Origin: Guillardia theta CCMP2712
Taxonomy: Eukaryota > Protista > Cryptophyta
Length of the DNA stretch: 64,000 bases
Assembly: GCF_000315625.1 (NCBI RefSeq)
Contig: NW_005434654.1
Location: forward strand, 864,593-928,592
Reading direction: 5' to 3'
This document shows, piece by piece, positions 1 through 64,000 of the stretch. The translations under genes were made by a program, and so were the position numbers. The notes under the pieces are model-generated. The model made no database searches. It saw only the letters and a list, made by a program, of their open reading frames with translations, and was not told the origin of the DNA. Within the stretch, counting starts at the first letter, position 1. Each line of letters begins with the position of its first letter.

Positions 1-200
1 AGAGTTGGAGAAGGGAATTCGAGAATGCACGGCGAAGAACTTGAGGGACGCGCTGCAGGAGGTGCGAGAGCGAGGTTGGGATGCTGGCAGGTAACCGGGC
101 TGCATGCAGGTTGAGGGAGCTTGTACGAACGAGCTGGATGCGTTTGTGGGTGGAGGAAAGCAGGAGGGAGGGAGCTGACAGGGATGGCTCAGGTCAGGTG

Positions 201-3200
201 CTACGCTAGTACCACCAAGGACGGCTCGTCGGCCCTGTGCAGCGACATGCGCACAGCGCTCAGCGTGAGTGCCTCGTGCAGGAGGGAGACTGGCCGCTCC
301 TCTTCCTCCCTCCTGAGCTCTCCTCCCCGCTCTGATCGCCTCCCTCCCCTTATTCCCTTCGTCCTCTCATCGTCCTCCCCGTTAGGTCTGCGCCACTCGG
401 GTGCTGGGTCCTCGTTCTCCTCTCTTCACTCAAGGGCTCGGTAGACGTCTTCCTGCCCCTCCTCGCATGCTGACGCGCAGCCTCTGCAGACCATCCAGCG
501 TCCCTCGTGCAGTATCGCATCGCTACCGGCCAGACGATCCTGGACTGATGAGACGGGCCGGCGCAGTCTCGAGCCGCTCGAGTTCTCCTGCTGAGGAGGA
601 GAAGAAGAGAGCAAGGTCGAGGACGGGCGCCAGTTGCTCGTCTGTCCTCGTCGTCCCCTGGATCAAACATCCAACATCCGTAGGAATAGACGTGTGCTCG
701 AGGACGGTGTGGTCGTAAGAGATGCGGAAATGAAGGCAGGGCTGACAAGCACCTCTGTCAGCAGACACATCCTCCCTGGGAGAGCTGGCGTACCTGACCC
801 TCGCATAGCTCACCATGAAGGAGGTTGAGGTAGAGAATTTTCCAGCGGATCTCTCCTGCTGTCCGCTGGTGCTCAATCTTGACAAGCTCTTGTACGGGCA
901 CATCGAGCTCGTGGAAGACGATGCGCAGCACCTGAAACGCTGACGTCAGCTGTGACATTGACAACCAAACGACTACTTTGTCCACAGGAGCGACAAACTC
1001 CTTAAGGGAGTTCTCGAGGATGTACGAGGCCCCATCAACAGGGACAATCCACTGACAAAGAGATCAGGGGGGGAGAAACGTAGGAAACAAATCTCCTCAC
1101 AGATTTCAGACCTAGAGCTTTGACTGTTAGGTGACTTGACATGATAGTTCCCTCCCCCTTCCCCACCAGAGCTACTCAAAGTTGCGTCACACAACGTAAA
1201 CATGCGGAGATCTTCGAGCCCGACCCGGACATACTTCGATCATGGTGGTGCCACGGCGGGCAAAGACTGCTGAGTACACCTGCGAGCACGGTCTCCACCA
1301 TGAAGGGCAAGTGGAGGAGAGTTGTTACGTGTGTGCCATGAGGAGTCACGATGATTGAAGCCTGACTGACTGCCGCTGCGACTTGAAGCAGAGAGTGGCT
1401 CCTCTGCTCGCTCTGTATGACCTCGATCCTACCCGTCGATGATGGCATCTGTCGAACCCGAAAATCCTCAGGAGGTGAGACCGGCAGACGCATTTCAGCA
1501 ACCTTTCTAGCAAGGACTTGAGCTGCCCATTGAAGTGACTGAGCGAGCTCTTTGCTGTTGAGCATGCACCTGCTCCTCTTCCTGCAACTTTCTAGAGTCC
1601 CTCTGCTCATTCAAGCCTCAATCAACCTCTCGTACAGATGTAGACTCCCCTTACCGCACGAAGAGAACGATGCTGGGCCAGCCACTGTGCATCCTCCTCG
1701 AAGAGGAGTGAGCCTCGGCATACGAATCGTCCTGGTAGCAGAGCTCGCATGTCGCATCGCCAGTAGAAGGCAAACGCAGCGAGTCAAAAGCTCTGCACAG
1801 GTCACGGTGCTGATTCCTGTGCCACATGGGAGACTCGATGGTGTGGAAAAGCCTTCGAAGCAGCAGCGAGAAATCCTTCTGTAATCCCTTTAGTGAGGAT
1901 GGGAAACGTTTTCCTTCACAAGTCACCTGCACCAGCCTCAACGCATGTGGGATGGTGACACCGATTTCAGGAAACTGCTCAAGCTGAGATCAGCTGCATG
2001 TTTTCAGTGAGCGAGAGAAATCGAACAGAGGGGTAAGTATCGCTGATCAGGAGCTCCTTCACCATGAAGTAGTGCGAACATTCTCTTCCATTTCCTCTGC
2101 ACCCGCGTCAGCAGCAGTTGAAAGCACCACTGCCTTGTATTGCGAGACCTGAGGCAGTTGGAATCCATGAAATAAAGCCTGGCAAGAATGTCACCGCAAG
2201 CAATGTCGATGTGAGAAAGACCTTTCGGAGAAATCCAGATCTTCTCCCAGCAGCGATCGGATGAGAGGCAGGATGTTCGGTTGCGAGTTTGACTCCATGA
2301 TCACACTACCAACAGTCAGCTGGCAACAGCCTCCATGCAGAATCTCAACGTACTCGAACTCAGTCCCGGCAGGTAAAGCGTGCACAGTGAAAGCGAGCTT
2401 GTAGACCAGGTCCTGTATGAAATGAGCCCAAAACCAGCCGAACCTGCGAACAAGCAGAAGAGCTCTAACACCATGGTCAGCTGCAAACTCGGCTCAAGAT
2501 GTATTTCACCTTTCTACTGGAACAACTGGAACATCGGTGACAGCACTCTCACTCCAATCGCATCCATGAGGTACTGGAGGATACCACTGGTGGCGCCCGA
2601 AGGCTGTGATCGGAGGCTCAACCCCGTTACAGCTCACTCCATCGGCTACAACCATGTAGTTGTGCAGGCAGACCAAGAACATCCCTTGCAGTGAGAGCTC
2701 TTGGGGGAGCATGGCTTGGCGGTAACGGGTGAGAAACAAGCACACAGAAAAATGAAGCTTTTGCAAACCTCCAGGTATTCGCTCATCGAGCAAGGAACAG
2801 TCTTCTTGCAAACAAAGAGTCGAATCGAACACTCTTTCGGACTCTTGAAACTCAACCTGAAAACAGCATTCAGTCATGACTTGCAACCGTCAAGGCACCT
2901 TGGCAATCAACAGCCCAGAGCGGTTGATGAAGTCCTGGTGGTCCACAAGGCTCGAGAGATTGATATTGTTCCCGATGAGCGACGTTTCCAACACTTTCTT
3001 TCTGCTCGGACCTTTGCATACATGCAGACTTTCCGTGGATTGAGAAGCTCGAATCAAGACGTCAGCCATTTTGCTTTCCAGACTCAAATGTTCACAGACA
3101 GACGCATGAGCGTTTTGAACGATCTGCAGCCTCGCGCCCTCATCCTGCAAGTAGTGATCAACCAAGCCTTCAAGGCTAAGGAGCGAATCAGATTTGAACT

Positions 3201-4131
3201 TGATCACTTCAGAGCCGTTGACAAGATCTAAATCAAGCCCCTCCACCTCGTTGCACATCACAAACGCTCCCATTGCCAAAGCCTTGTACACCTGATACAT
3301 CCCTCCTCCTCTGCAGCGAGGAGTATCATCCTGTGACTCGGTGTTGCTCTCGAGGATGATGATGACAATCTTTGACTGTAAATACAATGACTTGAGTTCT
3401 TCTTCGATCAACCAGTCGCCTTGCAGTCGAAATCTGATCTGACTCTTTGATTTGAGAAAGGAATACAATGCACACACCAGAGTACGACTCTGTCGTTGAC
3501 TTCGGCAGCTTTCTTCTTCAAAATATGGGAAGTAAACAAGGATGTCATAAGAATATTCCGTATGAACGAGATGCTCTTCGTTATGGAGCATGTTCGCGCA
3601 TAAAGTGCTGCTAACATAACGTCCAAACCACTCAGGAGAGGAACCGAGTCTGAGCGACTCTTCAACCTCTGCATCCCAAAAATCCACAAGAAGTTGATCG
3701 AAGTGCAAGGGAGGCCAGTCAGAGGTCAAGTTCTGAACCGTGCGATGGAAATCAAACAGCACTGATACCGTATGAACCCCACGCGCCCTGCACTCCTGCA
3801 CAACTCGGAGCATATCTTTCGGAGCATGCCTTCCGGGAGAGTAGAAGAGGATGCTAGGGCTGAAGTTGTGTATGTGAGCTAAGATGTCTTTGACATCAAC
3901 TTCATCCTCCTGCAAGACCATCACCTCCTCTACCAGCGAGATGCGATCGAGGCCGTTGACCCAGCTCACATCCGGCGCCTCATGGCAGAGGCAGTCGCCA
4001 ATCCAGATCACTCGGATCAGGGAGCCGAAGGGAACTCCCGTGCCGCTCGAGAGGCCATGGGAGGATCTCCCTTGTACATTGAGAGCACATGATACCAGGA
4101 CTGATACGACCAACCCCCCCCAGCTCCGCAT
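201..4131 (-). CDS. Secreted/Golgi-type multi-domain glycosyltransferase-like protein (Glyco_trans_1_2/CgeB-like domain followed by GT61-like domain), multi-exon; 3' end uncertain, could be two genes
   Basis: ORF 2890-4131 begins with a signal peptide (MRSWGGLVVSVLVSCALNVQG) and contains LYLQSKIVIII...YKALAMGAFVMCNEVEGL...LVDHYLQDEGARLQIVQNAHASVCEHLS, typical of the Glyco_trans_1_2 family. Downstream same-strand exon 1176-1610 has QVAAAVSQASIIVTPHG, resembling the GT61 motif. Further same-strand exon-like pieces run to a TAG at 201-203. Confidence 0.55.
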
Positions 4132-4428
4132 CCTCCCTCGTTGCTACGCCATTCCTTGATAACCCCCGTGTATCCGTACGTACCCCATCTTTTCATGGGT
4201 CAGGGACCGGTGGTCACCCCACAAACTTACCCGGGTGCAGAGGCATGCAGCAGACAAACGCAAACAACCGATGAATGTATGGATCGTTCGATGTGAAAGT
4301 GAGTAGAATGACAAGGTTGTTGAGGAAGAGTGCTGGAGACTGTGCGGAGAAGTATAGGAGAGGTCGGGAGGAAAGGATGAGAGAAGAGTGGAAGAGCAGA
4401 GGAGGAAAGGAGGAAGAGTGGAGGAAGG

Positions 4429-4494
4429 AGCACGAGAGCACGAGAGCATGACAGCACGAGAGCATGACAGCACGAGAGCATGACAGCACGAGAG
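4429..4494. repeat. 16-bp minisatellite (GCACGAGAGCATGACA) x ~3.5
   Basis: Direct tandem copies at 4438, 4454, 4470 and a partial copy at 4486, preceded by a truncated unit. Confidence 0.9.
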
Positions 4495-5089
4495 GACCAT
4501 CGCGAGCAAGGGGGCAGAGGGGGTTCATTTTGCTGGTTGGCCGCTCACAACTCACAGGGTTCTGGCACTTTGCCGGGACGATGGAAGGTAGAGCATCGAG
4601 TTGTTTCAGGATGAGGCGAATCTGTTGTACAACCTTGGATAACAAGATAGAAAATGGAATAATCAGGAGCTGTGTTTACTGGAACACAACAAATAAAAGC
4701 ACGCTACTTGCTACTGCTGCTCTCTTGGAAGTGAAACTCTACCATGTGGTCCGGGGTACCAGAGAATTGTACGAATGAAAGTAACATAGTCACAGACAAG
4801 GACAGGATGGGAGATCGAAAAGCACTAGATGGTTTTCTCTGAAATGCTAAGGAAAGATGGCGGGAGAGGCAGACTGTAGCAAGCCTGAGATAGGGCACTC
4901 GTGGCACTGCTGATTGAAAGCCTCAAACATTTTTTACATTCAGGGAAGATAGCCTTGCACTGGTGTACAACTGGTATCTGCTAGAAGATTTGCACGTCGA
5001 GACATGGTTTTCTTTCCATAAGCTGCTTCTCGTGTATCTTGCCTGTAGCCTTCATCAGAAGACTTGACTCTGTCCCTCCCCCGCTCCTG

Positions 5090-5215
5090 CGTCTTCTCCC
5101 CTCCCCTCCCCTCCCTCCCCTCCCCTCCCCTCCCCTTGTTCACTTTTCCCCTCCCCTCCCCTCACTCCCCTCCCCTCGTTCACTTCTCCTCTTCCCTTTC
5201 CTTCCCTCTCGGCTC
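5090..5215. repeat. Polypyrimidine (CCCCT)n-type low-complexity tract
   Basis: Run of ctccc/cctcc units in the intergenic region. Confidence 0.85.
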
Positions 5216-5723
5216 GCTCCCCGTCTCCATTGCTCTGGGGGCAGTCCCTGTTTCCTCACCTTCGACGTTCTCGTCGATTCTGATGGTATACAAGTTTAGG
5301 TACCTTTGACAAGACTACCCCAGTCGTACCCACCACCACCCCTACCACACCGAGAAAAAAAAAAAAAGAATAACCAGTGGTACGCTATAGCCCTGCATTC
5401 TTGCCCTACCTTCTATTCCTCGAACTTCACCCCTCACCCCCCCTCATGCCCACCGTGAACCCTGGTCATCTCCCTGGTCATATTACCCCTGTCCGTAACG
5501 GCCCCCTTTATCCCCCCTTGAATCACCCCCACCTTCTAGCGCAAACTATTCCTCCATTATGGTTTACACCCCACACTACCCTACCCCATACGCAAGCTGT
5601 CATCATGTCGGTCGTAGTGAGTCCTAGGGGGCGTGCATAGTGCATACAAAAGCCAGGGTAGGTGATGTCCAAACTGAGGAAGAAGGGGGTAGGGGGTGGG
5701 AGGTCACAGACTACTGGGGAAGG

Positions 5724-8442
5724 ATGGCAGGAGCAGCAGCAGCGACGGCGGATCGCTCGGGGGGGGAAACAGCCAAGGCATGGTTCACCTTCTTCATCGT
5801 CTCCTTGGCAGCAAAGCTTGTAGGACCTTTCTTTCCGCGCATCGGGTTCCCTCTCATCACAGGATACATCGTGACGGGAATGGTCGCAGGACCCTACGCA
5901 TTAGAGATCGTGAAACAGGCCGATGTCAACGATCTCTCTTACATCAACATGGTTGCTCTGGCGTACATCACTACCTCAGCAGGAGCAGAACTTCACATAC
6001 CAGAGCTGAAGCCACTGATCAAGGCCTTGCTTGCACAGACGACCGCAATTGCAATTATTACCTTTGCTCTGGAAACTGTCGTCGTTGGCCTTCTTTCGAG
6101 CACATCTCTCCTCTCATGGATAAATCCCTTTCCTTCACAGTGCAGATGGGCGGTTGCTACTATCATGGCTTCTATCTGCATAGCTAGAAGTCCAGCGACA
6201 GCCATTGCGCTTGTCAAGGAAATGCGATGCAAAGGCAAAATGACTTCCACCATGTTAGGCATCACCGTGCTATCTGATCTGTTCGTCTTGATCAGTATTT
6301 CCATAACAACTTCATTCGGCATGTCTTCTTGCAAGGGTCTGCCGTTCCAAGGCGCATCTTTGGGCATTGTGATTGCGATGATCATCGTCTCGATCTTGAT
6401 CGGAGTAGTGATTGGCTTTGTCTTCATGGGCCTCATGATGTTCAGCAGATTTGAAATGAATGCCTTGATCTTTCCTCTCGGATTCCTCGTATTTCTTGGG
6501 AGCAGCGTGTTCACAACTGAGGTCTCGAAGCGGGTGCCGGAGGATAAGCAGATGCATCTTGAACCCCTCTTGATGTGCATTGTTGGAGGGTTCATTTGTG
6601 TCAACTTCAGCTCCTTTCACCATCGCTTCTGCGATGCTCTACAAGTGGCGGCCCCCTACATCTTTGTTCCCTTCTTCACTTTGGTTGGAGCAAGTCTTGA
6701 CCTCAAGACCTTCGCAGCTTCTATAGGGTTTGCACTCATCGTCGCGCTCGTGCGAGCCATATGCATCTTCACCGCAACCTCTTCCACAGGCTGGCTGGTG
6801 GGGCAAGAGAAAGCAACGAACCTCACGATCTGGATGACGCTGATATCCCAAGCCGGATTCTCCCTTGGTCTTGCATCAGAGATTGCTCACAAGTTCGAAG
6901 ATTGGGGCAGAAAATTTCAGGCTGTAATCATTTCTATCGTTGTCATCAATCAGATGACTGGGCCTGTGCTCTGCAAACTTGCACTGCGATGGTCGGGAGA
7001 AGCAGGACGAGCGACTGGAAACGAAGCTCACGAAGAAGCTGAAGCGGATCCTCATGCTGTACACAGAGCTGACAAGTTCAAGGCCTTGATCCTTGGCTGT
7101 ACGTCTTCGTCCAAGGCTGTATCCATGAATTTGCTGCGTGAACGATGGGGTGTTGTTATGTTGACATCCAATCAATGTGAAGCTGAAGATGTCAGCAAAG
7201 TGATCAGCGAATGGGCGGTAAGATGTTCATCGTGTCATTGCAAGCTGAGCTCACAAGTGTGTTTTTTGTGCAGGAGGAGACGAGGACCGAAGAAATCAAT
7301 CAAGCGCTTCAGAGTGGTCTTGATCCACCTGTGTTCCCAGCTGTGCCCATGGAAGAGTCCTTCAAGGCTCTGCCAGTCACAAAGGATAACAACACCACAC
7401 CCTTCCAGCGAAGCAACTCGCTTGACAACCTCGTCAACTCGAACCTCTCTGCCGATGAAGTGATCGCGGAGAACGGCGAGGAGAGTTTCGACCAGGCAAG
7501 AGTCACCCCGCGCAAGTCGAAGGAGCTACAGATGGATCCTCTTGTCCCGCAGAGCCCGAAGATGCCTGAGGGAGACGGTTTCAATCGCGCCCAGTCCTAC
7601 ATCAGCCATCAACTCGAAGTCGAACTTCAGAACCTCCCGACATGCGAGGAGAAGCCGCTTGCTCTCAGCGGTCCCGACTACCTCGAGAAGTGCAAGGACT
7701 TGTTCGCTGTGATGGACAACATGGACGGACTTCGAGTCATCATCTTGGCACTCTTGGACGACCTGCAGGCCTTGGCTCTGCTGGAGTCCATCCAGGAGCA
7801 TCTGTCCTCCAGATCTGAGTATCAGAACATCCGTTACATCGTCTTGATGAAGGAAATAAGGTGGGCAGAGGCCTTCACCATGTTGGACGCGGTAGCCTTG
7901 CACGAGTTTGTCAGTTCGACAAAGGTAGCGGTGGTGGCGTCGGTGACCTCGGACAACAACCCCTTCACCATCGCCCCAGCCTGTAGCGGTGCAGGAGCTG
8001 TCAGCGACGCGTTCTTGGAGTTCTTTGATGGCCCGATGATCTCCAAGTGCTCTCCCACCAGCTTTCCGTGAGTTTCTTGTTAACGACCTTCACTTGGGTT
8101 TCGCATGACCGAACTTGTTGCAGGGCGAGCCACGACTGGACGAGCGGAGTCGATCGGATCAACCTCAAGCTCATGACCATGCTGCGAGAGAGGATGCAAG
8201 TCAGGAAGACGAGGGCATCGGGCGGTCGGATGCTCCGAGCCATCGAGGACTTCATTACCAGAAATCTTCCAACACCAGCAGCGACTCCCATGCTGAGGCC
8301 CATCAATGCCGTCAGAACGCTGACGTCGACGCCTCCAGCCACTCCAAGCCTGAGGACAAGAGCTGCTCACATCAATTCCTTGCCTCCGCTGCAGGACCTC
8401 GAATCCACGGTCGTGACTCCGGGGGGTGAAGACAGAGTTTGA
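5724..8442 (+). CDS. Cation/H+ antiporter (CPA2/Kef-like Na+/H+ exchanger family) with degenerate C-terminal KTN/RCK-like region; about 3 exons
   Basis: ATG at 5724 in frame with the 607-aa ORF. About 12 hydrophobic helices with family motifs FPLITGYIVTGMVAGPY, AGAELH, ARSPATAIALVKE, TVLSD, PFFTLVGASLDL, SQAGFSLGLA, NQMTGP. GT-AG intron 7218-7273 links to ORF 7211-8071; a likely last exon ends at 8442. Confidence 0.85.
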
Positions 8443-9092
8443 GAGCCGGTCACCTTCACTTGGTTCTGTTGCAGTTTTGAGACAAACTTGGCCGGAGAGG
8501 ACCAGAAGGTTTATGCCTTCAAGCTCATGTGTAAATTCCACATATCAAGCGTCAGCAGACTCTACAGTTTTACCGAGCCCTCCAAGGCCCTAGCCTTCAT
8601 GGTTTTGGAATCAAGTTTTCCGAGTTCGAAGGATGCAGCTCAACTTGATCATCTGAGCTAAACCAGACTCCTGCCACAGATCCTTATTGATCGCATTTAA
8701 GTTAGATTTTACTTTCCTTTTGTCATGAAACGAGTGTCACCCAGGGAGGCTCTCCTGTCTGGCCGGGCCGAGCGACTCTGCCGCAGTGCGGCTCCGGGCC
8801 GCCGGGCCGGCCCGGCCCGGCCCGGCAGTTTCCTATTATCCCAGTCGTCCGCACGCCTTTTCAAATTCTGCTGCTCATGAAAGAAATGGGAAGCGATAGG
8901 ACGGGGGACTGGGGGGAGGCAACACAGGAGAAAGACTGAAAATGATGAATGGTCAGGGTACAACCAATGACAGTCTCGTATAGTAGGAACAGGATAACAT
9001 TGGATTGAATTCGAGCTTGAGATTCGAGAGTAACGAGCAGCATGCAGAAAAATCTTGAGAATGTCCTGACTTTTCACTGTGTTTTGTGGCAG

Positions 9093-10178
9093 GAAATTCT
9101 TCAGGAGATGGACTTCGAACTAGTGACAGCTGAAGAAGCTGCATTGTTAGATATGACAGGTTCGTCACATCAGGGAGGAAATCTACCCCTGGCTGACTCG
9201 TTACGTAGAGAACATCTGTATGCAAAAAGCTCAAATCAAGAGCTCAGTTGCTGTCTTCCGGCATACCTCAAACAAAGTTCACCGCAACGATCCTTACGTT
9301 AAAGACGGCAACATAAAAACATGCCAGCAACCTAGCTCAGTAGAGATGCAAAGCAGAAAACTTACTGAAGGTAACATTTGTCCTACAAACGCCCCGCCTT
9401 CTAAAAAACCTAATGACAATTCCTCAGCCTCGTCCGATGTCCAATATTTGAACGTGGTAAGCATGTGGATGTGACAATCTGCTATTTCAATGATGGCTTC
9501 TCATTTGAAATCCAGTCGTGTGTTCCTTCGTCCCATTTGAACTCGAATGCTCATGATATGAACCTTGTCGGAAAGCAACATCAACCGGCTATGGCAGGTA
9601 ATTCAGTTCTTGCACAGGAGGATATTTTGTGAAGGGAAAACACAGTGTTAGACGATGCAAGAAACTTTAACAACAGTACTTCGTCCATCCTACCTCTATC
9701 GACGGCATCAGAGAGATCGCAGTACCAGAAGACCATCAATGAGATTTTGGAGAGATCGGACGTAGAGTTCGTGGGGGGGAAACGAATCGTGAAGCGAAGT
9801 GGCTGGAGAAAACTTGCCTTTGCTTTCAATGTGAGCTTTGAGATGAGGTGTGTGTTGATTTTCTTTTATCTTATTGCTCTTTTGAAAGCAGTTGACGTAG
9901 CTGCAGGTCTGAAGACATCGAACGTGACAGGGAAGGTGTGATAGAGGTTCAAGTGCGAGTGAACGATATGACGTCACATGGCAGGCAATGTCACATACGC
10001 CAAGTTCGTTCATCGAGCAATCTTACCCAACGGAAGATTCGCTGACGCATGGGGTGCCTGCGATGCAAGGGAGAAGCGTTTCATGAAGCCAAATCATGAC
10101 GTGCCAGCAACGGCTGAGACACGCGCAAAGAACCGGGCATGTGCTGATCTTTTCGGGATCGGAGAGTCGAAGCGCTGA
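9093..10178 (+). CDS. Conserved uncharacterised protein with C-terminal possible Rad52/Sak-like fold; multi-exon, 5' end unresolved
   Basis: Exons join to give ...VGGKRIVKRSGWRKLAFAFNVSFEM...AKFVHRAILPNGRFADAWGACDAREKRFMKPNHDVPATAETRAKNRACADLFGIGESKR*. The N-terminal part is low-complexity. GT-AG introns are visible near 9849-9907 and ~9953-9984. Confidence 0.6.
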
Positions 10179-10241
10179 GACACAAGATAGAGGGAGGAGT
10201 GACTTCTTCGTTCTGCAGCTTTCAAACATGATATGGTACAT

Positions 10242-11656
10242 TCAAACAGCACTTAATTCTGCTACTACTTCCGGGAAAGTTCCTTCTAAGTTGTTGCCAT
10301 GTAAATCCATGCTCTTCAATCCCTGGACATCCAACAGAGTCTCAACGCGAGATGCTGGTAGAGCAAATTCACATCTCACCGGCATCGCTGCACTCTGCTT
10401 GATCTGAAACTGGGCAAAGGACGCCGGGATGGTCCCGGTGAGGTTGTTGTAGGAGAGGAAGAGCATCTCCAGCCTAGACACACACATCAGCGGAAGAAGC
10501 TGTGATAATGTCTCTAACACCTCGGAGCATTTACAAGCTCCCCGGGAATCGACCCATTCAAACGATTGTCGGAGAGAAAAAGCTGCCGCAAATGTCAGGA
10601 CAAGCTCTTCATCCAAATCACTTGTCGGACGTTCTGTAAGAGGGGAAGGCTCCCGAACGAACTTGGGATGCCGCCAGTCAATCGATTCGAGCGAAGGTCC
10701 CTTGAGCAGCAGGTCACATGGAGGTGGAGAACTAGAGGCTCTCTGCCATGGTAGCAAACACTTACACTGAAGTGAGGTTTTGCATCTGACCAATGCACGA
10801 TGGGATCACGCCATTCAGCTTGTTCAGAGCAAGGTTCCTAAGACTGAACATCATCGAACGAACCCGCGAGTCATCAAGAACATACAAGTTCTGAAGCTCG
10901 GACAAGGCACAAAGAGAAGGGGGAAGCTCTCCTTGTAGAGCATTCCTGGTCATGTACCTGAAGCCCTTTAGATAAAGAAGATTTTCCGAGCAACTTACAG
11001 TGACTTTAAACTGGTGAGGTTTCCAAGGTTCCACGGCAAACTTCCGTTGAGTCCCAGGTCTGCCAGGAGCAGTGAAGTGACCTGTTATTGATCAAAGCAC
11101 ATGAGATACGTTCCAGGAGCAAGAGAGAGATCAGGAAAAGTGATGGTGATGGTGATGATGATGACAACGACGACGACGACGATTGGGAGGAGGAGGAGGA
11201 GGAGGAAGTGATGGAGGAGGAGGGCAATAAGTGGACTAGGGCGACGTGAATACGTGCGAGGGCGAAGAAGAAAACGAGGAGGCACCTTTCTATTGCTCCC
11301 TAACAACGTGCCAGAGCACGTTACCCCCTTGAAATAGTCGGAGTCGTCGCATGGATCCATGTTCAGTTCCCATCCCTGTGACGCTAACGTAAGATACACG
11401 CCAGAGTGACAGCATCGACTGACTTGCGTCCAAGCAAAGCTCTGCCGCCATTGACTCCCAATCGTCAGATTGTATAAGGCTACCAAGACCTCCTCTGCAT
11501 TGAATATAAGGGAGAACGAGTAAAAGTTCATTTCTCACTGTCTGTCGGCGCAATGGGAGCATAGCACAACGGCAAGAAGAGCAAGAGAATAACAGCATTG
11601 AGGTACACCAAGAAGATGAGACCAGAACTGTTGGAGCGCTGCATGGCCGTCGTCAT
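10242..11656 (-). CDS. Secreted leucine-rich-repeat protein (plant-type extracellular LRR with N-cap), many short exons
   Basis: Signal peptide (GLIFLVYLNAVILLLFLPLCYA), N-cap (VLVALYNLTIGSQW...GWELNMDPC...FKGVTCSG) and repeated LxxNxLxGxIP motifs (NALQGELPPSLCAL, NKLNGVIPSCIG, NRLTGGIPSSFGSL, NNLTGTIPASF, NNLEGTFPE). Confidence 0.85.
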
Positions 11657-12299
11657 AACCGAATCCTCATCCGCCCGCCGCCATGCCGTACAACGCAAGG
11701 TGTACGGGTCCGCCTCGTAGTGAATCACATTCGCTCTAAAGTTTCAAATTTCATAATAATATTTGAAAAATTGGCTTGAAGACCTTTGCTGGCCGGCGGG
11801 GGATGAGGGACCTGACTGCCACATAAACGTAAGCACGAAAGATGAAATTTCGTGAGGGCGAGGATGGAAGGGAGGGAGGGAGGGAGGGAGGGAAGGCAGG
11901 AAGAGAGGAGAGGAGAGGAAGGAGTCAGGAGACGGTGAGGGAAGAGGAGAGGGTGGTTGGGATGGTGGATCCAAGGAGAAGAGGGAAGGAAGAGGGAATG
12001 ACGACGGTGACAAGGGGATAGAGGGTTGGCACGTGAAATTGAGAGCACAGAGACGGGAAGGACCACTCGAATCGATGTAGAGACAGCGGCAGAGAGGGAT
12101 GGGGAGGGAGGGGGAGGAATGGGTTGTAAACTGAGAGTTATGTGAAAGAGAGGTAAGGCCTTCAGTTCAGGACAGTTTTGAAGTAATAGGCGACGGAAAG
12201 AAAGCACAGAGAGAATAGAAACCCCATCACTGAGTTGAGAGATATTGTATGGTATCGATGTGCTGATGTTGTTTCATGCCAGTACCCCCAGGATGGTAG

Positions 12300-13560
12300 C
12301 AGAAGCGATGGCAGGATTGGCGTGGGGTGCGACGTTCAAGTAAGCGATTGTTCCACGACTTGGCATATTCTGAGTTTGATCAGATTCTGGGACGCGAGTA
12401 CTTGGTCCATGCCAGAGGTTTTTAGCAGGAATCTGTGAATGCAACATGCCGCCTCACTCGTTTCTACCAGTATGCCTTGTGGTCTGTGGTGATCCTGTTG
12501 GGGCTGGAGCTGATGAGCTACCTGGTGAATGAGATTCCTCAGAGGTTTTTCAACCCATCCGCCATCCCCATCAGGTCTGAAACCCTCGACCTCACTGAAG
12601 GGCTGTGATGGAGAAGCGCAGAGGGAAGCACCTGGACGTGCTATCATGGAAGGATATCAGTTTCATCACGTGGAACAAGTTCACCACCACGTGAGTCTCG
12701 TTTCTCTTGCAGTCGCAAATGACCCTCCTTAGGTTGTTCACCTATCACGCCCTTCGTTTCTGCTGGCTTAGCCCGCGGATCGCTTGGGTGTCTGCACGAT
12801 TGGCTGATCGACTTTCAGGCCACTGACAACGCTGATGCAGGGCTGGTCTGAGATGACAATTTTGAATACAGTCATCGCTTTCTTCTCATTGTTTGGTGAC
12901 TTTTATCCTTCACCTGACTTGTACATCTCAAGTGCTTGTGGGCAGTGGTTTACGATTTCTTCTACTGTATCTGGCACAGAATATTACACGTCAGGGGGCT
13001 GTACAAGTACGAAAAGATATCATGTCAAATGAAGAACTGAGTTTATCTGCAGATTCATTCACAAGCACCATCACCATCAGGTCTGTCTTCACGTCTTTCC
13101 TCTTCCCCCCTGATGCCTTGCCTGGGTTAGGCTGCGCCATCCCGAGGGAACGCAGGTGGATGAAAGCAATGGCGGAAAGGCTCCTGCTGACTTGCGGCAG
13201 ATGCCGTGAATGTTCATCCGATTGAATTCATCGTGGGGGAATACTGCCACCTCCTCGCCATCTTCATCATCCCGTAAGGCTGGTGTTGAGAGAATTGAGT
13301 CTCTCACATCTCAACAGATGCCATGCTGTTGTTGCTGCTGTCTTCGTCGTCCTGGGAGGGATTCTGGCATCTCTCAATCATACGGTATCTTCTCTTCCTA
13401 TTCTTTGCGCTCCTTTCCTCTACTCTCCTCTCCTTTACTCTACTCTACTCTGCTCTACTCTACTCTACTCTACTCTACTTTCGTGTTGATCCTGCTCGTG
13501 GTAGCGTTACGATATAGCGGTACCGCTGCTGTTCGATACGAAAGCTCACGACCAGCACCA
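12300..13560 (-). CDS. Possible hypothetical multi-exon gene
   Basis: Series of short open segments bounded by GT/AG-like sites (e.g. DDEDGEEVAVFPHDEFNRMNIHGIC, YSREIVNHCPQALEMY). No recognisable domain; limits are guessed. Confidence 0.25.
13418..13479. repeat. (CTCTA)n pentanucleotide microsatellite
   Basis: About 12 slightly imperfect units of tactc. Confidence 0.9.
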
Positions 13561-13785
13561 TGTTATCCCGACAGTCAATTACGGACAGTGAGCTTGAGAT
13601 TGCATGTAATGAGTGTGTTGAACGCAAAGCAGGTACACGATGCTGTGGGATCGAGTGTTTGGAACTTACGTTCCTCATCCTCTGTCGTCACGTCCTAAGG
13701 CAGAATGAGATTGGTTCACACCTTTGCCCAGCTGCTTTCTCTATGTTCAACTGTATTAAGTGTAAAGTGAAAGAAGACACAAACG

Positions 13786-16700
13786 TTAGTGGTCATGGTC
13801 TGCCAAGGACTTCATCAGCCGTGCTGTCATCTTCTTAGTCTTGCTGTACGCGTCCTGCACTGACAGTTACCTCTCCTGCTTCCTCCCTCCCTCCCTCCGC
13901 TCACCATCGCCCCGAGAAGCCGCACGTCTCCTTCCTCCACAAGTTTCCTGCACTTTGCTACCTCATCTTCGCCAAGGACGTCCTGTTGAGGCGCGTCAAC
14001 TTTGACAAACACGTCGCTGACTTACCTTGAAGTCTTGGAAAGTATCCGCATCCTCCGCTCCCTTGTGCTTGACAGGCGTCAGATCCTGCTCTGCCTGCAA
14101 GACATCCGCAGGCTGCACGAGCTCGCGAGCTCCGTGTCTTCTGTTAAGGGCAAATCGCCCGATCATGCAGAGAAGCTGTATCCCTACGGCAGCGACGGCG
14201 CACAGGATGGGAGCGAAGGTAAGCCAGTACTGGAGCGTCGTGTTGTCTGCGACACGGTGAGCTGCGGCAAGCGACCTGGGAGCTTCTCACCTGGAGGTGT
14301 GAAGCTTGCTTTGATGTTAACTTTCGTGTTCCCAGACCCGACCAGCCTCCTGGAGTTCTGCACGGACAGAGTCTGCGGGCTCAAGGATCGTCTGGCGGAG
14401 GCTCCGGCAGCCTGCAGCTGTTTGTTGGTCAGCGGCAAGAGTTCTGAGAGGCTCAAAACCTGCTCGTAGCACGCGTTCGCTCGAGCTTGTCCAGGATCCA
14501 TTTGCAGCGATCCGAGCCCCGAGGTGTCGAAGAAGCACTGGACGTAGGTAGAGTTGTGCTTGACCTGAGCAGCCGTCACCATCGAGCTGGAGGCAAGGAA
14601 GACGCACCTCAGGAACGAAGGAGCCCTCGTTGAAGGGGAAGTAGACGATCTGATATAAGCCGTAGTACGGGAGACCGGTAGCCGGGTTAGTGGAGGAACC
14701 AGATGGTCCGACGGCGTAGCTGATGGTGATACCAACGTTTGTGTCCTGATTCCCTCCCAAGCACGGCAAGGTTGCGTCGTTGCCGACAGTCTGGCACAGC
14801 TCGAAGACGATGTCTTCCGAGCCGCTGGGATAGGCTGTGGGGTCTACTCGTAGGAAGTTGCCGTACTTGTCTCTGGTTTGCACGTACAAGGTTGAAGTCG
14901 CACCGGCAACGACGTTGAGGAGATCTCCGTACACGTAGGTCAGCGCGATCTCAGCTGGAGCGCTGGCGATCTCGAGCATGAAAGGAGATCCAGCTCCGCT
15001 CACCCCGGCGAAGGAGATGGAGACCATGTAGCTTCCTGATTGCGTCAAGCGGTAGGTCGTGCCGTAGCTGCCGTCAGCGTTGTCGACGACGTTTCCTGTG
15101 TTGGGGGAGGCCGAGGGGTTGAGAGGAGCTTGAGAGACTACATTCCACAGCGTCAGCAGCACGGAGACGGAGTCTCCACCGGGCCTTCGGTTGAGAAACT
15201 CGTCTCGAGCAGTGATGATGAAGCTTGACGACGTTCCTGCCGTCGAGATGGTGAGGAAGGTTCCCCGCGCCACAGAAGAGGACGGGGAGGTGACTGCCGG
15301 GGACACCACGAGGGTGTATGGGTTTGGATTCGTCTGGCTTGCGCTCGCATCGCCAGCAATGAGGTCCTGGTACTCCTGCCCCCCATTGCCGACGTAGATG
15401 GAGATGGTGTAGGTTCCGGCCTTGACGGGCGAGTATGCGGACTGATAGCTTCCCGAGCCAAGGGAGATGGTGGACGGGGACATGCTGGGGAGGTTGGTCC
15501 CTGTGACGTCGATCCTGAATCTAGCTCCATCTGCGCTTCTACCGAAGACGTCCTGCAACAAGACCATCGCAGGTCACTAGCACGCGCTGACCTCCGGCAG
15601 GTCTCACCCGACACGACAGCGAGAAGAAGGATTTCGATCCTGCAACCGCAGCCGTGAGGCCATCGCCACTGGCGCGGCAGCTCTTGTAGAAAGGCGTCTT
15701 GGTCTGGAACACGAAGAGGTCGCTGCTGTCCTTGGGCACGTCATCGACCACTTGTGTCCCTCCCTGCCCACCACAGGCGTCAGCACACTTGCAGCTTGAG
15801 AGTCACTCGGCTCACGAAGATGTAGATGTAGAGGTTGATGCTGTCGAGCTTGATGCTAGACGCGATGCTGCCTGAAGGCTTGCTGCCCGGAACATCCACC
15901 TGAGAACCTTTCAGCATGCCGAGCGACAGGAGCAGGTCAGCGTACCAGCACCCATGTCAGGCTCGTCGTGCACTTGCCTTGTTGGACGCAGGTAGAGTCG
16001 AGGTTGGTAAGGTTGAGATACCTGGGCGAGCTTGGAGGTCAGAGAACCCTCGAGGTGCGGAGTCGCTGCGATCAGGTACCATAAGTCGTTGAACGCCGTC
16101 GCGTAGGTGGGGAAGTTTCCGTTCATCAGGTCGTACATGCCTGAGCCGACGCATCCTTTGGCGTTGCCGCATCCGAACCCTCCATACACCAGCAGAACCC
16201 CGTTGCTGCTCGCTGAGTTGGACATGGTGGTAACGGCAGCATCCCTCCTCGCCTGGGGGCAGGCGCCTCCAGTGTGGCATGAGGTGTAGAGCTTGGCAAA
16301 GGTCGCCTGCTTGGAAGAGAAGAAAGTCGTGTGGACGTCGGAGCTGAGGTCCCATGTCGCGGTTCTGTTGGCGAGGTCGGTGGACTCTCCGCCGAACATC
16401 ATCAGGAGGAGGAACTGGGCAACATGGTCTGAGCCAGGGCCGCGAGAGCTCAAGGGGACTCACCTTTCCCTGCAGGTTCACAGACACGGTCGAGTGTCCA
16501 TGCAGCGGCCCTGGCAGTGAGCAGCTGGAGGTGCCCGCAGTACAGCCAGTGGGGTTGGAGGAGCCATAGCAGTAGGTGACTGACGAGGGCGGGGAGGTGA
16601 AGTTCTGACAGATGCCTCTCATGCACGCGCCTGCACACAGATGAACCAGTCAAGTCAAGGACAAGAGGGCGCGAGCGAGGGCGCTTACCTGACTTGCAGG

Positions 16701-19700
16701 AGCTCAGCTGGGAAAACTGTGCTGCTCCTCCAATCATGTAGTACTGCCCCAGATAGCTTGTCTTGGACCAGGTGGAGGTCTGCAGGAAAGAGTTGTTTGT
16801 GGCGTACGACCGCGTCATGTAAGTCTGCAGACTGTTTTGCCAGGAGGATGAGTCACTCAGACGTGTCATGATCTGGCGGAAGAGATCGCTTCCGGTGACG
16901 AAGGTGATGTTCAACCTGCTGTTAGAGAGGACCTGTGCGTTCAAGTTGTAGATGTAGCTCATGGACGTGGTTGCTACTGGTGGGTACTGCGGAGAAGGGA
17001 AGAAGTTGCTGGAGACGAAGCCGTAGAAGGTGCTGGAGTCGAAGGACGAGGTGACACCATTGAGGATCAGCGAGATCGTGTATCCGTTGTCAATCTTCGC
17101 AGTGTCGAGGTACCAGAAGTCTCCCAGCGCTTGTCCGTTCACGTCCACCCCTCCATAGATCAGCCCGGCCTGACTTCCGGATATGAACGCATCGTTGATG
17201 ATGGTGTGCAGGCAGCGCGCAGGGATGACGCTGTAAGCGCCGCTAGTTTGAAAGATGAGCTTGAACTGAGAGAGCTGATTGTTGTTGAAGACCAAGATAG
17301 CTGACGTCGAGGTGACCTGGTTGCTGGAGTCAGCGACGGCCCCTCGAGCTGCGAACGTCAGGCCTGGTTTGAAGTTGTTCAAGATGCCGCCATGGGACAC
17401 GAGGACAGTAGCAGTCTGATTGGCCTGGAAGGTGGTGAAAGCGAAGTAGGTCTTGACCTCGCTCTTCAAGCTCTGGTCCACGTTGGTCCACGACCGGCTG
17501 AAGAGGTCAAACTTCCAGAGGTCGTTGAGTCCCTTCTGATTCTGAGTGCCGCCCATCATGACCAGGGTGTACTCGTTGAGGCTTGCCAGACCCGCGTAGC
17601 TTCGCGAGGGAGGGCCTTCGGCAAGGACAGGAAGGTTGGAGAGAGCCTGCGACAGGCTCGAGGAAGAGACATCTACAGTGTAGATACTGTTGCTGAGAGA
17701 GTTTTGCACGAAGCCTCCGAACAGAATCGCATGCGTGGAGTTGGACACTTGCGAGAAGAAGCTGTGCACTGCACCGCTCATGGTATACGCCACGCGTTTC
17801 CCCACCAGGTACTCCAAGGCGTCAATGGTCATCGGATCAGAGATGGACGTCGTCAAGGAGTAGTTGCCGATCAGGGCAAGCGGCAGGAACTGCGAAGACA
17901 AGCCCCCGATGGTGTAGGCTTGATAGCCGGACGCCAAGCTGGCGTACATTGACAAGCCGACTCTGCCCTGTCCGGACGGGTTGATCTCGAGGAGGGTGAA
18001 GGGGCTGAAGCCTTTGAGCGCCTTCTGCAGGTCGAGCATCCAGAGGTCGTTGAGGGGGCTCGTCAAAGCGACGCACACTTGACTGGCGCCTGATGTCGAG
18101 TAGGTCGCGCACCCGATGCCTCCGTATATCAAGAGTTTGCTCTTGGAGACGGCAGCGGTGGCATGCCCGAAGCGAGCTGGGATCCAGCTCAGATCGAACA
18201 CCGTCGGCGAGCAAGTCGCGGAGCCTCCTGGACAGATCTGAAGGAATGGAGCTCTAGACGCGAACTTGGAGCTGTTTGCTTGCGTGTGGGTCAAGTAGCG
18301 CTCGAAGTCCGTCAAGGAGCTCATGGCGGGTCGGGTGGTGGGTAGGATGGAAGGCATCTTGGTAGCGGTGCCGCCTCCCATCACGATGGTCGACGAGCTA
18401 TGAGCTTGTTGGCTCGTGTAGCAAACCTTCTCCCCGCATGACTTTCCTGCCCCTCCCATGTCGCAGCACGGAACAACTGTCGTCGGAGCCCAGTAGGAGT
18501 AGGAGGAGTTGAGCTTGACTAGTGCACTCGAGTCAAGGAAGGAGGAGGGAGGGTCGACAGTAGCCCAGCCTTGAAGCGAGTCGTTGTACAGCGAGATGGC
18601 TGAGTATCCAGGGAGACAGATCTGCAGCGTGTCGGATGAGACGCATCCTCCCTGTCGTCTCATGGCGCTCTGATCTAGCTGAAAGGTCACCCACCCTTGC
18701 ATGCTCGAGCCATGCCAGGAGAACTCCAAGCTCGTTTGCTCGAGCCCAGAGAACTGCGACGAGCTTGGCAACGAGTTGTACATGCGCCGATCAAACCCAT
18801 TCGCTGGCCAAGTGAGAGACACTCGGGGGTTGATGTTGTTTGTGGTTGAGAGGTTTGTGATGTAGAGTGTGTCTGTGGTTGTCGTCTCGTACTGCAGTTG
18901 TATCGTGTCTTGCGAGAGGATCCACTCGTTGGAGGCGAGCAGACCGTTGGAGTTGGAGTAGACGACTTTCTGACTCGCTGGGTTGTACCTGCACATGGCA
19001 GCAGACGGGAAGCGAGGAGGTTGAGCGGTAGCACGGTTCTTGAGCGTGAGAGAGATATTCAAGTACAGCTCTTGGTTGCCATCTTGCTGCATGTCCGTGA
19101 TGATGTAGAAGGAGATCGTGCCCGTGCTCTGAGTCCACAACACCTGACCTGCAGTCGAGCTGCCGCCTGTCGCACTTATTCCGTCGCAATTGGACTTACA
19201 GGAAGCCTGCGGGTTGTTGACTCCGCTCCAGCTGCAGTAGGTCGAGGTAGGAGCCTTGCAGCTCACGTTCAACAGCGTATCGTTGCCAGCAGTCTGAGAG
19301 CCCACGAGCCCGGTGATGGTCACGTCGGTTCCTCCAGGCTGATTAACTTTGAAACCGTTCGAGCCTTGGTTGCCCTGGCTGGAGGAGAAGACAAACGACA
19401 GGGTGATCTGGTTGTCTGCACCATGGAGTCTGGTGGTCTCGTCGCCAGTGAATGAGAAGGGATAGTATGGGCTGCAGGATGGAGGACCTTGAGCCTGATT
19501 GCTCTGACTGTTCGAGTTGCTATTTGCAGACGAGCCTGGATTGCTTCCAGAAGAAGACGAATTTGAAGAGTTCGTTTGAGAGCCATTATGCGGGTTTGGC
19601 TGCTCTGCAAGAAGTTCGTAACGTACTTCAGCTGAAGGGTCCAGACCAAGTGCCTTGAGCGTCCTCGAGCCTGAGCTTTTGACCCCCTCTCGCTTGCGCC

Positions 19701-22700
19701 CATCCATCACCTCTCGTACAAACGACTCAAGCTCATCGATGCTTCTCAAGTCCTTCTTGTAGAGGACATGAGCCAGTGTCTGCTTGTCGCTTTTGCTTCT
19801 GAGCTGGTTCAGGTCTCCCCGGTACTGACCTGGTTGCATGCTGGCCGAGATGTTGCAGTCGATGATCACTCGGTCGTCTTGGGTGTATGTGACGTCGCAG
19901 TACATGCTGGGTGTAGAGCTCGAGCCCGGGGCTTGAGTATCTGGTCCCTTTGGTGTAGTCTGAGTGCAGGGGCATACTTGCTGAAGGGGATACGTGCTGG
20001 AGCCCGGTACGTCACAGTGCGTTGAGTTCTTGAAGTAGCAGATTCCCTGGGTGCTGCAACATGGGTCCTTGGTATTGTTTCCGCAATGGGACACGGGACA
20101 GGCAGATGGGCAAGTCCCTACGCCCGACGAGACTGAAGGCATCCCTCCGTACACGCCCGACATGGTCTTGGGGTCAAAGCAAGAGCACGTCCAGCTGATG
20201 CAGTAGCTCGAGGGGCACCAGTCCGGAGCGAACGAGTTGGTCTTTCCAGGGCCGCACTTGGGAAGAAAAGGAGGGCCGCCATTCTGCGAGCAGATGACTC
20301 CTTCGTCGGTGTATCCGATGTTGGGGTTACAAACCGAGCACACCCGATACAGATTGGTCGGGCACAGACAGGCTGGCACGTCCTTGGGGCAGTTCGGTAT
20401 GTCCTGGCACTGGCAGATACCGGTCTGCGAGATCGCAGTCTGAAAGCTCGTATCGCTCATTTGAGAGGCTGCACAGTCCGTGTCAAAGTACTCGCAGTTC
20501 CCGAAGGTACACGAGTCTGCACGGGGGCAGCCCGAGCAGTAGTCCGTCAAGTTTTGACTTTGACACTCCGAGCCTCCGCCGGTAGCTGTGTTCACGACCA
20601 GACCATTGCGAATGGGTTGATCAAACGTCAGCTCGATCAGAAGCAGGCTGCTGTACGAGGACCCGACCGACGTGTTGTACATGCTCTCCTTGACAGGCTT
20701 GGCAACGTGATGCATCTGCACGTCGTAGTCCTGCCATCATCATCAGCACACTGGCCATCCCGCGCACACGCTCATCGCAGAGTCTTGAGAGCACCTGCAT
20801 GGGAAGCCCGCTCACAGGATCTCGTGCAGCCGGCGTCCGCTTGCCAGTCTTGTCCATGGGGTACAGAAAGGCGTAGGGGTTACAGCGCGAGGGATCAGAA
20901 AGATCCGGGCATGCGGGCCACCAAAGACGGAAGTTATCAATGTAGCCTTTGAACAGCTTGAGCGTCTCCGAGGCCGCCGGGTTTCCCCCTCCGATGTAGA
21001 TGTCGGAGATGCCCTGTGACAAGCGGAGGGAGTTGCTGATGTCAAGAGACAAGAAGTTCCTTCCCTGCTCTGACACGCTGCTGCCGTCAAGAAACATGAA
21101 TGCTTGCGTCAGCACAGCGTCGGGATAGGGGTTGGTCTGTGAGTAGAGCCTACCAAACCTCAGCGTGAAGCACACATGGTGCCACACGCCCAGCACGCTG
21201 CTTGGTATCGGGCCCCAAGTCTTCACCACCACGTCCTGACTATCCGGCAAGAGCGTCAGCCTCACGAAGAGACTGTTGCCCGAGGCATAAACAGTCCAGC
21301 GCAGCAACGACAGTACCCCGTTGTAGGCATCAAGCAGCACAACGCCAGCTGGATCTTGGCTTTGAAGTTGTACCCACATGTCGATCCACAGCGTCCCCAA
21401 GCCCGTCGATGACTGGCACCTACACACCCGTCATGCAGGACCTCGCGCATCAGCTGCTGGCTTACCAGGAAGGCAGGGTCATGGCTATGATGCTGGTGAT
21501 CCCATCGAAGCTTGCCATCTTGTCTTTGGCGCTCGACTCCTGAGACATCCAGCCCTCTGTCAGTACCAAGCATCGCTCTCACGAGCAGGCGCTTACCGCT
21601 TCTGCCGAGTCCATGACCCACAAGTCATTCCTGGGCTGAGGGAGGTTGCAGCTCCCTTGCTTGCCCGGACAGTCGATGGACGCTCCTCCGAACAAGACGA
21701 TGGGCTTCAAGTACTGTCCGAACGACTCCATGACTGTCAGGGTAGCGAACGCGCGATCCGTCGGCCACGAGCTTGCTGTTTGAACCTGCTTCCATTCCAG
21801 GGTGAACATGCTCAGACTCCACATCGTGCTGGTGCTCTGGAACCCCGGGATAGACCCGGCTGCGTTCGAGCATTGAGACCCTGCTAGTCGAAGACCGCCG
21901 AAGACAAACTGGTATGATCCCTCGCTCGTGTACGCCGCAAACACGAGCGGCTCGGGGGCGTACACCTGAAGCGGCTTGGCCGCGCACGAGGCATCCGTAC
22001 CGTAGATGCATCGCCAAGTCTGAGCAGAAAGATCGAGGGCCCAGAGGTCTTGGAAGATCTCCTGCTCAGACATCCCTTGAGCAACGTACATGGTCGATGA
22101 CGTCGAGTCATAGAACGCGACGTGCCCACACCGAGCCGAGGGGCTGTTTCCGGTCTGCAGCGCTGCAGCAGCGTATCAGACACTCGACCAGCAAGGGCGC
22201 AGCCCCGCCCGTCACCTGACTGCCAGCCGCTGGATGTCTTGAACAAGGCCAGGTGACCAGCCGCCAAGGAGTCCTTGTCAAGACCGCCGAAGATCATCAC
22301 CTCCGTCGAAGAGATTACGCCGCTCGATATGTAGCTCGCGAGCGGCGACGCGTCTGACGACCCGTACTGACTCCACACGAGAGTCAGGATGTCGAACATC
22401 CATGTATCCGACAGGACCTGTGACATGTACATCAGCGCATGGCGCCATGACCCCGCCAGCATCCCCGACACGAGAGTCCAAGACTTACCGAGGATGCTCC
22501 CACGCCTTCGGGGCCTTGCCCGCCGTGTACATAGATCTGAAACCCGGCCATCCACATGGCGTGGTATGCTCGAGCCGATGGTGAGGCCGAGATGGGCATG
22601 ATTTCTACCCATCGCGCGGCTGATCGATTGGTGTACTGCTTGAGCACCCAGAAGCTGGACTGAGGGGTCTGCGATTCCCCATCGTCTACTATCCCGTCAA

Positions 22701-23550
22701 AGACAAAGAGCTCCTGCAGACTGACATGGAATGCACTGGCGTGCCCATGCCGAGGATGGGGGAGTAGAGAGCTTGTGGGGTTGCAGCTGCTCCATGTCCG
22801 CGTGGTAGGAGAGGACACGTTGAGGTACCAGCAGTCGTTCAGACTCTTGCCCACGGCCATCCCCACTCCCCCGAAGACGAAAACAACTTGATTCCTGTCG
22901 TCATATGCCATGCTATGGCCGTACCGGTTCTCGGGCCCAGGCCCGTCGAACCGCATCGGGTCCCACGTGGGTTGCGGGCTGATGATAAACCTCCAGCAGT
23001 CTAGCAGCCCTCTCCCCATGGATGATTTCTGCGGTGTCGCGAAGCCTCCGCACAGGAGGGCCGACGCCCCCACCGATATCATCGTATGCTGTGCACGCGG
23101 GCCGGGGACATGCCGGTTGATGGTGCTCGCAGCACACTGAGCATCGTAGATCGTATGGTTCGGGAAGAAGACTACTTCCTCCCAGCTGTTGGCTGCCGAG
23201 TCATACTTCCAAGTATCCCCAAGCACTACCATGGCGCTTCCTATGTTGTTGATCCTGCAAGCAGTACAGTGAGTCGCACGGGGCAGTGCAGGTCAGGCTT
23301 GTACATACCCGCCATGGAGGAAGACGAAGCCTTCAGAAGTGCTGAGCGTTGTAGTGGCGTAAGCGTAGCGAGGGGACGGACCGGATCCACCGGGCTGGAT
23401 GAGCTGCCATTGGAGAGCTAGAGGGAAGAGGGGTTAAGCAGGCACAGGATGGGGGGCAGGCAGCCGGTACTTACGGAGGGCGAAGGTAGAGACGGAGAGA
23501 GACAAGACAAGGAGGAGTCGGAATCTTATTGTGCTTCGATAATTTCTCAT
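13786..23550 (-). CDS. Giant kelch/LamG/Cys-rich/filamin type-I membrane protein, short-linker copy (A); ~18 exons, ~3,000 aa
   Basis: ATG at 23550 gives MRNYRSTIRFRLLLVLSLSVSTFA-LPLQW (signal peptide). Kelch motifs (PSPRYAY, VFVFGG, NDCW, PARFGHA, LNDLW), LamG-like (GVWHHVCFTL...FKGYIDNFRLW), Cys-rich block, filamin-type repeats (FIITARDEFLNRRPGGD, VVDNADGSYGTTY), TM (WLTFAPILCAVAAVGIQLLCMIG), tail ending ...MKSLADHDH* with TAA at 13786-13788. Confidence 0.85.
13793..23508. repeat. Left arm of giant inverted repeat (9.7 kb)
   Basis: Reverse complement of 24663-34888. Paired coordinates sum to 48171 in the inner block and 48684 in the outer block (48681 at the far end after two small intronic indels); mirrored ORFs are visible throughout the ORF track. 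Confidence 0.97.
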
Positions 23551-24626
23551 TTCCTTTTTTCGGGAGTGTGGAATCGGCAATGAATTTAAACAACAATCAG
23601 GTTACAAGAGCGCAGGTCACGGAAGAAAATGCAGTGAAGAACAATGGAGAATTAATTGATTAGTGGAAAAATTTGTAGCGCATGGTTATCTTCATGCATT
23701 TTTCTTCTCCGTTCTCCTTGTTCTACCCATCCTGATCAGGCCATGATATCGGTATTTTAACTGCTGTGAGGGACGCAAATGGTTGTAGTGAGGATCGAAT
23801 TGATGAAAATATTTCTCTTTTGGAAATCAGTGAAATGTGAAGTGTGACTATGATTGAAATTTAGTACAGATATTTGAAAATTTTGCCATTGCAAGATTCG
23901 TGATTTTGCAACGATTTCGAAGAAAGGATCCATCATTTGGCTTTAAGTAATATTTTACAGTACCAAGAGCTTGAATGGTTTTACTCCTGGCCTGCAAATC
24001 GGAAGGGTCATTTTTCCGGACGGGGTCAGATCACAATTGAGTTGATAGATGAGGTGCTGATTTTTAACTTAACTTTGAGTAAAAGATGAGGTGCTAGTTA
24101 TTACTACTGACTCAGTGAATAACTGCTTTTTTCTTTTTCTTGTCTGCGGGCCCCGAAAGACCCCCGTAAAGTGCCCGGCAGGTACCCCTAGACACCCCTA
24201 CCCCCTACCCCACCCCCCGCTCCCCTATCCTTCATGTAAAAGTCACCAGGTATACTTCAATGTTAAAGTCCCAGTGTGACTTATCGGTTCCAGCAACCCT
24301 ACCCCATGGATCGAGGTAAAACTGACCCCTCCCTTGCTCCTCTCCCCTCGCATTTTCCGCACAATCAAACCGCGATCATGTCCCCGTTGTCTCAGTCATC
24401 CCAGCCTCCTTTGAGCTTCAGGCACGAAGCAAACACTCATTGACTACATTCATCCAAGTTGATTCCTTACCAGTCCACGACTAGTTGCTTCAAAAACATC
24501 CTATCTCAATATCTAACAGTTCTCGAACAAGAACTGATACTTTAGGAACACATCACTTTTGTAGAGATTCCTTGCGGGTAAGACATGTATTGAATACAGA
24601 CTTCGTGCTGAAACCAATACCCGAGA
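23551..24626. promoter_or_regulatory. Unique 1.08-kb divergent (bidirectional) promoter region between the two start codons
   Basis: AT-richer non-coding spacer directly upstream of both ATGs (23550 minus, 24627 plus). No long ORF. Role inferred from position only. Confidence 0.6.
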
Positions 24627-27600
24627 ATGACAGAATATAATACTATCTTTGAAACAATCATCGTCTTGTCTCTCTCCGTCTCTACCTTCGCCCTCCGTAA
24701 GTACCGGCTGCCTGCCCCCCATCCTGTGCCTGCTTAACCCCTCTTCCCTCTAGCTCTCCAATGGCAGCTCATCCAGCCCGGTGGATCCGGTCCGTCCCCT
24801 CGCTACGCCTACGCCACTACAACGCTCAGCACTTCTGAAGGCTTCGTCTTCCTCCATGGCGGGTATGTACAAGCCTGACCTGCACTCCCCCGTGCGACTC
24901 ACTGTACTGCTTGCAGGATCAACAACATAGGAAGCTCCATGGTAGTGCTTGGGGATACTTGGAAGTATGACTCGGCAGCCAACAGCTGGGAGGAAGTAGT
25001 CTTCTTCCCGAACCATACGATCTACGATGCTCAGTGTGCTGCGAGCACCATCAACCGGCATGTCCCCGGCCCGCGTGCACAGCATACGATGATATCGGTG
25101 GGGGCGTCGGCCCTCCTGTGCGGAGGCTTCGCGACACCGCAGAAATCATCCATGGGGAGAGGGCTGCTAGACTGCTGGAGGTTTATCATCAGCCCGCAAC
25201 CCACGTGGGACCCGATGCGGTTCGACGGGCCTGGGCCCGAGAACCGGTACGGCCATAGCATGGCATATGACGACAGGAATCAAGTTGTTTTCGTCTTCGG
25301 GGGAGTGGGGATGGCCGTGGGCAAGAGTCTGAACGACTGCTGGTACCTCAACGTGTCCTCTCCTACCACGCGGACATGGAGCAGCTGCAACCCCACAAGC
25401 TCTCTACTCCCCCATCCTCGGCATGGGCACGCCAGTGCATTCCATGTCAGTCTGCAGGAGCTCTTTGTCTTTGACGGGATAGTAGACGATGGGGAATCGC
25501 AGACCCCTCAGTCCAGCTTCTGGGTGCTCAAGCAGTACACCAATCGATCAGCCGCGCGATGGGTAGAAATCATGCCCATCTCGGCCTCACCATCGGCTCG
25601 AGCATACCACGCCATGTGGATGGCCGGGTTTCAGATCTATGTACACGGCGGGCAAGGCCCCGAAGGCGTGGGAGCATCCTCGGTAAGTCTTGGACTCTCG
25701 TGTCGGGGATGCTGGCGGGGTCATGGCGCCATGCGCTGATGTACATGTCACAGGTCCTGTCGGATACATGGATGTTCGACATCCTGACTCTCGTGTGGAG
25801 TCAGTACGGGTCGTCAGACGCGTCGCCGCTCGCGAGCTACATATCGAGCGGCGTAATCTCTTCGACGGAGGTGATGATCTTCGGCGGTCTTGACAAGGAC
25901 TCCTTGGCGGCTGGTCACCTGGCCTTGTTCAAGACATCCAGCGGCTGGCAGTCAGGTGACGGGCGGGGCTGCGCCCTTGCTGGTCGAGTGTCTGATACGC
26001 TGCTGCAGCGCTGCAGACCGGAAACAGCCCCTCGGCTCGGTGTGGGCACGTCGCGTTCTATGACTCGACGTCATCGACCATGTACGTTGCTCAAGGGATG
26101 TCTGAGCAGGAGATCTTCCAAGACCTCTGGGCCCTCGATCTTTCTGCTCAGACTTGGCGATGCATCTACGGTACGGATGCCTCGTGCGCGGCCAAGCCGC
26201 TTCAGGTGTACGCCCCCGAGCCGCTCGTGTTTGCGGCGTACACGAGCGAGGGATCATACCAGTTTGTCTTCGGCGGTCTTCGACCAGCAGGGTCTCAATG
26301 CTCGAACGCAGCCGGGTCTATCCCGGGGTTCCAGAGCACCAGCACGATGTGGAGTCTGAGCATGTTCACCCTGGAATGGAAGCAGGTTCAAACAGCAAGC
26401 TCGTGGCCGACGGATCGCGCGTTCGCTACCCTGACAGTCATGGAGTCGTTCGGACAGTACTTGAAGCCCATCGTCTTGTTCGGAGGAGCGTCCATCGACT
26501 GTCCGGGCAAGCAAGGGAGCTGCAACCTCCCTCAGCCCAGGAATGACTTGTGGGTCATGGACTCGGCAGAAGCGGTAAGCGCCTGCTCGTGAGAGCGATG
26601 CTTGGTACTGACAGAGGGCTGGATGTCTCAGGAGTCGAGCGCCAAAGACAAGATGGCAAGCTTCGATGGGATCACCAGCATCATAGCCATGACCCTGCCT
26701 TCCTGGTAAGCCAGCAGCTGATGCGCGAGGTCCTGCATGACGGGTGTGTAGGTGCCAGTCATCGACGGGCTTGGGGACGCTGTGGATCGACATGTGGGTA
26801 CAACTTCAAAGCCAAGATCCAGCTGGCGTTGTGCTGCTTGATGCCTACAACGGGGTACTGTCGTTGCTGCGCTGGACTGTTTATGCCTCGGGCAACAGTC
26901 TCTTCGTGAGGCTGACGCTCTTGCCGGATAGTCAGGACGTGGTGGTGAAGACTTGGGGCCCGATACCAAGCAGCGTGCTGGGCGTGTGGCACCATGTGTG
27001 CTTCACGCTGAGGTTTGGTAGGCTCTACTCACAGACCAACCCCTATCCCGACGCTGTGCTGACGCAAGCATTCATGTTTCTTGACGGCAGCAGCGTGTCA
27101 GAGCAGGGAAGGAACTTCTTGTCTCTTGACATCAGCAACTCCCTCCGCTTGTCACAGGGCATCTCCGACATCTACATCGGAGGGGGAAACCCGGCGGCCT
27201 CGGAGACGCTCAAGCTGTTCAAAGGCTACATTGATAACTTCCGTCTTTGGTGGCCCGCATGCCCGGATCTTTCTGATCCCTCGCGCTGTAACCCCTACGC
27301 CTTTCTGTACCCCATGGACAAGACTGGCAAGCGGACGCCGGCTGCACGAGATCCTGTGAGCGGGCTTCCCATGCAGGTGCTCTCAAGACTCTGCGATGAG
27401 CGTGTGCGCGGGATGGCCAGTGTGCTGATGATGATGGCAGGACTACGACGTGCAGATGCATCACGTTGCCAAGCCTGTCAAGGAGAGCATGTACAACACG
27501 TCGGTCGGGTCCTCGTACAGCAGCCTGCTTCTGATCGAGCTGACGTTTGATCAACCCATTCGCAATGGTCTGGTCGTGAACACAGCTACCGGCGGAGGCT

Positions 27601-30600
27601 CGGAGTGTCAAAGTCAAAACTTGACGGACTACTGCTCGGGCTGCCCCCGTGCAGACTCGTGTACCTTCGGGAACTGCGAGTACTTTGACACGGACTGTGC
27701 AGCCTCTCAAATGAGCGATACGAGCTTTCAGACTGCGATCTCGCAGACCGGTATCTGCCAGTGCCAGGACATACCGAACTGCCCCAAGGACGTGCCAGCC
27801 TGTCTGTGCCCGACCAATCTGTATCGGGTGTGCTCGGTTTGTAACCCCAACATCGGATACACCGACGAAGGAGTCATCTGCTCGCAGAATGGCGGCCCTC
27901 CTTTTCTTCCCAAGTGCGGCCCTGGAAAGACCAACTCGTTCGCTCCGGACTGGTGCCCCTCGAGCTACTGCATCAGCTGGACGTGCTCTTGCTTTGACCC
28001 CAAGACCATGTCGGGCGTGTACGGAGGGATGCCTTCAGTCTCGTCGGGCGTAGGGACTTGCCCATCTGCCTGTCCCGTGTCCCATTGCGGAAACAATACC
28101 AAGGACCCATGTTGCAGCACCCAGGGAATCTGCTACTTCAAGAACTCAACGCACTGTGACGTACCGGGCTCCAGCACGTATCCCCTTCAGCAAGTATGCC
28201 CCTGCACTCAGACTACACCAAAGGGACCAGATACTCAAGCCCCGGGCTCGAGCTCTACACCCAGCATGTACTGCGACGTCACATACACCCAAGACGACCG
28301 AGTGATCATCGACTGCAACATCTCGGCCAGCATGCAACCAGGTCAGTACAGGGGAGACCTGAACCAGCTCAGAAGCAAAAGCGACAAGCAGACACTGGCT
28401 CATGCCCTCTACAAGAAGGACTTGAGAAGCATCGATGAGCTTGAGTCGTTTGTACGAGAGGTGATGGATGGGCGCAAGCGAGAGGGGGTCAAAAGCTCAG
28501 GCTCGAGGACGCTCAAGGCACTTGGTCTAGACCCTTCAGCTGAAATAAGTTACCAGCTAGATGTCCTTCATCCGTCTGCCAATCACAATGGAACTGCCAC
28601 AACGACAACGTCGTCGAACAGCTCGTCGTCTTCGTCATCATCGAACAGCTCGTCGTCTTCGTCATCATCGAACAGCTCGTCGTCTTCGTCATCATCGAAC
28701 AGCTCGTCGTCTTCGTCATCATCGAACAGCTCGTCGTCTTCGTTGTCATCGAACAGCTCGTCGTCTTCGTCGTCATCGAACAGCTCATCGTCGTCGTCAT
28801 TGTCGAATACATCATCCACCGGTTCGGTGAGCAAGCATACCACCAGTGATTCATCCTCAAACTCGTCTTCTGCCAGTTCGTCGAACCATACTGCTAATAC
28901 CAGCTCCACCACTACCTCAAATGACAAGACAACTACAATAAGTGGAGGTCAATCGTCCGGTGAATCATCAGGCAACAGCTCAAACACCAGCACTACTTCA
29001 AATGACCAGACGAACAATGTTGGAAACTCTCATTTGCCAGCAAGTAACTCAGAGTCAGAATTGTCCACCAACAGCACAACCTCAAATCATTCATCGTCAA
29101 AAAATAACCATACTACAGGCTTGTCTGAATCTTCTGGAAGCAATCCAGGCTCGTCTGCAAATAGCAATTCGAACAGTCAGAGCAATCAGGCTCAAGGTCC
29201 TCCATCCTGCAGCCCATACTATCCCTTCTCATTCACTGGCGACGAGACCACCAGACTCCATGGTGCAGACAACCAGATCACCCTGTCGTTTGTCTTCTCC
29301 TCCAGCCAGGGCAACCAAGGCTCGAACGGTTTCAAAGTTAATCAGCCTGGAGGAACCGACGTGACCATCACCGGGCTCGTGGGCTCTCAGACTGCTGGCA
29401 ACGATACGCTGTTGAACGTGAGCTGCAAGGCTCCTACCTCGACCTACTGCAGCTGGAGCGGAGTCAACAACCCGCAGGCTTCCTGTAAGTCCAATTGCGA
29501 CGGAATAAGTGCGACAGGCGGCAGCTCGACTGCAGGTCAGGTGTTGTGGACTCAGAGCACGGGCACGATCTCCTTCTACATCATCACGGACATGCAGCAA
29601 GATGGCAACCAAGAGCTGTACTTGAATATCTCTCTCACGCTCAAGAACCGTGCTACCGCTCAACCTCCTCGCTTCCCGTCTGCTGCCATGTGCAGGTACA
29701 ACCCAGCGAGTCAGAAAGTCGTCTACTCCAACTCCAACGGTCTGCTCGCCTCCAACGAGTGGATCCTCTCGCAAGACACGATACAACTGCAGTACGAGAC
29801 GACAACCACAGACACACTCTACATCACAAACCTCTCAACCACAAACAACATCAACCCCCGAGTGTCTCTCACTTGGCCAGCGAATGGGTTTGATCGGCGC
29901 ATGTACAACTCGTTGCCAAGCTCGTCGCAGTTCTCTGGGCTCGAGCAAACGAGCTTGGAGTTCTCCTGGCATGGCTCGAGCATGCAAGGGTGGGTGACCT
30001 TTCAGCTAGATCAGAGCGCCATGAGACGACAGGGAGGATGCGTCTCATCCGACACGCTGCAGATCTGTCTCCCTGGATACTCAGCCATCTCGCTGTACAA
30101 CGACTCGCTTCAAGGCTGGGCTACTGTCGACCCTCCCTCCTCCTTCCTTGACTCGAGTGCACTAGTCAAGCTCAACTCCTCCTACTCCTACTGGGCTCCG
30201 ACGACAGTCGTGCCGTGCTGCGACATGGGAGGGGCAGGAAAGTCATGCGGGGAGAAGGTTTGCTACACGAGCCAACAAGCTCATAGCTCGTCGACCATCG
30301 TGATGGGAGGCGGCACCGCTACCAAGATGCCTTCCATCCTACCCACCACCCGACCCGCCATGAGCTCCTTGACGGACTTCGAGCGCTACTTGACCCACAC
30401 GCAAGCAAACAGCTCCAAGTTCGCGTCTAGAGCTCCATTCCTTCAGATCTGTCCAGGAGGCTCCGCGACTTGCTCGCCGACGGTGTTCGATCTGAGCTGG
30501 ATCCCAGCTCGCTTCGGGCATGCCACCGCTGCCGTCTCCAAGAGCAAACTCTTGATATACGGAGGCATCGGGTGCGCGACCTACTCGACATCAGGCGCCA

Positions 30601-33600
30601 GTCAAGTGTGCGTCGCTTTGACGAGCCCCCTCAACGACCTCTGGATGCTCGACCTGCAGAAGGCGCTCAAAGGCTTCAGCCCCTTCACCCTCCTCGAGAT
30701 CAACCCGTCCGGACAGGGCAGAGTCGGCTTGTCACTGTACGCCAGCTTGGCGTCCGGCTATCAAGCCTACACCATCGGGGGCTTGTCTTCGCAGTTCCTG
30801 CCGCTTGCCCTGATCGGCAACTACTCCTTGACGACGTCCATCTCTGATCCGATGACCATTGACGCCTTGGAGTACCTGGTGGGGAAACGCGTGGCGTATA
30901 CCATGAGCGGTGCAGTGCACAGCTTCTTCTCGCAAGTGTCCAACTCCACGCATGCGATTCTGTTCGGAGGCTTCGTGCAAAACTCTCTCAGCAACAGTAT
31001 CTACACTGTAGATGTCTCTTCCTCGAGCCTGTCGCAGGCTCTCTCCAACCTTCCTGTCCTTGCCGAAGGCCCTCCCTCGCGAAGCTACGCGGGTCTGGCA
31101 AGCCTCAACGAGTACACCCTGGTCATGATGGGCGGCACTCAGAATCAGAAGGGACTCAACGACCTCTGGAAGTTTGACCTCTTCAGCCGGTCGTGGACCA
31201 ACGTGGACCAGAGCTTGAAGAGCGAGGTCAAGACCTACTTCGCTTTCACCACCTTCCAGGCCAATCAGACTGCTACTGTCCTCGTGTCCCATGGCGGCAT
31301 CTTGAACAACTTCAAACCAGGCCTGACGTTCGCAGCTCGAGGGGCCATCGCTGACTCCAGCAACCAGGTCACCTCGACGTCAGCTATCTTGGTCTTCAAC
31401 AACAATCAGCTCTCTCAGTTCAAGCTCATCTTTCAAACTAGCGGCGCTTACAGCGTCATCCCTGCGCGCTGCCTGCACACCATCATCAACGATGCGTTCA
31501 TATCCGGAAGTCAGGCCGGGCTGATCTATGGAGGGGTGGACGTGAACGGACAAGCGCTGGGAGACTTCTGGTACCTCGACACAGCGAAGATTGACAACGG
31601 ATACACGATCTCGCTGATCCTCAATGGTGTCACCTCGTCCTTCGACTCCAGCACCTTCTACGGCTTCGTCTCCAGCAACTTCTTCCCTTCTCCGCAGTAC
31701 CCACCAGTAGCAACCACGTCCATGAGCTACATCTACAACTTGAATGCACAAGTCCTCTCTAACAGCAGGTTGAACATCACCTTCGTCACCGGAAGCGATC
31801 TCTTCCGCCAGATCATGACACGTCTGAGTGACTCATCCTCCTGGCAAAACAGTCTGCAGACTTACATGACGCGGTCGTACGCCACAAACAACTCTTTCCT
31901 GCAGACCTCCACCTGGTCCAAGACAAGCTATCTGGGGCAGTACTACATGATTGGAGGAGCAGCACAGTTTTCCCAGCTGAGCTCCTGCAAGTCAGGTAAG
32001 CGCCCTCGCTCGCGCCCTCTTGTCCTTGACTCGACTGGTTCATCTGTGTGCAGGCGCGTGCATGAGAGGCATCTGTCAGAACTTCACCTCCCCGCCCTCG
32101 TCAGTCACCTACTGCTATGGCTCCTCCAACCCCACTGGCTGTACTGCGGGCACCACCAGCTGCTCACTGCCAGGGCCGCTGCATGGACACTCGACCGTGT
32201 CTGTGAACCTGCAGGGAAAGGTGAGTCCCCTTGAGCTCTCGCGGCCCTGGCTCAGACCATGTTGCCCAGTTCCTCCTCCTGATGATGTTCGGCGGAGAGT
32301 CCACCGACCTCGCCAACAGAACCGCGACATGGGACCTCAGCTCCGACGTCCACACGACTTTCTTCTCTTCCAAGCAGGCGACCTTTGCCAAGCTCTACAC
32401 CTCATGCCACACTGGAGGCGCCTGCCCCCAGGCGAGGAGGGATGCTGCCGTTACCACCATGTCCAACTCAGCGAGCAGCAACGGGGTTCTGCTGGTGTAT
32501 GGAGGGTTCGGATGCGGCAACCCCAAAGGATGCGTCGGCTCAGGCATGTACGACCTGATGAACGGAAACTTCCCCACCTACGCGACGGCGTTCAACGACT
32601 TATGGTACCTGATCGCAGCGACTCCGCACCTCGAGGGTTCTCTGACCTCCAAGCTCGCCCAGGTATCTCAACCTTACCAACCTCGACTCTACCTGCGTCC
32701 AACAAGGCAAGTGCACGACGAGCCTGACATGGGTGCTGGTACGCTGACCTGCTCCTGTCGCTCGGCATGCTGAAAGGTTCTCAGGTGGATGTTCCGGGCA
32801 GCAAGCCTTCAGGCAGCATCGCGTCTAGCATCAAGCTCGACAGCATCAACCTCTACATCTACATCTTCGTGAGCCGAGTGACTCTCAAGCTGCAAGTGTG
32901 CTGACGCCTTTGGTGGGCAGGGAGGGACACAAGTGGTCGATGACGTGCCCAAGGACAGCAGCGACCTCTTCGTGTTCCAGACCAAGACGCCTTTCTACAA
33001 GAGCTGCCGCGCCAGTGGCGATGGCCTCACGGCTGCGGTTGCAGGATCGAAATCCTTCTTCTCGCTGTCGTGTCGGGTGAGACCTGCCGGAGGTCAGCGC
33101 GTGCTAGTGACCTGCGATGGTCTTGTTGCAGGACGTCTTCGGTAGAAGCGCAGATGGAGCTAGATTCAGGATCGACGTCACAGGGACCAACCTCCCCAGC
33201 ATGTCCCCATCCACCATCTCCCTTGGCTCGGGAAGCTATCAGTCCGCATACTCGCCCGTCAAGGCCGGAACCTACACCATCTCCATCTACGTCGGCAAAG
33301 GGGGGCAGGAGTACCAGGACCTCATTGCCGGCGATGCGAGCGCAAGCCAGACGAATCCAAACCCATACACCCTCGTGGTGTCCCCGGCAGTCACTTCCCC
33401 GTCCTCTTCTGTGGCGCGGGGAACCTTCCTCACCATCTCGACGGCAGGAACGTCGTCAAGCTTCATCATCACTGCTCGAGACGAGTTTCTCAACCGAAGG
33501 CCCGGTGGAGACTCCGTCTCCGTGCTGCTGACGCTGTGGAATGTAGTCTCTCAAGCTCCTCTCAACCCCTCGGCCTCCCCCAACACAGGAAACGTCGTCG

Positions 33601-34940
33601 ACAACGCTGACGGCAGCTACGGCACGACCTACCGCTTGACGCAATCAGGAAGCTACATGGTCTCCATCTCCTTCGCCGGGGTGAGCGGAGCTGGATCTCC
33701 TTTCATGCTCGAGATCGCCAGCGCTCCAGCTGAGATCGCGCTGACCTACGTGTACGGAGATCTCCTCAACGTCGTTGCCGGTGCGACTTCAACCTTGTAC
33801 GTGCAGACCAGAGACAAGTACGGCAACTTCATACGAGTAGACCCCACAGCCTATCCCAGCGGCTCGGAAGACATCGTCTTCGAGCTGTGCCAGACTATCG
33901 GCAACGACGCAACCTTGCCGTGCTTGGGAGGGAATCAGGACACAAACGTTGGTATCACCATCAGCTACGCCGTCGGACCATCTGGTTCCTCCACTAACCC
34001 GGCTACCGGTCTCCCGTACTACGGCTTATATCAGATCGTCTACTTCCCCTTCAACGAGGGCTCCTTCGTTCCTGAGGTGCGTCTTCCTTGCCTCCAGCTC
34101 GATGGTGACGGCTGCTCAGGTCAAGCACAACTCTACCTACGTCCAGTGCTTCTTCGACACCTCGGGGCTCGGATCGCTGCAAATGGATCCTGGACAAGCT
34201 CGAGCGAACGCGTGCTACGAGCAGGTTTTGAGCCTCTCAGAACTCTTGCCGCTGACCAACAAACAGCTGCAGGCTGCCGGAGCCTCCGCCAGACGATCCT
34301 TGAGCCCGCAGACTCTGTCCGTGCAGAACTCCAGGAGGCTGGTCGGGTCTGGGAACACGAAAGTTGACATCAAAGCAAGCTTCACACCTCCAGGTGAGAA
34401 GCTCCCAGGTCGCTTGCCGCAGCTCACCGTGTCGCAGACAACACGACGCTCCAGTACTGGCTTACCTTCGCTCCCATCCTGTGCGCCGTCGCTGCCGTAG
34501 GGATACAGCTTCTCTGCATGATCGGGCGATTTGCCCTTAACAGAAGACACGGAGCTCGCGAGCTCGTGCAGCCTGCGGATGTCTTGCAGGCAGAGCAGGA
34601 TCTGACGCCGGTCAAGCACAAGGGAGCGGAGGATGCGGATACTTTCCAAGACTTCAAGGTGAAGTCGGCGACGTGTTTGTCAAAGTTGACGCGCCTCAAC
34701 AGGACGTGCTTGGCGAAGATGAGGTAGCAAAGTGCAGGAAACTTGTGGAGGAAGGAGACGTGCGGCTTCTCGGGGCGATGGTGAGCGGAGGGAGGGAGGA
34801 AGCAGGAGAGGTAACTGTCAGTGCAGGACGCGTACAGCAAGACTAAGAAGATGACAGCACGGCTGATGAAGTCCTTGGCAGACCATGAAGAATCAACGGT
34901 TACACATTTGAGAATCCCTCCGTCGGCATGTGTTGAGTAG
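24627..34940 (+). CDS. Giant kelch/LamG/Cys-rich/filamin type-I membrane protein, long-linker copy (B); ~18 exons, ~3,150 aa
   Basis: ATG at 24627 gives MTEYNTIFETIIVLSLSVSTFA-LPLQW in frame. About 17 GT-AG introns (e.g. 24697-24753, 24863-24916, 27377-27440, 31996-32053, 34659-34702, 34781-34826). Same domains as copy A plus a 171-aa longer Ser/Asn/Thr linker. Ends ...MKSLADHEESTVTHLRIPPSACVE* (TAG 34938-34940). Confidence 0.85.
24663..34888. repeat. Right arm of giant inverted repeat (10.2 kb)
   Basis: Matches the reverse complement of 13793-23508 except for the segment 28545-29129 and scattered substitutions. Confidence 0.97.
28614..28808 (+). repeat. Coding 27-bp tandem repeat (TCGAACAGCTCGTCGTCTTCGTCATCA) x7 encoding SNSSSSSSS
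   Basis: Units start at 28614, 28641, 28668, 28695, 28722, 28749 and 28776; the first four are identical and the last three degenerate. Confidence 0.95.
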
Positions 34941-35449
34941 CTAGTATATGAAGTTTGATAGCCAAGAATGTACGCCTCAGTTTCGTGCCGTGACCGAGAG
35001 CCTGGCCTCAGTTCACTAGCGGCCCAGTGCAGCCGGAGCAGGAGCCTGGCTAAGTTCGGCGCGGCCCCCGCCCGGGGGCCGGCCGGGCCCCAGCCCTGCC
35101 GCAGTGCCAGGCTTTGACAGTATGCACGTTACAAATTTTCGAGAACGGTTATAGTTCTAGATTTGTCATGCCACGCCAGCGGCATTTTTTTGCCGGAAAT
35201 GGCCGGCGGTGGAGCAGGAGAGGGAGGGAAAGGGGATGATAGAGGAGAAAGAGGCAGATGTAAACTATGGCATGAGTGATGTTTGCTCATAGAGTTGACG
35301 ATACGATTTTGGAAGACCATTGAGGCTGACCTCCCAGATTATGTGAGATCAGCCTTTTTTCGCTGTAATTCCCTCAAGACAACATGCCGGATTCTTGATA
35401 CTTGATTTACTTTCTTTCGTCAGATTCCACGGTCTATCCCCCCTCAAGA

Positions 35450-36849
35450 ATGTCCCAAGTAGAGGAGGAAGCTCCAGCGGAAGGTTAGACCCAAGTTCCT
35501 CTGCCTATCTTTTGCCCTGTATCATACAGTTGGCACTTTCCCCTCGTGGCTTACCTTCAACCTATGTGTGTTTGACGTTTGCAATGAACACTTGTAGAGA
35601 CAAACGTGAAGACAACAACAGATAACTCAACGGTAAAGCAACAATGATTCAACAGCGGAGATTACACTGAAGCCGGCATCAGGACGAAATCACACCCGAT
35701 GAGTCATCTCCGCAAGCGCCTGGAGCAGGTGCAGCGTCAGCTGCGGACCAGCATGTTTGTTGCTCCTGATGAATGACACAAACCTGACATTGCCTTCAGG
35801 CCGAGGCCAAGGTAGATGATCCACCCGCCATTACGTGAGACTGAAGCTGCACCAACTTGCAGAGGCTTGCAGAAGAGAGAGCTGCTCAGAGGGCGAAGGA
35901 GCAACAGGTTTGTGCATTGAACGGGTCACAGATGTCTCTCCTCCCCCCTTTGCTTTTGTTTTTCCTTTATTCCTCTTTTCTCTGCTCGTGTGTGTCCTTG
36001 AGGAATTTTTCTCACCAACGAATCAGTCAAGAATTGCCGAGATGAAAGCTTTGGAAGAAGAGGCGAACAAGCTCTTCAACGTTCCATCGGTACTGCGAAT
36101 TTGTGGAAGTCTTGGTTGATGGCGATGGTGCAGGAAATGATCAAGAGCATGTCGGAGGGATTGGTGAAGTATCAAGGATGTTATGTCCAGAGCTGACGAG
36201 TCTCAGATTGGTTTGAATGAGGAGGATATCAAGAAAATAGCAGAAAAGCTGCATGCACTTCAGAATGCACAGGTGATGAAGTTGAGGGGGAGCTGGGAAG
36301 GCGTCCGATGAAGTCACTTTCATCACAGACTGCGTTGATTGAGAGGCTCGCGCAAGAAGATAGGTGGCCAATGGGCCCCGGTTCTCTTCTCTCCTCAATC
36401 CACATGCAGGAAAGTGATGACGCTGCCGAACATGGCGGAAGTCGCGCAAGCTTTGGCTCATGTGAGGCTCTCTGCTGATGGTGTTGCTCTCGTTTCTCAT
36501 TGTTCACCAGGTGCCCTTGTACACTAAGAAGTTAGAAGACATGAGGAAGGACATGGACTCGATCACTAACGTATCGTTCGCTCCCCGCACGCTGATGCCG
36601 GCCCTGACTCTATGCTGAACCAGCGCGTGAAGGGGATGAGGAAGCGAGCGGCGAAGCTCTACACCAAGAAGTGACGGAGCTCCTTGGTTTGAGTCACGAT
36701 TAAGATCATGGCAGGCAACAAGAAGACAACTCGGCAGCGCAGAGGAGACAAGCGGAGCTTCTCCAGGTGCTCTTAGAGGTCTCACGACTCGGCTCTGGCC
36801 CTGATGGGCTGATCCTGCAGGAGAAGAAATCCAACGCGGCAGCATCTGA
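35450..36849 (+). CDS. BLOC1S6: BLOC-1 subunit 6 (pallidin)-like coiled-coil protein, Snapin/Pallidin family; many micro-exons
   Basis: Spliced pieces read IKSMSEGLVK...EDIKKIAEKLHALQNAQ...RLAQED...MAEVAQALAH-VPLYTKKLEDMRKDMDSITN-RVKGMRKRAAKL, matching the pallidin pattern (EGLL...L.ELTQNQ...Y..KL..IRKEM......KLKKRA.KL). Ends are approximate. Confidence 0.6.
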
Positions 36850-38174
36850 GGGTCTGTAGGTAAGACAAACTTGGCTTGTTTCTCATGGAGCTGAATGGAA
36901 CCTACTGGCGGCCCCACAGGCTGAGAGCAGAGGAGCCTTGAAATTTATTGATCAAAGAATCTCATTACGTGCCAATGCCCACTCCCCTTCAATCACACCT
37001 GGCATGACATAGCTGTATGGTCCTATGTCGAATTCATGACCACGATAAACACGAAGCGAAAGAGAACTATGCGGTGACAGGACCAGTAGGACGAGAGCAA
37101 GTGTGAGGAAGAGTAGGAGTGCAAGTTCTCAAGGAGGAAGATGAGGAGGAAGAGGGGAGGGGAGTGAGAGCAGCCAGACTGGGGTGAGGAAGGGATGAGG
37201 CAGGAAAGGAGCAAGAACAAACTTGCCTTTGCTTCTCTCAAAGGAGGGGTAGGGTACACATTGAAGTAGGTAGGGGTGTGCAAAAGTTTCATTCGATCCC
37301 CCTGTCACTACATTAAAATCATTTATTAGAGGGTAGGGTTAAATGATAGATTGTATGGTGGGTAGTAGATGTGGACTAAAGGGTAGGGTAGGCATCTATT
37401 CCCCAGGAAAGGGTGTAAATGGAACCAGCGGAAGAAGTAGAGCAGAAACGCGGCAGTCGAGAGGGCGAGGAGGGAAACGGAAGGCAGAGGAGAGGAGATT
37501 GAAGGAAGGACACAAGAGGAGAGGAGATGCTACAGAGGATGAGGGATGGGATGTCTGACAGATGATTGGTAAGCGTTGAAGTTGTCATGATATGAATGTT
37601 GAGAACGAAAAGAGTAGCAGAAGGTAGATGCAAGAAAGATATGGGATTCAGGTAGGAGGGAGGGAGGATCATGTGGTGTTGTAGCGATTCAAAGTATGTG
37701 CAGTAAAAACAATCATGGAGGTAGGGGGAGCGAACAGAAAGATGTGCGAAGATGGTTGTTAACCCGCGTAAAAAAGCGACGAGAGAAGGACAAGGAGCAA
37801 GGCGGAAGCGAAGACAAAACAGAATAGTCAGAGTGCGAATGTGAATGAGATTCAATGTGAAGGATTTGAAATTTTGCGAAAGGGGTGTGGGGATAGAGCC
37901 TCGAAGAGTTGGGGGGTTGTGACGTGTCATGTGCATGCTTGTCCATTGTTGTAGTTCAGAAAAGATCGGGAAAGGGAATATGAAATTTCTTCATCAAAGG
38001 TCTACCAGAAGCTAACATTCCATCCAGGTGCCTAGAAAGCTGCCATGGAATCAGATCCAGGTGAATTGCATTCGTTGCAAGATGGTCCGCAGTCGGATTC
38101 ATATGAGCACGAAGCTTTGACTCGGGTATCCTGCTAGATCGCATACTTGCTGTTCATCCACTGACAGAGCTCAG

Positions 38175-39740
38175 GTGCGGGATGTGCTCGATGCTGTCGA
38201 AGTAGCGCTAAAGTCCAAGGAAGATGGCGCGTTGACAAAGGATTCTTCACAGTCCGATAATGGAGACATCCTGCCATCCACGTCTGACGGGTCGGGTGAG
38301 CCGTCCAAGCAGGAGGCAGGAGCCTCTCAAACCAATGGAACGTCTGATCGAGGCAGTGAAGCTTCGGCAAGGGCGTTGAAACGACACGCTCTGTTCCACG
38401 AGCTTGCGAGCAGCAGGCAGAGACTGTTCCAGCTGCTCACGAAACTGAACTCATTGACAAAGAATGCTCATCGGTCACTTGACGAGAAGATGCATGGTGC
38501 TTACGCGAGATTCTCCGGCTCGGGAATGTTTCGTGGGGACAAGTCTCGAGCGAGCGGAACGGAAACGAAACGGAACCGCATCTTGTCGAACCTAAAGGAC
38601 AACCCAGTCCTGAAGCGAACCAGCGCTGCTGCGATCAGAGCTGGAGACGAGGCAAGGATCCGATCTCTCAAGCTCACTCGCCGCATGTTGACGGGACGGA
38701 CTGACACACGAGTGAGAGACTACGTCAAGGTCCCCCGCGTGATCCGGACTCTTGACAAGTACAGCTTCACCTTCGGCGTCCTCGGCATCACCCTCACCGA
38801 GTACGTTATGCTGTGCCGGCCGGAATCGTTCCGGTGGTACTACGCCATGATCATGAGCCCCCTGCTCGTGATGCGGTGGGTGATGTACCGCCAGGTCAAG
38901 TGGCAGTACTTCCTCATTGACTTCTGCTACTGGGTCAACGGCCTCTGCTTCCTCGTCATCGCGGGGCCCTGGTCTCGCTCTCCCATCCTCTGGCAGACGC
39001 TCTTCATCAGCGCCAACGGGCCGCTGCTGATCGCGATCCTTGCCTGGAGGAACTCGTTCGTATTTCACAGCGTCGACAAGGTGACGTCAGTGTACATCCA
39101 CCTGTTTCCCTCCCTCTTCACCTGGTGTGAGCGGTGGCACGGGGACGAGGCAGCGAAACAGCCGATGACGCTGGATGGCTGGCTGATGTCCCCGCTCAAG
39201 TTTTACATGCTGTGGCAGATATTTTATCTGGTGCAGACTGAAGTGATTGACCGCAAGAAACTAGACGACGATCCCACGATCAAGACGTCGCTGCGGTGGC
39301 TGGCACAGGACAAGAGGAGCGCTCCCAACAAGATCGCACTGAAACTCTGCCGGTCGATGAGGATCATGGACGACAAAGAGAGTTTCGATCATCACAACTT
39401 CAAGACCAAAGTTGTCTTTGTTGCCATGCAGCTGCTCTACACCATCTTGTGCTTCCTGCCTACAGGTCTCGTCTACCAGTCCTTCTTCCTGCACTCTGCC
39501 CTCATCATCTTCATCTTTGCCGCGAGCGTTTGGAACGGAGCGAACTACTACATCGACGTGTTCAGCAAGAGCTTCGAGAGCAAGTACGCGGACCACTCGT
39601 CGGAGGGGAAGGAAGGAAGCACGGCAGAGACAAAGGAAGGGACTGTGTTCGGGCAGGATAATCTCTCCAAACCTCACTCGGAGGAGGAGGAGGAGGAGGA
39701 GGAGGAGGAGGAGGAGACAGTCAGACCCAAGGAGGAGTAA
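38175..39740 (+). CDS. GPC1: Glycerophosphocholine acyltransferase (Gpc1/DUF2838 family); true start probably in small upstream exons
   Basis: Family motifs DKYSFTFGV, WQYFLIDFCYWVN, GPLLIAILAWRNSFVFHSVDKVTSVYIHLFP, TSLRWL, WNGANYYIDVF; multiple TM helices; acidic tail. Confidence 0.9.
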   Translation: MRDVLDAVEVALKSKEDGALTKDSSQSDNGDILPSTSDGSGEPSKQEAGASQTNGTSDRGSEASARALKRHALFHELASSRQRLFQLLTKLNSLTKNAHRSLDEKMHGAYARFSGSGMFRGDKSRASGTETKRNRILSNLKDNPVLKRTSAAAIRAGDEARIRSLKLTRRMLTGRTDTRVRDYVKVPRVIRTLDKYSFTFGVLGITLTEYVMLCRPESFRWYYAMIMSPLLVMRWVMYRQVKWQYFLIDFCYWVNGLCFLVIAGPWSRSPILWQTLFISANGPLLIAILAWRNSFVFHSVDKVTSVYIHLFPSLFTWCERWHGDEAAKQPMTLDGWLMSPLKFYMLWQIFYLVQTEVIDRKKLDDDPTIKTSLRWLAQDKRSAPNKIALKLCRSMRIMDDKESFDHHNFKTKVVFVAMQLLYTILCFLPTGLVYQSFFLHSALIIFIFAASVWNGANYYIDVFSKSFESKYADHSSEGKEGSTAETKEGTVFGQDNLSKPHSEEEEEEEEEEEETVRPKEE

Positions 39741-39812
39741 GATGTGTGTGCTTGTGTGAGTGAGAAGTAGTTTGTCTTGAAGATTGCTCTGCAGATATGA
39801 TAGGACTGGCCG

Positions 39813-42435
39813 TCAGGTTGTCCTTTTCTCTTGTTGGGTCAAGAAAACTCCTGTGATTGCATCGCGAACTCTCTCTGATCTGATCTTTCCTCCCGTCACC
39901 TCCCTCGCATCCCCTTCACACTCTGTGACCTTGCAGTTGCTGTCCACACAGTCAGTGAGGTAGGGGGACAAGCATGGCTGCCTGTGAAGCAGCAACGCGC
40001 TCTCACACGCCCACAGAGCCTCCTCCTTGCAGTGCTGGATGCTGCAGTCGGTTGCTCGTGCCATCGATCGCTCCACCTTTGCTTTCTCGTGCTCGTAGGT
40101 CGACACCCCTGCGTCCTCCCGTCACCTCAGGTCGGTGCAAGTCACCACAAGGACCGCTGGCGACGATGCCGCTCTCGCCGCAGGAGCAGATGAAGCTGTC
40201 GATGACGTCGAGCTGTCCTCCTACCGAGGCGACCTGGAAGCCGTCAGCGGGTGAGAGGAGGGAAGCTCTCCCACCGCTCCATCCAACCCGATCTCTTCGA
40301 TCCTGCAGGAGTCCAGGAGCACGCGCCCCCTGCACGACGTGAGCTCGCTTTCCACTCTACAAAGGCCACCTCATGCTCGCTACTGCCCCGCAGCCGTTGC
40401 TTCCTCTGTCAGAGACCGTCAGCTCCAGCACACGCCCACGAGAGGACCTGCAGGGCCCCAGGTGAACTCTGTGCAAACGAGCATGCGCTCTCCTCGAGGA
40501 TGCTGGTAGGAGGCACTCAAGAAGTAGTCGTGAAGGATATAAAGGTACAGCAGGGAGTGAGGAAATTCTCCTCAGTGTACGGTAGCAGCTGTCCTGCAAA
40601 CTCGTTGGACTCGTCGACCTGCCATCGCTCGTCACTCCCCCATCCTTCCTCTGCTTCCAGCTTGATGCATATCCACAACCTCCTCATGCTCCTCCCTCGT
40701 CCACACGCACCAAGTATGGAAGAGTCCCAGGCTTCTCCCCCTCTGCGATGACAGCGCTTCCAAAATCGCTGGAGATCGAGCAAGCATGCATGACGAGCTG
40801 GCACAGGAGCATTGTTCACACTGAGAACCAAAGAGCAAGCGCTTACTTCTCCCTCTTCGACCCGAACAGCGACTGGTCCACCCTCCCAGTACCCGAGCGC
40901 CTCAACCTCCTCACTCTCTGAGGGAACGACGATGAGCAGGTAGACTTCACATCAGCAGCAGGATGCTGCATGCTCTTGACCTGGCGGTCGAAATTCTTCC
41001 AGCTGCTGCAGGTGAATCCTTTCGAGGACGAGCATCGAATTCCTCCGCTCCTGCGGGCCAAGAAGACCTTGAGAGGCTGAAGGGGAGAATCGTCATGGGG
41101 GAGCAGGGCAACCGAGGGATGCAGTCACATGCTCCGACAAGGAAGATGCTGTTTGCTCTGCTCTTGACGCATACTCTCTCCTCCTGCAACCTTTGTTCGT
41201 GCACGAGGAGCTTGCGAGCAGAGCAACTCACATTGAAGGCCTCCATCAGTACAACTCTGAGCATCGCAAGGTCAACAAGTTGCCACTTGCAACCCATCAG
41301 ACCTGTCTTTGATCGCCAGGCAGCAATCCATCTCATACTCCCCTCCTCGCACTCGCACTCTTTGTCCTGTTTCCTTGAAGTCTCGCACCTTGCTCACTGA
41401 CCAAGTCACCTCCTCCCGATATCGCAAGCTCCTCCACCTGCCTCCTCCACACGGCCATCGTCAGGGACTACGATGACCGCCACCTTCTCCATCAGCAGGC
41501 AGATCAAATCTTCATGCAGCAGCCTGACAGCTCGTTTCAGCAGCGCCTGACACTCGTCTCCTCCACCACCTAAGTGGGCTGAACGAGGAGAGACTCTCGA
41601 TCGCAGCAACGGCGATGGCGCCATGGAAAGTTTCCGTCCCGTCTTGCAGGCAAGTCAGCCATCGACGCTCCCACTCCCTCATGCGCCTGCATGTTCCTCA
41701 CCCCTCCTGCCTTCAGCTTGCGCGGCGGAACATCGCTGCATCTCTCCCATGGCGCGCTCAACCTTCCCTTCCCTGAGCAACTCGTTGAGATGATCCTGCA
41801 ACGCAGCGGCAGGAGGTCAGCAGGTACATGGGAGGCAAAAGCCTCACGTCTTGCAGCCCTGACTTGTTGATCATCCTCCGCACAACCTCTTCCTCCTGCC
41901 CAGCAGCTCTCAGAGCTTCTCCTTGCAAACTTCTCATGCATACATGTCTTGACAAGGGCCCATGCCCGAGCCCGCACCTGCTCCTCAGCTCCCAGGATGA
42001 CCGACAGGACGTCTGCACATGTTCAGTCAGAGGATCTCAAGACGCTCTCCTGTGGCTCACTGTGAGGTAGCGAGCAAGATGGTTTAGAATCGCATCCTCC
42101 GCCATCTGAGCGTGGAGAAACGAAGCAGATATCAACATGCTGACAAGCCCGTGCATACTTTCCGTCGATCCTTCCTCCTGCTCCTCCTTCTCACCCCTCT
42201 CCTCATCCGACCCTCCCCGATTCTCTCCTCCGAGAGATCGGCAAACTGCCTCAACGCCCTCTCCGCGAAGGATGCGGAGCAAGTTGAGGAGCGCAGCTTG
42301 ATCGAGAGGCGTCTTGACATGCATCACCCGAGGTTGATCCGCGTCCGCGTCCTCCATGAGCCCTAGGAGATACGAGCTCTGCCTCGCATCCTCCTCCTCA
42401 AACGCCACCCCGTCCACCATCATGGTGAACCCCAT
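39813..42435 (-). CDS. Hypothetical protein with SKP1/BTB-like N-terminus and leucine-rich C-terminal region, multi-exon
   Basis: First exon (MMVDGVAFEEEDARQSSYLLGLMED...LLNLLRIL...LVSMLISASFL) resembles SKP1/POZ. Downstream same-strand exons have LRR-like spacing (LAMLRVVLMEAFNV). 3' end uncertain. Confidence 0.4.
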
Positions 42436-42439
42436 CTTG

Positions 42440-42705
42440 CGGGCGGGCAGGGAAGAGGAAGGGGGGAAGATGCGATCTCAGGGGAGAACCAGGAGGGGAG
42501 GGGGAGGGAGGGGGAGGGAGGGGGAGGGAGGGGGAGGGAAGGAGAGGGAAGGGGAGGAGAGGGGAGAGAGGAGAGGGGAGGGGGAGGGGAGGGGAGGGGG
42601 GTTGACGGGAGAGGAAGAGGGTTGGGAGGCGAGGGGCGAGGTGGGTGAGGAAGGTGGGGGAATGGGCCAAGGGAAAGAGGAGGAGGGGCAGGGAAAGCAG
42701 GAGCC
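42440..42705. repeat. Polypurine (GGGGA)n low-complexity tract
   Basis: Dense ggggag/gggag units directly upstream of the minus-strand gene. Confidence 0.85.
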
Positions 42706-42918
42706 GAGCTGACTTGGTGCACAGGGGGAGTCAAGGGAGAAAGGAGAGGAGGAGGAACGCATGTCAGGTGAAGGACATGCTGCGCTCAAGGAAGTGAATC
42801 GTATACATGGGACCAGTAGATTCATGGACGATTTACTGATAGCAAAAACAGCTCACACAAGCACAAAAAAGGAAGTGAAGACGAAGCGAAGAGACGTGTC
42901 ATCGAACTGGCTTGTTCT

Positions 42919-44404
42919 CTAGTAAGGTTTCCCGTTCATGTTCACTTGATTCAAATGCGACATCTGGCCACCCATCGAATCAGAGATGGGGATGCCCTGG
43001 TGCACAAGGTTAGGAGCAGTTCAGCATAACATGGACACATTCTTCACCTGCATCGGCATGCCAGGCATGCCCTGTGCGCTCATGCCCTGATTATATCCTC
43101 CCATGGCATCCATGGATGGCATGGATTGGCGAGTTTGCGGACCTTCATCAGCTGGACGAATGAAACAAACGATGCAGTGGGCCTGAACGGTGATGTTTTC
43201 AGTCGCCCAGAATGTGAGTTGCTAAGAAATCACCTTGTTGTTCTTCCACAGACAATTCATCTCCACGGAGAAGAAGCCAGAGCTTCCATCTTGACGAATG
43301 CAGTGCTCAGTCAACGTTGTGTGTGTAAGTTCGCCAGAGAGCAGTCTTGATACAGCTTTGAGAGTGTTCTGCGCAGAACCATTGGAAGGGACACAAACAA
43401 CCAACCTCGTGTACCTGCATATCTTGTGGCGTAGTGAGGGAAAATAGAGTGCGTCCAATGAGTTTATGCCTTTGGTCCGCACTGTGGACGATTAAACCGA
43501 ACAATCAAATAGGTAGAAAATGTTCACCTGTATCCTAGCATCGTAGCAAAAGCAGGGTTGACCTCGAGGATTGTTCCATCCACACCTTCAAGCCCATGAG
43601 CAGAGAAATTTCAAAATGACAAGGCTCGACCTGCATAGGCGATCCCCATAGATGCCATCATGAACCCAGACCTGTAAGCAACATCGATGTCCAATCCACC
43701 TGCTCGGTAGAGTGAGGGGTTTCCACAACACATATTCTTGTAATTGAGTAAGCATGATCATAAGAATTGGAAAGCAAATAATCGGTCAATTCAGTCACCA
43801 TTGTTGGCATTCGAGTCGTCTGCAGCAGTGTCCTTGCTGTCACCGTTCGCTAATTGAAGGTGTAAGGGACCCGAAACAACAAGAGCGATCAATTCAAAGA
43901 CCTTGGCGTTGCGTCAAGAAGTCAATCGCACATTGGAGTACAGTGTTCATGGTGAGATTCGTTGCCCCGGCATCTTCGGTGTTTGGCAATAAATCTTGCA
44001 AATCAGCTAAAAGCTCTTTCGTCTGAAATCAACTTCACAAATTGGATAGGTGTCACTGGTAGCAAACCTTTTCTCGACGCTTCTGCTCTACAACTTTGTG
44101 CTTTTCCTTCCTGTCCGGCAACTCTCCTGAAGTCAAAACACTCAATAAAGCTGAAGAGGAACGAGCAACAAGACAAGCGTTGCTGAAACCCAGGAGACTC
44201 ACCGGATTTTCTGGCGCGCTTTTGTCCTGGTTGATCGTCATCATCATCGCTGTCACCGTCACTTTCACCAAAATCCTGGCAAGAACAAATGTCAAAAATA
44301 GCTATCGTTTGCTTGCACTCGTTTGTAACCTGGTCTCGCTGTTGCTGTTGTCGTTGCGCTTGTAAGCGAGCCATTTCTTGCTGGTACTGCATCGACTGAT
44401 CCAT
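42919..44404 (-). CDS. bHLH-PAS transcription factor (N-terminal bHLH, single PAS), multi-exon
   Basis: Spliced translation: KEKHKVVEQKRREK|TKELLADLQDLLPNTEDAGATNLTMNTVLQCAIDFLTQ (bHLH); MGIAYA..VDGTILEVNPAFATMLGY...TLFSLTTPQDM...SRLLSGELTHTTLTEHCIRQDGSSGFFSVEMNCL (PAS); Met/Gly/Pro-rich tail ending NGKPY* at 42919-42921. Confidence 0.85.
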
Positions 44405-44969
44405 CTGCTCCACAAAGCCAATCAAACCCTAGTCAACAGGGCCATAAACACAGCTTTGACTTTACAGTACATGCAAATATACATGCTGTATAAAGCTGCG
44501 ATTGTACTTGTTATGGGTAAATTGACGTGTTATGACATTCAAGATGTATATTCCCTTTCTTCGCAAAGCAATTATAGTAAACAAGCTAGAAATGTCGTTT
44601 GAAATAACATGTGCAGCATATCTAAGTGATGTGACTTCATTCACTATCAAATATCAACAGATGCTGGAAGAAGCTAATCAAGGATATCTGCTGACGAAGT
44701 ACAGTTCGTCCGAAGAAATACAAACTTCTTCTAACATAAAAATTCGCTTTGTACAAGTCAAGTTGAGATTCTGTAAATGTTCAACCTATGCGGACAATAC
44801 AAGGAAGCAGCTTGTATTCGGACACTCATTTCCTATGCTGAACTGAGCGCACTAACTCAGGACAGAGTGCTAATCAGGGGTCATGATCAGTCCAGTTGCC
44901 AATTCTATCAAGGTCAGGTAGCAGGTGATCATTTTGGACCGATATCACAACAATGCATCATGTAAGTAA

Positions 44970-46830
44970 GAGAATGATGGGAAGGAGGAAGCGCATTGTG
45001 AAACAGAGCATAGCAACAGCGGCTGAGAAAATGCCATGGCAACGGGGAAGGCGGCGATGGCGGCAGAGAAGCAAAGAGGGGTGGGTACTCAATGTATCTG
45101 GGGTAGGTGGGGTTGTCGATCGTTGGTTACACCTAGAGAGAGGTAGGGTGAGCGATGGACCGGGGTAGTGGATGAGCCCAGGGGTATCATGAGGCGGGGT
45201 GTTATGAGGACAAGGGTACTCCAAGGTTTAGTGGGGTGGCGGGGTAACAATAGGATACGAGGGGGTGGCAGGAGCTTCGCCAGGACCGATAACCGCAGGG
45301 GTAGATGGGTGAGGGGTGTGATGGAGGGGGGATTTGTCAGGTAGGGGTGGTACAAGGTAATTCGTGACCTTGTTTTGGAATTTGGGTGGGTGGTCCATTT
45401 GCCGCAATGTGAAGGGAATGGAAGTAGGGGTACCTGCTGATGTCCGAGGGGTTGTCTTTGCTGTTAGAGTTAGGAAATCTATGGGTAGGTACTGGTCCTA
45501 AAACCTTTCTAGGAAGAAGGGGTAGGGGGTAAATTGAAACCCTTAGGGGTGGTAAAACATACAAAAGTTGGGGGTCGTAGAATGATCGGAGGGGATGTTT
45601 TAGGTCGAATTGAGTCGAAAAATCAACGAGAGGCAGGTATGGTGGAGACTATGACTATTTTATCTATTTCCTCACTTATAGAATATGAGAAGTCTGTATT
45701 GTCAAAGTTAAGTTCTCTTGTGAATGTCTTGACGTAGGGGTGGGGGGAAGACTGCAGGCTGGTGGGTGGGGGATGCAATTTGGTGGGGAGGGGTATGGAT
45801 AAGAAGATCAGATGGGTTGGATACCACCACAGGTACGGTAGCGAAATGATATTTGGACGGGTGGATAGCAGTAGGGATTGAGGGGTGGTGAGGACAGGCT
45901 GGGGTGAGCCAAGGGTAGTAGTCCAGTAGCCCAACAAGTGCCTGTGAGAGGTGGTAGCACGGCCCCGGGAACCAGCCTTTTAAAATCATTGTTTTTGAAT
46001 TTGTACCAACATTTCATTTACAACAGTTGTAGCAACACAAGGGAACCCGACCAAACAAATACTTTTTAAACAAATATATCTGTACGTAGGATGTTACCTA
46101 TATTACTACACAAATATATCATCATGATCACCATTATTAATTTATTACGCTCCATATTTCCGAGTCCTCGGGGAGCGCCGCAGCCGGGCCCCGGTATGGT
46201 GCCGTTACGTCTTGTGTAACCGCGAGTGATCAGTTTAAACGGTTTTTCGTTGCAAGAGAGGCGCGCCGGACCCCTTTGAAGGTAAGGCGTTGTTGAAACA
46301 CCTACCCCTCCTGAGCAAGGGGTCTTTTGGGGGCGACCTTGGGGTAGTATTTGAATTCGACAAGAATGAGGGCGGGTAGGTCAACAGAGGCAGGGCCTAT
46401 TATGGAGGGTGGGTACTCTGGTGAAGAACGGCTGTGTCTACTAGTAGGTAGGGGTACTTTCCGGTTCAACAGGCAGGTGATAAACAGTTTGTCAACGGTA
46501 GGGCACCGGTGGGGGCTGATGTGGGAATAGAATGGGGGGATGGGTAGGGTAGAGCAAAGGTATAGGGTAGGGGGTGCGTGATTTTCAATAAAGTTTGGGG
46601 CCAGAATCGCAGAGATTAGGGAAAAGGTGGGGTAAAGATTGGTATAAAGGGGGGTGGGGGTATCAGGAAGGGCCATTTGGTTCAGGAAAGAGGGGAAATC
46701 GACCGCGGGAAGGGCGGGAAGAGGAGGGAGACAGGAACGATGCGGGGCGGAGAGGCAAGGGGGGTGACAAAGCTGAGGCTGTTCATTGGAACAGTGGAGA
46801 GAGGTGGGATGAGATGCAGGAAATTTCATG
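44970..46830. repeat. Degenerate GGGGTA/TACCCC-rich non-coding region, possible decayed repeat or mobile-element remnant
   Basis: Strong G-skew on the plus strand, frequent ggggta/ggtagg words and no coherent gene model. One fragment (LILVEFKY, ~46345-46370 minus) loosely recalls restriction-like endonuclease motifs. Confidence 0.3.
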
Positions 46831-47245
46831 GAGAGCTGAGGCTTGTGTGAGAAGCAGAATGCCAGGCAACTGTGTGATTGTGTGGGCCAGCGATGCGAGG
46901 CGGCAAGAGAAGGCGTGTAGGATCACGTTGAAAGTATATTCCACATGATTTGCTCTTTTGTGCATGGTTGCATAAGTCAAAATATGGTTGGTGGATTGAG
47001 CTGCCGTAGACTGAGCATACAGAAGCTATAGGCATCAGCACAGTTATTCACATTACAAAGTAGTAAGTCAAACAAAATTCAAACTAGCGCTCTTATACAG
47101 TTTGAATTCTCACTGTCCCTGCTTCATCTAAACTGCGTTTCCATGCGTCAACATCAAATTTCACTTATTATAACCTTAGAGCAGCCAAAAAAAATCATGC
47201 TGTGGTGAAGCACTCTTTCAGCTTGATTGAGCTCTTGCCAGGATC

Positions 47246-48569
47246 ATGGGGGACTCGTCCAACGCAGCGCCAGGAATTTCAGGTGGCTCATCCTGGAATG
47301 CAGGTAAATCGTTATTCTTGAATGACGGTGATCCAATGTGTGTTGTTGTTCAATCCTTACATTACCCGTTTCTACAACCGAATTTCATCCATAAGGTTGA
47401 CTCCGTTGTCAGATGGTCCTGGAGGCAGCGGCGGTGGAAGTGCACAGCAGCGTGGTGTATATTGGAAACGAAATGACAGCATGCGACTTGTACACTTGCT
47501 CATCGATCCGGAGCTTAAGCCTGCCTTTATCAGCATGGAATCGCAGTCCAATCCTCACCGCTCTTCAATGGAGTCGAATGTGCTGAGCTACAAACAGTGA
47601 GCTTCACTTTTTACGATAACTTGTTCAATTCTCACTTACCTTTTTTAGGTTTTGGGCAATGGCTGCACAGAAGTTTAACGACGAGGATTGGCAGCCTCCA
47701 CACTTGTTTCCCAATGATCCACATCTTGCAAGGTGCAGGGCTTTTACGCCTTCGAAGAAAAGCAAGGAGGTCGATCCAAATTACTTGCGGGAAAAGTACA
47801 AGGCACTTCGTCGCCAGTTCAACAACAGCGTAAAGCGTTGGGAAGAAGGTGGACACAGCAAAATTGAGAACTTCTGGAAATGCTCTGGTATGGCTCCTGG
47901 AACCAGCGATGAGGGTTGCTGGTACATGTTTCTGGTCCTGTGGGTTGGAAAGCACGAGGACGTTCTTGCGGTTGTTCTGGACAAGCACATGGACCATTCT
48001 CCTCACCCTCAGTCTCTTGGAATGTTCTCGTCGGCAAAGTTTGATCTGAGGGAGAGGTCGGCAACAAATGCATGTTGTGACATCAGCGAAACTAATACTG
48101 CATACACAGGGTTGGCAAGCGGCAAAGATCCTTCGGCTTTTACGAAGATTTTCATGATTATGCTCCTGTATACAACCTTGCAAACTCTGGTACTGTGATA
48201 ACTAGTGCAACAGGAGCTCCAGATGGAGATGAAGATGGAATCTATTTTCAAACAGCAGGTAAGGCTACTGCTGTCGAATTCAATCTCTGATTCAGACATT
48301 GATTCCTCTTGTATCAATTTTCAGGCTGAGGCTCTCAAATTCATCAGCATGTGCTTCGCGAATTTGAACGAAGCGATGGAGGATGATCAACGTGCTTTCT
48401 GGCGAAATCAACTGGTAGCGAACATTTCTTTTTTTTTTCCAATTTGCCTGATCCCTTGTTTCAGTCCGTAGCTCAAGCACAGCTCAACACCATCCAAAAC
48501 AAGCTTCCACAGCCTTCTCCACCCCCTCCTCCCAACGCTGGTGAAACCCAGGATTTGGTTGGTATCTAG
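47246..48569 (+). CDS. Myb/SANT-like (trihelix-type) DNA-binding protein, multi-exon
   Basis: W..NDSMRLVHLLIDPELKPAF...FWAMAAQKFNDEDW...LREKYKALRRQFNNSVKRWEEGGH...FW pattern typical of Myb/SANT-like proteins; coiled-coil C-terminus; probable stop at 48567-48569. Confidence 0.55.
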
Positions 48570-49689
48570 AAGGTGCCAAATTTAAACTGTACTTGCTCAC
48601 CATTGCTACACCCGATTGATCTGGTGGCAACTGAGATCACAGCGAGCTAGCTGTTCTAACTTGAAATATTAAATACTTTTTGATTTTTGCGCTTTATTAC
48701 CCGCGCCCAGTCGGAGCAAAGTGCTGGGATATAACAAGCAAATACGCGGTTTCCTGACAGACAACCTCCATGTCCTCTGCATGTCCTTCCCGCCTGATCT
48801 CTCTGATTCTGTTGAGTTCCATCACCGGCAGGTGATCAAGGTCAGGTCAACCCATCAGCCTCCTGCTGTTCATTTCCTCCATCGGAGTACATTCAATGTT
48901 GCGACCGTCGGGTTCATTGTCTTGTATAAAAGTTTATTGTGCTGTCTTCAGAAATGCGAAAGGAAGAAGACTTTTATTGGAAATTTATAGTAAATGCGAT
49001 CTCCTGCATAGAATTGTATTGAACTATATTGAATCTCATCAGTGTCAGCAATAGTGACACCCTAGGGGCGGAAGATACCTACTCAAAATGCAGTGCGGGA
49101 GGAAAGGTGTAGGGGCGAGAGGAGGACGAGTCGTAGGGGAAGAAAGAAGGAGAAGAAGTTCAACTGAGATGTGACAGCATGGAATGAAGTGTTGTTGTGA
49201 ATGCGATGAAGGTGAAGCATGGACGTGATGCAGAGTAACTTGAACAGAAAGAAGGGGCAAAGAACGTATCTCCATTGGTGACACCCCTGATCCTGATTGT
49301 GAAAACGAACGAAGAATAGCATCAGCCACAAATTCTTGTCATGATCATGGAATTATGCTGGTATGTCATTGATAAGTGTGCATCAGATTACGAGAGGGAT
49401 CAAACTTCGAAGCTAGGAGCCACAAGCTTTGCGAGTCATGTCTAGCTTTATGCTGAGATCGCGTCTTGTCAGCGCGATTTCTTCTTGTCACGGTGAGAGC
49501 TTGTGCTGGTGCCTGTTTAATTGAGTCGCTGTTAGATGTGTTTTCTCAAAGAATAGTTGCAAATAGAAGCCTCTGGTTTGTCCAAAATCGCTCTAAGTCG
49601 ATAGCCTCAAGAAGTGAACTGTCGTTGACGGGTAGTTTCTCCTCCTATCCTTTGCACTGCATCTGATCGAGCTTGATATCTCAACAATT

Positions 49690-50660
49690 CAGGGTCTTTA
49701 GCTGCAAGGGAAACATCCAAACGATGGATGACCACCATAGTAAAGACAGATGTTTCGCATGCCAACTCTTCTACTCTCAGCAAGAAGTCTCTATTGTACG
49801 TTCTTGCCTCGGTGAAATTCGAAGGTGAACGGCGAACGATGATGGCTTAGATTTAATGCAATATCAGATCCAGACATGAATAGGATTGTTCTCCTATGCA
49901 AGCAGTGTCCGCTCACGAAAGAATACAACATCCAGCTGCCTTCAGGTGAATATGGTCTATGAAGCCCACGTTCAAAAACATTCACACTGGCCCAAAGCCC
50001 TTGTCGACGACAAAGAGGACATCCTGAAGAAAAGCTATGAAGTAATGGAGAAGGCTGTAGGAATGAGTTCTCAAGCGTTCAGGTGATGTCCTTCAATTAT
50101 CTCATCGGCAATCAACGTGTTTACAGACCTGGGTCACTTTCGACGACATTCAAGCATCCAGATGGGATTCAAAGTATTCGCTTGCAGACTGTAGATATCG
50201 ACTTGACCCGCTGCAATGAGTAAGCCTTGCCCTCGCCCACATCACGCTACTGACTTCTCTCTTCCTCGCCCTCTCGTGAACCTCCGGTAGATGTTTATCA
50301 GACAGCGTCCTCGAGACCATAGTAGAGCTCTGTCATGTTTGATTTGATTTGTATGACCATTCTCAGGTCCTTGCGCCAGTCAAAAGCTTCCGGGACTCGC
50401 TTGCAGTCCTTGGCAGGGAAGGGAGAAACGTTGACGAGATCCTGCAAAGTAAGGCAATAGAAGCAACTCTTAAGTGAGTGTTGTTACAGGCATGGCATGG
50501 GGAATCGAAACTACCTTGTCAGATAAAAGGGGAACATCGGTGAGTCAATAGTTGCTGAAATTGCAACTTACCTTACATGCAGAACCTTTTCTTCGTGAAA
50601 GCTGTCGCAAATGTTTGGATGCTCCTAACAGTTTCTTATGCGACTATAATCATCTGTATG
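49690..50660 (+). CDS. Possible hypothetical multi-exon gene
   Basis: Short open segments separated by GT-AG introns (e.g. ...WPKALVDDKEDILKKSYEVMEKAVGMSSQAF|RPGSLSTTFKHPDGIQSIRLQTVDIDLTRCN). No recognised domain; limits are guessed. Confidence 0.3.
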
Positions 50661-50841
50661 TGATGTTTGTCAAAGAGTGGTATCTGTTAAAGACGCAATG
50701 ACAGGTCGAGGATTGGGAATCAACGTCAACTTCCGATTGAATATTTTTTGATTCGATTGATTGTATTATAAGTTACAAATACATTGTAAGTGGGGTAATT
50801 TTTATCTCGTGTCAGTCAAGCTTTTGCACACGCACTCATGT

Positions 50842-51366
50842 TCAGTTCTTTGGGCCCTTCTTCTTTCCCTTCTTTCCCTTTGCCTCTTCCTGGGGCTCAG
50901 CCGCAAGCTTTGATGAAGCCATCAGGGTCTCAAGCTCTGGAACTTCCTCCTGCTTCACTTCATGCGCGGGCTCGTTGTCGATGATTTCTTGAGCAGCAGC
51001 TGGAGCGGAGACGGTGAAATTTCCAGGGTAGAAGAAGGTTCCGCCATTGTAGTGGTAGACAAGACCATCCTTTGTCACCTCGATGGACATGGGCTTGTTG
51101 TTGTCAGTAGCCTTGGGAGCCTCCTTCTCTGGCTGCTTGGGTGCCTCCTCCTTCGGAGCCTTCTCAGCCTCCTTCTTGCCCTTGCCAGCCTTGGGCTTCT
51201 GCTCCTTGATTTCCTCCTTCTGCTCCTTGACGTTAGTGACGTTGGCAAGAGCAGTCTTGGGAGCCTTGGTGGTCTTCTTTGCCACGATCTCCTTGACCTG
51301 CTCGACTTGCTCGACCTGCTCGGTCACAACGTTGGCGCTCTTGCGGGCTCTGCTGGTTGCTGGCAT
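50842..51366 (-). CDS. Small Lys/Glu/Ala-rich protein (174 aa), single exon
   Basis: ATG at 51366 (MPATSRARKS...). Strongly biased codons (aag, gag). Charged disordered arms flank a short beta-like core (MSIEVTKDGLVYHYNGGTFFYPGNF), with a basic C-terminus. Confidence 0.75.
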   Translation of the reverse strand: MPATSRARKSANVVTEQVEQVEQVKEIVAKKTTKAPKTALANVTNVKEQKEEIKEQKPKAGKGKKEAEKAPKEEAPKQPEKEAPKATDNNKPMSIEVTKDGLVYHYNGGTFFYPGNFTVSAPAAAQEIIDNEPAHEVKQEEVPELETLMASSKLAAEPQEEAKGKKGKKKGPKN

Positions 51367-51474
51367 CGTATCTTTCTTGGAGAAGTGACTTGTTTCACAA
51401 AGTGTGCGGACGAAGCTGGGAGAGCTTGTTGGACGCAACGGTGCTGCTCCTCCCTATAAAAAGAGCAGCGGGAA

Positions 51475-51476
<2 letters not shown>

Positions 51477-51505
<29 letters not shown>
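51477..51505. repeat. Poly-G tract (29 nt)
   Basis: Uninterrupted G run about 110 bp upstream of the minus-strand ATG at 51366. Confidence 0.95.
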
Positions 51506-52179
51506 TGGAGTTGCCAGGGGAAAAGAGACCGTTGAGGCAAAGAATTTCAAAATCGAGAATGCCGTTTCTGTCCACTACCCCTGCCCTTCACAACCAAGGG
51601 ATGGTTAATGGTATGGTGGGGTGGATTTCCAGTTGTGCGGCCAAGCGGCCAAGGCCCCCGGGGGCAGGTGGAGTGGTCCGGCGGTCTCAAAAAGCTCGAG
51701 ACTCCAACATCCAGCGGAGGTAGAGCCTCTCACCTTTATCGTCCTTTGTTAACACCGCACTTAGGAAAAGCGATCCCTTTAACCCACGCGATGACGAGGC
51801 TCCATCGCATTTCATCGTTGGCAACTTGCCAAGTTGGCCTTGAAGTAACTAAAAAATAATACTCGGAGCCTCCGTCACCCAGCCTCTGGCCGGGCAGTAG
51901 CGCACCGGTTCCGAACTGGAAACGGTGACCGGCGGACATGTGGGCACGATCCGGGCCGGGCGGCGGGGCCGGTGACAAAAAGCAGCGCCGTGCCAGCCTA
52001 TAAATGCAGTGGCAACTTGAAGATGGCGTAGGATTGGGCAGAAAAGATGAAACACTGAATGAGAAAGATGGACGAGATTGGAGGAGGAAGATTAGAGATG
52101 ATTCACCTCTGATTATGCTCCTCATACCCTGATGGCTGCAGGTGGCTGAGTGTCCGAATCACTCTTTGGGCGGAACGAG

Positions 52180-53579
52180 ATGATGAATCCTTTTCTTCGC
52201 ATGCTCCCAAGAATGATGGCAAGTTCCTCTCTTGGAAGCCAACCATTCAACTCAACAAGGAAATTCAGAATGCAATCAAGCTTTCAATGCTTGACATGTT
52301 GCTCGTGCAGAAGGAATGCCAAGCGTTTTGTATTAGGCTGCACCGCTGCGATGATAGGTATCGAGCATTGCAGTGTTAAAGTTATAGCTCACTCAACCTT
52401 CTCAGGAGCTGCTGGATTCCAATACAGTGTAAACAATCTAAAAGCGGCATGTGAGCAAAAGACAACGCCAAAAGCAGGTAAGATTTCCTCTTTCGAACCT
52501 TCCTCAATTTGGTGAATCGGCTACTTGAGCAAGCAAAACTTGCGATTTTTTGTGCACTATTGTCGCCGTCTGATTTCGAAATCGTCTAATTGTTGCATAG
52601 AAAATGAGCTTGTCGACATAAGCAATCTCCAAAAGTACAACAGGAACTGGGATGGGAGGTAGTCGATGTTTCAATATGAGATCGTTGTCTCACTCCCTGT
52701 AGGCATCCGAAGGAAGGGCAGCAGAAACCAAAGGCAATTCGATACATCATTCTTGTTCGGTAATGAAATCAAACACAACTATGACATCATTGTTGACATT
52801 CTTTGCAGTCATGGTCAATACAAGGACAACGAATCGAAGGATATCAATGCAGTTTTGACATTGAAGGGCAGGCAGCAGGCTCGAATCCTAGCTCAGAAAA
52901 TCATAGATACGTTCAAACCAACCTCACTTACAGTGAGTGATATGACCAGAGCGAAACAAACCATGGAAATTCTGTTGGAGAAGCTGCCCAAGGATATTCC
53001 CTTGACAACGATGAAGGAGCTGAGAGAGGGTCGCCCCTGCCAGCCGATACCACCTTCCTCTTCTGGATTGTTCCAGAAGTCTACGGTAGGTTTTCTACAG
53101 CACAATGGCGAATGACTCGCTCTTGGGCTCAATGGGCATCTGCAGGTCGAGGCGGATGGAGCTCGAATTGACAAGGCCTTCAACCAAATCTTTTACAGGG
53201 CTCCGGTAGAACAGGTCCCTCGAGCACCTCGGCTGTTAGAGTTGCAAGGTTTGACGGGCTTCCAGGAGCACCATTCCTATGAGGTTGTTGTGTGCCATGC
53301 CAACGTCATTCGCTACTTTGTATGCAAAGCCCTTCAAATTCCAACTGAGGTGATCTTTGGACGTGTGGTGACACGAATGATTTGGAGTCAGGCATGGCTG
53401 CGGATGAGTCTGCCGCATTGTTCGATTACGGTAGAGGTGATGAACAACGTTACAATTACATGACGTGTGCTGCGGCAGATGATTGCCATTCATCCGTCTG
53501 GTTCAGTGTCGTTAAGAACCCTTGGAAACACACATTACCTGCCACCTTCTCTGATTACTACCTCATGAGCTGGATTTGA
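52180..53579 (+). CDS. PGAM5: PGAM5-like histidine-phosphatase-family Ser/Thr protein phosphatase, multi-exon
   Basis: NWDGR, KAIRYIILVR|HGQY (RHG split by an intron), LTLKGRQQA, SDMTRAKQT, LREG.P..P.PP, DGARIDKAF, EVVVCHANVIRYFVCKALQIP.EAWLRMSLPHCSIT; N-terminus resembles an organellar targeting peptide. Confidence 0.92.
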
Positions 53580-53734
53580 TTTCACATGATGATTGCAAGG
53601 GTTCTCAGCGAAGATGGGATGGCAGTGGAGCAAAACACTTGTGAACCTCACAGATCGTTTATAAATTTACAACCTTCAATAAATCGCTTGCAGTATTCAC
53701 CTTAATAACCCTGAAAGCATTGTCAACGTATCTA

Positions 53735-54683
53735 TCAGACAAATGTATCACTCACAGTGTAGTAAGGCGTTTGGGTGTAGGTTGCCGGGGGAGCCATGCT
53801 CATCATCATGGGTTGGGCAGAGTACATCTGCTCATATCCGACCTGCTGCTCTGGGACAACATAGGAGACAGGAGCAGCAGAGGTGGTAACGTACTGCACG
53901 GGCTGCTGGTACACCGGCATGGGCATGGGAGCAGGAGCAGGCTGAACAATAGGAGGCTGGGGCTGAGTCTTGCCGGTGAAGAGCCACTTGCCATCGACGT
54001 ACTCCCATCTGCAGTTTCGTAATTAGCTCAAACAATCAAACTTAGTACAACAATCTTTACCCCGGGGTGTTCTCAAGCTCGCTCTTCTGACCAGGCTTGG
54101 GGACTGGAGCATATCCAGCAAACTTGAAGCCAGGAGGAGCATTGAGCTCGGGATCATCGTTCTTCTTGCCTGCTGGCGCTGGCGCAGCCCGTGCAGGGGC
54201 CTGCTGGGGCTGGGGCTGGCCCATAGGCATCATCTGCTGGGGCATCATCTGCTGGGGCTGGGGCATCGGCTGCATGTCATACTGCTGGGGCATGACATAC
54301 TGCTGGGGCATGTATGCAGTTTGCTCCTGCGAACAGAACAATTCAGCTCAATGGTGAGATAAAAGGTTTGGAATGAACGATACATCCACTTTAAAAGAGC
54401 AGTAGATCGTGCAGAGAGACTGAACTCAACGATTTCGAAACAAATTTCTGAGCGCAGGAAGAGGGAGGAAGGGAGAAGGGGGGGAAGCGGAGGGAGAGGC
54501 GGAGAGGGAGATTTGAAATATGCATATCACGACAAGGAAGCAGAGAAAATCGTATTTCATCACAATTCTCACCGGGAAGGTAGGCATGCCCATAGGAACT
54601 TGCGACATGACAGGGTAAGGAGCTGGGGTTCCCGAGATGGGAAGGCCGGCAGGCGCGGCATAGGAAGCGTATGGGTAGCTCAT
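53735..54683 (-). CDS. Pro/Gln/Met/Tyr-rich low-complexity protein, at least 3 exons
   Basis: MSYPYASYAAPAG...|EQTAYMPQQYVMPQQY...ELNAPPGFKFAGYAP...|WEYVDGKWLFTG...TQTPYYT, with consistent composition across GT-AG-separated exons. The last codons are uncertain. Confidence 0.75.
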
Positions 54684-56029
54684 GGCGGCGCGGGAGGGGT
54701 TGCGGCGGCCAGACCCTGGGAGGATACTAGAAGAACCCCCAGTAGTACCTACCGTCACTACCGGTGAACTTCCCCTTTTACCCACCCTCTCCCCATACCG
54801 TGTTATCTGTACTTCCATCTGTACCTTCAAGTGAAATATATAATATTAGTCATGGAAGACAAGTAATATATTCAGATACCACCCCCTCTATGGGGTTAGA
54901 CGAGTGCCGCCCCCTGAGAGACGCGTGGAGTCACGCCCAAGTCTCAGACCTACCCCACCTATTTCCAATTGGTCGCTCATTCCTACCACCCTTGTTGAAT
55001 GTACCCTACCCCAGGGAAAGAGAAGCAATAACGGAGGCGCATATTGTGTACCCCACTCAATATAGAGTGTTTTCAATTATAGATCCACTTAGTAAATGTA
55101 CTGCCTTATCGCAAACAAAGCATTTTAGATCTTAGAGAGTCTCTCTTATATACCCCTACCCCCAATTAGTAGCGTGTTTCGTTTTAGGCTATCACCCTAC
55201 CCGTGTCCAAAGGGTAGAAATGCCTTGATCAGCCTCTCCACCCCCCACATGCAAAGAGAACGTTACAAGATGTGGTACATCGTCCCTCGTACCATGTTGT
55301 CAGTACCATATTTATTTGAAAGTTCACAAAATTTGTATTGTAAAATTACATTTTCTTGGTATAATCGTCTTACCTGCCAAACTTCGTGGTAATCAAGCTT
55401 ATAAGTTCTCAGATCAGCTCCGACCTTATGTACTGCAACGGTACTTTTTCTTCAACTTCTGGTACTGAATGTGATCAAGTTGGTACTGGATTTATTACCA
55501 GTGTTTCGTCATAAACCGGTAGTACTGCCCCTCATCCCTTTATGGGCAAGTCCTTTTTCACGCCCGGTAGATTGAATTAGTAGTTTTTTTCTCTAAATTT
55601 TGAAATTGGATGAGCTACATTTTCAGCCTGTTAGGGTCATTATGTTGTAACTGACTTACGTCTCGCTCAGAGTCACGGTCAGCATGATGTAGTCACTTCC
55701 CCGGGACTTCGGACTGCCGGGGCGTCGGCCCGTCCGATCGGATCATCGAGTCGTTTGGGACGGTTGAAAGGAGTTACAGGCTGACCGTTACACAAACCCA
55801 TCAAAACCAGGCGGGCCTACTGTGGAATGAGGGCCAGCCCGGCCAACGTGGGATGCATATACATGATGGTGCTTACCACCAAGGTGTTGAGAGTGGATAG
55901 GTAGTCGAGACGTGTAAGCGAAACAACGACAGGAACACCACAAGATGTTCATGTGAAGTGCGACAGAGCTTTCAAACAGAACCATACAGGTTCTATGGAA
56001 TGGAGTGAAAGCTGCAGTCAGAGCCTACG

Positions 56030-59000
56030 ATGAACAAAACACAAGATGAGGAGCTGAGCGAAAGTAGCGCCAGTGATGAGGAGTCGCAGGATGAAGAACC
56101 TGGTCGTGATCGTGGAAACCGTCTTGCTGACATAACGGGAGAAGATTTCAATTTTACTTGGTCCTCAGATCATGTTTTGTTGTGCGCACTCATCTCATTT
56201 TACGGCAAGTGCTCGCTTCACCCTGCAGAGCCTGAGAGTTGGATTCGATCGACACCACTTCAAGTGCTCATCTTTGAATGCATATCGTCTGGGGTGCTTG
56301 ATTTCGACTATGCTCCTGTTTTAACGTATGTGTCGCATCGAGGGACTAGTAAGCGGATATGGTTGAACCTGAGCCAGGAAGCTCAATCTGCGTTGGATGA
56401 CTTGCAGGAGAACAATGTCATCCGCGTTCTGAAGATGTATACTGAGGACCATAAGCCCTCGAGCTGTTTTCAGGTTTCGCCCATAGGAATACGGATGCTC
56501 AAAAATGTTCCAGCATCGCTTTTTGATGAGCTTAAACATGTCGTCTACGTGCCTGATAAACAGAACAGCTTCAAAGACAAGTTACAAATTGAATGGAGAG
56601 CTGAAGTTGGCAAATTTGCACTTAATTCCTTGAAGACTGGATTTTCCAGATATTCTGCCATCACCGACATTGAAGATGTATCCTACGTCTCAAGTCCATT
56701 TATTCCCAATTATCTGAGACGAAGCAAAGAACCCTTGACATCGAATCTGAATCGTGCCGTGGAAGCTTTCAGAGGCAAGACTAATATCATGGATGCAGAC
56801 TTGATGGAAGCAATCAGCTTGGGAAACGTGCGCATCACTTTGCAAGAATGGATTCCTTTCGGAGAAAACTCCTTGACTTACATCTCAACCAACATTGGTG
56901 TTAAAGATAGATGCCAATTTGCTCGATTTAGCTCTCAGAAGCTTACAGATTTCACAGGGAATAACATGTCAACAGACACTGGTCTCACAGATGTGAAGAT
57001 CCTGGATTTCTCTGAACAGAAATTCTTAAACGTTGAGGCTGAAATCAAGTACCCTGAAGAAGAAGGGATCGTGCAAGTCGAGTTCTTCGGTATCCATGTG
57101 TCTGCACGAGGACACATTCTGTTTGGGTTGGAAATTGAATCGATCATGACACGGATGAAAGATGACATTTCCATTGATCTCTTGAGCAGAACCATTGTAG
57201 ACATCATGCAAGATTCTTCCACAATCATTGAGAGCATCTTGACTGAGAATCAGAAGGACCTCCTGTTCTCACTCTTTCAACAAAGTCTTCACCTTCGGCC
57301 CAAGTACAACTGCTTCTTGGCACAAAAGATAGACCCCCTCTTCCTCTCATTTTCTCAATACATGGACGGAGGAGACCATGAAAATGAAATCGCACAATTG
57401 ATCGGCAGCGTACGCTCTGGGCATGACCTTGCCAAGCAACATTTTCTTTTCGTTGGCAGCACTGGAATTCTCCTTGTTGGGGAACAGGCCCACGAGTATG
57501 ACTCGTTTCTTGTGCCTTACTGTAGTCTGCAATCCTTACAGCTCATAACAGGAGTATTGTTCGAATGCTTCAACCACTTGAATTCTCTTATCGACGAAGG
57601 CCTGAGGCTGCTGCAGGAGCTTGAATCCAACCCTTATAATGTCGCGAGGATACAGTTTGTGATGACGCACTCGTTCAAGGAACTGCACAAGTTGGATCTC
57701 GTGCTTAAGCACATCTCAGATTCCATCAAGGAGGCCGCCATGCCACCAGAACCTCGCAATGACATCGGATACAAGTTGCTCGCAGTCTTGAAATGTCGCA
57801 AAACTCAGAGAATACTCAATGCTCGCCTAATTGCTCTCAGGAATTCCTTCGAAGAGGCCATCAAGAAGATCCGTTTTATTGAAAGGAGGATAACATCAGT
57901 CAACCGAAATAGACTTGTCAAACACGTGAAGAGCTCTTCATCCAATTTTGAAAGGATCATAATCAACTCTGTGACATTCTTCAACAACGCCAATGTCATG
58001 TGGGCAGTGAAATTGTTATTCGTTGTCATACTGTTTAGCAAACTTGCAAGCAAGTTTCGAATTGGGTCATCGTATTGCAAGGTTGTGCCAATGGCGAAAA
58101 ATTTCACAAACCTTGTGGCAGGATCAGTGCAGTACACCTTCATCGACCCTCCTAACCAGACGTACTCGGAGGACTGTCCCTGGATCAATCCCGTCCAGTT
58201 GAAGCTGAATGAATATCCTTTCGGCTTCGGGGCAGCCTTTGTGATAGCGTCCCTGCTTGTGGCCTTGACGGTGAATTCAATAAGTTTCCACTATTTCAAG
58301 TACTTCAAGAGAAGGTTTGCGAACGGGTTGAAGGGATGGAGGGTCGGATTTCAAGACGTCAAGGCAAGCAGGACAGCTTATCGAGTAGAAGCTAACGTGC
58401 CGATCAGTCAAGAGGCTCTAGTTCGATACCTCAAGGGCAAGGTGATGCTTAAAAGCTCTATGCGGCAAGTGGACCACCAGATAGAAGCAAAGAGCAACAT
58501 GAAAGAGTATGAATGGCAAGAGAGCAGAAGGTTCATCTTCAAGCAAAAGACCATCGACGTCTTGTTTCGACTGGATACAACCTTGTCAAAACTCATGACA
58601 GTGATGATCACGTGCGACAAGAGAGTGGGTTACGGGTACATCGAGAAGCAGTGGAACCAGCTGAGAAAGACGATGATCGCACGAGGAGTGCTGATAGACT
58701 CCGATGACATCCGATCAGCTCGTCTCACATCGACCACTAGGGATAAGACGATCAAGAGCATGGGAAACACGCAGGGAAGGCAGGTAGCAAGGAAGTGGAA
58801 GAAGGAAAAAGCCGAAGATAACGCCAAGAAAAGAAGACAAAGGAAGTCAAGAGCTGAAACTCGAGCGATCAGAGATCGGATAGTCCGTAGGTTGGATGAA
58901 AACTCAAAGTCGTCAATCAGGGAAATCCAATCAATAGCTGCAGAAGAGGTTGTCTTGGAGCCCAAGGAGATGAACATTGAGGAAATGAAGCTCAAGAATG

Positions 59001-59098
59001 TCAAGTTTGACTTCATGGAAGGTCAATCACATTCTTTTCCTCTCGACGAGGCGATCGAGATCGAGAGCGAGGATGAGAGCGAGGAAGACAAGCAGTAA
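56030..59098 (+). CDS. Intronless 1022-aa hypothetical membrane protein (globular N-terminus, helical bundle, two TM helices, charged tail)
   Basis: Uninterrupted 3,069-bp ATG-initiated ORF. Hydrophobic segments VMWAVKLLFVVILFSKLA and FGFGAAFVIASLLVALTVNSISF follow a long amphipathic helical region. Confidence 0.85.
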   Translation: MNKTQDEELSESSASDEESQDEEPGRDRGNRLADITGEDFNFTWSSDHVLLCALISFYGKCSLHPAEPESWIRSTPLQVLIFECISSGVLDFDYAPVLTYVSHRGTSKRIWLNLSQEAQSALDDLQENNVIRVLKMYTEDHKPSSCFQVSPIGIRMLKNVPASLFDELKHVVYVPDKQNSFKDKLQIEWRAEVGKFALNSLKTGFSRYSAITDIEDVSYVSSPFIPNYLRRSKEPLTSNLNRAVEAFRGKTNIMDADLMEAISLGNVRITLQEWIPFGENSLTYISTNIGVKDRCQFARFSSQKLTDFTGNNMSTDTGLTDVKILDFSEQKFLNVEAEIKYPEEEGIVQVEFFGIHVSARGHILFGLEIESIMTRMKDDISIDLLSRTIVDIMQDSSTIIESILTENQKDLLFSLFQQSLHLRPKYNCFLAQKIDPLFLSFSQYMDGGDHENEIAQLIGSVRSGHDLAKQHFLFVGSTGILLVGEQAHEYDSFLVPYCSLQSLQLITGVLFECFNHLNSLIDEGLRLLQELESNPYNVARIQFVMTHSFKELHKLDLVLKHISDSIKEAAMPPEPRNDIGYKLLAVLKCRKTQRILNARLIALRNSFEEAIKKIRFIERRITSVNRNRLVKHVKSSSSNFERIIINSVTFFNNANVMWAVKLLFVVILFSKLASKFRIGSSYCKVVPMAKNFTNLVAGSVQYTFIDPPNQTYSEDCPWINPVQLKLNEYPFGFGAAFVIASLLVALTVNSISFHYFKYFKRRFANGLKGWRVGFQDVKASRTAYRVEANVPISQEALVRYLKGKVMLKSSMRQVDHQIEAKSNMKEYEWQESRRFIFKQKTIDVLFRLDTTLSKLMTVMITCDKRVGYGYIEKQWNQLRKTMIARGVLIDSDDIRSARLTSTTRDKTIKSMGNTQGRQVARKWKKEKAEDNAKKRRQRKSRAETRAIRDRIVRRLDENSKSSIREIQSIAAEEVVLEPKEMNIEEMKLKNVKFDFMEGQSHSFPLDEAIEIESEDESEEDKQ

Positions 59099-59287
59099 GC
59101 ATGACTGCTACCAATTAAACCTGTTGTACACTTGTTTGTGCCCCTCTTTTCTTTCGTCGCCACTCATCTCTGTCATGGCAATCATGCCATGCTCTGTAAT
59201 GACATGGTGAGCATCGGCTCGCCTCTTCTGCTCTCAAATGCTTTCCCTCTCGTCTTGTCGTTACCCAGTCCAACTGGGTCCTGATGC

Positions 59288-59358
59288 CCTCCCACCCTCC
59301 CTCCCTCCCTCCCTCCCTCCCTCCCTCCCTCCCTCCCTCCCTCTATCCATCCATCCAT
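59288..59358. repeat. (CCCT)n followed by (CCAT)n microsatellite
   Basis: Direct reading of the sequence. Confidence 0.9.
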
Positions 59359-59399
59359 GCTGTTGCGCACTATCCTCCACTTGTCAGTCCCAGGCTTGC

Positions 59400-60300
59400 T
59401 CAGTCAGTTCCCTGCATGTCTGGATCTTCCCCGCGGCTTGCCGCGTGACTGCTCACAGCCGGTAGTGCGGTCACGTTCAGCTCAGCCCGGCCGCTCCGCC
59501 GCTCCCGAGTCCGCCGATCATGCGGCAGTGACGGTTGATGAAGGCTGCCATGATGCCATTCCGACAAGTCTGCCGGGAGCCTGGGCTCAGCTGCCGCCAT
59601 GACTCCCAGATGGGCAGCGGCACGATCGGATGATTCGCCGACAAGTTCATCGGCGACTCTGAGATTGCGGCCGCTGATCGTACCGTCAGGCCGCTGTACG
59701 GTCAGTGTCACAAGGCTCAGTGTGAATCGTCCCGGAGTCACGGGCCGATCCGACCTCAGCCGCCGGCCGGTCACTGTCAGGCTGGAGTCCCGGCGCCGGC
59801 GGCCGCCGAAGTACTGGCAATTTTCCATCAGCAACTTCAAGTTGCCAGTCGGCGGGGGCCGCCGCCGGGCCCGATCGTCGGACGGTGACCGCCGTTCATT
59901 GGCGGCGGGGCCATGTGACAGTGCCCGGTGACCGGCGTTACCGCCGCCGCGGCAACGTAGCCTTGAAGTTCTGAGTACGTGAGCCTGCGAAGAGGAGGCC
60001 TTCCTAGCCCGGGCCGTCACTCATCCTAGCAAACTCGGAGTCCTGAGCAAACTTGAACTGTCTGTCTTGTTGCAGCTAAGACGGTCGATAAGATCACGGT
60101 ACGGCCTGCATTACTTTGGCATCAGAGAACAAGCCTTCAGTGAACGCGGCCGGGTAAAACTTCCGAAGTTCGGATCAGCGGATCTTCTCGGAAACGTGAC
60201 CGTCGTGACTATGACTCGCCCCGGTGGCAAACCAGGCTCCTGTGAGTCGGAGGCTCAGTCACTGTGACGGGCCGGGCCGGGCGCCGCCGGCCGCGGCCCG
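59400..60300. repeat. GC-rich patchwork of short palindromic words (CCGG, GGCC, GTCAC/GTGAC, CCGATCGG), probable dispersed non-coding repeat
   Basis: High density of ccggccg, gtcacgg and tcagtc words; the same vocabulary recurs in several other intergenic spots; overlapping ORFs are Arg/Pro-rich and not protein-like. Confidence 0.45.
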
Positions 60301-61104
60301 TTTTGCTGGACCTCATCCTTCCTAAGGCCACTACTACCCAACCGTCTGCTATTGGCCGAGTTGGAGTTCCGACCTACCCCACCCACTGAGGGCCTTCCAC
60401 CCCTACTCTTGTCTGATTCCTTTAGTCTACCACCCCCACCCTACTGGAAAAGACGTTGTCCACCTTACACGCCTCAATGCTAAGCTCAGTTGGCGATGTA
60501 GTCTGAAATTGTTTGATAGAAATCCTTGAAATTATCAAATTAAAGAAGTATTTTACAAACACAAGTTTCAATTTCATTACTGCTACGCCAACTTCTTCGA
60601 ATGGAAGAATCAAAATTTAAAACTCAACGCCATTCTCTTCCACCCCCACCACCTCAAATTACGTATACCCACCCCACCCTGATCCCTTTGTCTCCTCCTC
60701 ATTTGGTTGCCGTACCCCACTCTCGTATCATTGTTGGACCACTACCCCCTGTCTTCCCACCCTTTCAACAATACACCCTGTAATCTAGCTTCTTTTGGTA
60801 CAAATATGTACCCCCCTACCCCAACATTATCCAAACTGTTCAATGCTACCCCTATATTTTCATCGTTGGTCTGATTGATGACCCGTATTAAGTACCCCAC
60901 CCATATTTTACCAAAACTTACCCATGCAAACAACCCCTGCCCTACCCCTAACGGACCATATGACCCCACCCTACCATTTCACTCACAACTACCCAACCCT
61001 CTCTAGTCGGGCATACTGCCTGCTTCCTGCTCCTGCTCCTCCTGCTCCTCCTACTCCTCCAGCAACCACTTCCCACGTTCACAGGTTCCTCTAGGCTCTT
61101 GCAG

Positions 61105-63844
61105 GCGATCCTTGAGGACGAGAGGGTGAGGAGCTGCGTTGAGTTCTCAGTCTCATCGCTCTTCATCCTTGGCTGTCGAGGGACGTGCCTCGAAGCCAGC
61201 TGTCTTTGAAACTGGTCTCACGCAAGAACGGCCCTTCGAGTCCAGTTCGGAGCTGTACAAGGGCAAACACCTCTGCATCTCCTCATCAGGCAACAGGCAA
61301 GAGACAGACACCCACAAAGAAACCTTGTGCATCCAAAGTTGAGGAGTACAGGTCCCCTGTTAGATTCACTCCCAAGAGTCCTGGTTCGGTAACTCGTGGA
61401 AGCGCTCGAGCACACCCGACAAGCAAATCGAGACAGCAGCACATCCAAGAGAACTCAAACAAAGTTCCTCGAAGCCTACTCAAGCGACCTCATACTTTCG
61501 TTGAAACACCTACCAAACAAGACAAGTTGACGATGCCATCTATCAGGACAGGTGTAAGATTCTTGTTTTCCGTTTCCTTGGAGGTGACAGGACTATATAC
61601 GTGCAGGGACTAGGCCGACATCTGCTCGCACAGCAGCATCAAACCTTGATAGATCTCTCAGTTCCAGCCTCCGATCCATCTCGAAAGAAAGCAGCTCCGA
61701 GTCTATCGGCGCAAGAATCTCTCGGAGGAAATCTGCTGGTAGTGAAGATGTGCAGAAGATTCGCTGAACCTTGATTTGACTTCCTTGCTAGCTGTACAGC
61801 CATCGCCAGCCACCAAAAGGACGAATGGTGTAAGCAGAAGATCAAGTGTAGCAGGTATCCCCCCGACCTGCCAGCTATGAGTGAGGGTAATGTTGGCTGT
61901 GAAGGAAACGCACCGGCCAAGGATCGTGTGACATGCATCGTCCGGAAGAGGCCAGCAAAAGATGGTGAAATGCTTGTGAAAGCTTGTCTGCAGCTGTGTG
62001 ACCAACCGACCAGGGGAAGTCGATGTTGTTTGTGTTGTGGATGATTGCATCGTCCAAGTGGCTGAACCGAAACAAAAGGTCACGAGCAGCAGATGTTGAT
62101 GGGGCTTACCCTCCGATCAGGTCGATCTCACCAAATACACAGAAAACCACAAGTTCAGGTAAAAATCAGCTTGCGTGCGAGTTTTTCTTTAATATTGATG
62201 TTTAATGTTTGCAGTTTCGACCATGCATTCGACGAACAATCCGACAATTTCACTCTCTACAACACGACTACCAAACCTCTTGTGAACTTCGTGATGGAAG
62301 GAGGTCTTGGAACTTGCTTTGCCTTTGGACAGGTTGGAATATATTTCCTTCTGCTCTAAGAGCTTGACGTGACGCACGTGATCAGACGGGCAGTGGGAAA
62401 ACTTTCACCATGCTCGGAGCTCCAGAGGTACTGCAGGCGCAGAAAATGTAGCATGTACTGACATCTCCTCGGCTTGCAGGTGGGACAACCTGGTTTGTAC
62501 CTGCTGGCAGCAGACGACATCTTCCGCATGTGCGACGGACACGCGCTGAACATCAACGTGTACGTCAGCATGATGGAAATCTACGGGGACGAAGTTTACG
62601 ACCTGCTCTCGGCGGAGAAGAAGCGCCTGGTCCCGCGCGAGGATGCCAAGAAGAAAGTTCAGATCGTGGGACTTACTGAGATCCCCGTTGAGAGCCCCCA
62701 GGACCTGATGCAGGCCATCGCAGAGGGCAGCCAGCTGCGGTCCACCAGCGTGACCGGGATGAACGAGCAGTCGTCGCGCTCGCATGCGATCCTTCAGATG
62801 TCGCTGAGGACTGACAGAGGGAAGTTGCACGGGCAGCTCTCCTTCATCGACCTTGCAGGCAGCGAGAAAGGGAGCGACACGGCGGAGAACGAAAAGAAGA
62901 CCCGCATGGAGGGAGCTGAGATCAACAAGAGCTTGCTCGCGCTCAAGGAGTGCATTCGCTCCATGACAGACTCTGCTGGTTACACTCCGTTCCGTAGCAG
63001 CAAGCTCACGCAGGTTCTCAAGGAGTCGTTTGTGGGCAACGGGAGGACGGTGATGATCGCCAACATCTCGCCTGCCGCCTCCTCCTCCATGGAGACAGTG
63101 AACACTCTCCGCTATGCCGACCGAGTGAAGGCCATCGGCAAGGGAAGCTCGAGCACTTCCAAGTCCTCTGCCGCCTCCAGCTCAGTCCAGACTCCTCGGG
63201 GGAGCGTCAGCCAGGTGAGGGAGGGAGGGTGCAAGGACGCATCGTGCCTGACAGCCCGCCAGATACAGCTGAAGCGCGAGGATTCGCAGACGAGCAAGCT
63301 GCGATCCACCTCGAAGAAAGGATCCTCCTACCTGGACATGTCGGTGGAGAAGGAGAACCTCGAGAATCGGATCTCCTGCGCCAACGACCTGTCGGGTCAG
63401 AGGAGGCGGCAGAGCCAGCTTACGCTGGGGAGGTACGAGAACATGGAAGTGCTGGACATGGAGGAAGAAGAGCCCGATCACAAGAGGAGAAGATCGCTGA
63501 TGAAGAACAACAACGTGCTGCAGGCGGTTGGAGACATGGACGAATGTTCCTTCACTGACGAGCTCGACGACGACGGCTTCGTTTACCATGGTGAAACCCA
63601 TGAAGCTCCCAAGGGCCAGAGCAAGCTCGACCCGGTATCCTTCGTAAACAGCTTCAGGGAGCAGATCGAAAAGAGCATGGCACTGATAGAGCAAGAGGTT
63701 GTGATGCTTGACAAGCTGGAGAAAGGAGGGGAAAATCCTCTGACGTCGGACAACATCCAGGAGGTCAACCGTCTGCTCCGAGAGAGAATGTGCATTGCGA
63801 CTCACTTGCAGAACGAGCTGCACAAACATGTGCAGGTGAAGTGA
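61105..63844 (+). CDS. Kinesin-13 family (KIF2/KIF24-like) microtubule depolymerase, multi-exon; start unresolved
   Basis: VTCIVRKRP, EPKQK|VDLTKYTENHKF (KVD finger), FDHAFDE, TCFAFGQ|TGSGKTFTM (P-loop), NEQSSRSHAI, LSFIDLAGSE, RMEGAEINKSLLALKECIR (KEC motif), PFRSSKLTQVLKESF. Internal motor with disordered N-terminus and C-terminal coiled coil. Confidence 0.93.
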
Positions 63845-64000
63845 GAGGAGTGACGATGATCATTCCGAGCTGCTACCTGATACAAACTAACAAGCTTCAC
63901 TTGAATGTTACGTTGAGCGTTGTCAACAATCTGCTCAAACAAGTATGGGATGGAGGACACGAGGATCTTTAGGGGTTCTGTGATCTGCTTATGGGAAAAT

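Follow-up and report, generated by a model that had tools for sequence, protein, structure and literature searches.

We report a very large gene in Guillardia theta CCMP2712 that, in our reading and with moderate confidence, underwent a young, lineage-specific, partial inverted duplication. In this reading the original and expressed gene (copy A, 9.7 kb) lies head to head with an end-truncated copy of itself (copy B). The window is the whole stretch of DNA that was analysed, 64,000 nucleotides long, and the features in it are as follows.

13786..23550, minus strand: copy A, the expressed gene, read as parental; CDS of 2,946 aa in 18 exons (RNA contig of X8, open CDS, relatives' contigs L013, L015 and L016)
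24627..34940, plus strand: copy B, read as the derived inverted copy; ORF of 3,130 aa (open CDS, unrelated ends, linker block absent from RNA assemblies, no B junction in relatives)
13793..23508, no strand: left arm of the inverted repeat (BLAST, repeat search, global alignment)
24663..34888, no strand: right arm of the inverted repeat (BLAST, repeat search, global alignment)
23509..24662, no strand: unique spacer, 1,154 bp, 42% G+C (covered by L015; its two halves are unrelated)
19555..19617, minus strand: short linker block of copy A, 21 codons (global alignment; same type in relatives L014 and L015)
28554..29129, plus strand: long Ser/Thr/Asn-rich linker block of copy B, 192 codons (same type in relative L016)
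34458..34526, plus strand: predicted single transmembrane helix WLTFAPILCAVAAVGIQLLCMIG, followed by a short cytoplasmic tail (read from the sequence; the same helix is encoded in A)

BLAST of the two sides of the locus against each other showed an inverted repeat of ~21 kb in which 13793-23508 is the reverse complement of 24663-34888, and a repeat search agreed. The match consists of an outer segment (13793-19554 against 34888-29130, 99.51% identity, 23 mismatches, 2 gap openings) and an inner segment (19618-23508 against 28553-24663, 99.77% identity, 9 mismatches). Global alignment of the arms gave 32 substitutions, a 1-nt indel (14023/34661) and a 4-nt indel (13895-13898/34787), both intronic, and one replaced block where 63 nt in A (19555-19617) stand against 576 nt in B (28554-29129). 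Identity between the copies starts at codon 15 of A (ATG at 23550, minus strand) and at codon 13 of B (ATG at 24627). It stops inside both last exons, 6 nt ahead of the stop codon of A (13786-13788) and 52 nt short of the end of the stop codon of B (34938-34940). An earlier note, made from the letters alone, had described a near-perfect inverted repeat with scattered differences whose limits fall just inside the coding ends of two complete genes, and all of this was borne out (99.5-99.8% identity, both copies open in frame under one common model). The spacer holds the promoter side of A, the first 14 codons of A and the chance start of B. Alignment against shuffled sequences and BLAST both found no homology above chance between the two spacer halves.

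Because the DNA run X2 (2021) breaks into contigs exactly at both spacer/arm junctions of the strain itself, because its arms have about twice the depth of the unique parts, and because G. theta reportedly has a haploid nuclear genome (PMC4007541), the repeat is not an artefact of assembly. The X2 contigs covering 23479-24083 and 24061-24692 each end 30 nt within an arm. The arm contigs reached depths of 137.7 and 126.2, the two spacer halves 50.9 and 50.5, and the block of B 68.8; both the short and the long version of the block are present in this independent run. The earlier note had asked for a check by read depth; the contig depths of X2 support two copies. An artefact, whether a fold-back chimera or a head-to-head join of two haplotypes, could draw on a 532-nt piece, 99.8% identical to B, that adjoins a 100-N gap on another scaffold and shows that the assembly is not flawless. 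It could also draw on the fact that a 35-nt element of very high depth, at which short-read contigs break, is the only link between the spacer halves. Against this, the two halves are contiguous in the relative contig L015, the window is free of N, and the unrelated flanks of A and B show that they are not alleles of one locus, which together with the reported haploidy (PMC4007541) rules out a haplotype merge. We consider an artefact hardly credible.

One GT-AG model with 17 introns was applied to both copies. A spliced RNA contig confirmed 7 of the 17 introns; the other 10 are predicted and fit the alignment to the paralogue P0156, and one of them also fits the protein P0003 of Hanusia phi, which is 87% identical and has no contig on record. 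One intron was placed at 33077-33131 rather than 33070-33169 by its fit to P0156 and P0003. The product is a predicted giant type I surface protein with, in order, kelch propellers, a LamG-like domain, a Ser-rich linker, a further kelch region, filamin/Ig repeats and one membrane helix. Pfam matched kelch/ATRN-type propellers (PF24981, PF24681) and filamin repeats, with a weak LamG-like match. Attractin/MEGF8-like proteins, which contain the same propeller families, are likewise large type I membrane proteins with kelch beta-propellers and Ig-like/filamin repeats. Attractin and MEGF8 join the kelch propeller to CUB, EGF, PSI and C-type lectin modules, whereas the Pfam search of the protein did not return this combination and found neither a CUB nor a C-type lectin domain; what the protein has instead is a mucin-like linker rich in Ser, together with filamin repeats. 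The resemblance is one of architecture only.

To place the ends of the two copies, we compared them with each other and with metagenome contigs of wild relatives (1.5-2.9% diverged). Outside the arms, local alignments of A with B were no better than with shuffled sequences, and BLAST at word size 7 gave zero collinear matches. A related pair of signal-peptide starts was considered and rejected, as alignment of the 60 and 120 nt just upstream of the arms scored lower than the mean of shuffled sequences. The first 12 and last 17 codons of B are flanking DNA and match nothing in A or in the gene ends of relatives. By contrast, the relatives' contigs contain the start of A (MRNY...), the upstream spacer, the stop codon and the 3' flank. 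L013 aligns to A from 19551 to 13473 at 97.4% and extends 320 nt into its 3' flank, and L016, which has the long block, extends 145 nt into the same flank. L015 covers 24485-24258 and 24043-23509 of the spacer and continues unbroken through the start of A into the arm, and a contig of X9 passes 23508/23509 unbroken. On this comparison A keeps the ancestral start, stop and flanks, the spacer is the ancestral upstream region of A, and the ends of B are recruited from unrelated flanking DNA.

None of the relatives' contigs retrieved (L013, L015, L016 and the X9 contig) has a B junction, and there is no fork at the arm boundaries; L015 ends at 24485, 178 nt short of the expected empty site (24662 joined to 34889). 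Only two relative proteins with the first kelch exon were present in the searched collection, one per sample, both on A-type contigs. We infer from the unbroken contigs that B is absent from the relatives. These contigs, and the linkage in L016 described below, weigh less because metagenome contigs may be chimeras of co-occurring strains; L014 is relative-like and then reference-like over its last ~300 nt. Other searches added no further contig. A scan of JGI metagenome contigs with the first kelch exon gave no relative, and exact look-up of ten window ORFs (flanks, spacer, arms) in the collection gave none. A search with the DUF2838 neighbour toward the right flank of the relatives gave nothing beyond the protein of the window itself and a transcript of Hanusia phi, and no contig, and look-up of the small ORFs of L015 and L016 returned only L015 and L016 themselves. 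The search with the 1,594-aa exon protein gave no match; its words were drawn from the first 500 residues, which are of low complexity, and its length window excluded the ORFs of relatives.

The copies differ by 0.33% (range 0.23-0.40%), as compared with 1.5-2.9% between them and the relatives. Against the relatives they have 221 differences in common, and ~31 sites distinguish A from B, with derived states on both (12 in A, 19 in B). Arm divergence far below orthologue divergence fits a converted palindrome, but recent duplication predicts the same. The differences are not evenly spread: there is at most one in 3,413 nt of the 5' arm and there are 23 in the 5.76-kb 3' arm (P = 1.6e-5). This is too uneven for plain accumulation of mutations, so some recombination, either allelic or arm-to-arm, shaped the pair. 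An allelic crossover in A explains the pattern equally well as conversion tracts. In the exons the A-B differences (15 synonymous, 13 non-synonymous) give a dN/dS of ~0.3, which suggests constraint on both lineages and counts against a young silent copy.

The linker block has a different history from the sequence around it. The long block, which carries 7.2 copies of a 27-nt repeat at 28614-28807, is also present and open in frame in the relative L016. Both block types occur in the relatives, where blocks group by type and flanks by lineage, so that the clustering predicted in the earlier note held up for the internal segment. The short/long split is thus old and was already present in the species complex. 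L014 (short block) and L016 (long block) were both assembled from sample ERZ930071. Because the long block of L016 is followed by an A-type 3' flank, an old allelic dimorphism fits better than old paralogues, and the dimorphism is probably allelic in nature.

Transcripts were found for A. The spliced RNA contig of X8 (4,973 nt, depth 402) has the 5' UTR of A, the variants of A and the short block, and is A-type at every diagnostic site; the transcript extends to at least 23744. X6, X7 and X8 contain ~0.49 of the words from 22000-26200. As a comparison, long-block words had a share of 0.00-0.02 across 14 Logan runs that were presumed to be RNA (6 studies, several runs of only ~1 M letters). Judged by this block in RNA assemblies, copy B is apparently silent. 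It may be expressed weakly or under other conditions, since contigs show presence and not absence, and raw RNA reads of X20, few in number, do map to 24500-24699. The N-terminus encoded by B has zero positive charge and makes a poor signal peptide.

These data are consistent with the following order of events. B would have arisen in inverted orientation 1.15 kb upstream of A, lacking the promoter and 5' UTR of A as well as its first 14 codons and, at the other end, its last 2 codons and stop. Its reading frame would have been completed by a chance ATG at the start and a chance stop in flanking DNA. B would still be intact because it is young, and the arms near-identical because their common ancestor is recent (0.33% as compared with 2.4-2.9% to wild relatives). 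The old linker dimorphism most likely entered the pair by recombination, either because A underwent a crossover or conversion with a short-block allele, by which its block and 3' part were replaced, or because B was copied from a long-block allele. The earlier note held that a single recent duplication was unlikely to leave two intact genes. This argument falls away because an in-frame ATG ahead of the breakpoint is expected in ~1 in 4 cases and a downstream stop is certain, so that an end-truncated copy that looks complete is not improbable. Young local duplicates, both direct and inverted, are found elsewhere on the same contig.

The main competitor to this young partial duplicate is an old palindrome, in which A and B are paralogues throughout the species complex, arm-to-arm conversion homogenises the arms, the unpairable linker block escapes, and the B of the relatives was not assembled or retrieved. 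We regard this as unlikely. In its favour, converted paralogues are predicted to show just this grouping of blocks by type and of flanks by lineage, the uneven arm differences fit it, and B shares alleles with the long-block L016 at 32032 and 32155, 3 kb downstream of the block. Sample ERZ930071 yielded both block types. In sample ERZ930064 the assembly graph forks beside the block, where L013 begins 3 nt inside its right edge with an exact k = 127 overlap to L015, and a fork there is also what a second copy would produce. Yet the relatives' contigs, chimeric as metagenome contigs can be, run unbroken across the inner and outer boundaries of the arms and both edges of the block and show only the A-type locus, with the long-block contig itself ending in A-type flank. 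The unique termini have no residual homology, even in the first 12-14 codons, and neither the undetected transcription of the block of B nor its poor signal peptide suits a maintained second gene. The earlier proposal that old paralogues had merely let their termini escape conversion does not agree with these ends, since those of A are the ancestral gene ends in relatives and those of B are non-homologous. Ongoing arm-to-arm conversion fares better in part: recombination of some kind is supported, but it may be allelic. A single gene in relatives, with unrelated flanking DNA at the ends of one copy, is what the earlier note had named as speaking against it; the second is the case for B, and the first is suggested by the unbroken contigs.

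The locus could also be a programmed device for surface variation, with silent B as a donor cassette, or with recombination between the arms flipping the spacer so that the promoter and start of A drive the long-linker body. The geometry would permit this, as one active promoter lies in the spacer, flanked by identical inner arms of 3.9 kb, and linker and tail set the two bodies apart. B, apparently silent, keeps an open reading frame, and a relative has kept the long block open in frame. Such a locus should give both variants from a clonal population; zero RNA assemblies of the strain contain long-block words against a depth of 402 for the A transcript in X8, the single long transcript contig is A-type throughout, and the second copy is apparently missing from relatives. 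We know of no recombinase or switch site at the locus. We consider a programmed switch very improbable, and the broader idea of a two-cassette locus, where expressed gene and silent inverted partner exchange by spacer flip or conversion and the dimorphism is kept as paralogues rather than alleles in all related lineages, improbable. The undescribed, self-homogenising two-variant locus of the earlier note is best read as an ordinary young duplicate beside a working gene.

Ampliconic palindromes of primate sex chromosomes are inverted pairs homogenised by conversion. A conversion-homogenised adjacent pair, hsp16 of C. elegans, is cited as a 3.8-kb inverted repeat with a 416-bp spacer (PMC3966223). 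Like these, the Guillardia pair has large inverted arms (9.7 and 10.2 kb) separated by a short unique spacer; the arms are far more alike than orthologues are, and their differences are unevenly spread. Unlike them, it lacks the occurrence in related species that proves conversion, as relatives show the A-type locus only, and in those systems both genes are expressed. Mosquito ace-1 exemplifies 'permanent heterozygote' duplications, which bring two alleles of a polymorphism together on one chromosome. The short and long linkers, two old variant classes that look allelic in relatives, are similarly adjacent in one haploid genome, but here nothing indicates that both are expressed or that the pair is favoured by selection. 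The closest parallel is 'partial duplication with recruitment', as in fog-2 from ftr-1 of C. elegans (reviewed in PMC3966223), where too the breakpoint lies in a terminal exon, the frame is completed from neighbouring DNA, the parent keeps the ancestral ends and the copies are adjacent and little diverged. In contrast to that type, the copy here is truncated at both ends, inverted and very large (9.7 kb, 3,000 aa), with expression undetected. A literature search on inverted duplications or gene conversion in Guillardia found nothing specific.

The locus offers a clean, datable case of inverted duplication of a very large gene, in which the breakpoints fall within the coding ends of the gene itself, and illustrates why an end-truncated copy can still look intact. 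Two old length classes of the Ser-rich linker in wild populations may point to selection on an exposed stalk. Many young local duplicates, often inverted, are suggested by a 200-kb sample, which points to a genome-wide mutational habit rather than a special device at this locus.

We compared the two sides of the locus by BLAST and global alignment, and the inverted repeat that the earlier note had placed at 13786-34940 is real. BLAST matched 13793-19554 with 34888-29130 (99.51% identity) and 19618-23508 with 28553-24663 (99.77%) around a spacer of unique sequence (23509-24662). In the global alignment copies A and B differ by 32 substitutions, one 1-nt indel, one 4-nt indel and one replaced block. 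Both indels lie in introns; of the differences in exons, 15 are synonymous and 13 non-synonymous.

Coding sequences, and the replaced block from the global alignment
23550 to 13786, minus strand: copy A coding sequence, 2,946 aa
24627 to 34940, plus strand: copy B coding sequence, 3,130 aa
19555-19617: replaced block in A, 63 nt
28554-29129: replaced block in B, 576 nt

Both copies are open under one set of 17 GT-AG introns. Seven are fixed by a spliced contig from the RNA run X8 (4,973 nt, depth 402), in which the A transcript extends to 23744. The other ten are predicted from splice signals and alignment to a 3,118-aa paralogue (P0156), and one of these also fits a Hanusia phi protein (P0003). 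The protein comprises kelch propellers, a weak LamG-like match, a Ser-rich linker, a second kelch region, filamin repeats, one membrane helix and a short tail. The genome has only four other paralogues, which are dispersed and 38-43% identical. A paralogue groups with protein EKX40328.1 of G. theta CCMP2712, and of the named relatives the nearest are transcripts of Hanusia phi.

It is very unlikely that the repeat is an assembly artefact. The window contains no N (the assembly is 87.1 Mb in 669 pieces), and four runs were compared over 23300-29299. In X2, an independent DNA run of 2021, contigs 23479-24083 and 24061-24692 each extend 30 nt into an arm and stop, which is what an arm common to two copies should give, and both block versions are present. 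Read depth, proposed earlier as a check for mis-assembly, agrees over this interval, with arm contigs at 137.7 and 126.2, spacer halves at 50.9 and 50.5 and the B block at 68.8; the arm-to-spacer ratio above 2 may be accounted for by the G+C contrast (spacer 42%, arms 58%). The two spacer halves are also contiguous in a relative's contig. Merged alleles would be another form of artefact, but the A and B flanks are unrelated, so the copies cannot be alleles of one locus. The nuclear genome of G. theta is reported to be haploid (PMC4007541).

Metagenome contigs of wild relatives, found through exon-sized proteins, indicate which ends are ancestral. L013 matches A from 19551 to 13473 at 97.4%, including 320 nt of the A 3' flank, and its match to B stops at 34888; L016 also extends into the A 3' flank. 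L015 spans spacer 24485-24258 and 24043-23509 and then runs unbroken into the A start (MRNY...) and arm, and a contig from run X9 spans 23508/23509 without a break. Because these contigs continue across the arm boundaries into A-type ends, the start, stop and flanks of A are, on this sequence comparison, those of the original gene. The ends of B have no similarity to those of A beyond chance; its N-terminus carries two acidic residues but no basic ones, whereas that of A has four basic residues. The B ATG lies 12 codons before the breakpoint, with an in-frame stop another 6 codons upstream. By chance an ATG would precede a stop in about a quarter of cases, and a stop must always follow downstream, so the earlier argument that a single duplication would be unlikely to leave two intact genes fails.

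The linker block exists in two types in the block-region alignment: short in A, L014 and L015, with the leading motif AEVRYELLAE, and long in B and L016 (open in frame in L016), with AEISYQLDVLHPSANH. Sequence flanking the block groups instead by lineage, with L015 and L016 in one group and A, B and L014 in the other. This is the signature predicted for arm-to-arm conversion, with the variable segment sorting by type and shared sequence by genome. However, L016 has a long block yet its 3' end lies in A-type flank, no relative contig retrieved breaks at an arm boundary, and the cluster of kelch-exon proteins includes only one contig per sample. The simplest reading is that the relatives have one locus at which the short and long blocks would be old alleles; this linker dimorphism is the one point of moderate interest. 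L014 differs from the window by ~2.4% over 3.2 kb, but it becomes nearly identical to A in the final ~300 nt, which take in the short block (L014:3250-3666 against window 19900-19502); either the lineages have recombined naturally or the contig is chimeric.

A and B have 221 differences from the relatives in common and are themselves separated at ~31 sites, where the derived state falls on A at 12 and on B at 19.

Pairwise divergence
A and B: 0.23-0.40%
A or B and L017: 1.5-1.6%
A or B and L013-L016: 2.4-2.9%
L013 and L016: 0.69%
L014 and L015: 0.82%

The structure is real, and we think it somewhat probable that B is a young partial duplicate, a duplicate of an ordinary kind. Among described cases it most resembles partial duplicates that take in neighbouring sequence, and inverted pairs lying side by side that undergo conversion (PMC3966223). 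The alternative of an old palindrome seems unlikely. Our confidence is set at these levels because L015 ends 178 nt short of the expected empty site (24662 joined to 34889), metagenome contigs, including those that run unbroken, may be chimeric, and there is a fork beside the block. This fork is marked by L013, which starts 3 nt inside the right edge of the block and has an overlap of exactly 127 nt with L015, and is expected from either two alleles or two copies.

The A-B differences are uneven. The 3,413 nt of 24937-28349 hold at most one where 11 are expected (P = 1.6e-5), and the 3' arm holds 23. At three of these 23 sites L013 and L016 also differ from each other (P = 5e-4), and at two of the three B has the allele of long-block L016. 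A single event in which A recombined with a short-block allele across the block and the 3' part, by meiotic crossover or by conversion, would account at once for the differing blocks, the gradient and the polymorphisms shared with relatives. Alternatively, the 5' part may have undergone arm-to-arm conversion. Three of the four differences in the inner 3.7 kb form a 128-nt cluster, 146-274 nt from the inner junction, and their polarity is mixed (derived on both copies).

Clustered differences, window position in B (in A)
24809 (23362)
24887 (23284)
24936 (23235)

The X8 transcript contig is A-type at all diagnostic sites and has the short block. The share of B long-block words is 0.46-0.85 in the strain's DNA runs and 0.00-0.02 in every run guessed to be RNA, including X6, X7 and X8, which nevertheless hold ~0.49 of the words of 22000-26200. 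Under the conditions sampled, expression of B is thus apparently absent or at least 100-fold below that of A. X20 has a small number of raw RNA-Seq reads on 24500-24699, too few to count.

In the spacer, ~35 nt at 24057-24092 reach a depth of 19,215 in X2, compared with ~51 around them, and 768 in X9. Every short-read contig is interrupted at this point, with many different loose ends, and L015 carries 263 nt that do not align where the window has 24044-24257. The stretch may be a short element present in very many copies, or it may match organelle DNA by chance. The 3.2 kb from the B stop to the DUF2838 gene contain no convincing ORF.

Neighbouring genes
2890-4131: glycosyltransferase-like ORF
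5640-7463: Na+/H+ exchanger
38175-39740: DUF2838 protein (glycerophosphocholine acyltransferase by name in some relatives)
62474-63844: kinesin motor

Elsewhere in the assembly, a 532-nt piece (G000:C78:152318-152849; L003:1501-2032) matches B 31694-32224 at 99.8% identity and A at 99.1%. It adjoins a 100-N scaffold gap followed by a GC-rich tract, and is probably a stray assembly piece and possibly a third fragment. Twenty 10-kb pieces of the window's contig contained a 1.8-kb direct duplicate (99.6%) and inverted duplicates of 468 nt (98.9%), 428 nt (93%) and at least 392 nt (99.7%; the repeat meets the piece end).

Young local duplicates on this contig, upstream of the window
L020:6750-9997
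L030:1907-6310
L032:1-5191

Close relatives of the strain (97-98.5%) occur in metagenomes with freshwater or lake-water labels and in project PRJEB17505 (runs X9, X10, X12, X14, X16 and X26; contigs L013-L017), which is unexpected if the strain is marine G. theta.

Follow-up and report, generated by a model that had tools for sequence, protein, structure and literature searches.

The nuclear genome of the cryptophyte Guillardia theta contains, in the 64-kb stretch of DNA analysed here (the window), a palindrome of 21.1 kb (positions 13793-34888) that consists of one 12-exon gene in two inverted copies, copy A and copy B. The arms of the palindrome are ~99.6% identical overall, are interrupted by a linker that differs in length between the copies (58 versus 571 nt) and are separated from each other by a spacer of 1,144 nt. 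We regard this locus as probably (at a likelihood of roughly 0.7) an old head-to-head pair of paralogues that has been homogenised by gene conversion and that might undergo an occasional passive inversion, with no programmed switch. The features on which this reading is based are the following, by position in the window, strand and content.

13793-19554, minus strand: outer arm of copy A, with the remainder of exon 8, exons 9-12 and ~200 nt beyond the stop; Kelch, filamin-type Ig repeats and transmembrane helix
13996-23550, minus strand: provisional coding span of copy A, about 2,942 aa in 12 exons, predicted by exon chaining
19555-19612, minus strand: short linker of copy A, 58 nt, in frame, its first part homologous to, but diverged from, that of the B linker
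19613-23513, minus strand: inner arm of copy A, with exons 1-7 plus the first part of exon 8, a large exon; codes for Kelch propeller and LamG-like domains
23475-23550, minus strand: exon 1 of copy A (the short-linker gene), MRNYRSTIRFRLLL, then the shared VLSLSVSTFAL, then a GTAAGT donor
23514-24657, no strand: unique spacer, the divergent intergenic region, 1,144 nt, comprising the opening 12-14 codons of each gene and the whole of the sequence that separates them
24057-24087, plus strand: copy of a 31-nt dispersed MITE/TIR-like motif flanked by 11-nt direct repeats, at the geometric centre of the palindrome
24627-24696, plus strand: exon 1 of copy B (the long-linker gene), MTEYNTIFETII, then the shared VLSLSVSTFAL, then a GTAAGT donor at 24697
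24627-34727, plus strand: provisional coding span of copy B, about 3,124 aa in 12 exons, predicted by exon chaining
24658-28558, plus strand: inner arm of copy B (repeat search, exact count, domain search)
28559-29129, plus strand: long Ser/Thr/Asn-rich linker of copy B, 571 nt or 190 codons, with a 27-nt x7 tandem repeat at 28614-28807
29130-34888, plus strand: outer arm of copy B (repeat search, exact count, domain search, exon model, hydropathy)

By repeat search and exact count, the inner arms (19613-23513 and 24658-28558) are 3,901 nt long and differ at 13 positions (99.67% identity), and the outer arms (14024-19554 and 29130-34660) are 5,531 nt long and differ at 21 (99.62%), the latter extending to 13793 and 34888, or ~5.76 kb, once indels of 1 nt and 4 nt are allowed. 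These values agree with a preliminary description of the same DNA, which had recognised an inner block of 3.9 kb, a variable segment and an outer block of 5.8 kb, and which had placed both start codons in the only unique DNA between the arms; the two ATGs do lie within the spacer, at 23550 (minus strand, copy A) and 24627 (plus strand, copy B), 1,076 nt apart, and each is the first in-frame Met after a stop. Kilobase-scale arms at 99.6% identity cannot have originated by chance, and the layout of two long inverted arms, each >99% identical to its partner, around a unique spacer is that of a palindrome pair under concerted evolution. The gene occurs in only two copies in the 87-Mb assembly, both of them at the palindrome, and the spacer is single-copy in the same assembly except for the 31-nt motif. 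The largest ORFs that flank the palindrome encode a glycosyltransferase, an Na/H exchanger, an LRR protein, a DUF2838 protein and a kinesin.

Since the mismatches within the inner block are clustered in the manner of a conversion signature, the two arms have clearly recombined with each other. Of the 13 inner-block mismatches, twelve are no more than 300 nt from an edge (P = 2e-9; P = 8e-5 when the mismatches that themselves delimit the block are left out), and the central 3.3 kb of the block carries a single mismatch where 12.5 would be expected from the density in the outer block (P = 5e-5), a divergence ten times lower than that of the outer block. The 21 outer-block mismatches are spread evenly (KS P = 0.27). 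Within this single genome, the edge clustering, the low divergence of the inner centre and the diverged starts of the two linkers are all indications that the identity of the arms is younger than the duplication that gave rise to them.

The linker starts are recognisable homologues over ~27 residues but are strongly diverged (VRYELLAEQPNPHNGSQTNSSNSSSS versus ISYQLDVLHPSANHNGTATTTTSSNSSSS), and they lie beside flanks that are 99.6% identical. This juxtaposition, together with the lack of similarity in three other parts of the locus, points to a pair that is old and under concerted evolution. The two halves of the spacer show no inverted similarity above chance (local score of 20, versus 20.6 +/- 2.3 for shuffles), the 5' coding stubs of copies A (23514-23550) and B (24627-24657) are likewise not similar above chance (P about 0.14), and the outer flanks of the palindrome bear no similarity to each other. 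The long linker of copy B is open in the reading frame of the gene (P = 5e-4 under shuffling), the other two frames carrying 2 and 8 stops, and its persistence amid conversion on both sides may reflect selection for two isoforms, which would fit a functional device or plain subfunctionalisation.

One 12-exon model is common to the two copies and is open in both of them. An apparent stop at 21886 in copy A arises only under a non-canonical first intron; in the shared model this position is -3 of an acceptor. Each gene is predicted to encode a type I membrane protein of roughly 3,000 residues, in which a signal peptide would be followed by a Kelch propeller, a LamG-like domain, the Ser-rich linker, a second Kelch region, filamin-type Ig repeats, one transmembrane helix and a short tail. 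In the copy B model, the 19-aa window of highest hydrophobicity lies close to the C-terminus, and the protein is probably located at the cell surface. Ahead of the hydrophobic core of the signal peptide, the net charge is +4 in copy A and -2 in copy B, the acidic start of the latter being atypical. Comparison with four paralogues of ~40% identity does not reveal which N-terminus is ancestral, as the first exons of the paralogues are too diverged.

Copies A and B differ by 11 nonsynonymous and 14 synonymous substitutions, a pN/pS of 0.25 (P = 6e-4 against neutrality), which places the differences between them under purifying selection. Codon 67 is one of the positions that distinguish them (Ser/Ala, at 24936/23235). 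Because of this ratio, the open shared model and the 190 open codons of the long linker, both genes look alive. When exon 3, its first 100 residues and residues 1-380 of the large exon were compared with known proteins by word search, no transcript-derived protein from this organism was retrieved; the only hits were P0001, a protein fragment that is a 97% identical relative, and P0002, which is 40% identical and paralogue-like. P0001 reads on into intron-like sequence and so appears to be genomic. Scans of the JGI metagenomes, from which the records of this genome are possibly excluded, were blank for the exon 3 protein and for the spliced junction of exons 1 and 2.

The history that we favour would have begun with a divergently transcribed gene pair, of which the spacer with its two start codons would be the diverged intergenic region; this region would presumably hold two promoters. 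Intrachromosomal gene conversion between the inverted copies would then have held the constrained coding blocks at ~99.6% identity, and the weakly constrained parts (the promoter region plus the initial 12-14 codons, the linker of low complexity, and the 3' flank) would have drifted or been kept apart, so that they now border the conversion tracts. From time to time an intrachromatid crossover might invert either the spacer or the entire inner unit and thereby produce in-frame chimeras of promoter, linker and tail. Such occasional flips are to be expected because the arms do recombine, and we expect them, by analogy with other inverted repeats, to be a rare and unregulated by-product and not a programmed switch. 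We infer that inversion occurs, and its rarity is extrapolated from yeast and human palindromes.

The 5' ends of both genes lie within a spacer that has inverted repeats on both sides, and the boundary between arm and spacer runs, unusually, through exon 1, so that any crossover would re-pair the 5' ends with the gene bodies. The preliminary description had proposed that crossovers would yield up to four isomers of the locus, all with products in frame, and this is sound on paper; the arms are homologous in register and, given that neither copy is interrupted under the shared exon model, a crossover in either block would yield an in-frame product. The distinct tails and 3' ends that an outer-block crossover was proposed to swap also exist, as the C-terminal extremities and 3' flanks differ between the copies through a 1-nt indel at 34661.

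Several of these observations bear on two other origins for the palindrome. It might be a young inverted duplication with ~0.4% divergence and no conversion, in which one copy retains the ancestral promoter and start and the other was fused, at a breakpoint within exon 1, to foreign upstream sequence in which an in-frame ATG was present by chance, the linkers having come to differ later by repeat expansion and rapid change. The non-homologous spacer halves and 5' coding stubs, the atypical N-terminus of copy B and the 27-nt x7 tandem expansion inside its linker are in keeping with such an event, and the chance of meeting an ATG before a stop upstream of the breakpoint is, by a rough estimate, 1 in 4. 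However, the many replacements over the ~27 residues of the homologous linker starts go far beyond the divergence of the flanks and would be hard to accommodate within the time that produced 0.4% elsewhere, and neither the edge clustering nor the tenfold lower divergence of the inner centre is expected from simple divergence after a single event; we therefore consider a young duplication unlikely. An artefact of assembly, in which two alleles or a collapsed repeat had been mislaid as an inverted pair, seems the least probable of the alternatives. With a single difference in the central 3.3 kb, reads of Sanger length, which we take to be what the sequencing of this assembly produced, cannot join the spacer to a linker, and the orientation of the spacer would thus depend on mate pairs. 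Against an artefact, there is not one N in the window, the genomic matches number exactly two, and the ends of the spacer are as unrelated to each other as are the outer flanks, so that the copies are not alleles; the even spread of the 21 outer-block differences means that the assembler was able to keep the copies apart.

A further alternative is that of a phase-variation device without a recombinase, in which inner-block crossovers would flip the promoter-bearing spacer often or inducibly, unequal promoters would create a clonal mix of short- and long-linker forms of a surface protein, and outer-block crossovers would add variants of the tail and 3' UTR. The geometry is right for such a device and all of its products would be in frame; the arms do recombine, and have done so latest in the inner block, the one that would flip the spacer; the 5' ends are unrelated and differently charged, so that their equivalence is unlikely; the long linker of copy B has been kept open; and inversion switches driven by homologous recombination have a precedent in the starvation-inducible MAT locus of Ogataea (PMC4238957, PMC5720833). 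The reading that we prefer has for its part to assume two working promoters, and the acidic start of the copy B signal peptide also counts against it. Yet the same layout is a product of passive concerted evolution in a divergent gene pair, and a spacer with both ATGs would also be left if flanks free of constraint had decayed passively around a coding region that is homogenised. In addition, the largest flanking ORFs are ordinary and give no sign of a centromere or telomere that could act as a silencing landmark of the kind that the yeast systems require; the inversion rate of comparable repeats is at most about 1e-5 per generation; and the mature proteins would be identical after cleavage of the signal peptide, so that regulation alone would change. 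We thus hold a programmed device to be very unlikely, and slightly less probable still is the specific version in which only one side of the spacer is an active promoter and inner-block flips, at a measurable and perhaps stress-raised frequency, toggle clonal cells between a giant surface protein with the short linker and one with the long mucin-like linker. The idea of a flip is testable, and the flip itself is most likely ordinary. If the spacer were to flip at a useful frequency, the locus would provide a rare eukaryotic instance of surface-protein variation by promoter inversion with no dedicated recombinase, in a free-living alga.

Switches such as fim, hin and the shufflons, in which inversion of a promoter or coding segment alters a surface protein, need a dedicated recombinase and short inverted sites. 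The proposed outcome at the Guillardia locus is the same as theirs, but a site-specific invertase was rejected as its agent: no recombinase or transposase domain is present among the ten largest ORFs outside the palindrome in the window, in line with the earlier statement that none was visible, and the repeats are kilobases long and not short sites. A counterpart of that proposal is the sap locus of Campylobacter fetus, where, in the work of Dworkin and Blaser in the 1990s, a promoter segment reportedly inverts between opposed homologous S-layer genes by recombination in their conserved 5' coding region through the general machinery. That system is bacterial and is said to have a single one-way promoter and several cassettes with large variable parts, with inversion shown experimentally. 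A one-sided promoter in the Guillardia spacer together with flips at a measurable frequency, if true, would make the locus a eukaryotic switch that acts like sap with no recombinase.

Among eukaryotes, the model of the preliminary description corresponds to the mating-type flip-flop of Ogataea polymorpha and Komagataella phaffii (PMC4238957, PMC5720833), a programmed and reversible inversion between kilobase-scale inverted repeats with no known site-specific recombinase. In these yeasts the inversion brings a locus close to a centromere or telomere that silences it, and a defined pathway triggers the event upon starvation; no such landmark or regulation is evident in Guillardia. The flip/flop region of Saccharomyces chromosome XIV (YNL018C/YNL034W, PMC9731477) is similar, in that paralogous coding genes form an inverted repeat (~4 kb in yeast) that is continually homogenised by conversion. 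The yeast repeat re-inverts on an evolutionary time scale through ordinary homologous recombination, and no dedicated recombinase is involved. The yeast genes, however, are wholly contained in the arms, and the segment that flips between them is 24 kb long and carries 15 other genes, whereas the piece that would flip in Guillardia is only the 1.1-kb region of promoters and first codons, whereby 5' ends would be re-paired with gene bodies. Both orientations have been seen in Saccharomyces; the Guillardia locus is known from one assembly, in one orientation. The primate sex-chromosome palindromes, such as human Y P6 (PMC3723533, PMC8327919), share with it arms of >99% identity maintained by arm-to-arm conversion, a unique spacer and, in their case, rare inversions of spacer or arms through intrachromatid crossover, but they measure tens to hundreds of kb and carry genes inside their arms with none straddling an arm/spacer boundary; the Guillardia palindrome has a single gene per arm and internal islands of divergence. 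In these published palindromes inversion is rare and passive (PMC3723533, PMC9731477): P6 underwent 3 inversions versus 56 conversions, or about 1.5e-5 inversions per generation (PMC3723533), and no inversion of the Saccharomyces region was found in about 53,800 mitoses (PMC9731477).

A search of the literature retrieved no publication on nuclear palindromes in Guillardia. The locus represents a compact and clean case of concerted evolution in an inverted gene pair, in which the coding blocks are homogenised and three islands (5' end, linker and tail) escape, and it might serve as a convenient natural reporter of how often inversion occurs relative to conversion in a cryptophyte. The spacer has no match in Rfam, and its GC content rises from 0.38 in the left half to 0.46 in the right.

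On the evidence of its sequence, the 21,096-nt palindrome at 13793-34888 is best filed as an inverted pair of paralogues under concerted evolution. Exact comparison of the arms resolves it into the parts listed here, and the arm and spacer sizes in the preliminary description agree with these to within a few bases.

Parts of the palindrome (window coordinates)
14024-19554 and 29130-34660: outer arm pair, 5,531 nt, 21 mismatches
19613-23513 and 24658-28558: inner arm pair, 3,901 nt, 13 mismatches
19555-19612: copy A linker, 58 nt, between inner and outer blocks
28559-29129: copy B linker, 571 nt, between inner and outer blocks
23514-24657: spacer, 1,144 nt, between the inner arms
23550, minus strand: ATG of copy A, encodes MRNYRSTIRFRLLL, then VLSLSVSTFAL; GTAAGT donor as in copy B
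24627, plus strand: ATG of copy B, encodes MTEYNTIFETII, then VLSLSVSTFAL; GTAAGT donor at 24697
24057-24087 (within 24048-24095): 31-nt motif CTGATTTTTAACTTAACTTTGAGTAAAAGAT, dispersed in the genome

The outer pair extends past 1-nt and 4-nt indels to 13793 and 34888, and the copy B linker contains seven tandem copies of a 27-nt repeat. A (CTCTA)n microsatellite of ~12 copies lies at 13410-13479, ~300 nt beyond the outer end of arm A.

Each arm carries one gene, read outward from the spacer, and in both copies no other in-frame Met lies between the ATG and the preceding stop. Since both ATGs lie in the spacer, as had been noted from the sequence alone, while VLSLSVSTFAL and the donor are common to the two copies, the predicted exon 1 is cut by the arm boundary, with its first 12-14 codons and all upstream DNA within the spacer; this is the distinctive twist of the locus. 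A provisional chaining of 12 exons, predicted from sequence by our own scripts, gives products of ~2,942 (copy A) and ~3,124 (copy B) residues, in which exon-by-exon Pfam searches recognize Kelch propeller repeats, a LamG-like domain, further Kelch repeats and filamin-type Ig repeats. Some 70-85 residues before the C-terminus, the predicted protein has its strongest hydrophobic 19-mer, with basic residues after it. This architecture reads as a very large ectodomain on a type I membrane protein, and for that reason we think it fair to infer a surface protein. The C-terminal tails differ because the last exons are offset by a 1-nt indel (34661 in copy B vs 14023/14024 in copy A), copy A ending ...FKVSQRRVCQS and copy B ...FKVKSATCLSKLTRLNRTCLAKMR, with 9-10 and ~22 residues, respectively, past ...DFKV.

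The N-terminal Kelch exon has four paralogues in the assembly, 38-43% identical to it; two of these share a contig (C68), where they point away from each other across 60 kb. The first exons of all four are too diverged for alignment to the start of either copy.

Paralogue loci in the assembly (G000)
L011, C68:115988-116767
L012, C68:175945-176721
L013, C40:171731-172504
L014, C31:234868-235626

A much closer relative is represented by P0001, a protein from an ENA source (3.7-kb contig) that is 97% identical to exon 3; because the protein then continues into intron-like sequence, we take the public assembly to contain genomic DNA of a very close relative that carries the gene. Protein word searches with exon 3 and with the first 380 residues of the large exon returned no transcript-derived matches, and metagenome scans with the exon 3 protein and with the spliced exon 1/exon 2 junction were without a match.

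Diverged linker starts, unrelated flanks, uneven mismatches and purifying selection together point to an old duplicate pair held alike by gene conversion, rather than to a recent duplication or a purpose-built cassette. The first ~27 linker residues of the two copies are recognizable but heavily diverged homologues, adjoining DNA that is 99.6% identical. No similarity is detectable between the spacer halves, between the two 5' coding stubs (P about 0.14) or between the outer flanks of the palindrome. Mismatches are spread evenly in the outer block, whereas 12 of the 13 in the inner block are no more than 300 nt from one of its edges (P = 2e-9; 8e-5 when those defining the edges are dropped), and its central 3.3 kb holds one vs the 12.5 predicted from outer-block density (P = 5e-5). 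Both copies behave as live genes, given a pN/pS of 0.25 between them (11 nonsynonymous and 14 synonymous differences, P = 6e-4) and a long linker whose 190 codons are open in the coding frame alone (P = 5e-4 by shuffling). Coding constraint would preserve homology, and homogenization would continue there; it would end where the unconstrained upstream region and signal-peptide start, the low-complexity linker and the 3' flank have diverged. A unique spacer with both ATGs would be the residue expected from such constraint-limited homogenization. The sole mismatch of the central 3.3 kb (26285 in copy B, 21886 in copy A) affects a putative 3' splice site, CAG in copy B and TAG in copy A, at position -3, and the intron there, if retained, would introduce a stop in copy A and none in copy B.

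The preliminary description saw in the spacer a possible invertible switch for phase variation, and the mechanical part of that interpretation is sound. The blocks are in register and a single exon model leaves both copies open, so that all products would stay in frame as proposed; inner-block crossovers would give the short-linker body the promoter and signal-peptide start of the long-linker one and vice versa, and outer-block crossovers would swap everything through the linkers relative to the differing tails. Conversion of the kind described is evidence of pairing and exchange between the arms, latest in the inner block, where a crossover would flip the spacer; inversion is thus mechanistically available and has probably occurred sometime in the lineage. 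In favour of a functional switch are the unrelated 5' ends of the two copies and signal-peptide starts that are classically basic in copy A (+4) and acidic in copy B (-2). By base rates, however, we consider it improbable, since measured precedents show such crossovers to be rare and passive. Human Y palindrome P6 has 3 inversions vs 56 conversions, ~1.5e-5 per generation (PMC3723533), and a 4-kb Saccharomyces inverted repeat of paralogous genes, continually homogenized and re-inverted many times over evolution, gave zero flips in ~53,800 mitoses and 950 meioses (PMC9731477). Programmed yeast inversions need induction and a silencing landmark adjoining one repeat (PMC4238957, PMC5720833); nothing comparable is visible here among the largest flanking ORFs. 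Outside the palindrome, the ten largest ORFs are ordinary or without a Pfam match and include no recombinase, in keeping with the earlier impression. An open frame of 1,022 residues at 56030-59095 (+) has no Pfam match.

With a single difference across 3.3 kb of the inner block, we infer that short reads cannot join the spacer to a linker, and the assembled orientation therefore says little about the uniformity of the culture. That the palindrome is itself an assembly artefact is unlikely: it is gap-free (zero N in the window), its left and right flanks share no homology, the genome (87,145,349 bases in 669 contigs) holds exactly two copies of the gene, and the evenness of the outer-block mismatches argues that the assembler could tell the copies apart.

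The 31-nt motif spans the geometric midpoint (24085.5) of the palindrome, a placement with about a 5% chance of being coincidental. It has at least 30 genomic occurrences at 90-100% identity; at other loci TGTCCTCGTA precedes it, and an 11-nt direct repeat, GATGAGGTGCT, borders the spacer copy on both sides. At one other locus the motif has an inverted partner ~100 nt off, an arrangement resembling the ends of a MITE.

What the first reader, a model, noticed from the sequence alone, without database searches (positions are those of the whole stretch)
28545..29129. One internal variable segment: 72 bp in copy A versus 585 bp in copy B, old in divergence, not a simple indel
Seen: identity stops abruptly after ...GLDPSAE and resumes at SSGSNPG. 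Copy A (19555-19626) reads VRYELLAEQPNPHNGSQTNSSNSS; copy B reads ISYQLDVLHPSANHNGTATTTTSSNSS... followed by ~170 more Ser/Asn/Thr residues. The first ~20 residues still align at protein level (Y.L...P..HNG...SSNSS) but differ heavily in DNA. Inference: this island records the real age of the duplication and has been protected from conversion, either mechanically by length heterology or by selection to keep two isoforms. The frame is preserved (difference 513 bp = 171 codons), giving short- and long-linker versions of the same ectodomain.
Basis: partly seen in the sequence, partly recalled or inferred. Interest (0 to 1): 0.82.

Follow-up and report, generated by a model that had tools for sequence, protein, structure and literature searches.

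The report
Old variable linker in duplicated surface-protein gene
Two near-identical, head-to-head copies of a giant surface-protein gene in the alga Guillardia theta differ only in one Ser/Asn-rich linker (24 versus 195 residues). That difference is far older than the rest of the duplication, but only the short copy is seen as RNA, so this is a clean though fairly ordinary case of duplicate-gene evolution.

Summary
The window is Guillardia theta CCMP2712 scaffold JH992984.1. It holds a 9.7/10.2-kb inverted duplication (arms 13793-23513 and 24658-34888, spacer 1144 nt) of a 19-exon gene for a roughly 2900-aa single-pass Kelch/LamG/Filamin surface protein. The arms are 99.6% identical except in exon 6, where copy A has 72 nt and copy B has 585 nt, both in frame.

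The island is real DNA: 2026 reads give half depth over it and about 45% copy-A letters at the sites that tell the copies apart. It is not an intron. It stays open, and its 7 indels against a metagenomic relative are all multiples of 3. Its non-repetitive head aligns between the copies better than shuffles do (3 of 5000), yet 47% of those bases differ. After correcting for the locally fast clock, that is about 36-fold too old for the flanks.

- Contigs from relatives cross the repeat boundaries into copy-A flanks and carry the long island. The duplication is therefore probably younger than the short/long difference and does not date it.
- Flank divergence is uneven and rises at every homology edge, which fits arm-to-arm gene conversion.
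- Only short copy A (annotated as GUITHDRAFT_105561) is seen in RNA. Long copy B is intact but unannotated and undetected in RNA.

The parts
13793..23513 (-). Arm A of the inverted duplication. This is the parental copy: the gene GUITHDRAFT_105561 (P0003, 2867 aa as annotated).
   Evidence: Repeat mapping. P0003 maps with 0 mismatches as 17 exons and 16 GT-AG introns of 43-71 nt. Relatives' contigs L001 and L004 continue into its outer and inner flanks.
24658..34888 (+). Arm B, the inverted daughter copy. It is intact but has no gene model in GCA_000315625.1.
   Evidence: Transferring the exon coordinates gives an open 3053-aa ORF with all splice sites kept. No gene is called there in the reference.
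23514..24657 (.). Unique 1144-nt spacer between the two heads. It holds both predicted start codons (A at 23550, B at 24627) and the 5' regions.
   Evidence: There is no similarity between the two halves.
19555..19626 (-). Short island (copy A), 24 codons: VRYELLAEQPNPHNGSQTNSSNSS.
   Evidence: It is present in annotated protein P0003, in the RNA contig of X6 at depth about 400, and in runs of 4 studies.
28545..29129 (+). Long island (copy B), 195 codons: 49% Ser, 13% Thr, 13% Asn, with 17 N-x-S/T sequons.
   Evidence: DNA support comes from X1 and X28, with no RNA depth in X6. The orthologous 732-nt in-frame island in relative L001 differs by 7 indels, all multiples of 3, and has 0 stops in frame.
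28614..28807 (+). 27-nt (9-codon, SNSSSSSSS) tandem repeat x7.2 inside the long island.
   Evidence: The array differs in length and composition in L001.
27441..31995 (+). Copy B exon 6, the exon that holds the island. The equivalent in A is 20730-16689.
   Evidence: The upstream introns 26706-26751 and 27377-27440 are confirmed by RNA contig joints.
24627..34940 (+). Predicted full CDS of copy B (19 exons, about 3120 aa). Its own start is MTEYNTIFETII... and its own 16-residue C-terminal tail is ...ADHEESTVTHLRIPPSACVE*.
   Evidence: The 5' exons are predicted only.
13786..23550 (-). Predicted full CDS of copy A (about 2936 aa), with signal-peptide-like start MRNYRSTIRFRLLLVLSLSVSTFAL and the native end ...ADHDH*.
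   Evidence: The X6 RNA contig extends about 400 nt beyond the annotated ATG, by arithmetic.

Best explanation
A gene for a giant single-pass cell-surface protein was duplicated head-to-head in the Guillardia theta lineage. The protein has a signal peptide, N-terminal Kelch propellers, a LamG-like domain, a Cys-rich region, a Ser/Asn/Thr-rich linker, an orphan beta-rich region, more Kelch repeats, Filamin/Ig repeats, a transmembrane helix and a short tail. Copy A is the parental locus. It keeps the native start, stop and flanks, and it is the copy that is annotated and strongly transcribed. Copy B is the inverted daughter. Both of its ends are duplication breakpoints inside the first and last coding exons, so it has a foreign start, a foreign tail and no copy of A's promoter. 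It is not detectably transcribed. The arms are nearly identical because the duplication is fairly young and because arm-to-arm gene conversion keeps homogenising them. Conversion works within each homologous block and fades towards every homology edge, and the island is one of those edges. The island is the inter-domain, mucin-like linker. It evolves several times faster than the rest of the gene, including by in-frame tandem-repeat slippage. Its two forms split long before the duplication. The long form is the one found at the parental locus in a relative and in copy B. The short form now sits in copy A. I infer that it came from an old alternative haplotype or allele, or from an unsampled source, rather than arising by divergence after the duplication. 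Shown: the anatomy, the coding status of both forms, the age discrepancy, the uneven flank divergence and the expression asymmetry. Inferred: gene conversion as the homogeniser, the single-copy state of relatives, the source of the short form, and the extracellular glycosylated-stalk role of the linker.
For: Anatomy. Organism and gene. Domains.

Copy A is parental. L001 ends ...ADHDH* and then runs 145 nt into the A-type 3' flank. L004 carries the A-type start MRNYRST.. and 530 nt of the A-side spacer. L004 also matches A at the two boundary-adjacent sites.

Relatives are probably single copy. De Bruijn contigs cross three places where a second copy would make a fork: the inner boundary, the outer boundary and the island/downstream junction.

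The long form is coding and older than the split. L001's island is 732 nt with 0 in-frame stops against 4-17 in the other frames. All 7 indels are multiples of 3, and dN/dS is 0.43.

Age discrepancy. The A-B head differs at 47% of bases (JC about 0.74), against about 13% for B-L001 (about 0.14), a ratio of about 5. The flank dS is 0.0097 for A-B against 0.068 for L001, a ratio of 0.14 (and a hand count).

Conversion signature. The inner interior has 1 difference in 3411 nt against 24 in 5759 for the outer arm (p = 1e-5). Divergence rises within 200-300 nt of all four homology edges.

Expression. The X6 RNA contig (depth about 400, introns removed) has copy-A letters at all 7 discriminating sites plus the A island. 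The B island has depth 0. X7 and X8 hold 1.00 of the A-island words but only 0.71 of the B region, which is what flanks alone would give. B is unannotated.
Against: The single-copy state of relatives rests on how metagenome assemblers behave at forks. It was not checked on reads, and L001 could be a chimera of two copies.

No short-type island was found outside G. theta, so its supposed old independent history has no direct witness.

Synonymous divergence in the island is 3.6 times that of the flanks (p = 9e-5). The region is therefore mutation-prone and clock arguments are soft.

The alignable head is only about 16-19 residues, and I chose its limits post hoc.

Contigs drop rare variants, so weak or condition-specific expression of B is not excluded. 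The one raw-read RNA run (X19) barely expresses the gene at all: 1 read.
Confidence: 0.45

Rival explanations
1. The inverted duplication is ancient, as old as the island divergence. Both copies have coexisted since then, and continual arm-to-arm gene conversion has erased divergence everywhere except the island. The island is shielded by its length and sequence heterology, or by selection for two forms.
For: The conversion signatures are real: uneven divergence and edge effects, with the island behaving as an edge. A and B are sisters relative to L001 in the outer arm (10 A-derived against 13 B-derived sites), as concerted evolution predicts. A crossover between the outer arms would swap which island is linked to which 3' end, and that could produce L001's 'long island + A-type 3' end'. 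This is a well-known process in palindromes (PMC3723533).
Against: L004 and L001 run through the inner and outer repeat boundaries and the island/downstream junction without breaking, and only into A-type flanks. With two near-identical copies these places would be forks. No second ORF of this gene from relatives was found in any length class searched. Edge divergence (about 2-3%) is no higher than the divergence from the relative in the same stretch.
Confidence: 0.3
2. There is no ancient history. After a recent duplication, the hypermutable low-complexity linker of copy A was remodelled in place by a large in-frame deletion plus repeat slippage and clustered mutation. The residual similarity of the heads is what remains.
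For: The linker region evolves fast. The island tail is 12.5% diverged from L001 and the 96 nt upstream is 10% diverged, against about 2.5% elsewhere. The repeat array changes length between lineages. Unanchored DNA similarity of the A island to the B island is no better than shuffles.
Against: The head is not repetitive. It would need 21 changes in 45 nt while 9.6 kb of flanks took 33. Even at the locally raised rate, the head divergence is about 5 times that between B and L001. Conserved Y, L, P and HNG in the same order, with synonymous differences at 4 of the 6 conserved codons, looks like long purifying selection and not a mutational burst (and a hand count).
Confidence: 0.1
3. The 585-nt segment is not protein-coding in vivo because it is an intron or a retained insertion, or the two-copy structure is an assembly artefact made from two alleles.
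For: No RNA covers the B island, so its splicing cannot be observed directly. The window is the 2012 draft assembly.
Against: The 16 introns of this gene are 43-71 nt. The island is open in frame in two lineages, with only 3n indels and dN/dS below 1. Independent 2026 reads show half depth over the island and about 45% A letters, with no other heterozygous sites in 4.4 kb. The 2011-read contig breaks exactly at the inner repeat boundary, as expected when two different continuations exist. The copies have different starts, tails and flanks.
Confidence: 0.04

Closest known systems
Sex-chromosome palindromes with arm-to-arm gene conversion (for example human Y palindrome P6, PMC3723533; X palindromes, PMC8981503)
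   Same: Inverted arms more than 99% identical around a unique spacer. Paralogous sequence variants are unevenly spread. Homogenisation occurs by intrachromosomal conversion, and rare inversions arise by crossover between the arms.
   Different: Here each arm is essentially one gene (about 10 kb) in a protist nuclear genome. The arms enclose an internal heterologous block that behaves as a homology edge. Only one arm's gene is seen as RNA. Conversion is inferred from one genome plus two relatives' contigs, not from a population phylogeny.
Interlocus gene conversion between young inverted paralogs with regions that escape conversion (Caenorhabditis, PMC3966223; Drosophila, PMC3924832)
   Same: Closely linked inverted duplicates have mosaic identity, so flank divergence underestimates age.
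   Different: The unconverted block here appears older than the duplication itself, which simple post-duplication divergence does not give.
Ser/Thr-rich tandem-repeat (mucin-like) stalks of cell-surface adhesins such as fungal FLO/ALS proteins (from general knowledge, not tested here)
   Same: An in-frame tandem repeat (27 nt) with Ser/Thr/Asn-rich, sequon-dense composition lies between folded ectodomain modules. Its length changes between lineages by 3n indels.
   Different: There is no sequence relationship. Glycosylation and surface location are inferred only. The two forms also differ in a non-repetitive head, not only in repeat number.
Silent-cassette systems (yeast MAT/HML/HMR Y regions; pilE/pilS, VSG donors) (resemblance from general knowledge)
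   Same: An expressed locus and a silent copy share long identical homology on both sides of a short, unrelated-looking alternative block.
   Different: No evidence of switching, of a nuclease site or of silencing was sought or found here. This is a lead only.
Attractin/MEGF8-type Kelch-propeller ectodomain membrane proteins (Pfam PF24981)
   Same: Kelch beta-propellers lie in the predicted ectodomain of a single-pass protein. PF24981 matches at 4.7e-45.
   Different: The protein has no CUB, EGF, PSI or C-type lectin set. It has LamG-like and Filamin/GEX2-Ig repeats and two orphan regions. Homologues found are only two metagenomic proteins at 28-29% identity.

Membership tests
Palindromic paralogs homogenised by arm-to-arm gene conversion | Inverted arms with very high identity around a unique spacer | tested here: met
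   Arms 13793-23513 and 24658-34888 differ at 33 substitutions and 2 small indels outside the island. The spacer is 1144 nt.
Palindromic paralogs homogenised by arm-to-arm gene conversion | Divergence between the arms is uneven along their length (tract-like blocks, less homogenisation near homology edges) | tested here: met
   1 difference in 3411 nt (inner) against 24 in 5759 nt (outer), p = 1e-5. There are 3 differences in the 200 nt before the island, p = 3e-5. About 1% of sites differ within 300 nt of the four edges, against 0.25% in the interior.
Palindromic paralogs homogenised by arm-to-arm gene conversion | The duplication is shared with relatives, yet the arms are closer to each other than to their orthologues (concerted evolution) | tested here: inconclusive
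   The arms are closer to each other (dS 0.0097) than to L001 (0.068). However, relatives' contigs suggest they have a single copy. This was not checked on reads.
Mucin-like Ser/Thr-rich tandem-repeat linker of a surface protein | Ser/Thr-rich low-complexity composition with in-frame tandem repeats | tested here: met
   S 49%, T 13%, N 13%. A 27-nt unit is repeated 7.2 times. There are 17 N-x-S/T sequons, against 3 in the short form.
Mucin-like Ser/Thr-rich tandem-repeat linker of a surface protein | Length polymorphism between lineages that preserves the frame | tested here: met
   585 nt (B) against 732 nt (L001). All 7 indels are multiples of 3, with no in-frame stops.
Mucin-like Ser/Thr-rich tandem-repeat linker of a surface protein | Extracellular location and glycosylation | not testable with these tools
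   Supported only by a predicted signal-peptide-like start and a C-terminal hydrophobic helix. The AF2 single-sequence model was uninformative (pLDDT 35).
Spliceosomal intron | Removed from mRNA, with GT..AG ends and a size typical for the genome | tested here: not met
   No joint removing 28545-29129 with B-type flanks appears in RNA contigs, although B RNA itself was not detected. The island borders are CA..AA for the observed A/B joint. The gene's introns are 43-71 nt. The frame is conserved across lineages.
Two expressed isoform-encoding paralogs | Both copies are transcribed | tested here: not met
   Only copy-A letters and the A island appear in X6 RNA contigs. The X7 and X8 word shares fit A only. 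The sole B trace is a 57-nt, depth-2.6 piece in the repeat. Contigs cannot prove absence.

The most novel reading that the evidence does not exclude
The palindrome is a cassette or flip device for surface variation. The silent copy B archives the long linker. It could reach the expressed locus in two ways. One is gene conversion spanning the island. The other is a crossover in the 3.9-kb inner arms that inverts the 1.1-kb spacer carrying the active promoter and start. Either would switch the cell between short-stalk and long-stalk forms. The relative with the long island at the parental locus would then be a switched state, and selection for switchability would keep the island dimorphic.
Probability: 0.05. 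Interest if true: 0.85.

Novelty: new member of a known kind. Interest (0 to 1): 0.4.

Why it matters
This is a clean, quantifiable example in a cryptophyte nuclear genome. A short block in a duplicated gene is tens of times 'older' than its surroundings, and the block behaves as an edge for homogenisation. Flank identity therefore cannot be used to date duplicates here.

The work also corrects the reference annotation. An intact gene copy of about 3120 aa is missing from it. The annotated model lacks its signal-peptide exons.

It also points to a possible genome-wide habit of inverted duplications bounded by coding regions. If the short and long linkers prove to be an old maintained dimorphism, or a switchable pair, that would bear on how a free-living alga varies its cell surface. 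As it stands, the function of the protein is unknown and the long form has no expression evidence.

Tried and rejected
- A JGI metagenome scan with six conserved peptides from the post-island domain found no relatives.
- A word-based protein search with a 504-aa piece centred on the short island found nothing.
- Searches with the 1594-aa ORF and with P0003 residues 737-2085 gave only one 96% relative fragment (P0001) and two 28-29% metagenomic homologues. No third paralog emerged as a donor for the short island, but the G. theta annotation is incomplete.
- A blastn-short/tblastn search for a donor of the short island in the window and the fetched loci found none.
- There is no residual similarity beyond the repeat boundaries. 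The similarity of the two N-terminal starts is weak (p about 0.026 for protein, not significant for DNA).
- ESM Atlas look-ups for the domains flanking the linker gave no usable hit.
- The AF2 single-sequence model of residues 1000-1300 had pLDDT 35 and was unusable.
- The raw-read RNA run X19 laid only 1 read, so it gave no strand, level or splice information for either copy.
- A runs test on A-derived against B-derived sites along the outer arm (10 runs observed, about 12.3 expected; hand calculation) gave no sign that L001 is a mosaic.
- Literature searches for the gene id and for G. theta palindromes found nothing specific.
Full report
**What is there**

The window is 100% identical to Guillardia theta CCMP2712 scaffold JH992984.1 of GCA_000315625.1. 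It contains an inverted duplication with arm A at 13793-23513 and arm B at 24658-34888, around a unique 1144-nt spacer. Outside one block the arms differ at 33 substitutions and two small indels. The block is 72 nt in A (19555-19626) and 585 nt in B (28545-29129). The B block holds a 27-nt repeat x7.2 coding SNSSSSSSS.

**The gene**

A 90%-identity cluster look-up returned GUITHDRAFT_105561 / XP_005835914.1, a 2867-aa 'hypothetical protein' (P0003). It maps on arm A with no mismatch as 17 exons and 16 GT-AG introns of 43-71 nt, and it carries the short block in exon 6.

Pfam finds:
- Kelch propellers, including the attractin/LZTR1 type, at the N-terminus and again around residue 1800;
- a weak LamG_3 match;
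- Filamin/GEX2-type Ig repeats near the C-terminus.

A hydrophobic helix and a short tail follow.

Two further in-frame 5' exons, missing from the model, give each copy a signal-peptide-like start. Copy A begins MRNYRSTIRFRLLLVLSLSV at 23550. Copy B begins MTEYNTIFETIIVLSLSV at 24627. Transferring the exon coordinates to arm B gives an intact 3053-aa ORF (about 3120 aa with the 5' exons) with every splice site kept.

The repeat's inner end lies about 12 codons after the start codon, and its outer end lies 2 codons before the stop. As a result B reads on for 16 foreign codons (...ADHEESTVTHLRIPPSACVE*), whereas A ends ...ADHDH*. The reference annotation has no gene at B.

**Is the structure real?**

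- Independent 2026 DNA reads (X28, 38-nt ChIP input-type reads) give a depth of about 20 on the flanks and about 10 on the B block.
- At sites 28350, 28405, 28529, 29168 and 30735, 33-61% of letters (about 45% pooled) are copy-A letters.
- The pair 30209/30212 shows none. Two mismatches in 38 nt fall under the 95% filter, so this is expected.
- No other variable site appears in the 4.4 kb laid.
- The 2011 reads contain a 446-nt contig inside the B block. They also contain a contig that ends exactly at the inner repeat boundary, which is what two different continuations would produce.
- Words of the A block are held by runs of four studies.

An artefact made from two alleles is therefore very unlikely.

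**Intron?**

The RNA run X6 is truly RNA, because its contig skips introns 26706-26751 and 27377-27440. It shows no joint that removes the block from a B-type transcript.

More telling is the metagenomic relative L001 (ENA ERZ930071, about 97% identical). It has the long form too. Its block is 732 nt, has no in-frame stop (4 and 17 in the other frames), and has 7 indels against B that are all multiples of 3. The ungapped tail has dN/dS 0.43 (Fisher p = 0.03). A 585-nt intron would also be about ten times the size of this gene's introns. The long form is coding sequence.

**Is the head similarity real, and how old is it?**

When the first 16 (A) and 19 (B) residues are aligned anchored at the left border, they score 19 against -7.6 +/- 6.6 for shuffles (3 of 5000). 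At DNA level 89 of 5000 shuffles reach the observed score. An unanchored DNA alignment of the A block against the whole B block is no better than shuffles. So homology is supported for the non-repetitive head only, and I chose its limits after looking.

In the codon alignment, 21 of 45 bases differ, and 4 of the 6 conserved residues (Y, L, P, H, N, G) differ at the third position.

The region is intrinsically fast:
- B against L001 differs at 12.5% in the block's tail (dS 0.245), compared with dS 0.068 downstream (p = 9e-5).
- It differs at about 13% in the head and at 10% in the 96 nt upstream.

Using this local clock, the A-B head (JC about 0.74) is about 5 times as old as the B-L001 split (about 0.14). 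In the flanks, A-B (dS 0.0097) is only 0.14 times the L001 distance. That is a 36-fold discrepancy. 'Old, not a simple indel' stands.

**Gene conversion**

A-B differences are not evenly spread:
- The inner interior (24937-28349) has 1 difference in 3411 nt, against 24 in 5759 nt for the outer arm (p = 1e-5).
- There are 3 differences in the last 200 nt before the block (p = 3e-5).
- Density is about four-fold higher within 300 nt of the four homology edges than in the interior.

This is the pattern expected if conversion tracts homogenise each homologous block and seldom include its edges, with the block acting as one such edge. Differences outside the island are 15 synonymous to 10 non-synonymous. 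For the post-island part, omega is about 0.21. Polarised by L001, B-derived changes are 6 non-synonymous to 6 synonymous, and A-derived changes are 2 to 6. This hints at relaxed constraint in B but is not significant.

**Which came first?**

L001 ends with the native ...ADHDH* stop and 145 nt of the A-type 3' flank. A second relative's contig, L004 (Logan, SRR23967302), carries the A-type start and 530 nt of A-side spacer, and it matches A at the two boundary-adjacent sites. A is therefore the parental locus and B the daughter.

Both contigs come from de Bruijn assemblies. They pass through the inner boundary, the outer boundary and the block/downstream junction. In a genome with two near-identical copies all three places would be forks. 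The simplest reading is that these relatives have one copy, and that the copy carries the LONG block.

The duplication is then younger than the split from the relatives, which agrees with A-B dS being smaller than the L001 dS. The short/long split is several times older than that split. So the block does not date the duplication. The dimorphism predates it, and the short form reached locus A from an old alternative haplotype or an unsampled source.

The assembler-behaviour argument was not checked on reads. A crossover between the outer arms could also give L001's combination.

**Expression**

In X6 (2014, depth about 400) the transcript contig has copy-A letters at all seven discriminating sites and the A block ('skips 576, 63 letters between'). 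The B block has depth 0, apart from a 57-nt, depth-2.6 piece in the repeat. X7 and X8 (2018) hold all the A-block words but only 0.71 of the B region, which is the share expected from flanks alone.

B did not inherit A's upstream region, and the two spacer halves are unrelated. The raw-read run X19 has essentially no reads for either copy, so the gene is condition-dependent. 'Two isoforms' is therefore a possibility but has not been shown.

**Comparison with known systems**

The system works like sex-chromosome palindromes and like young inverted paralogs under interlocus conversion (PMC3723533, PMC8981503, PMC3966223, PMC3924832). The block itself behaves like the length-variable Ser/Thr-rich stalks of surface adhesins. 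The resemblance to silent-cassette systems is a lead only.

Homologues of the protein are scarce: two metagenomic proteins at 28-29% identity. One of them starts with a short Ser/Asn-rich stretch.

**Verdict**

It is a good teaching case and a correction to the annotation, but it belongs to a known kind, and the more exciting functional reading is unsupported by the RNA at hand. Interest 0.4.

Noticed in passing
window 24627-34940 (+): Copy B is an intact gene of 19 exons and about 3120 aa, with its own start and a 16-residue private C-terminal tail. It has no gene model in GCA_000315625.1.
   Followed up: partly
window 23550-23254 (-) and 24627-24917 (+): The annotated model GUITHDRAFT_105561 starts at 23232 and misses two in-frame 5' exons that supply a signal-peptide-like N-terminus. 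The X6 transcript contig extends about 400 nt beyond the annotated ATG.
   Followed up: partly
window 23513/24658 and 13793/34888: Both ends of the 10-kb duplication fall inside the CDS, about 12 codons after the ATG and 2 codons before the stop. Other first-reader notes report more inverted duplications bounded by coding regions in this genome, so this may be a genome-wide pattern. Its mechanism is unknown.
   Followed up: no
window 24937-28349 versus 29130-34888: The two halves of the arms have very different A-B divergence (0.03% against 0.42%). At least one recent multi-kb homogenisation seems to have been confined to the promoter-proximal half.
   Followed up: yes
L001:3-98 and L001:90-821: Between G. 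theta and the relative, the linker and the 96 nt before it are 10-13% diverged, against about 2.5% elsewhere. Synonymous sites are included (dS 0.245 against 0.068). This is either a local mutation hotspot or older coalescence.
   Followed up: partly
window 26600-31000 (runs X6 versus X19): The gene is very strongly represented in one transcriptome (contig depth about 400) and almost absent from another (1 read in 764 million letters). Expression depends on conditions.
   Followed up: no
L002:5998-12690 (P0002): The 29%-identical marine metagenomic homologue begins with a short Ser/Asn-rich stretch (NDASSNASCNSTGNSSCNSSNSSSVSSS). This may be the equivalent linker, with separate Kelch and orphan ORFs upstream on the same contig.
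   Followed up: no
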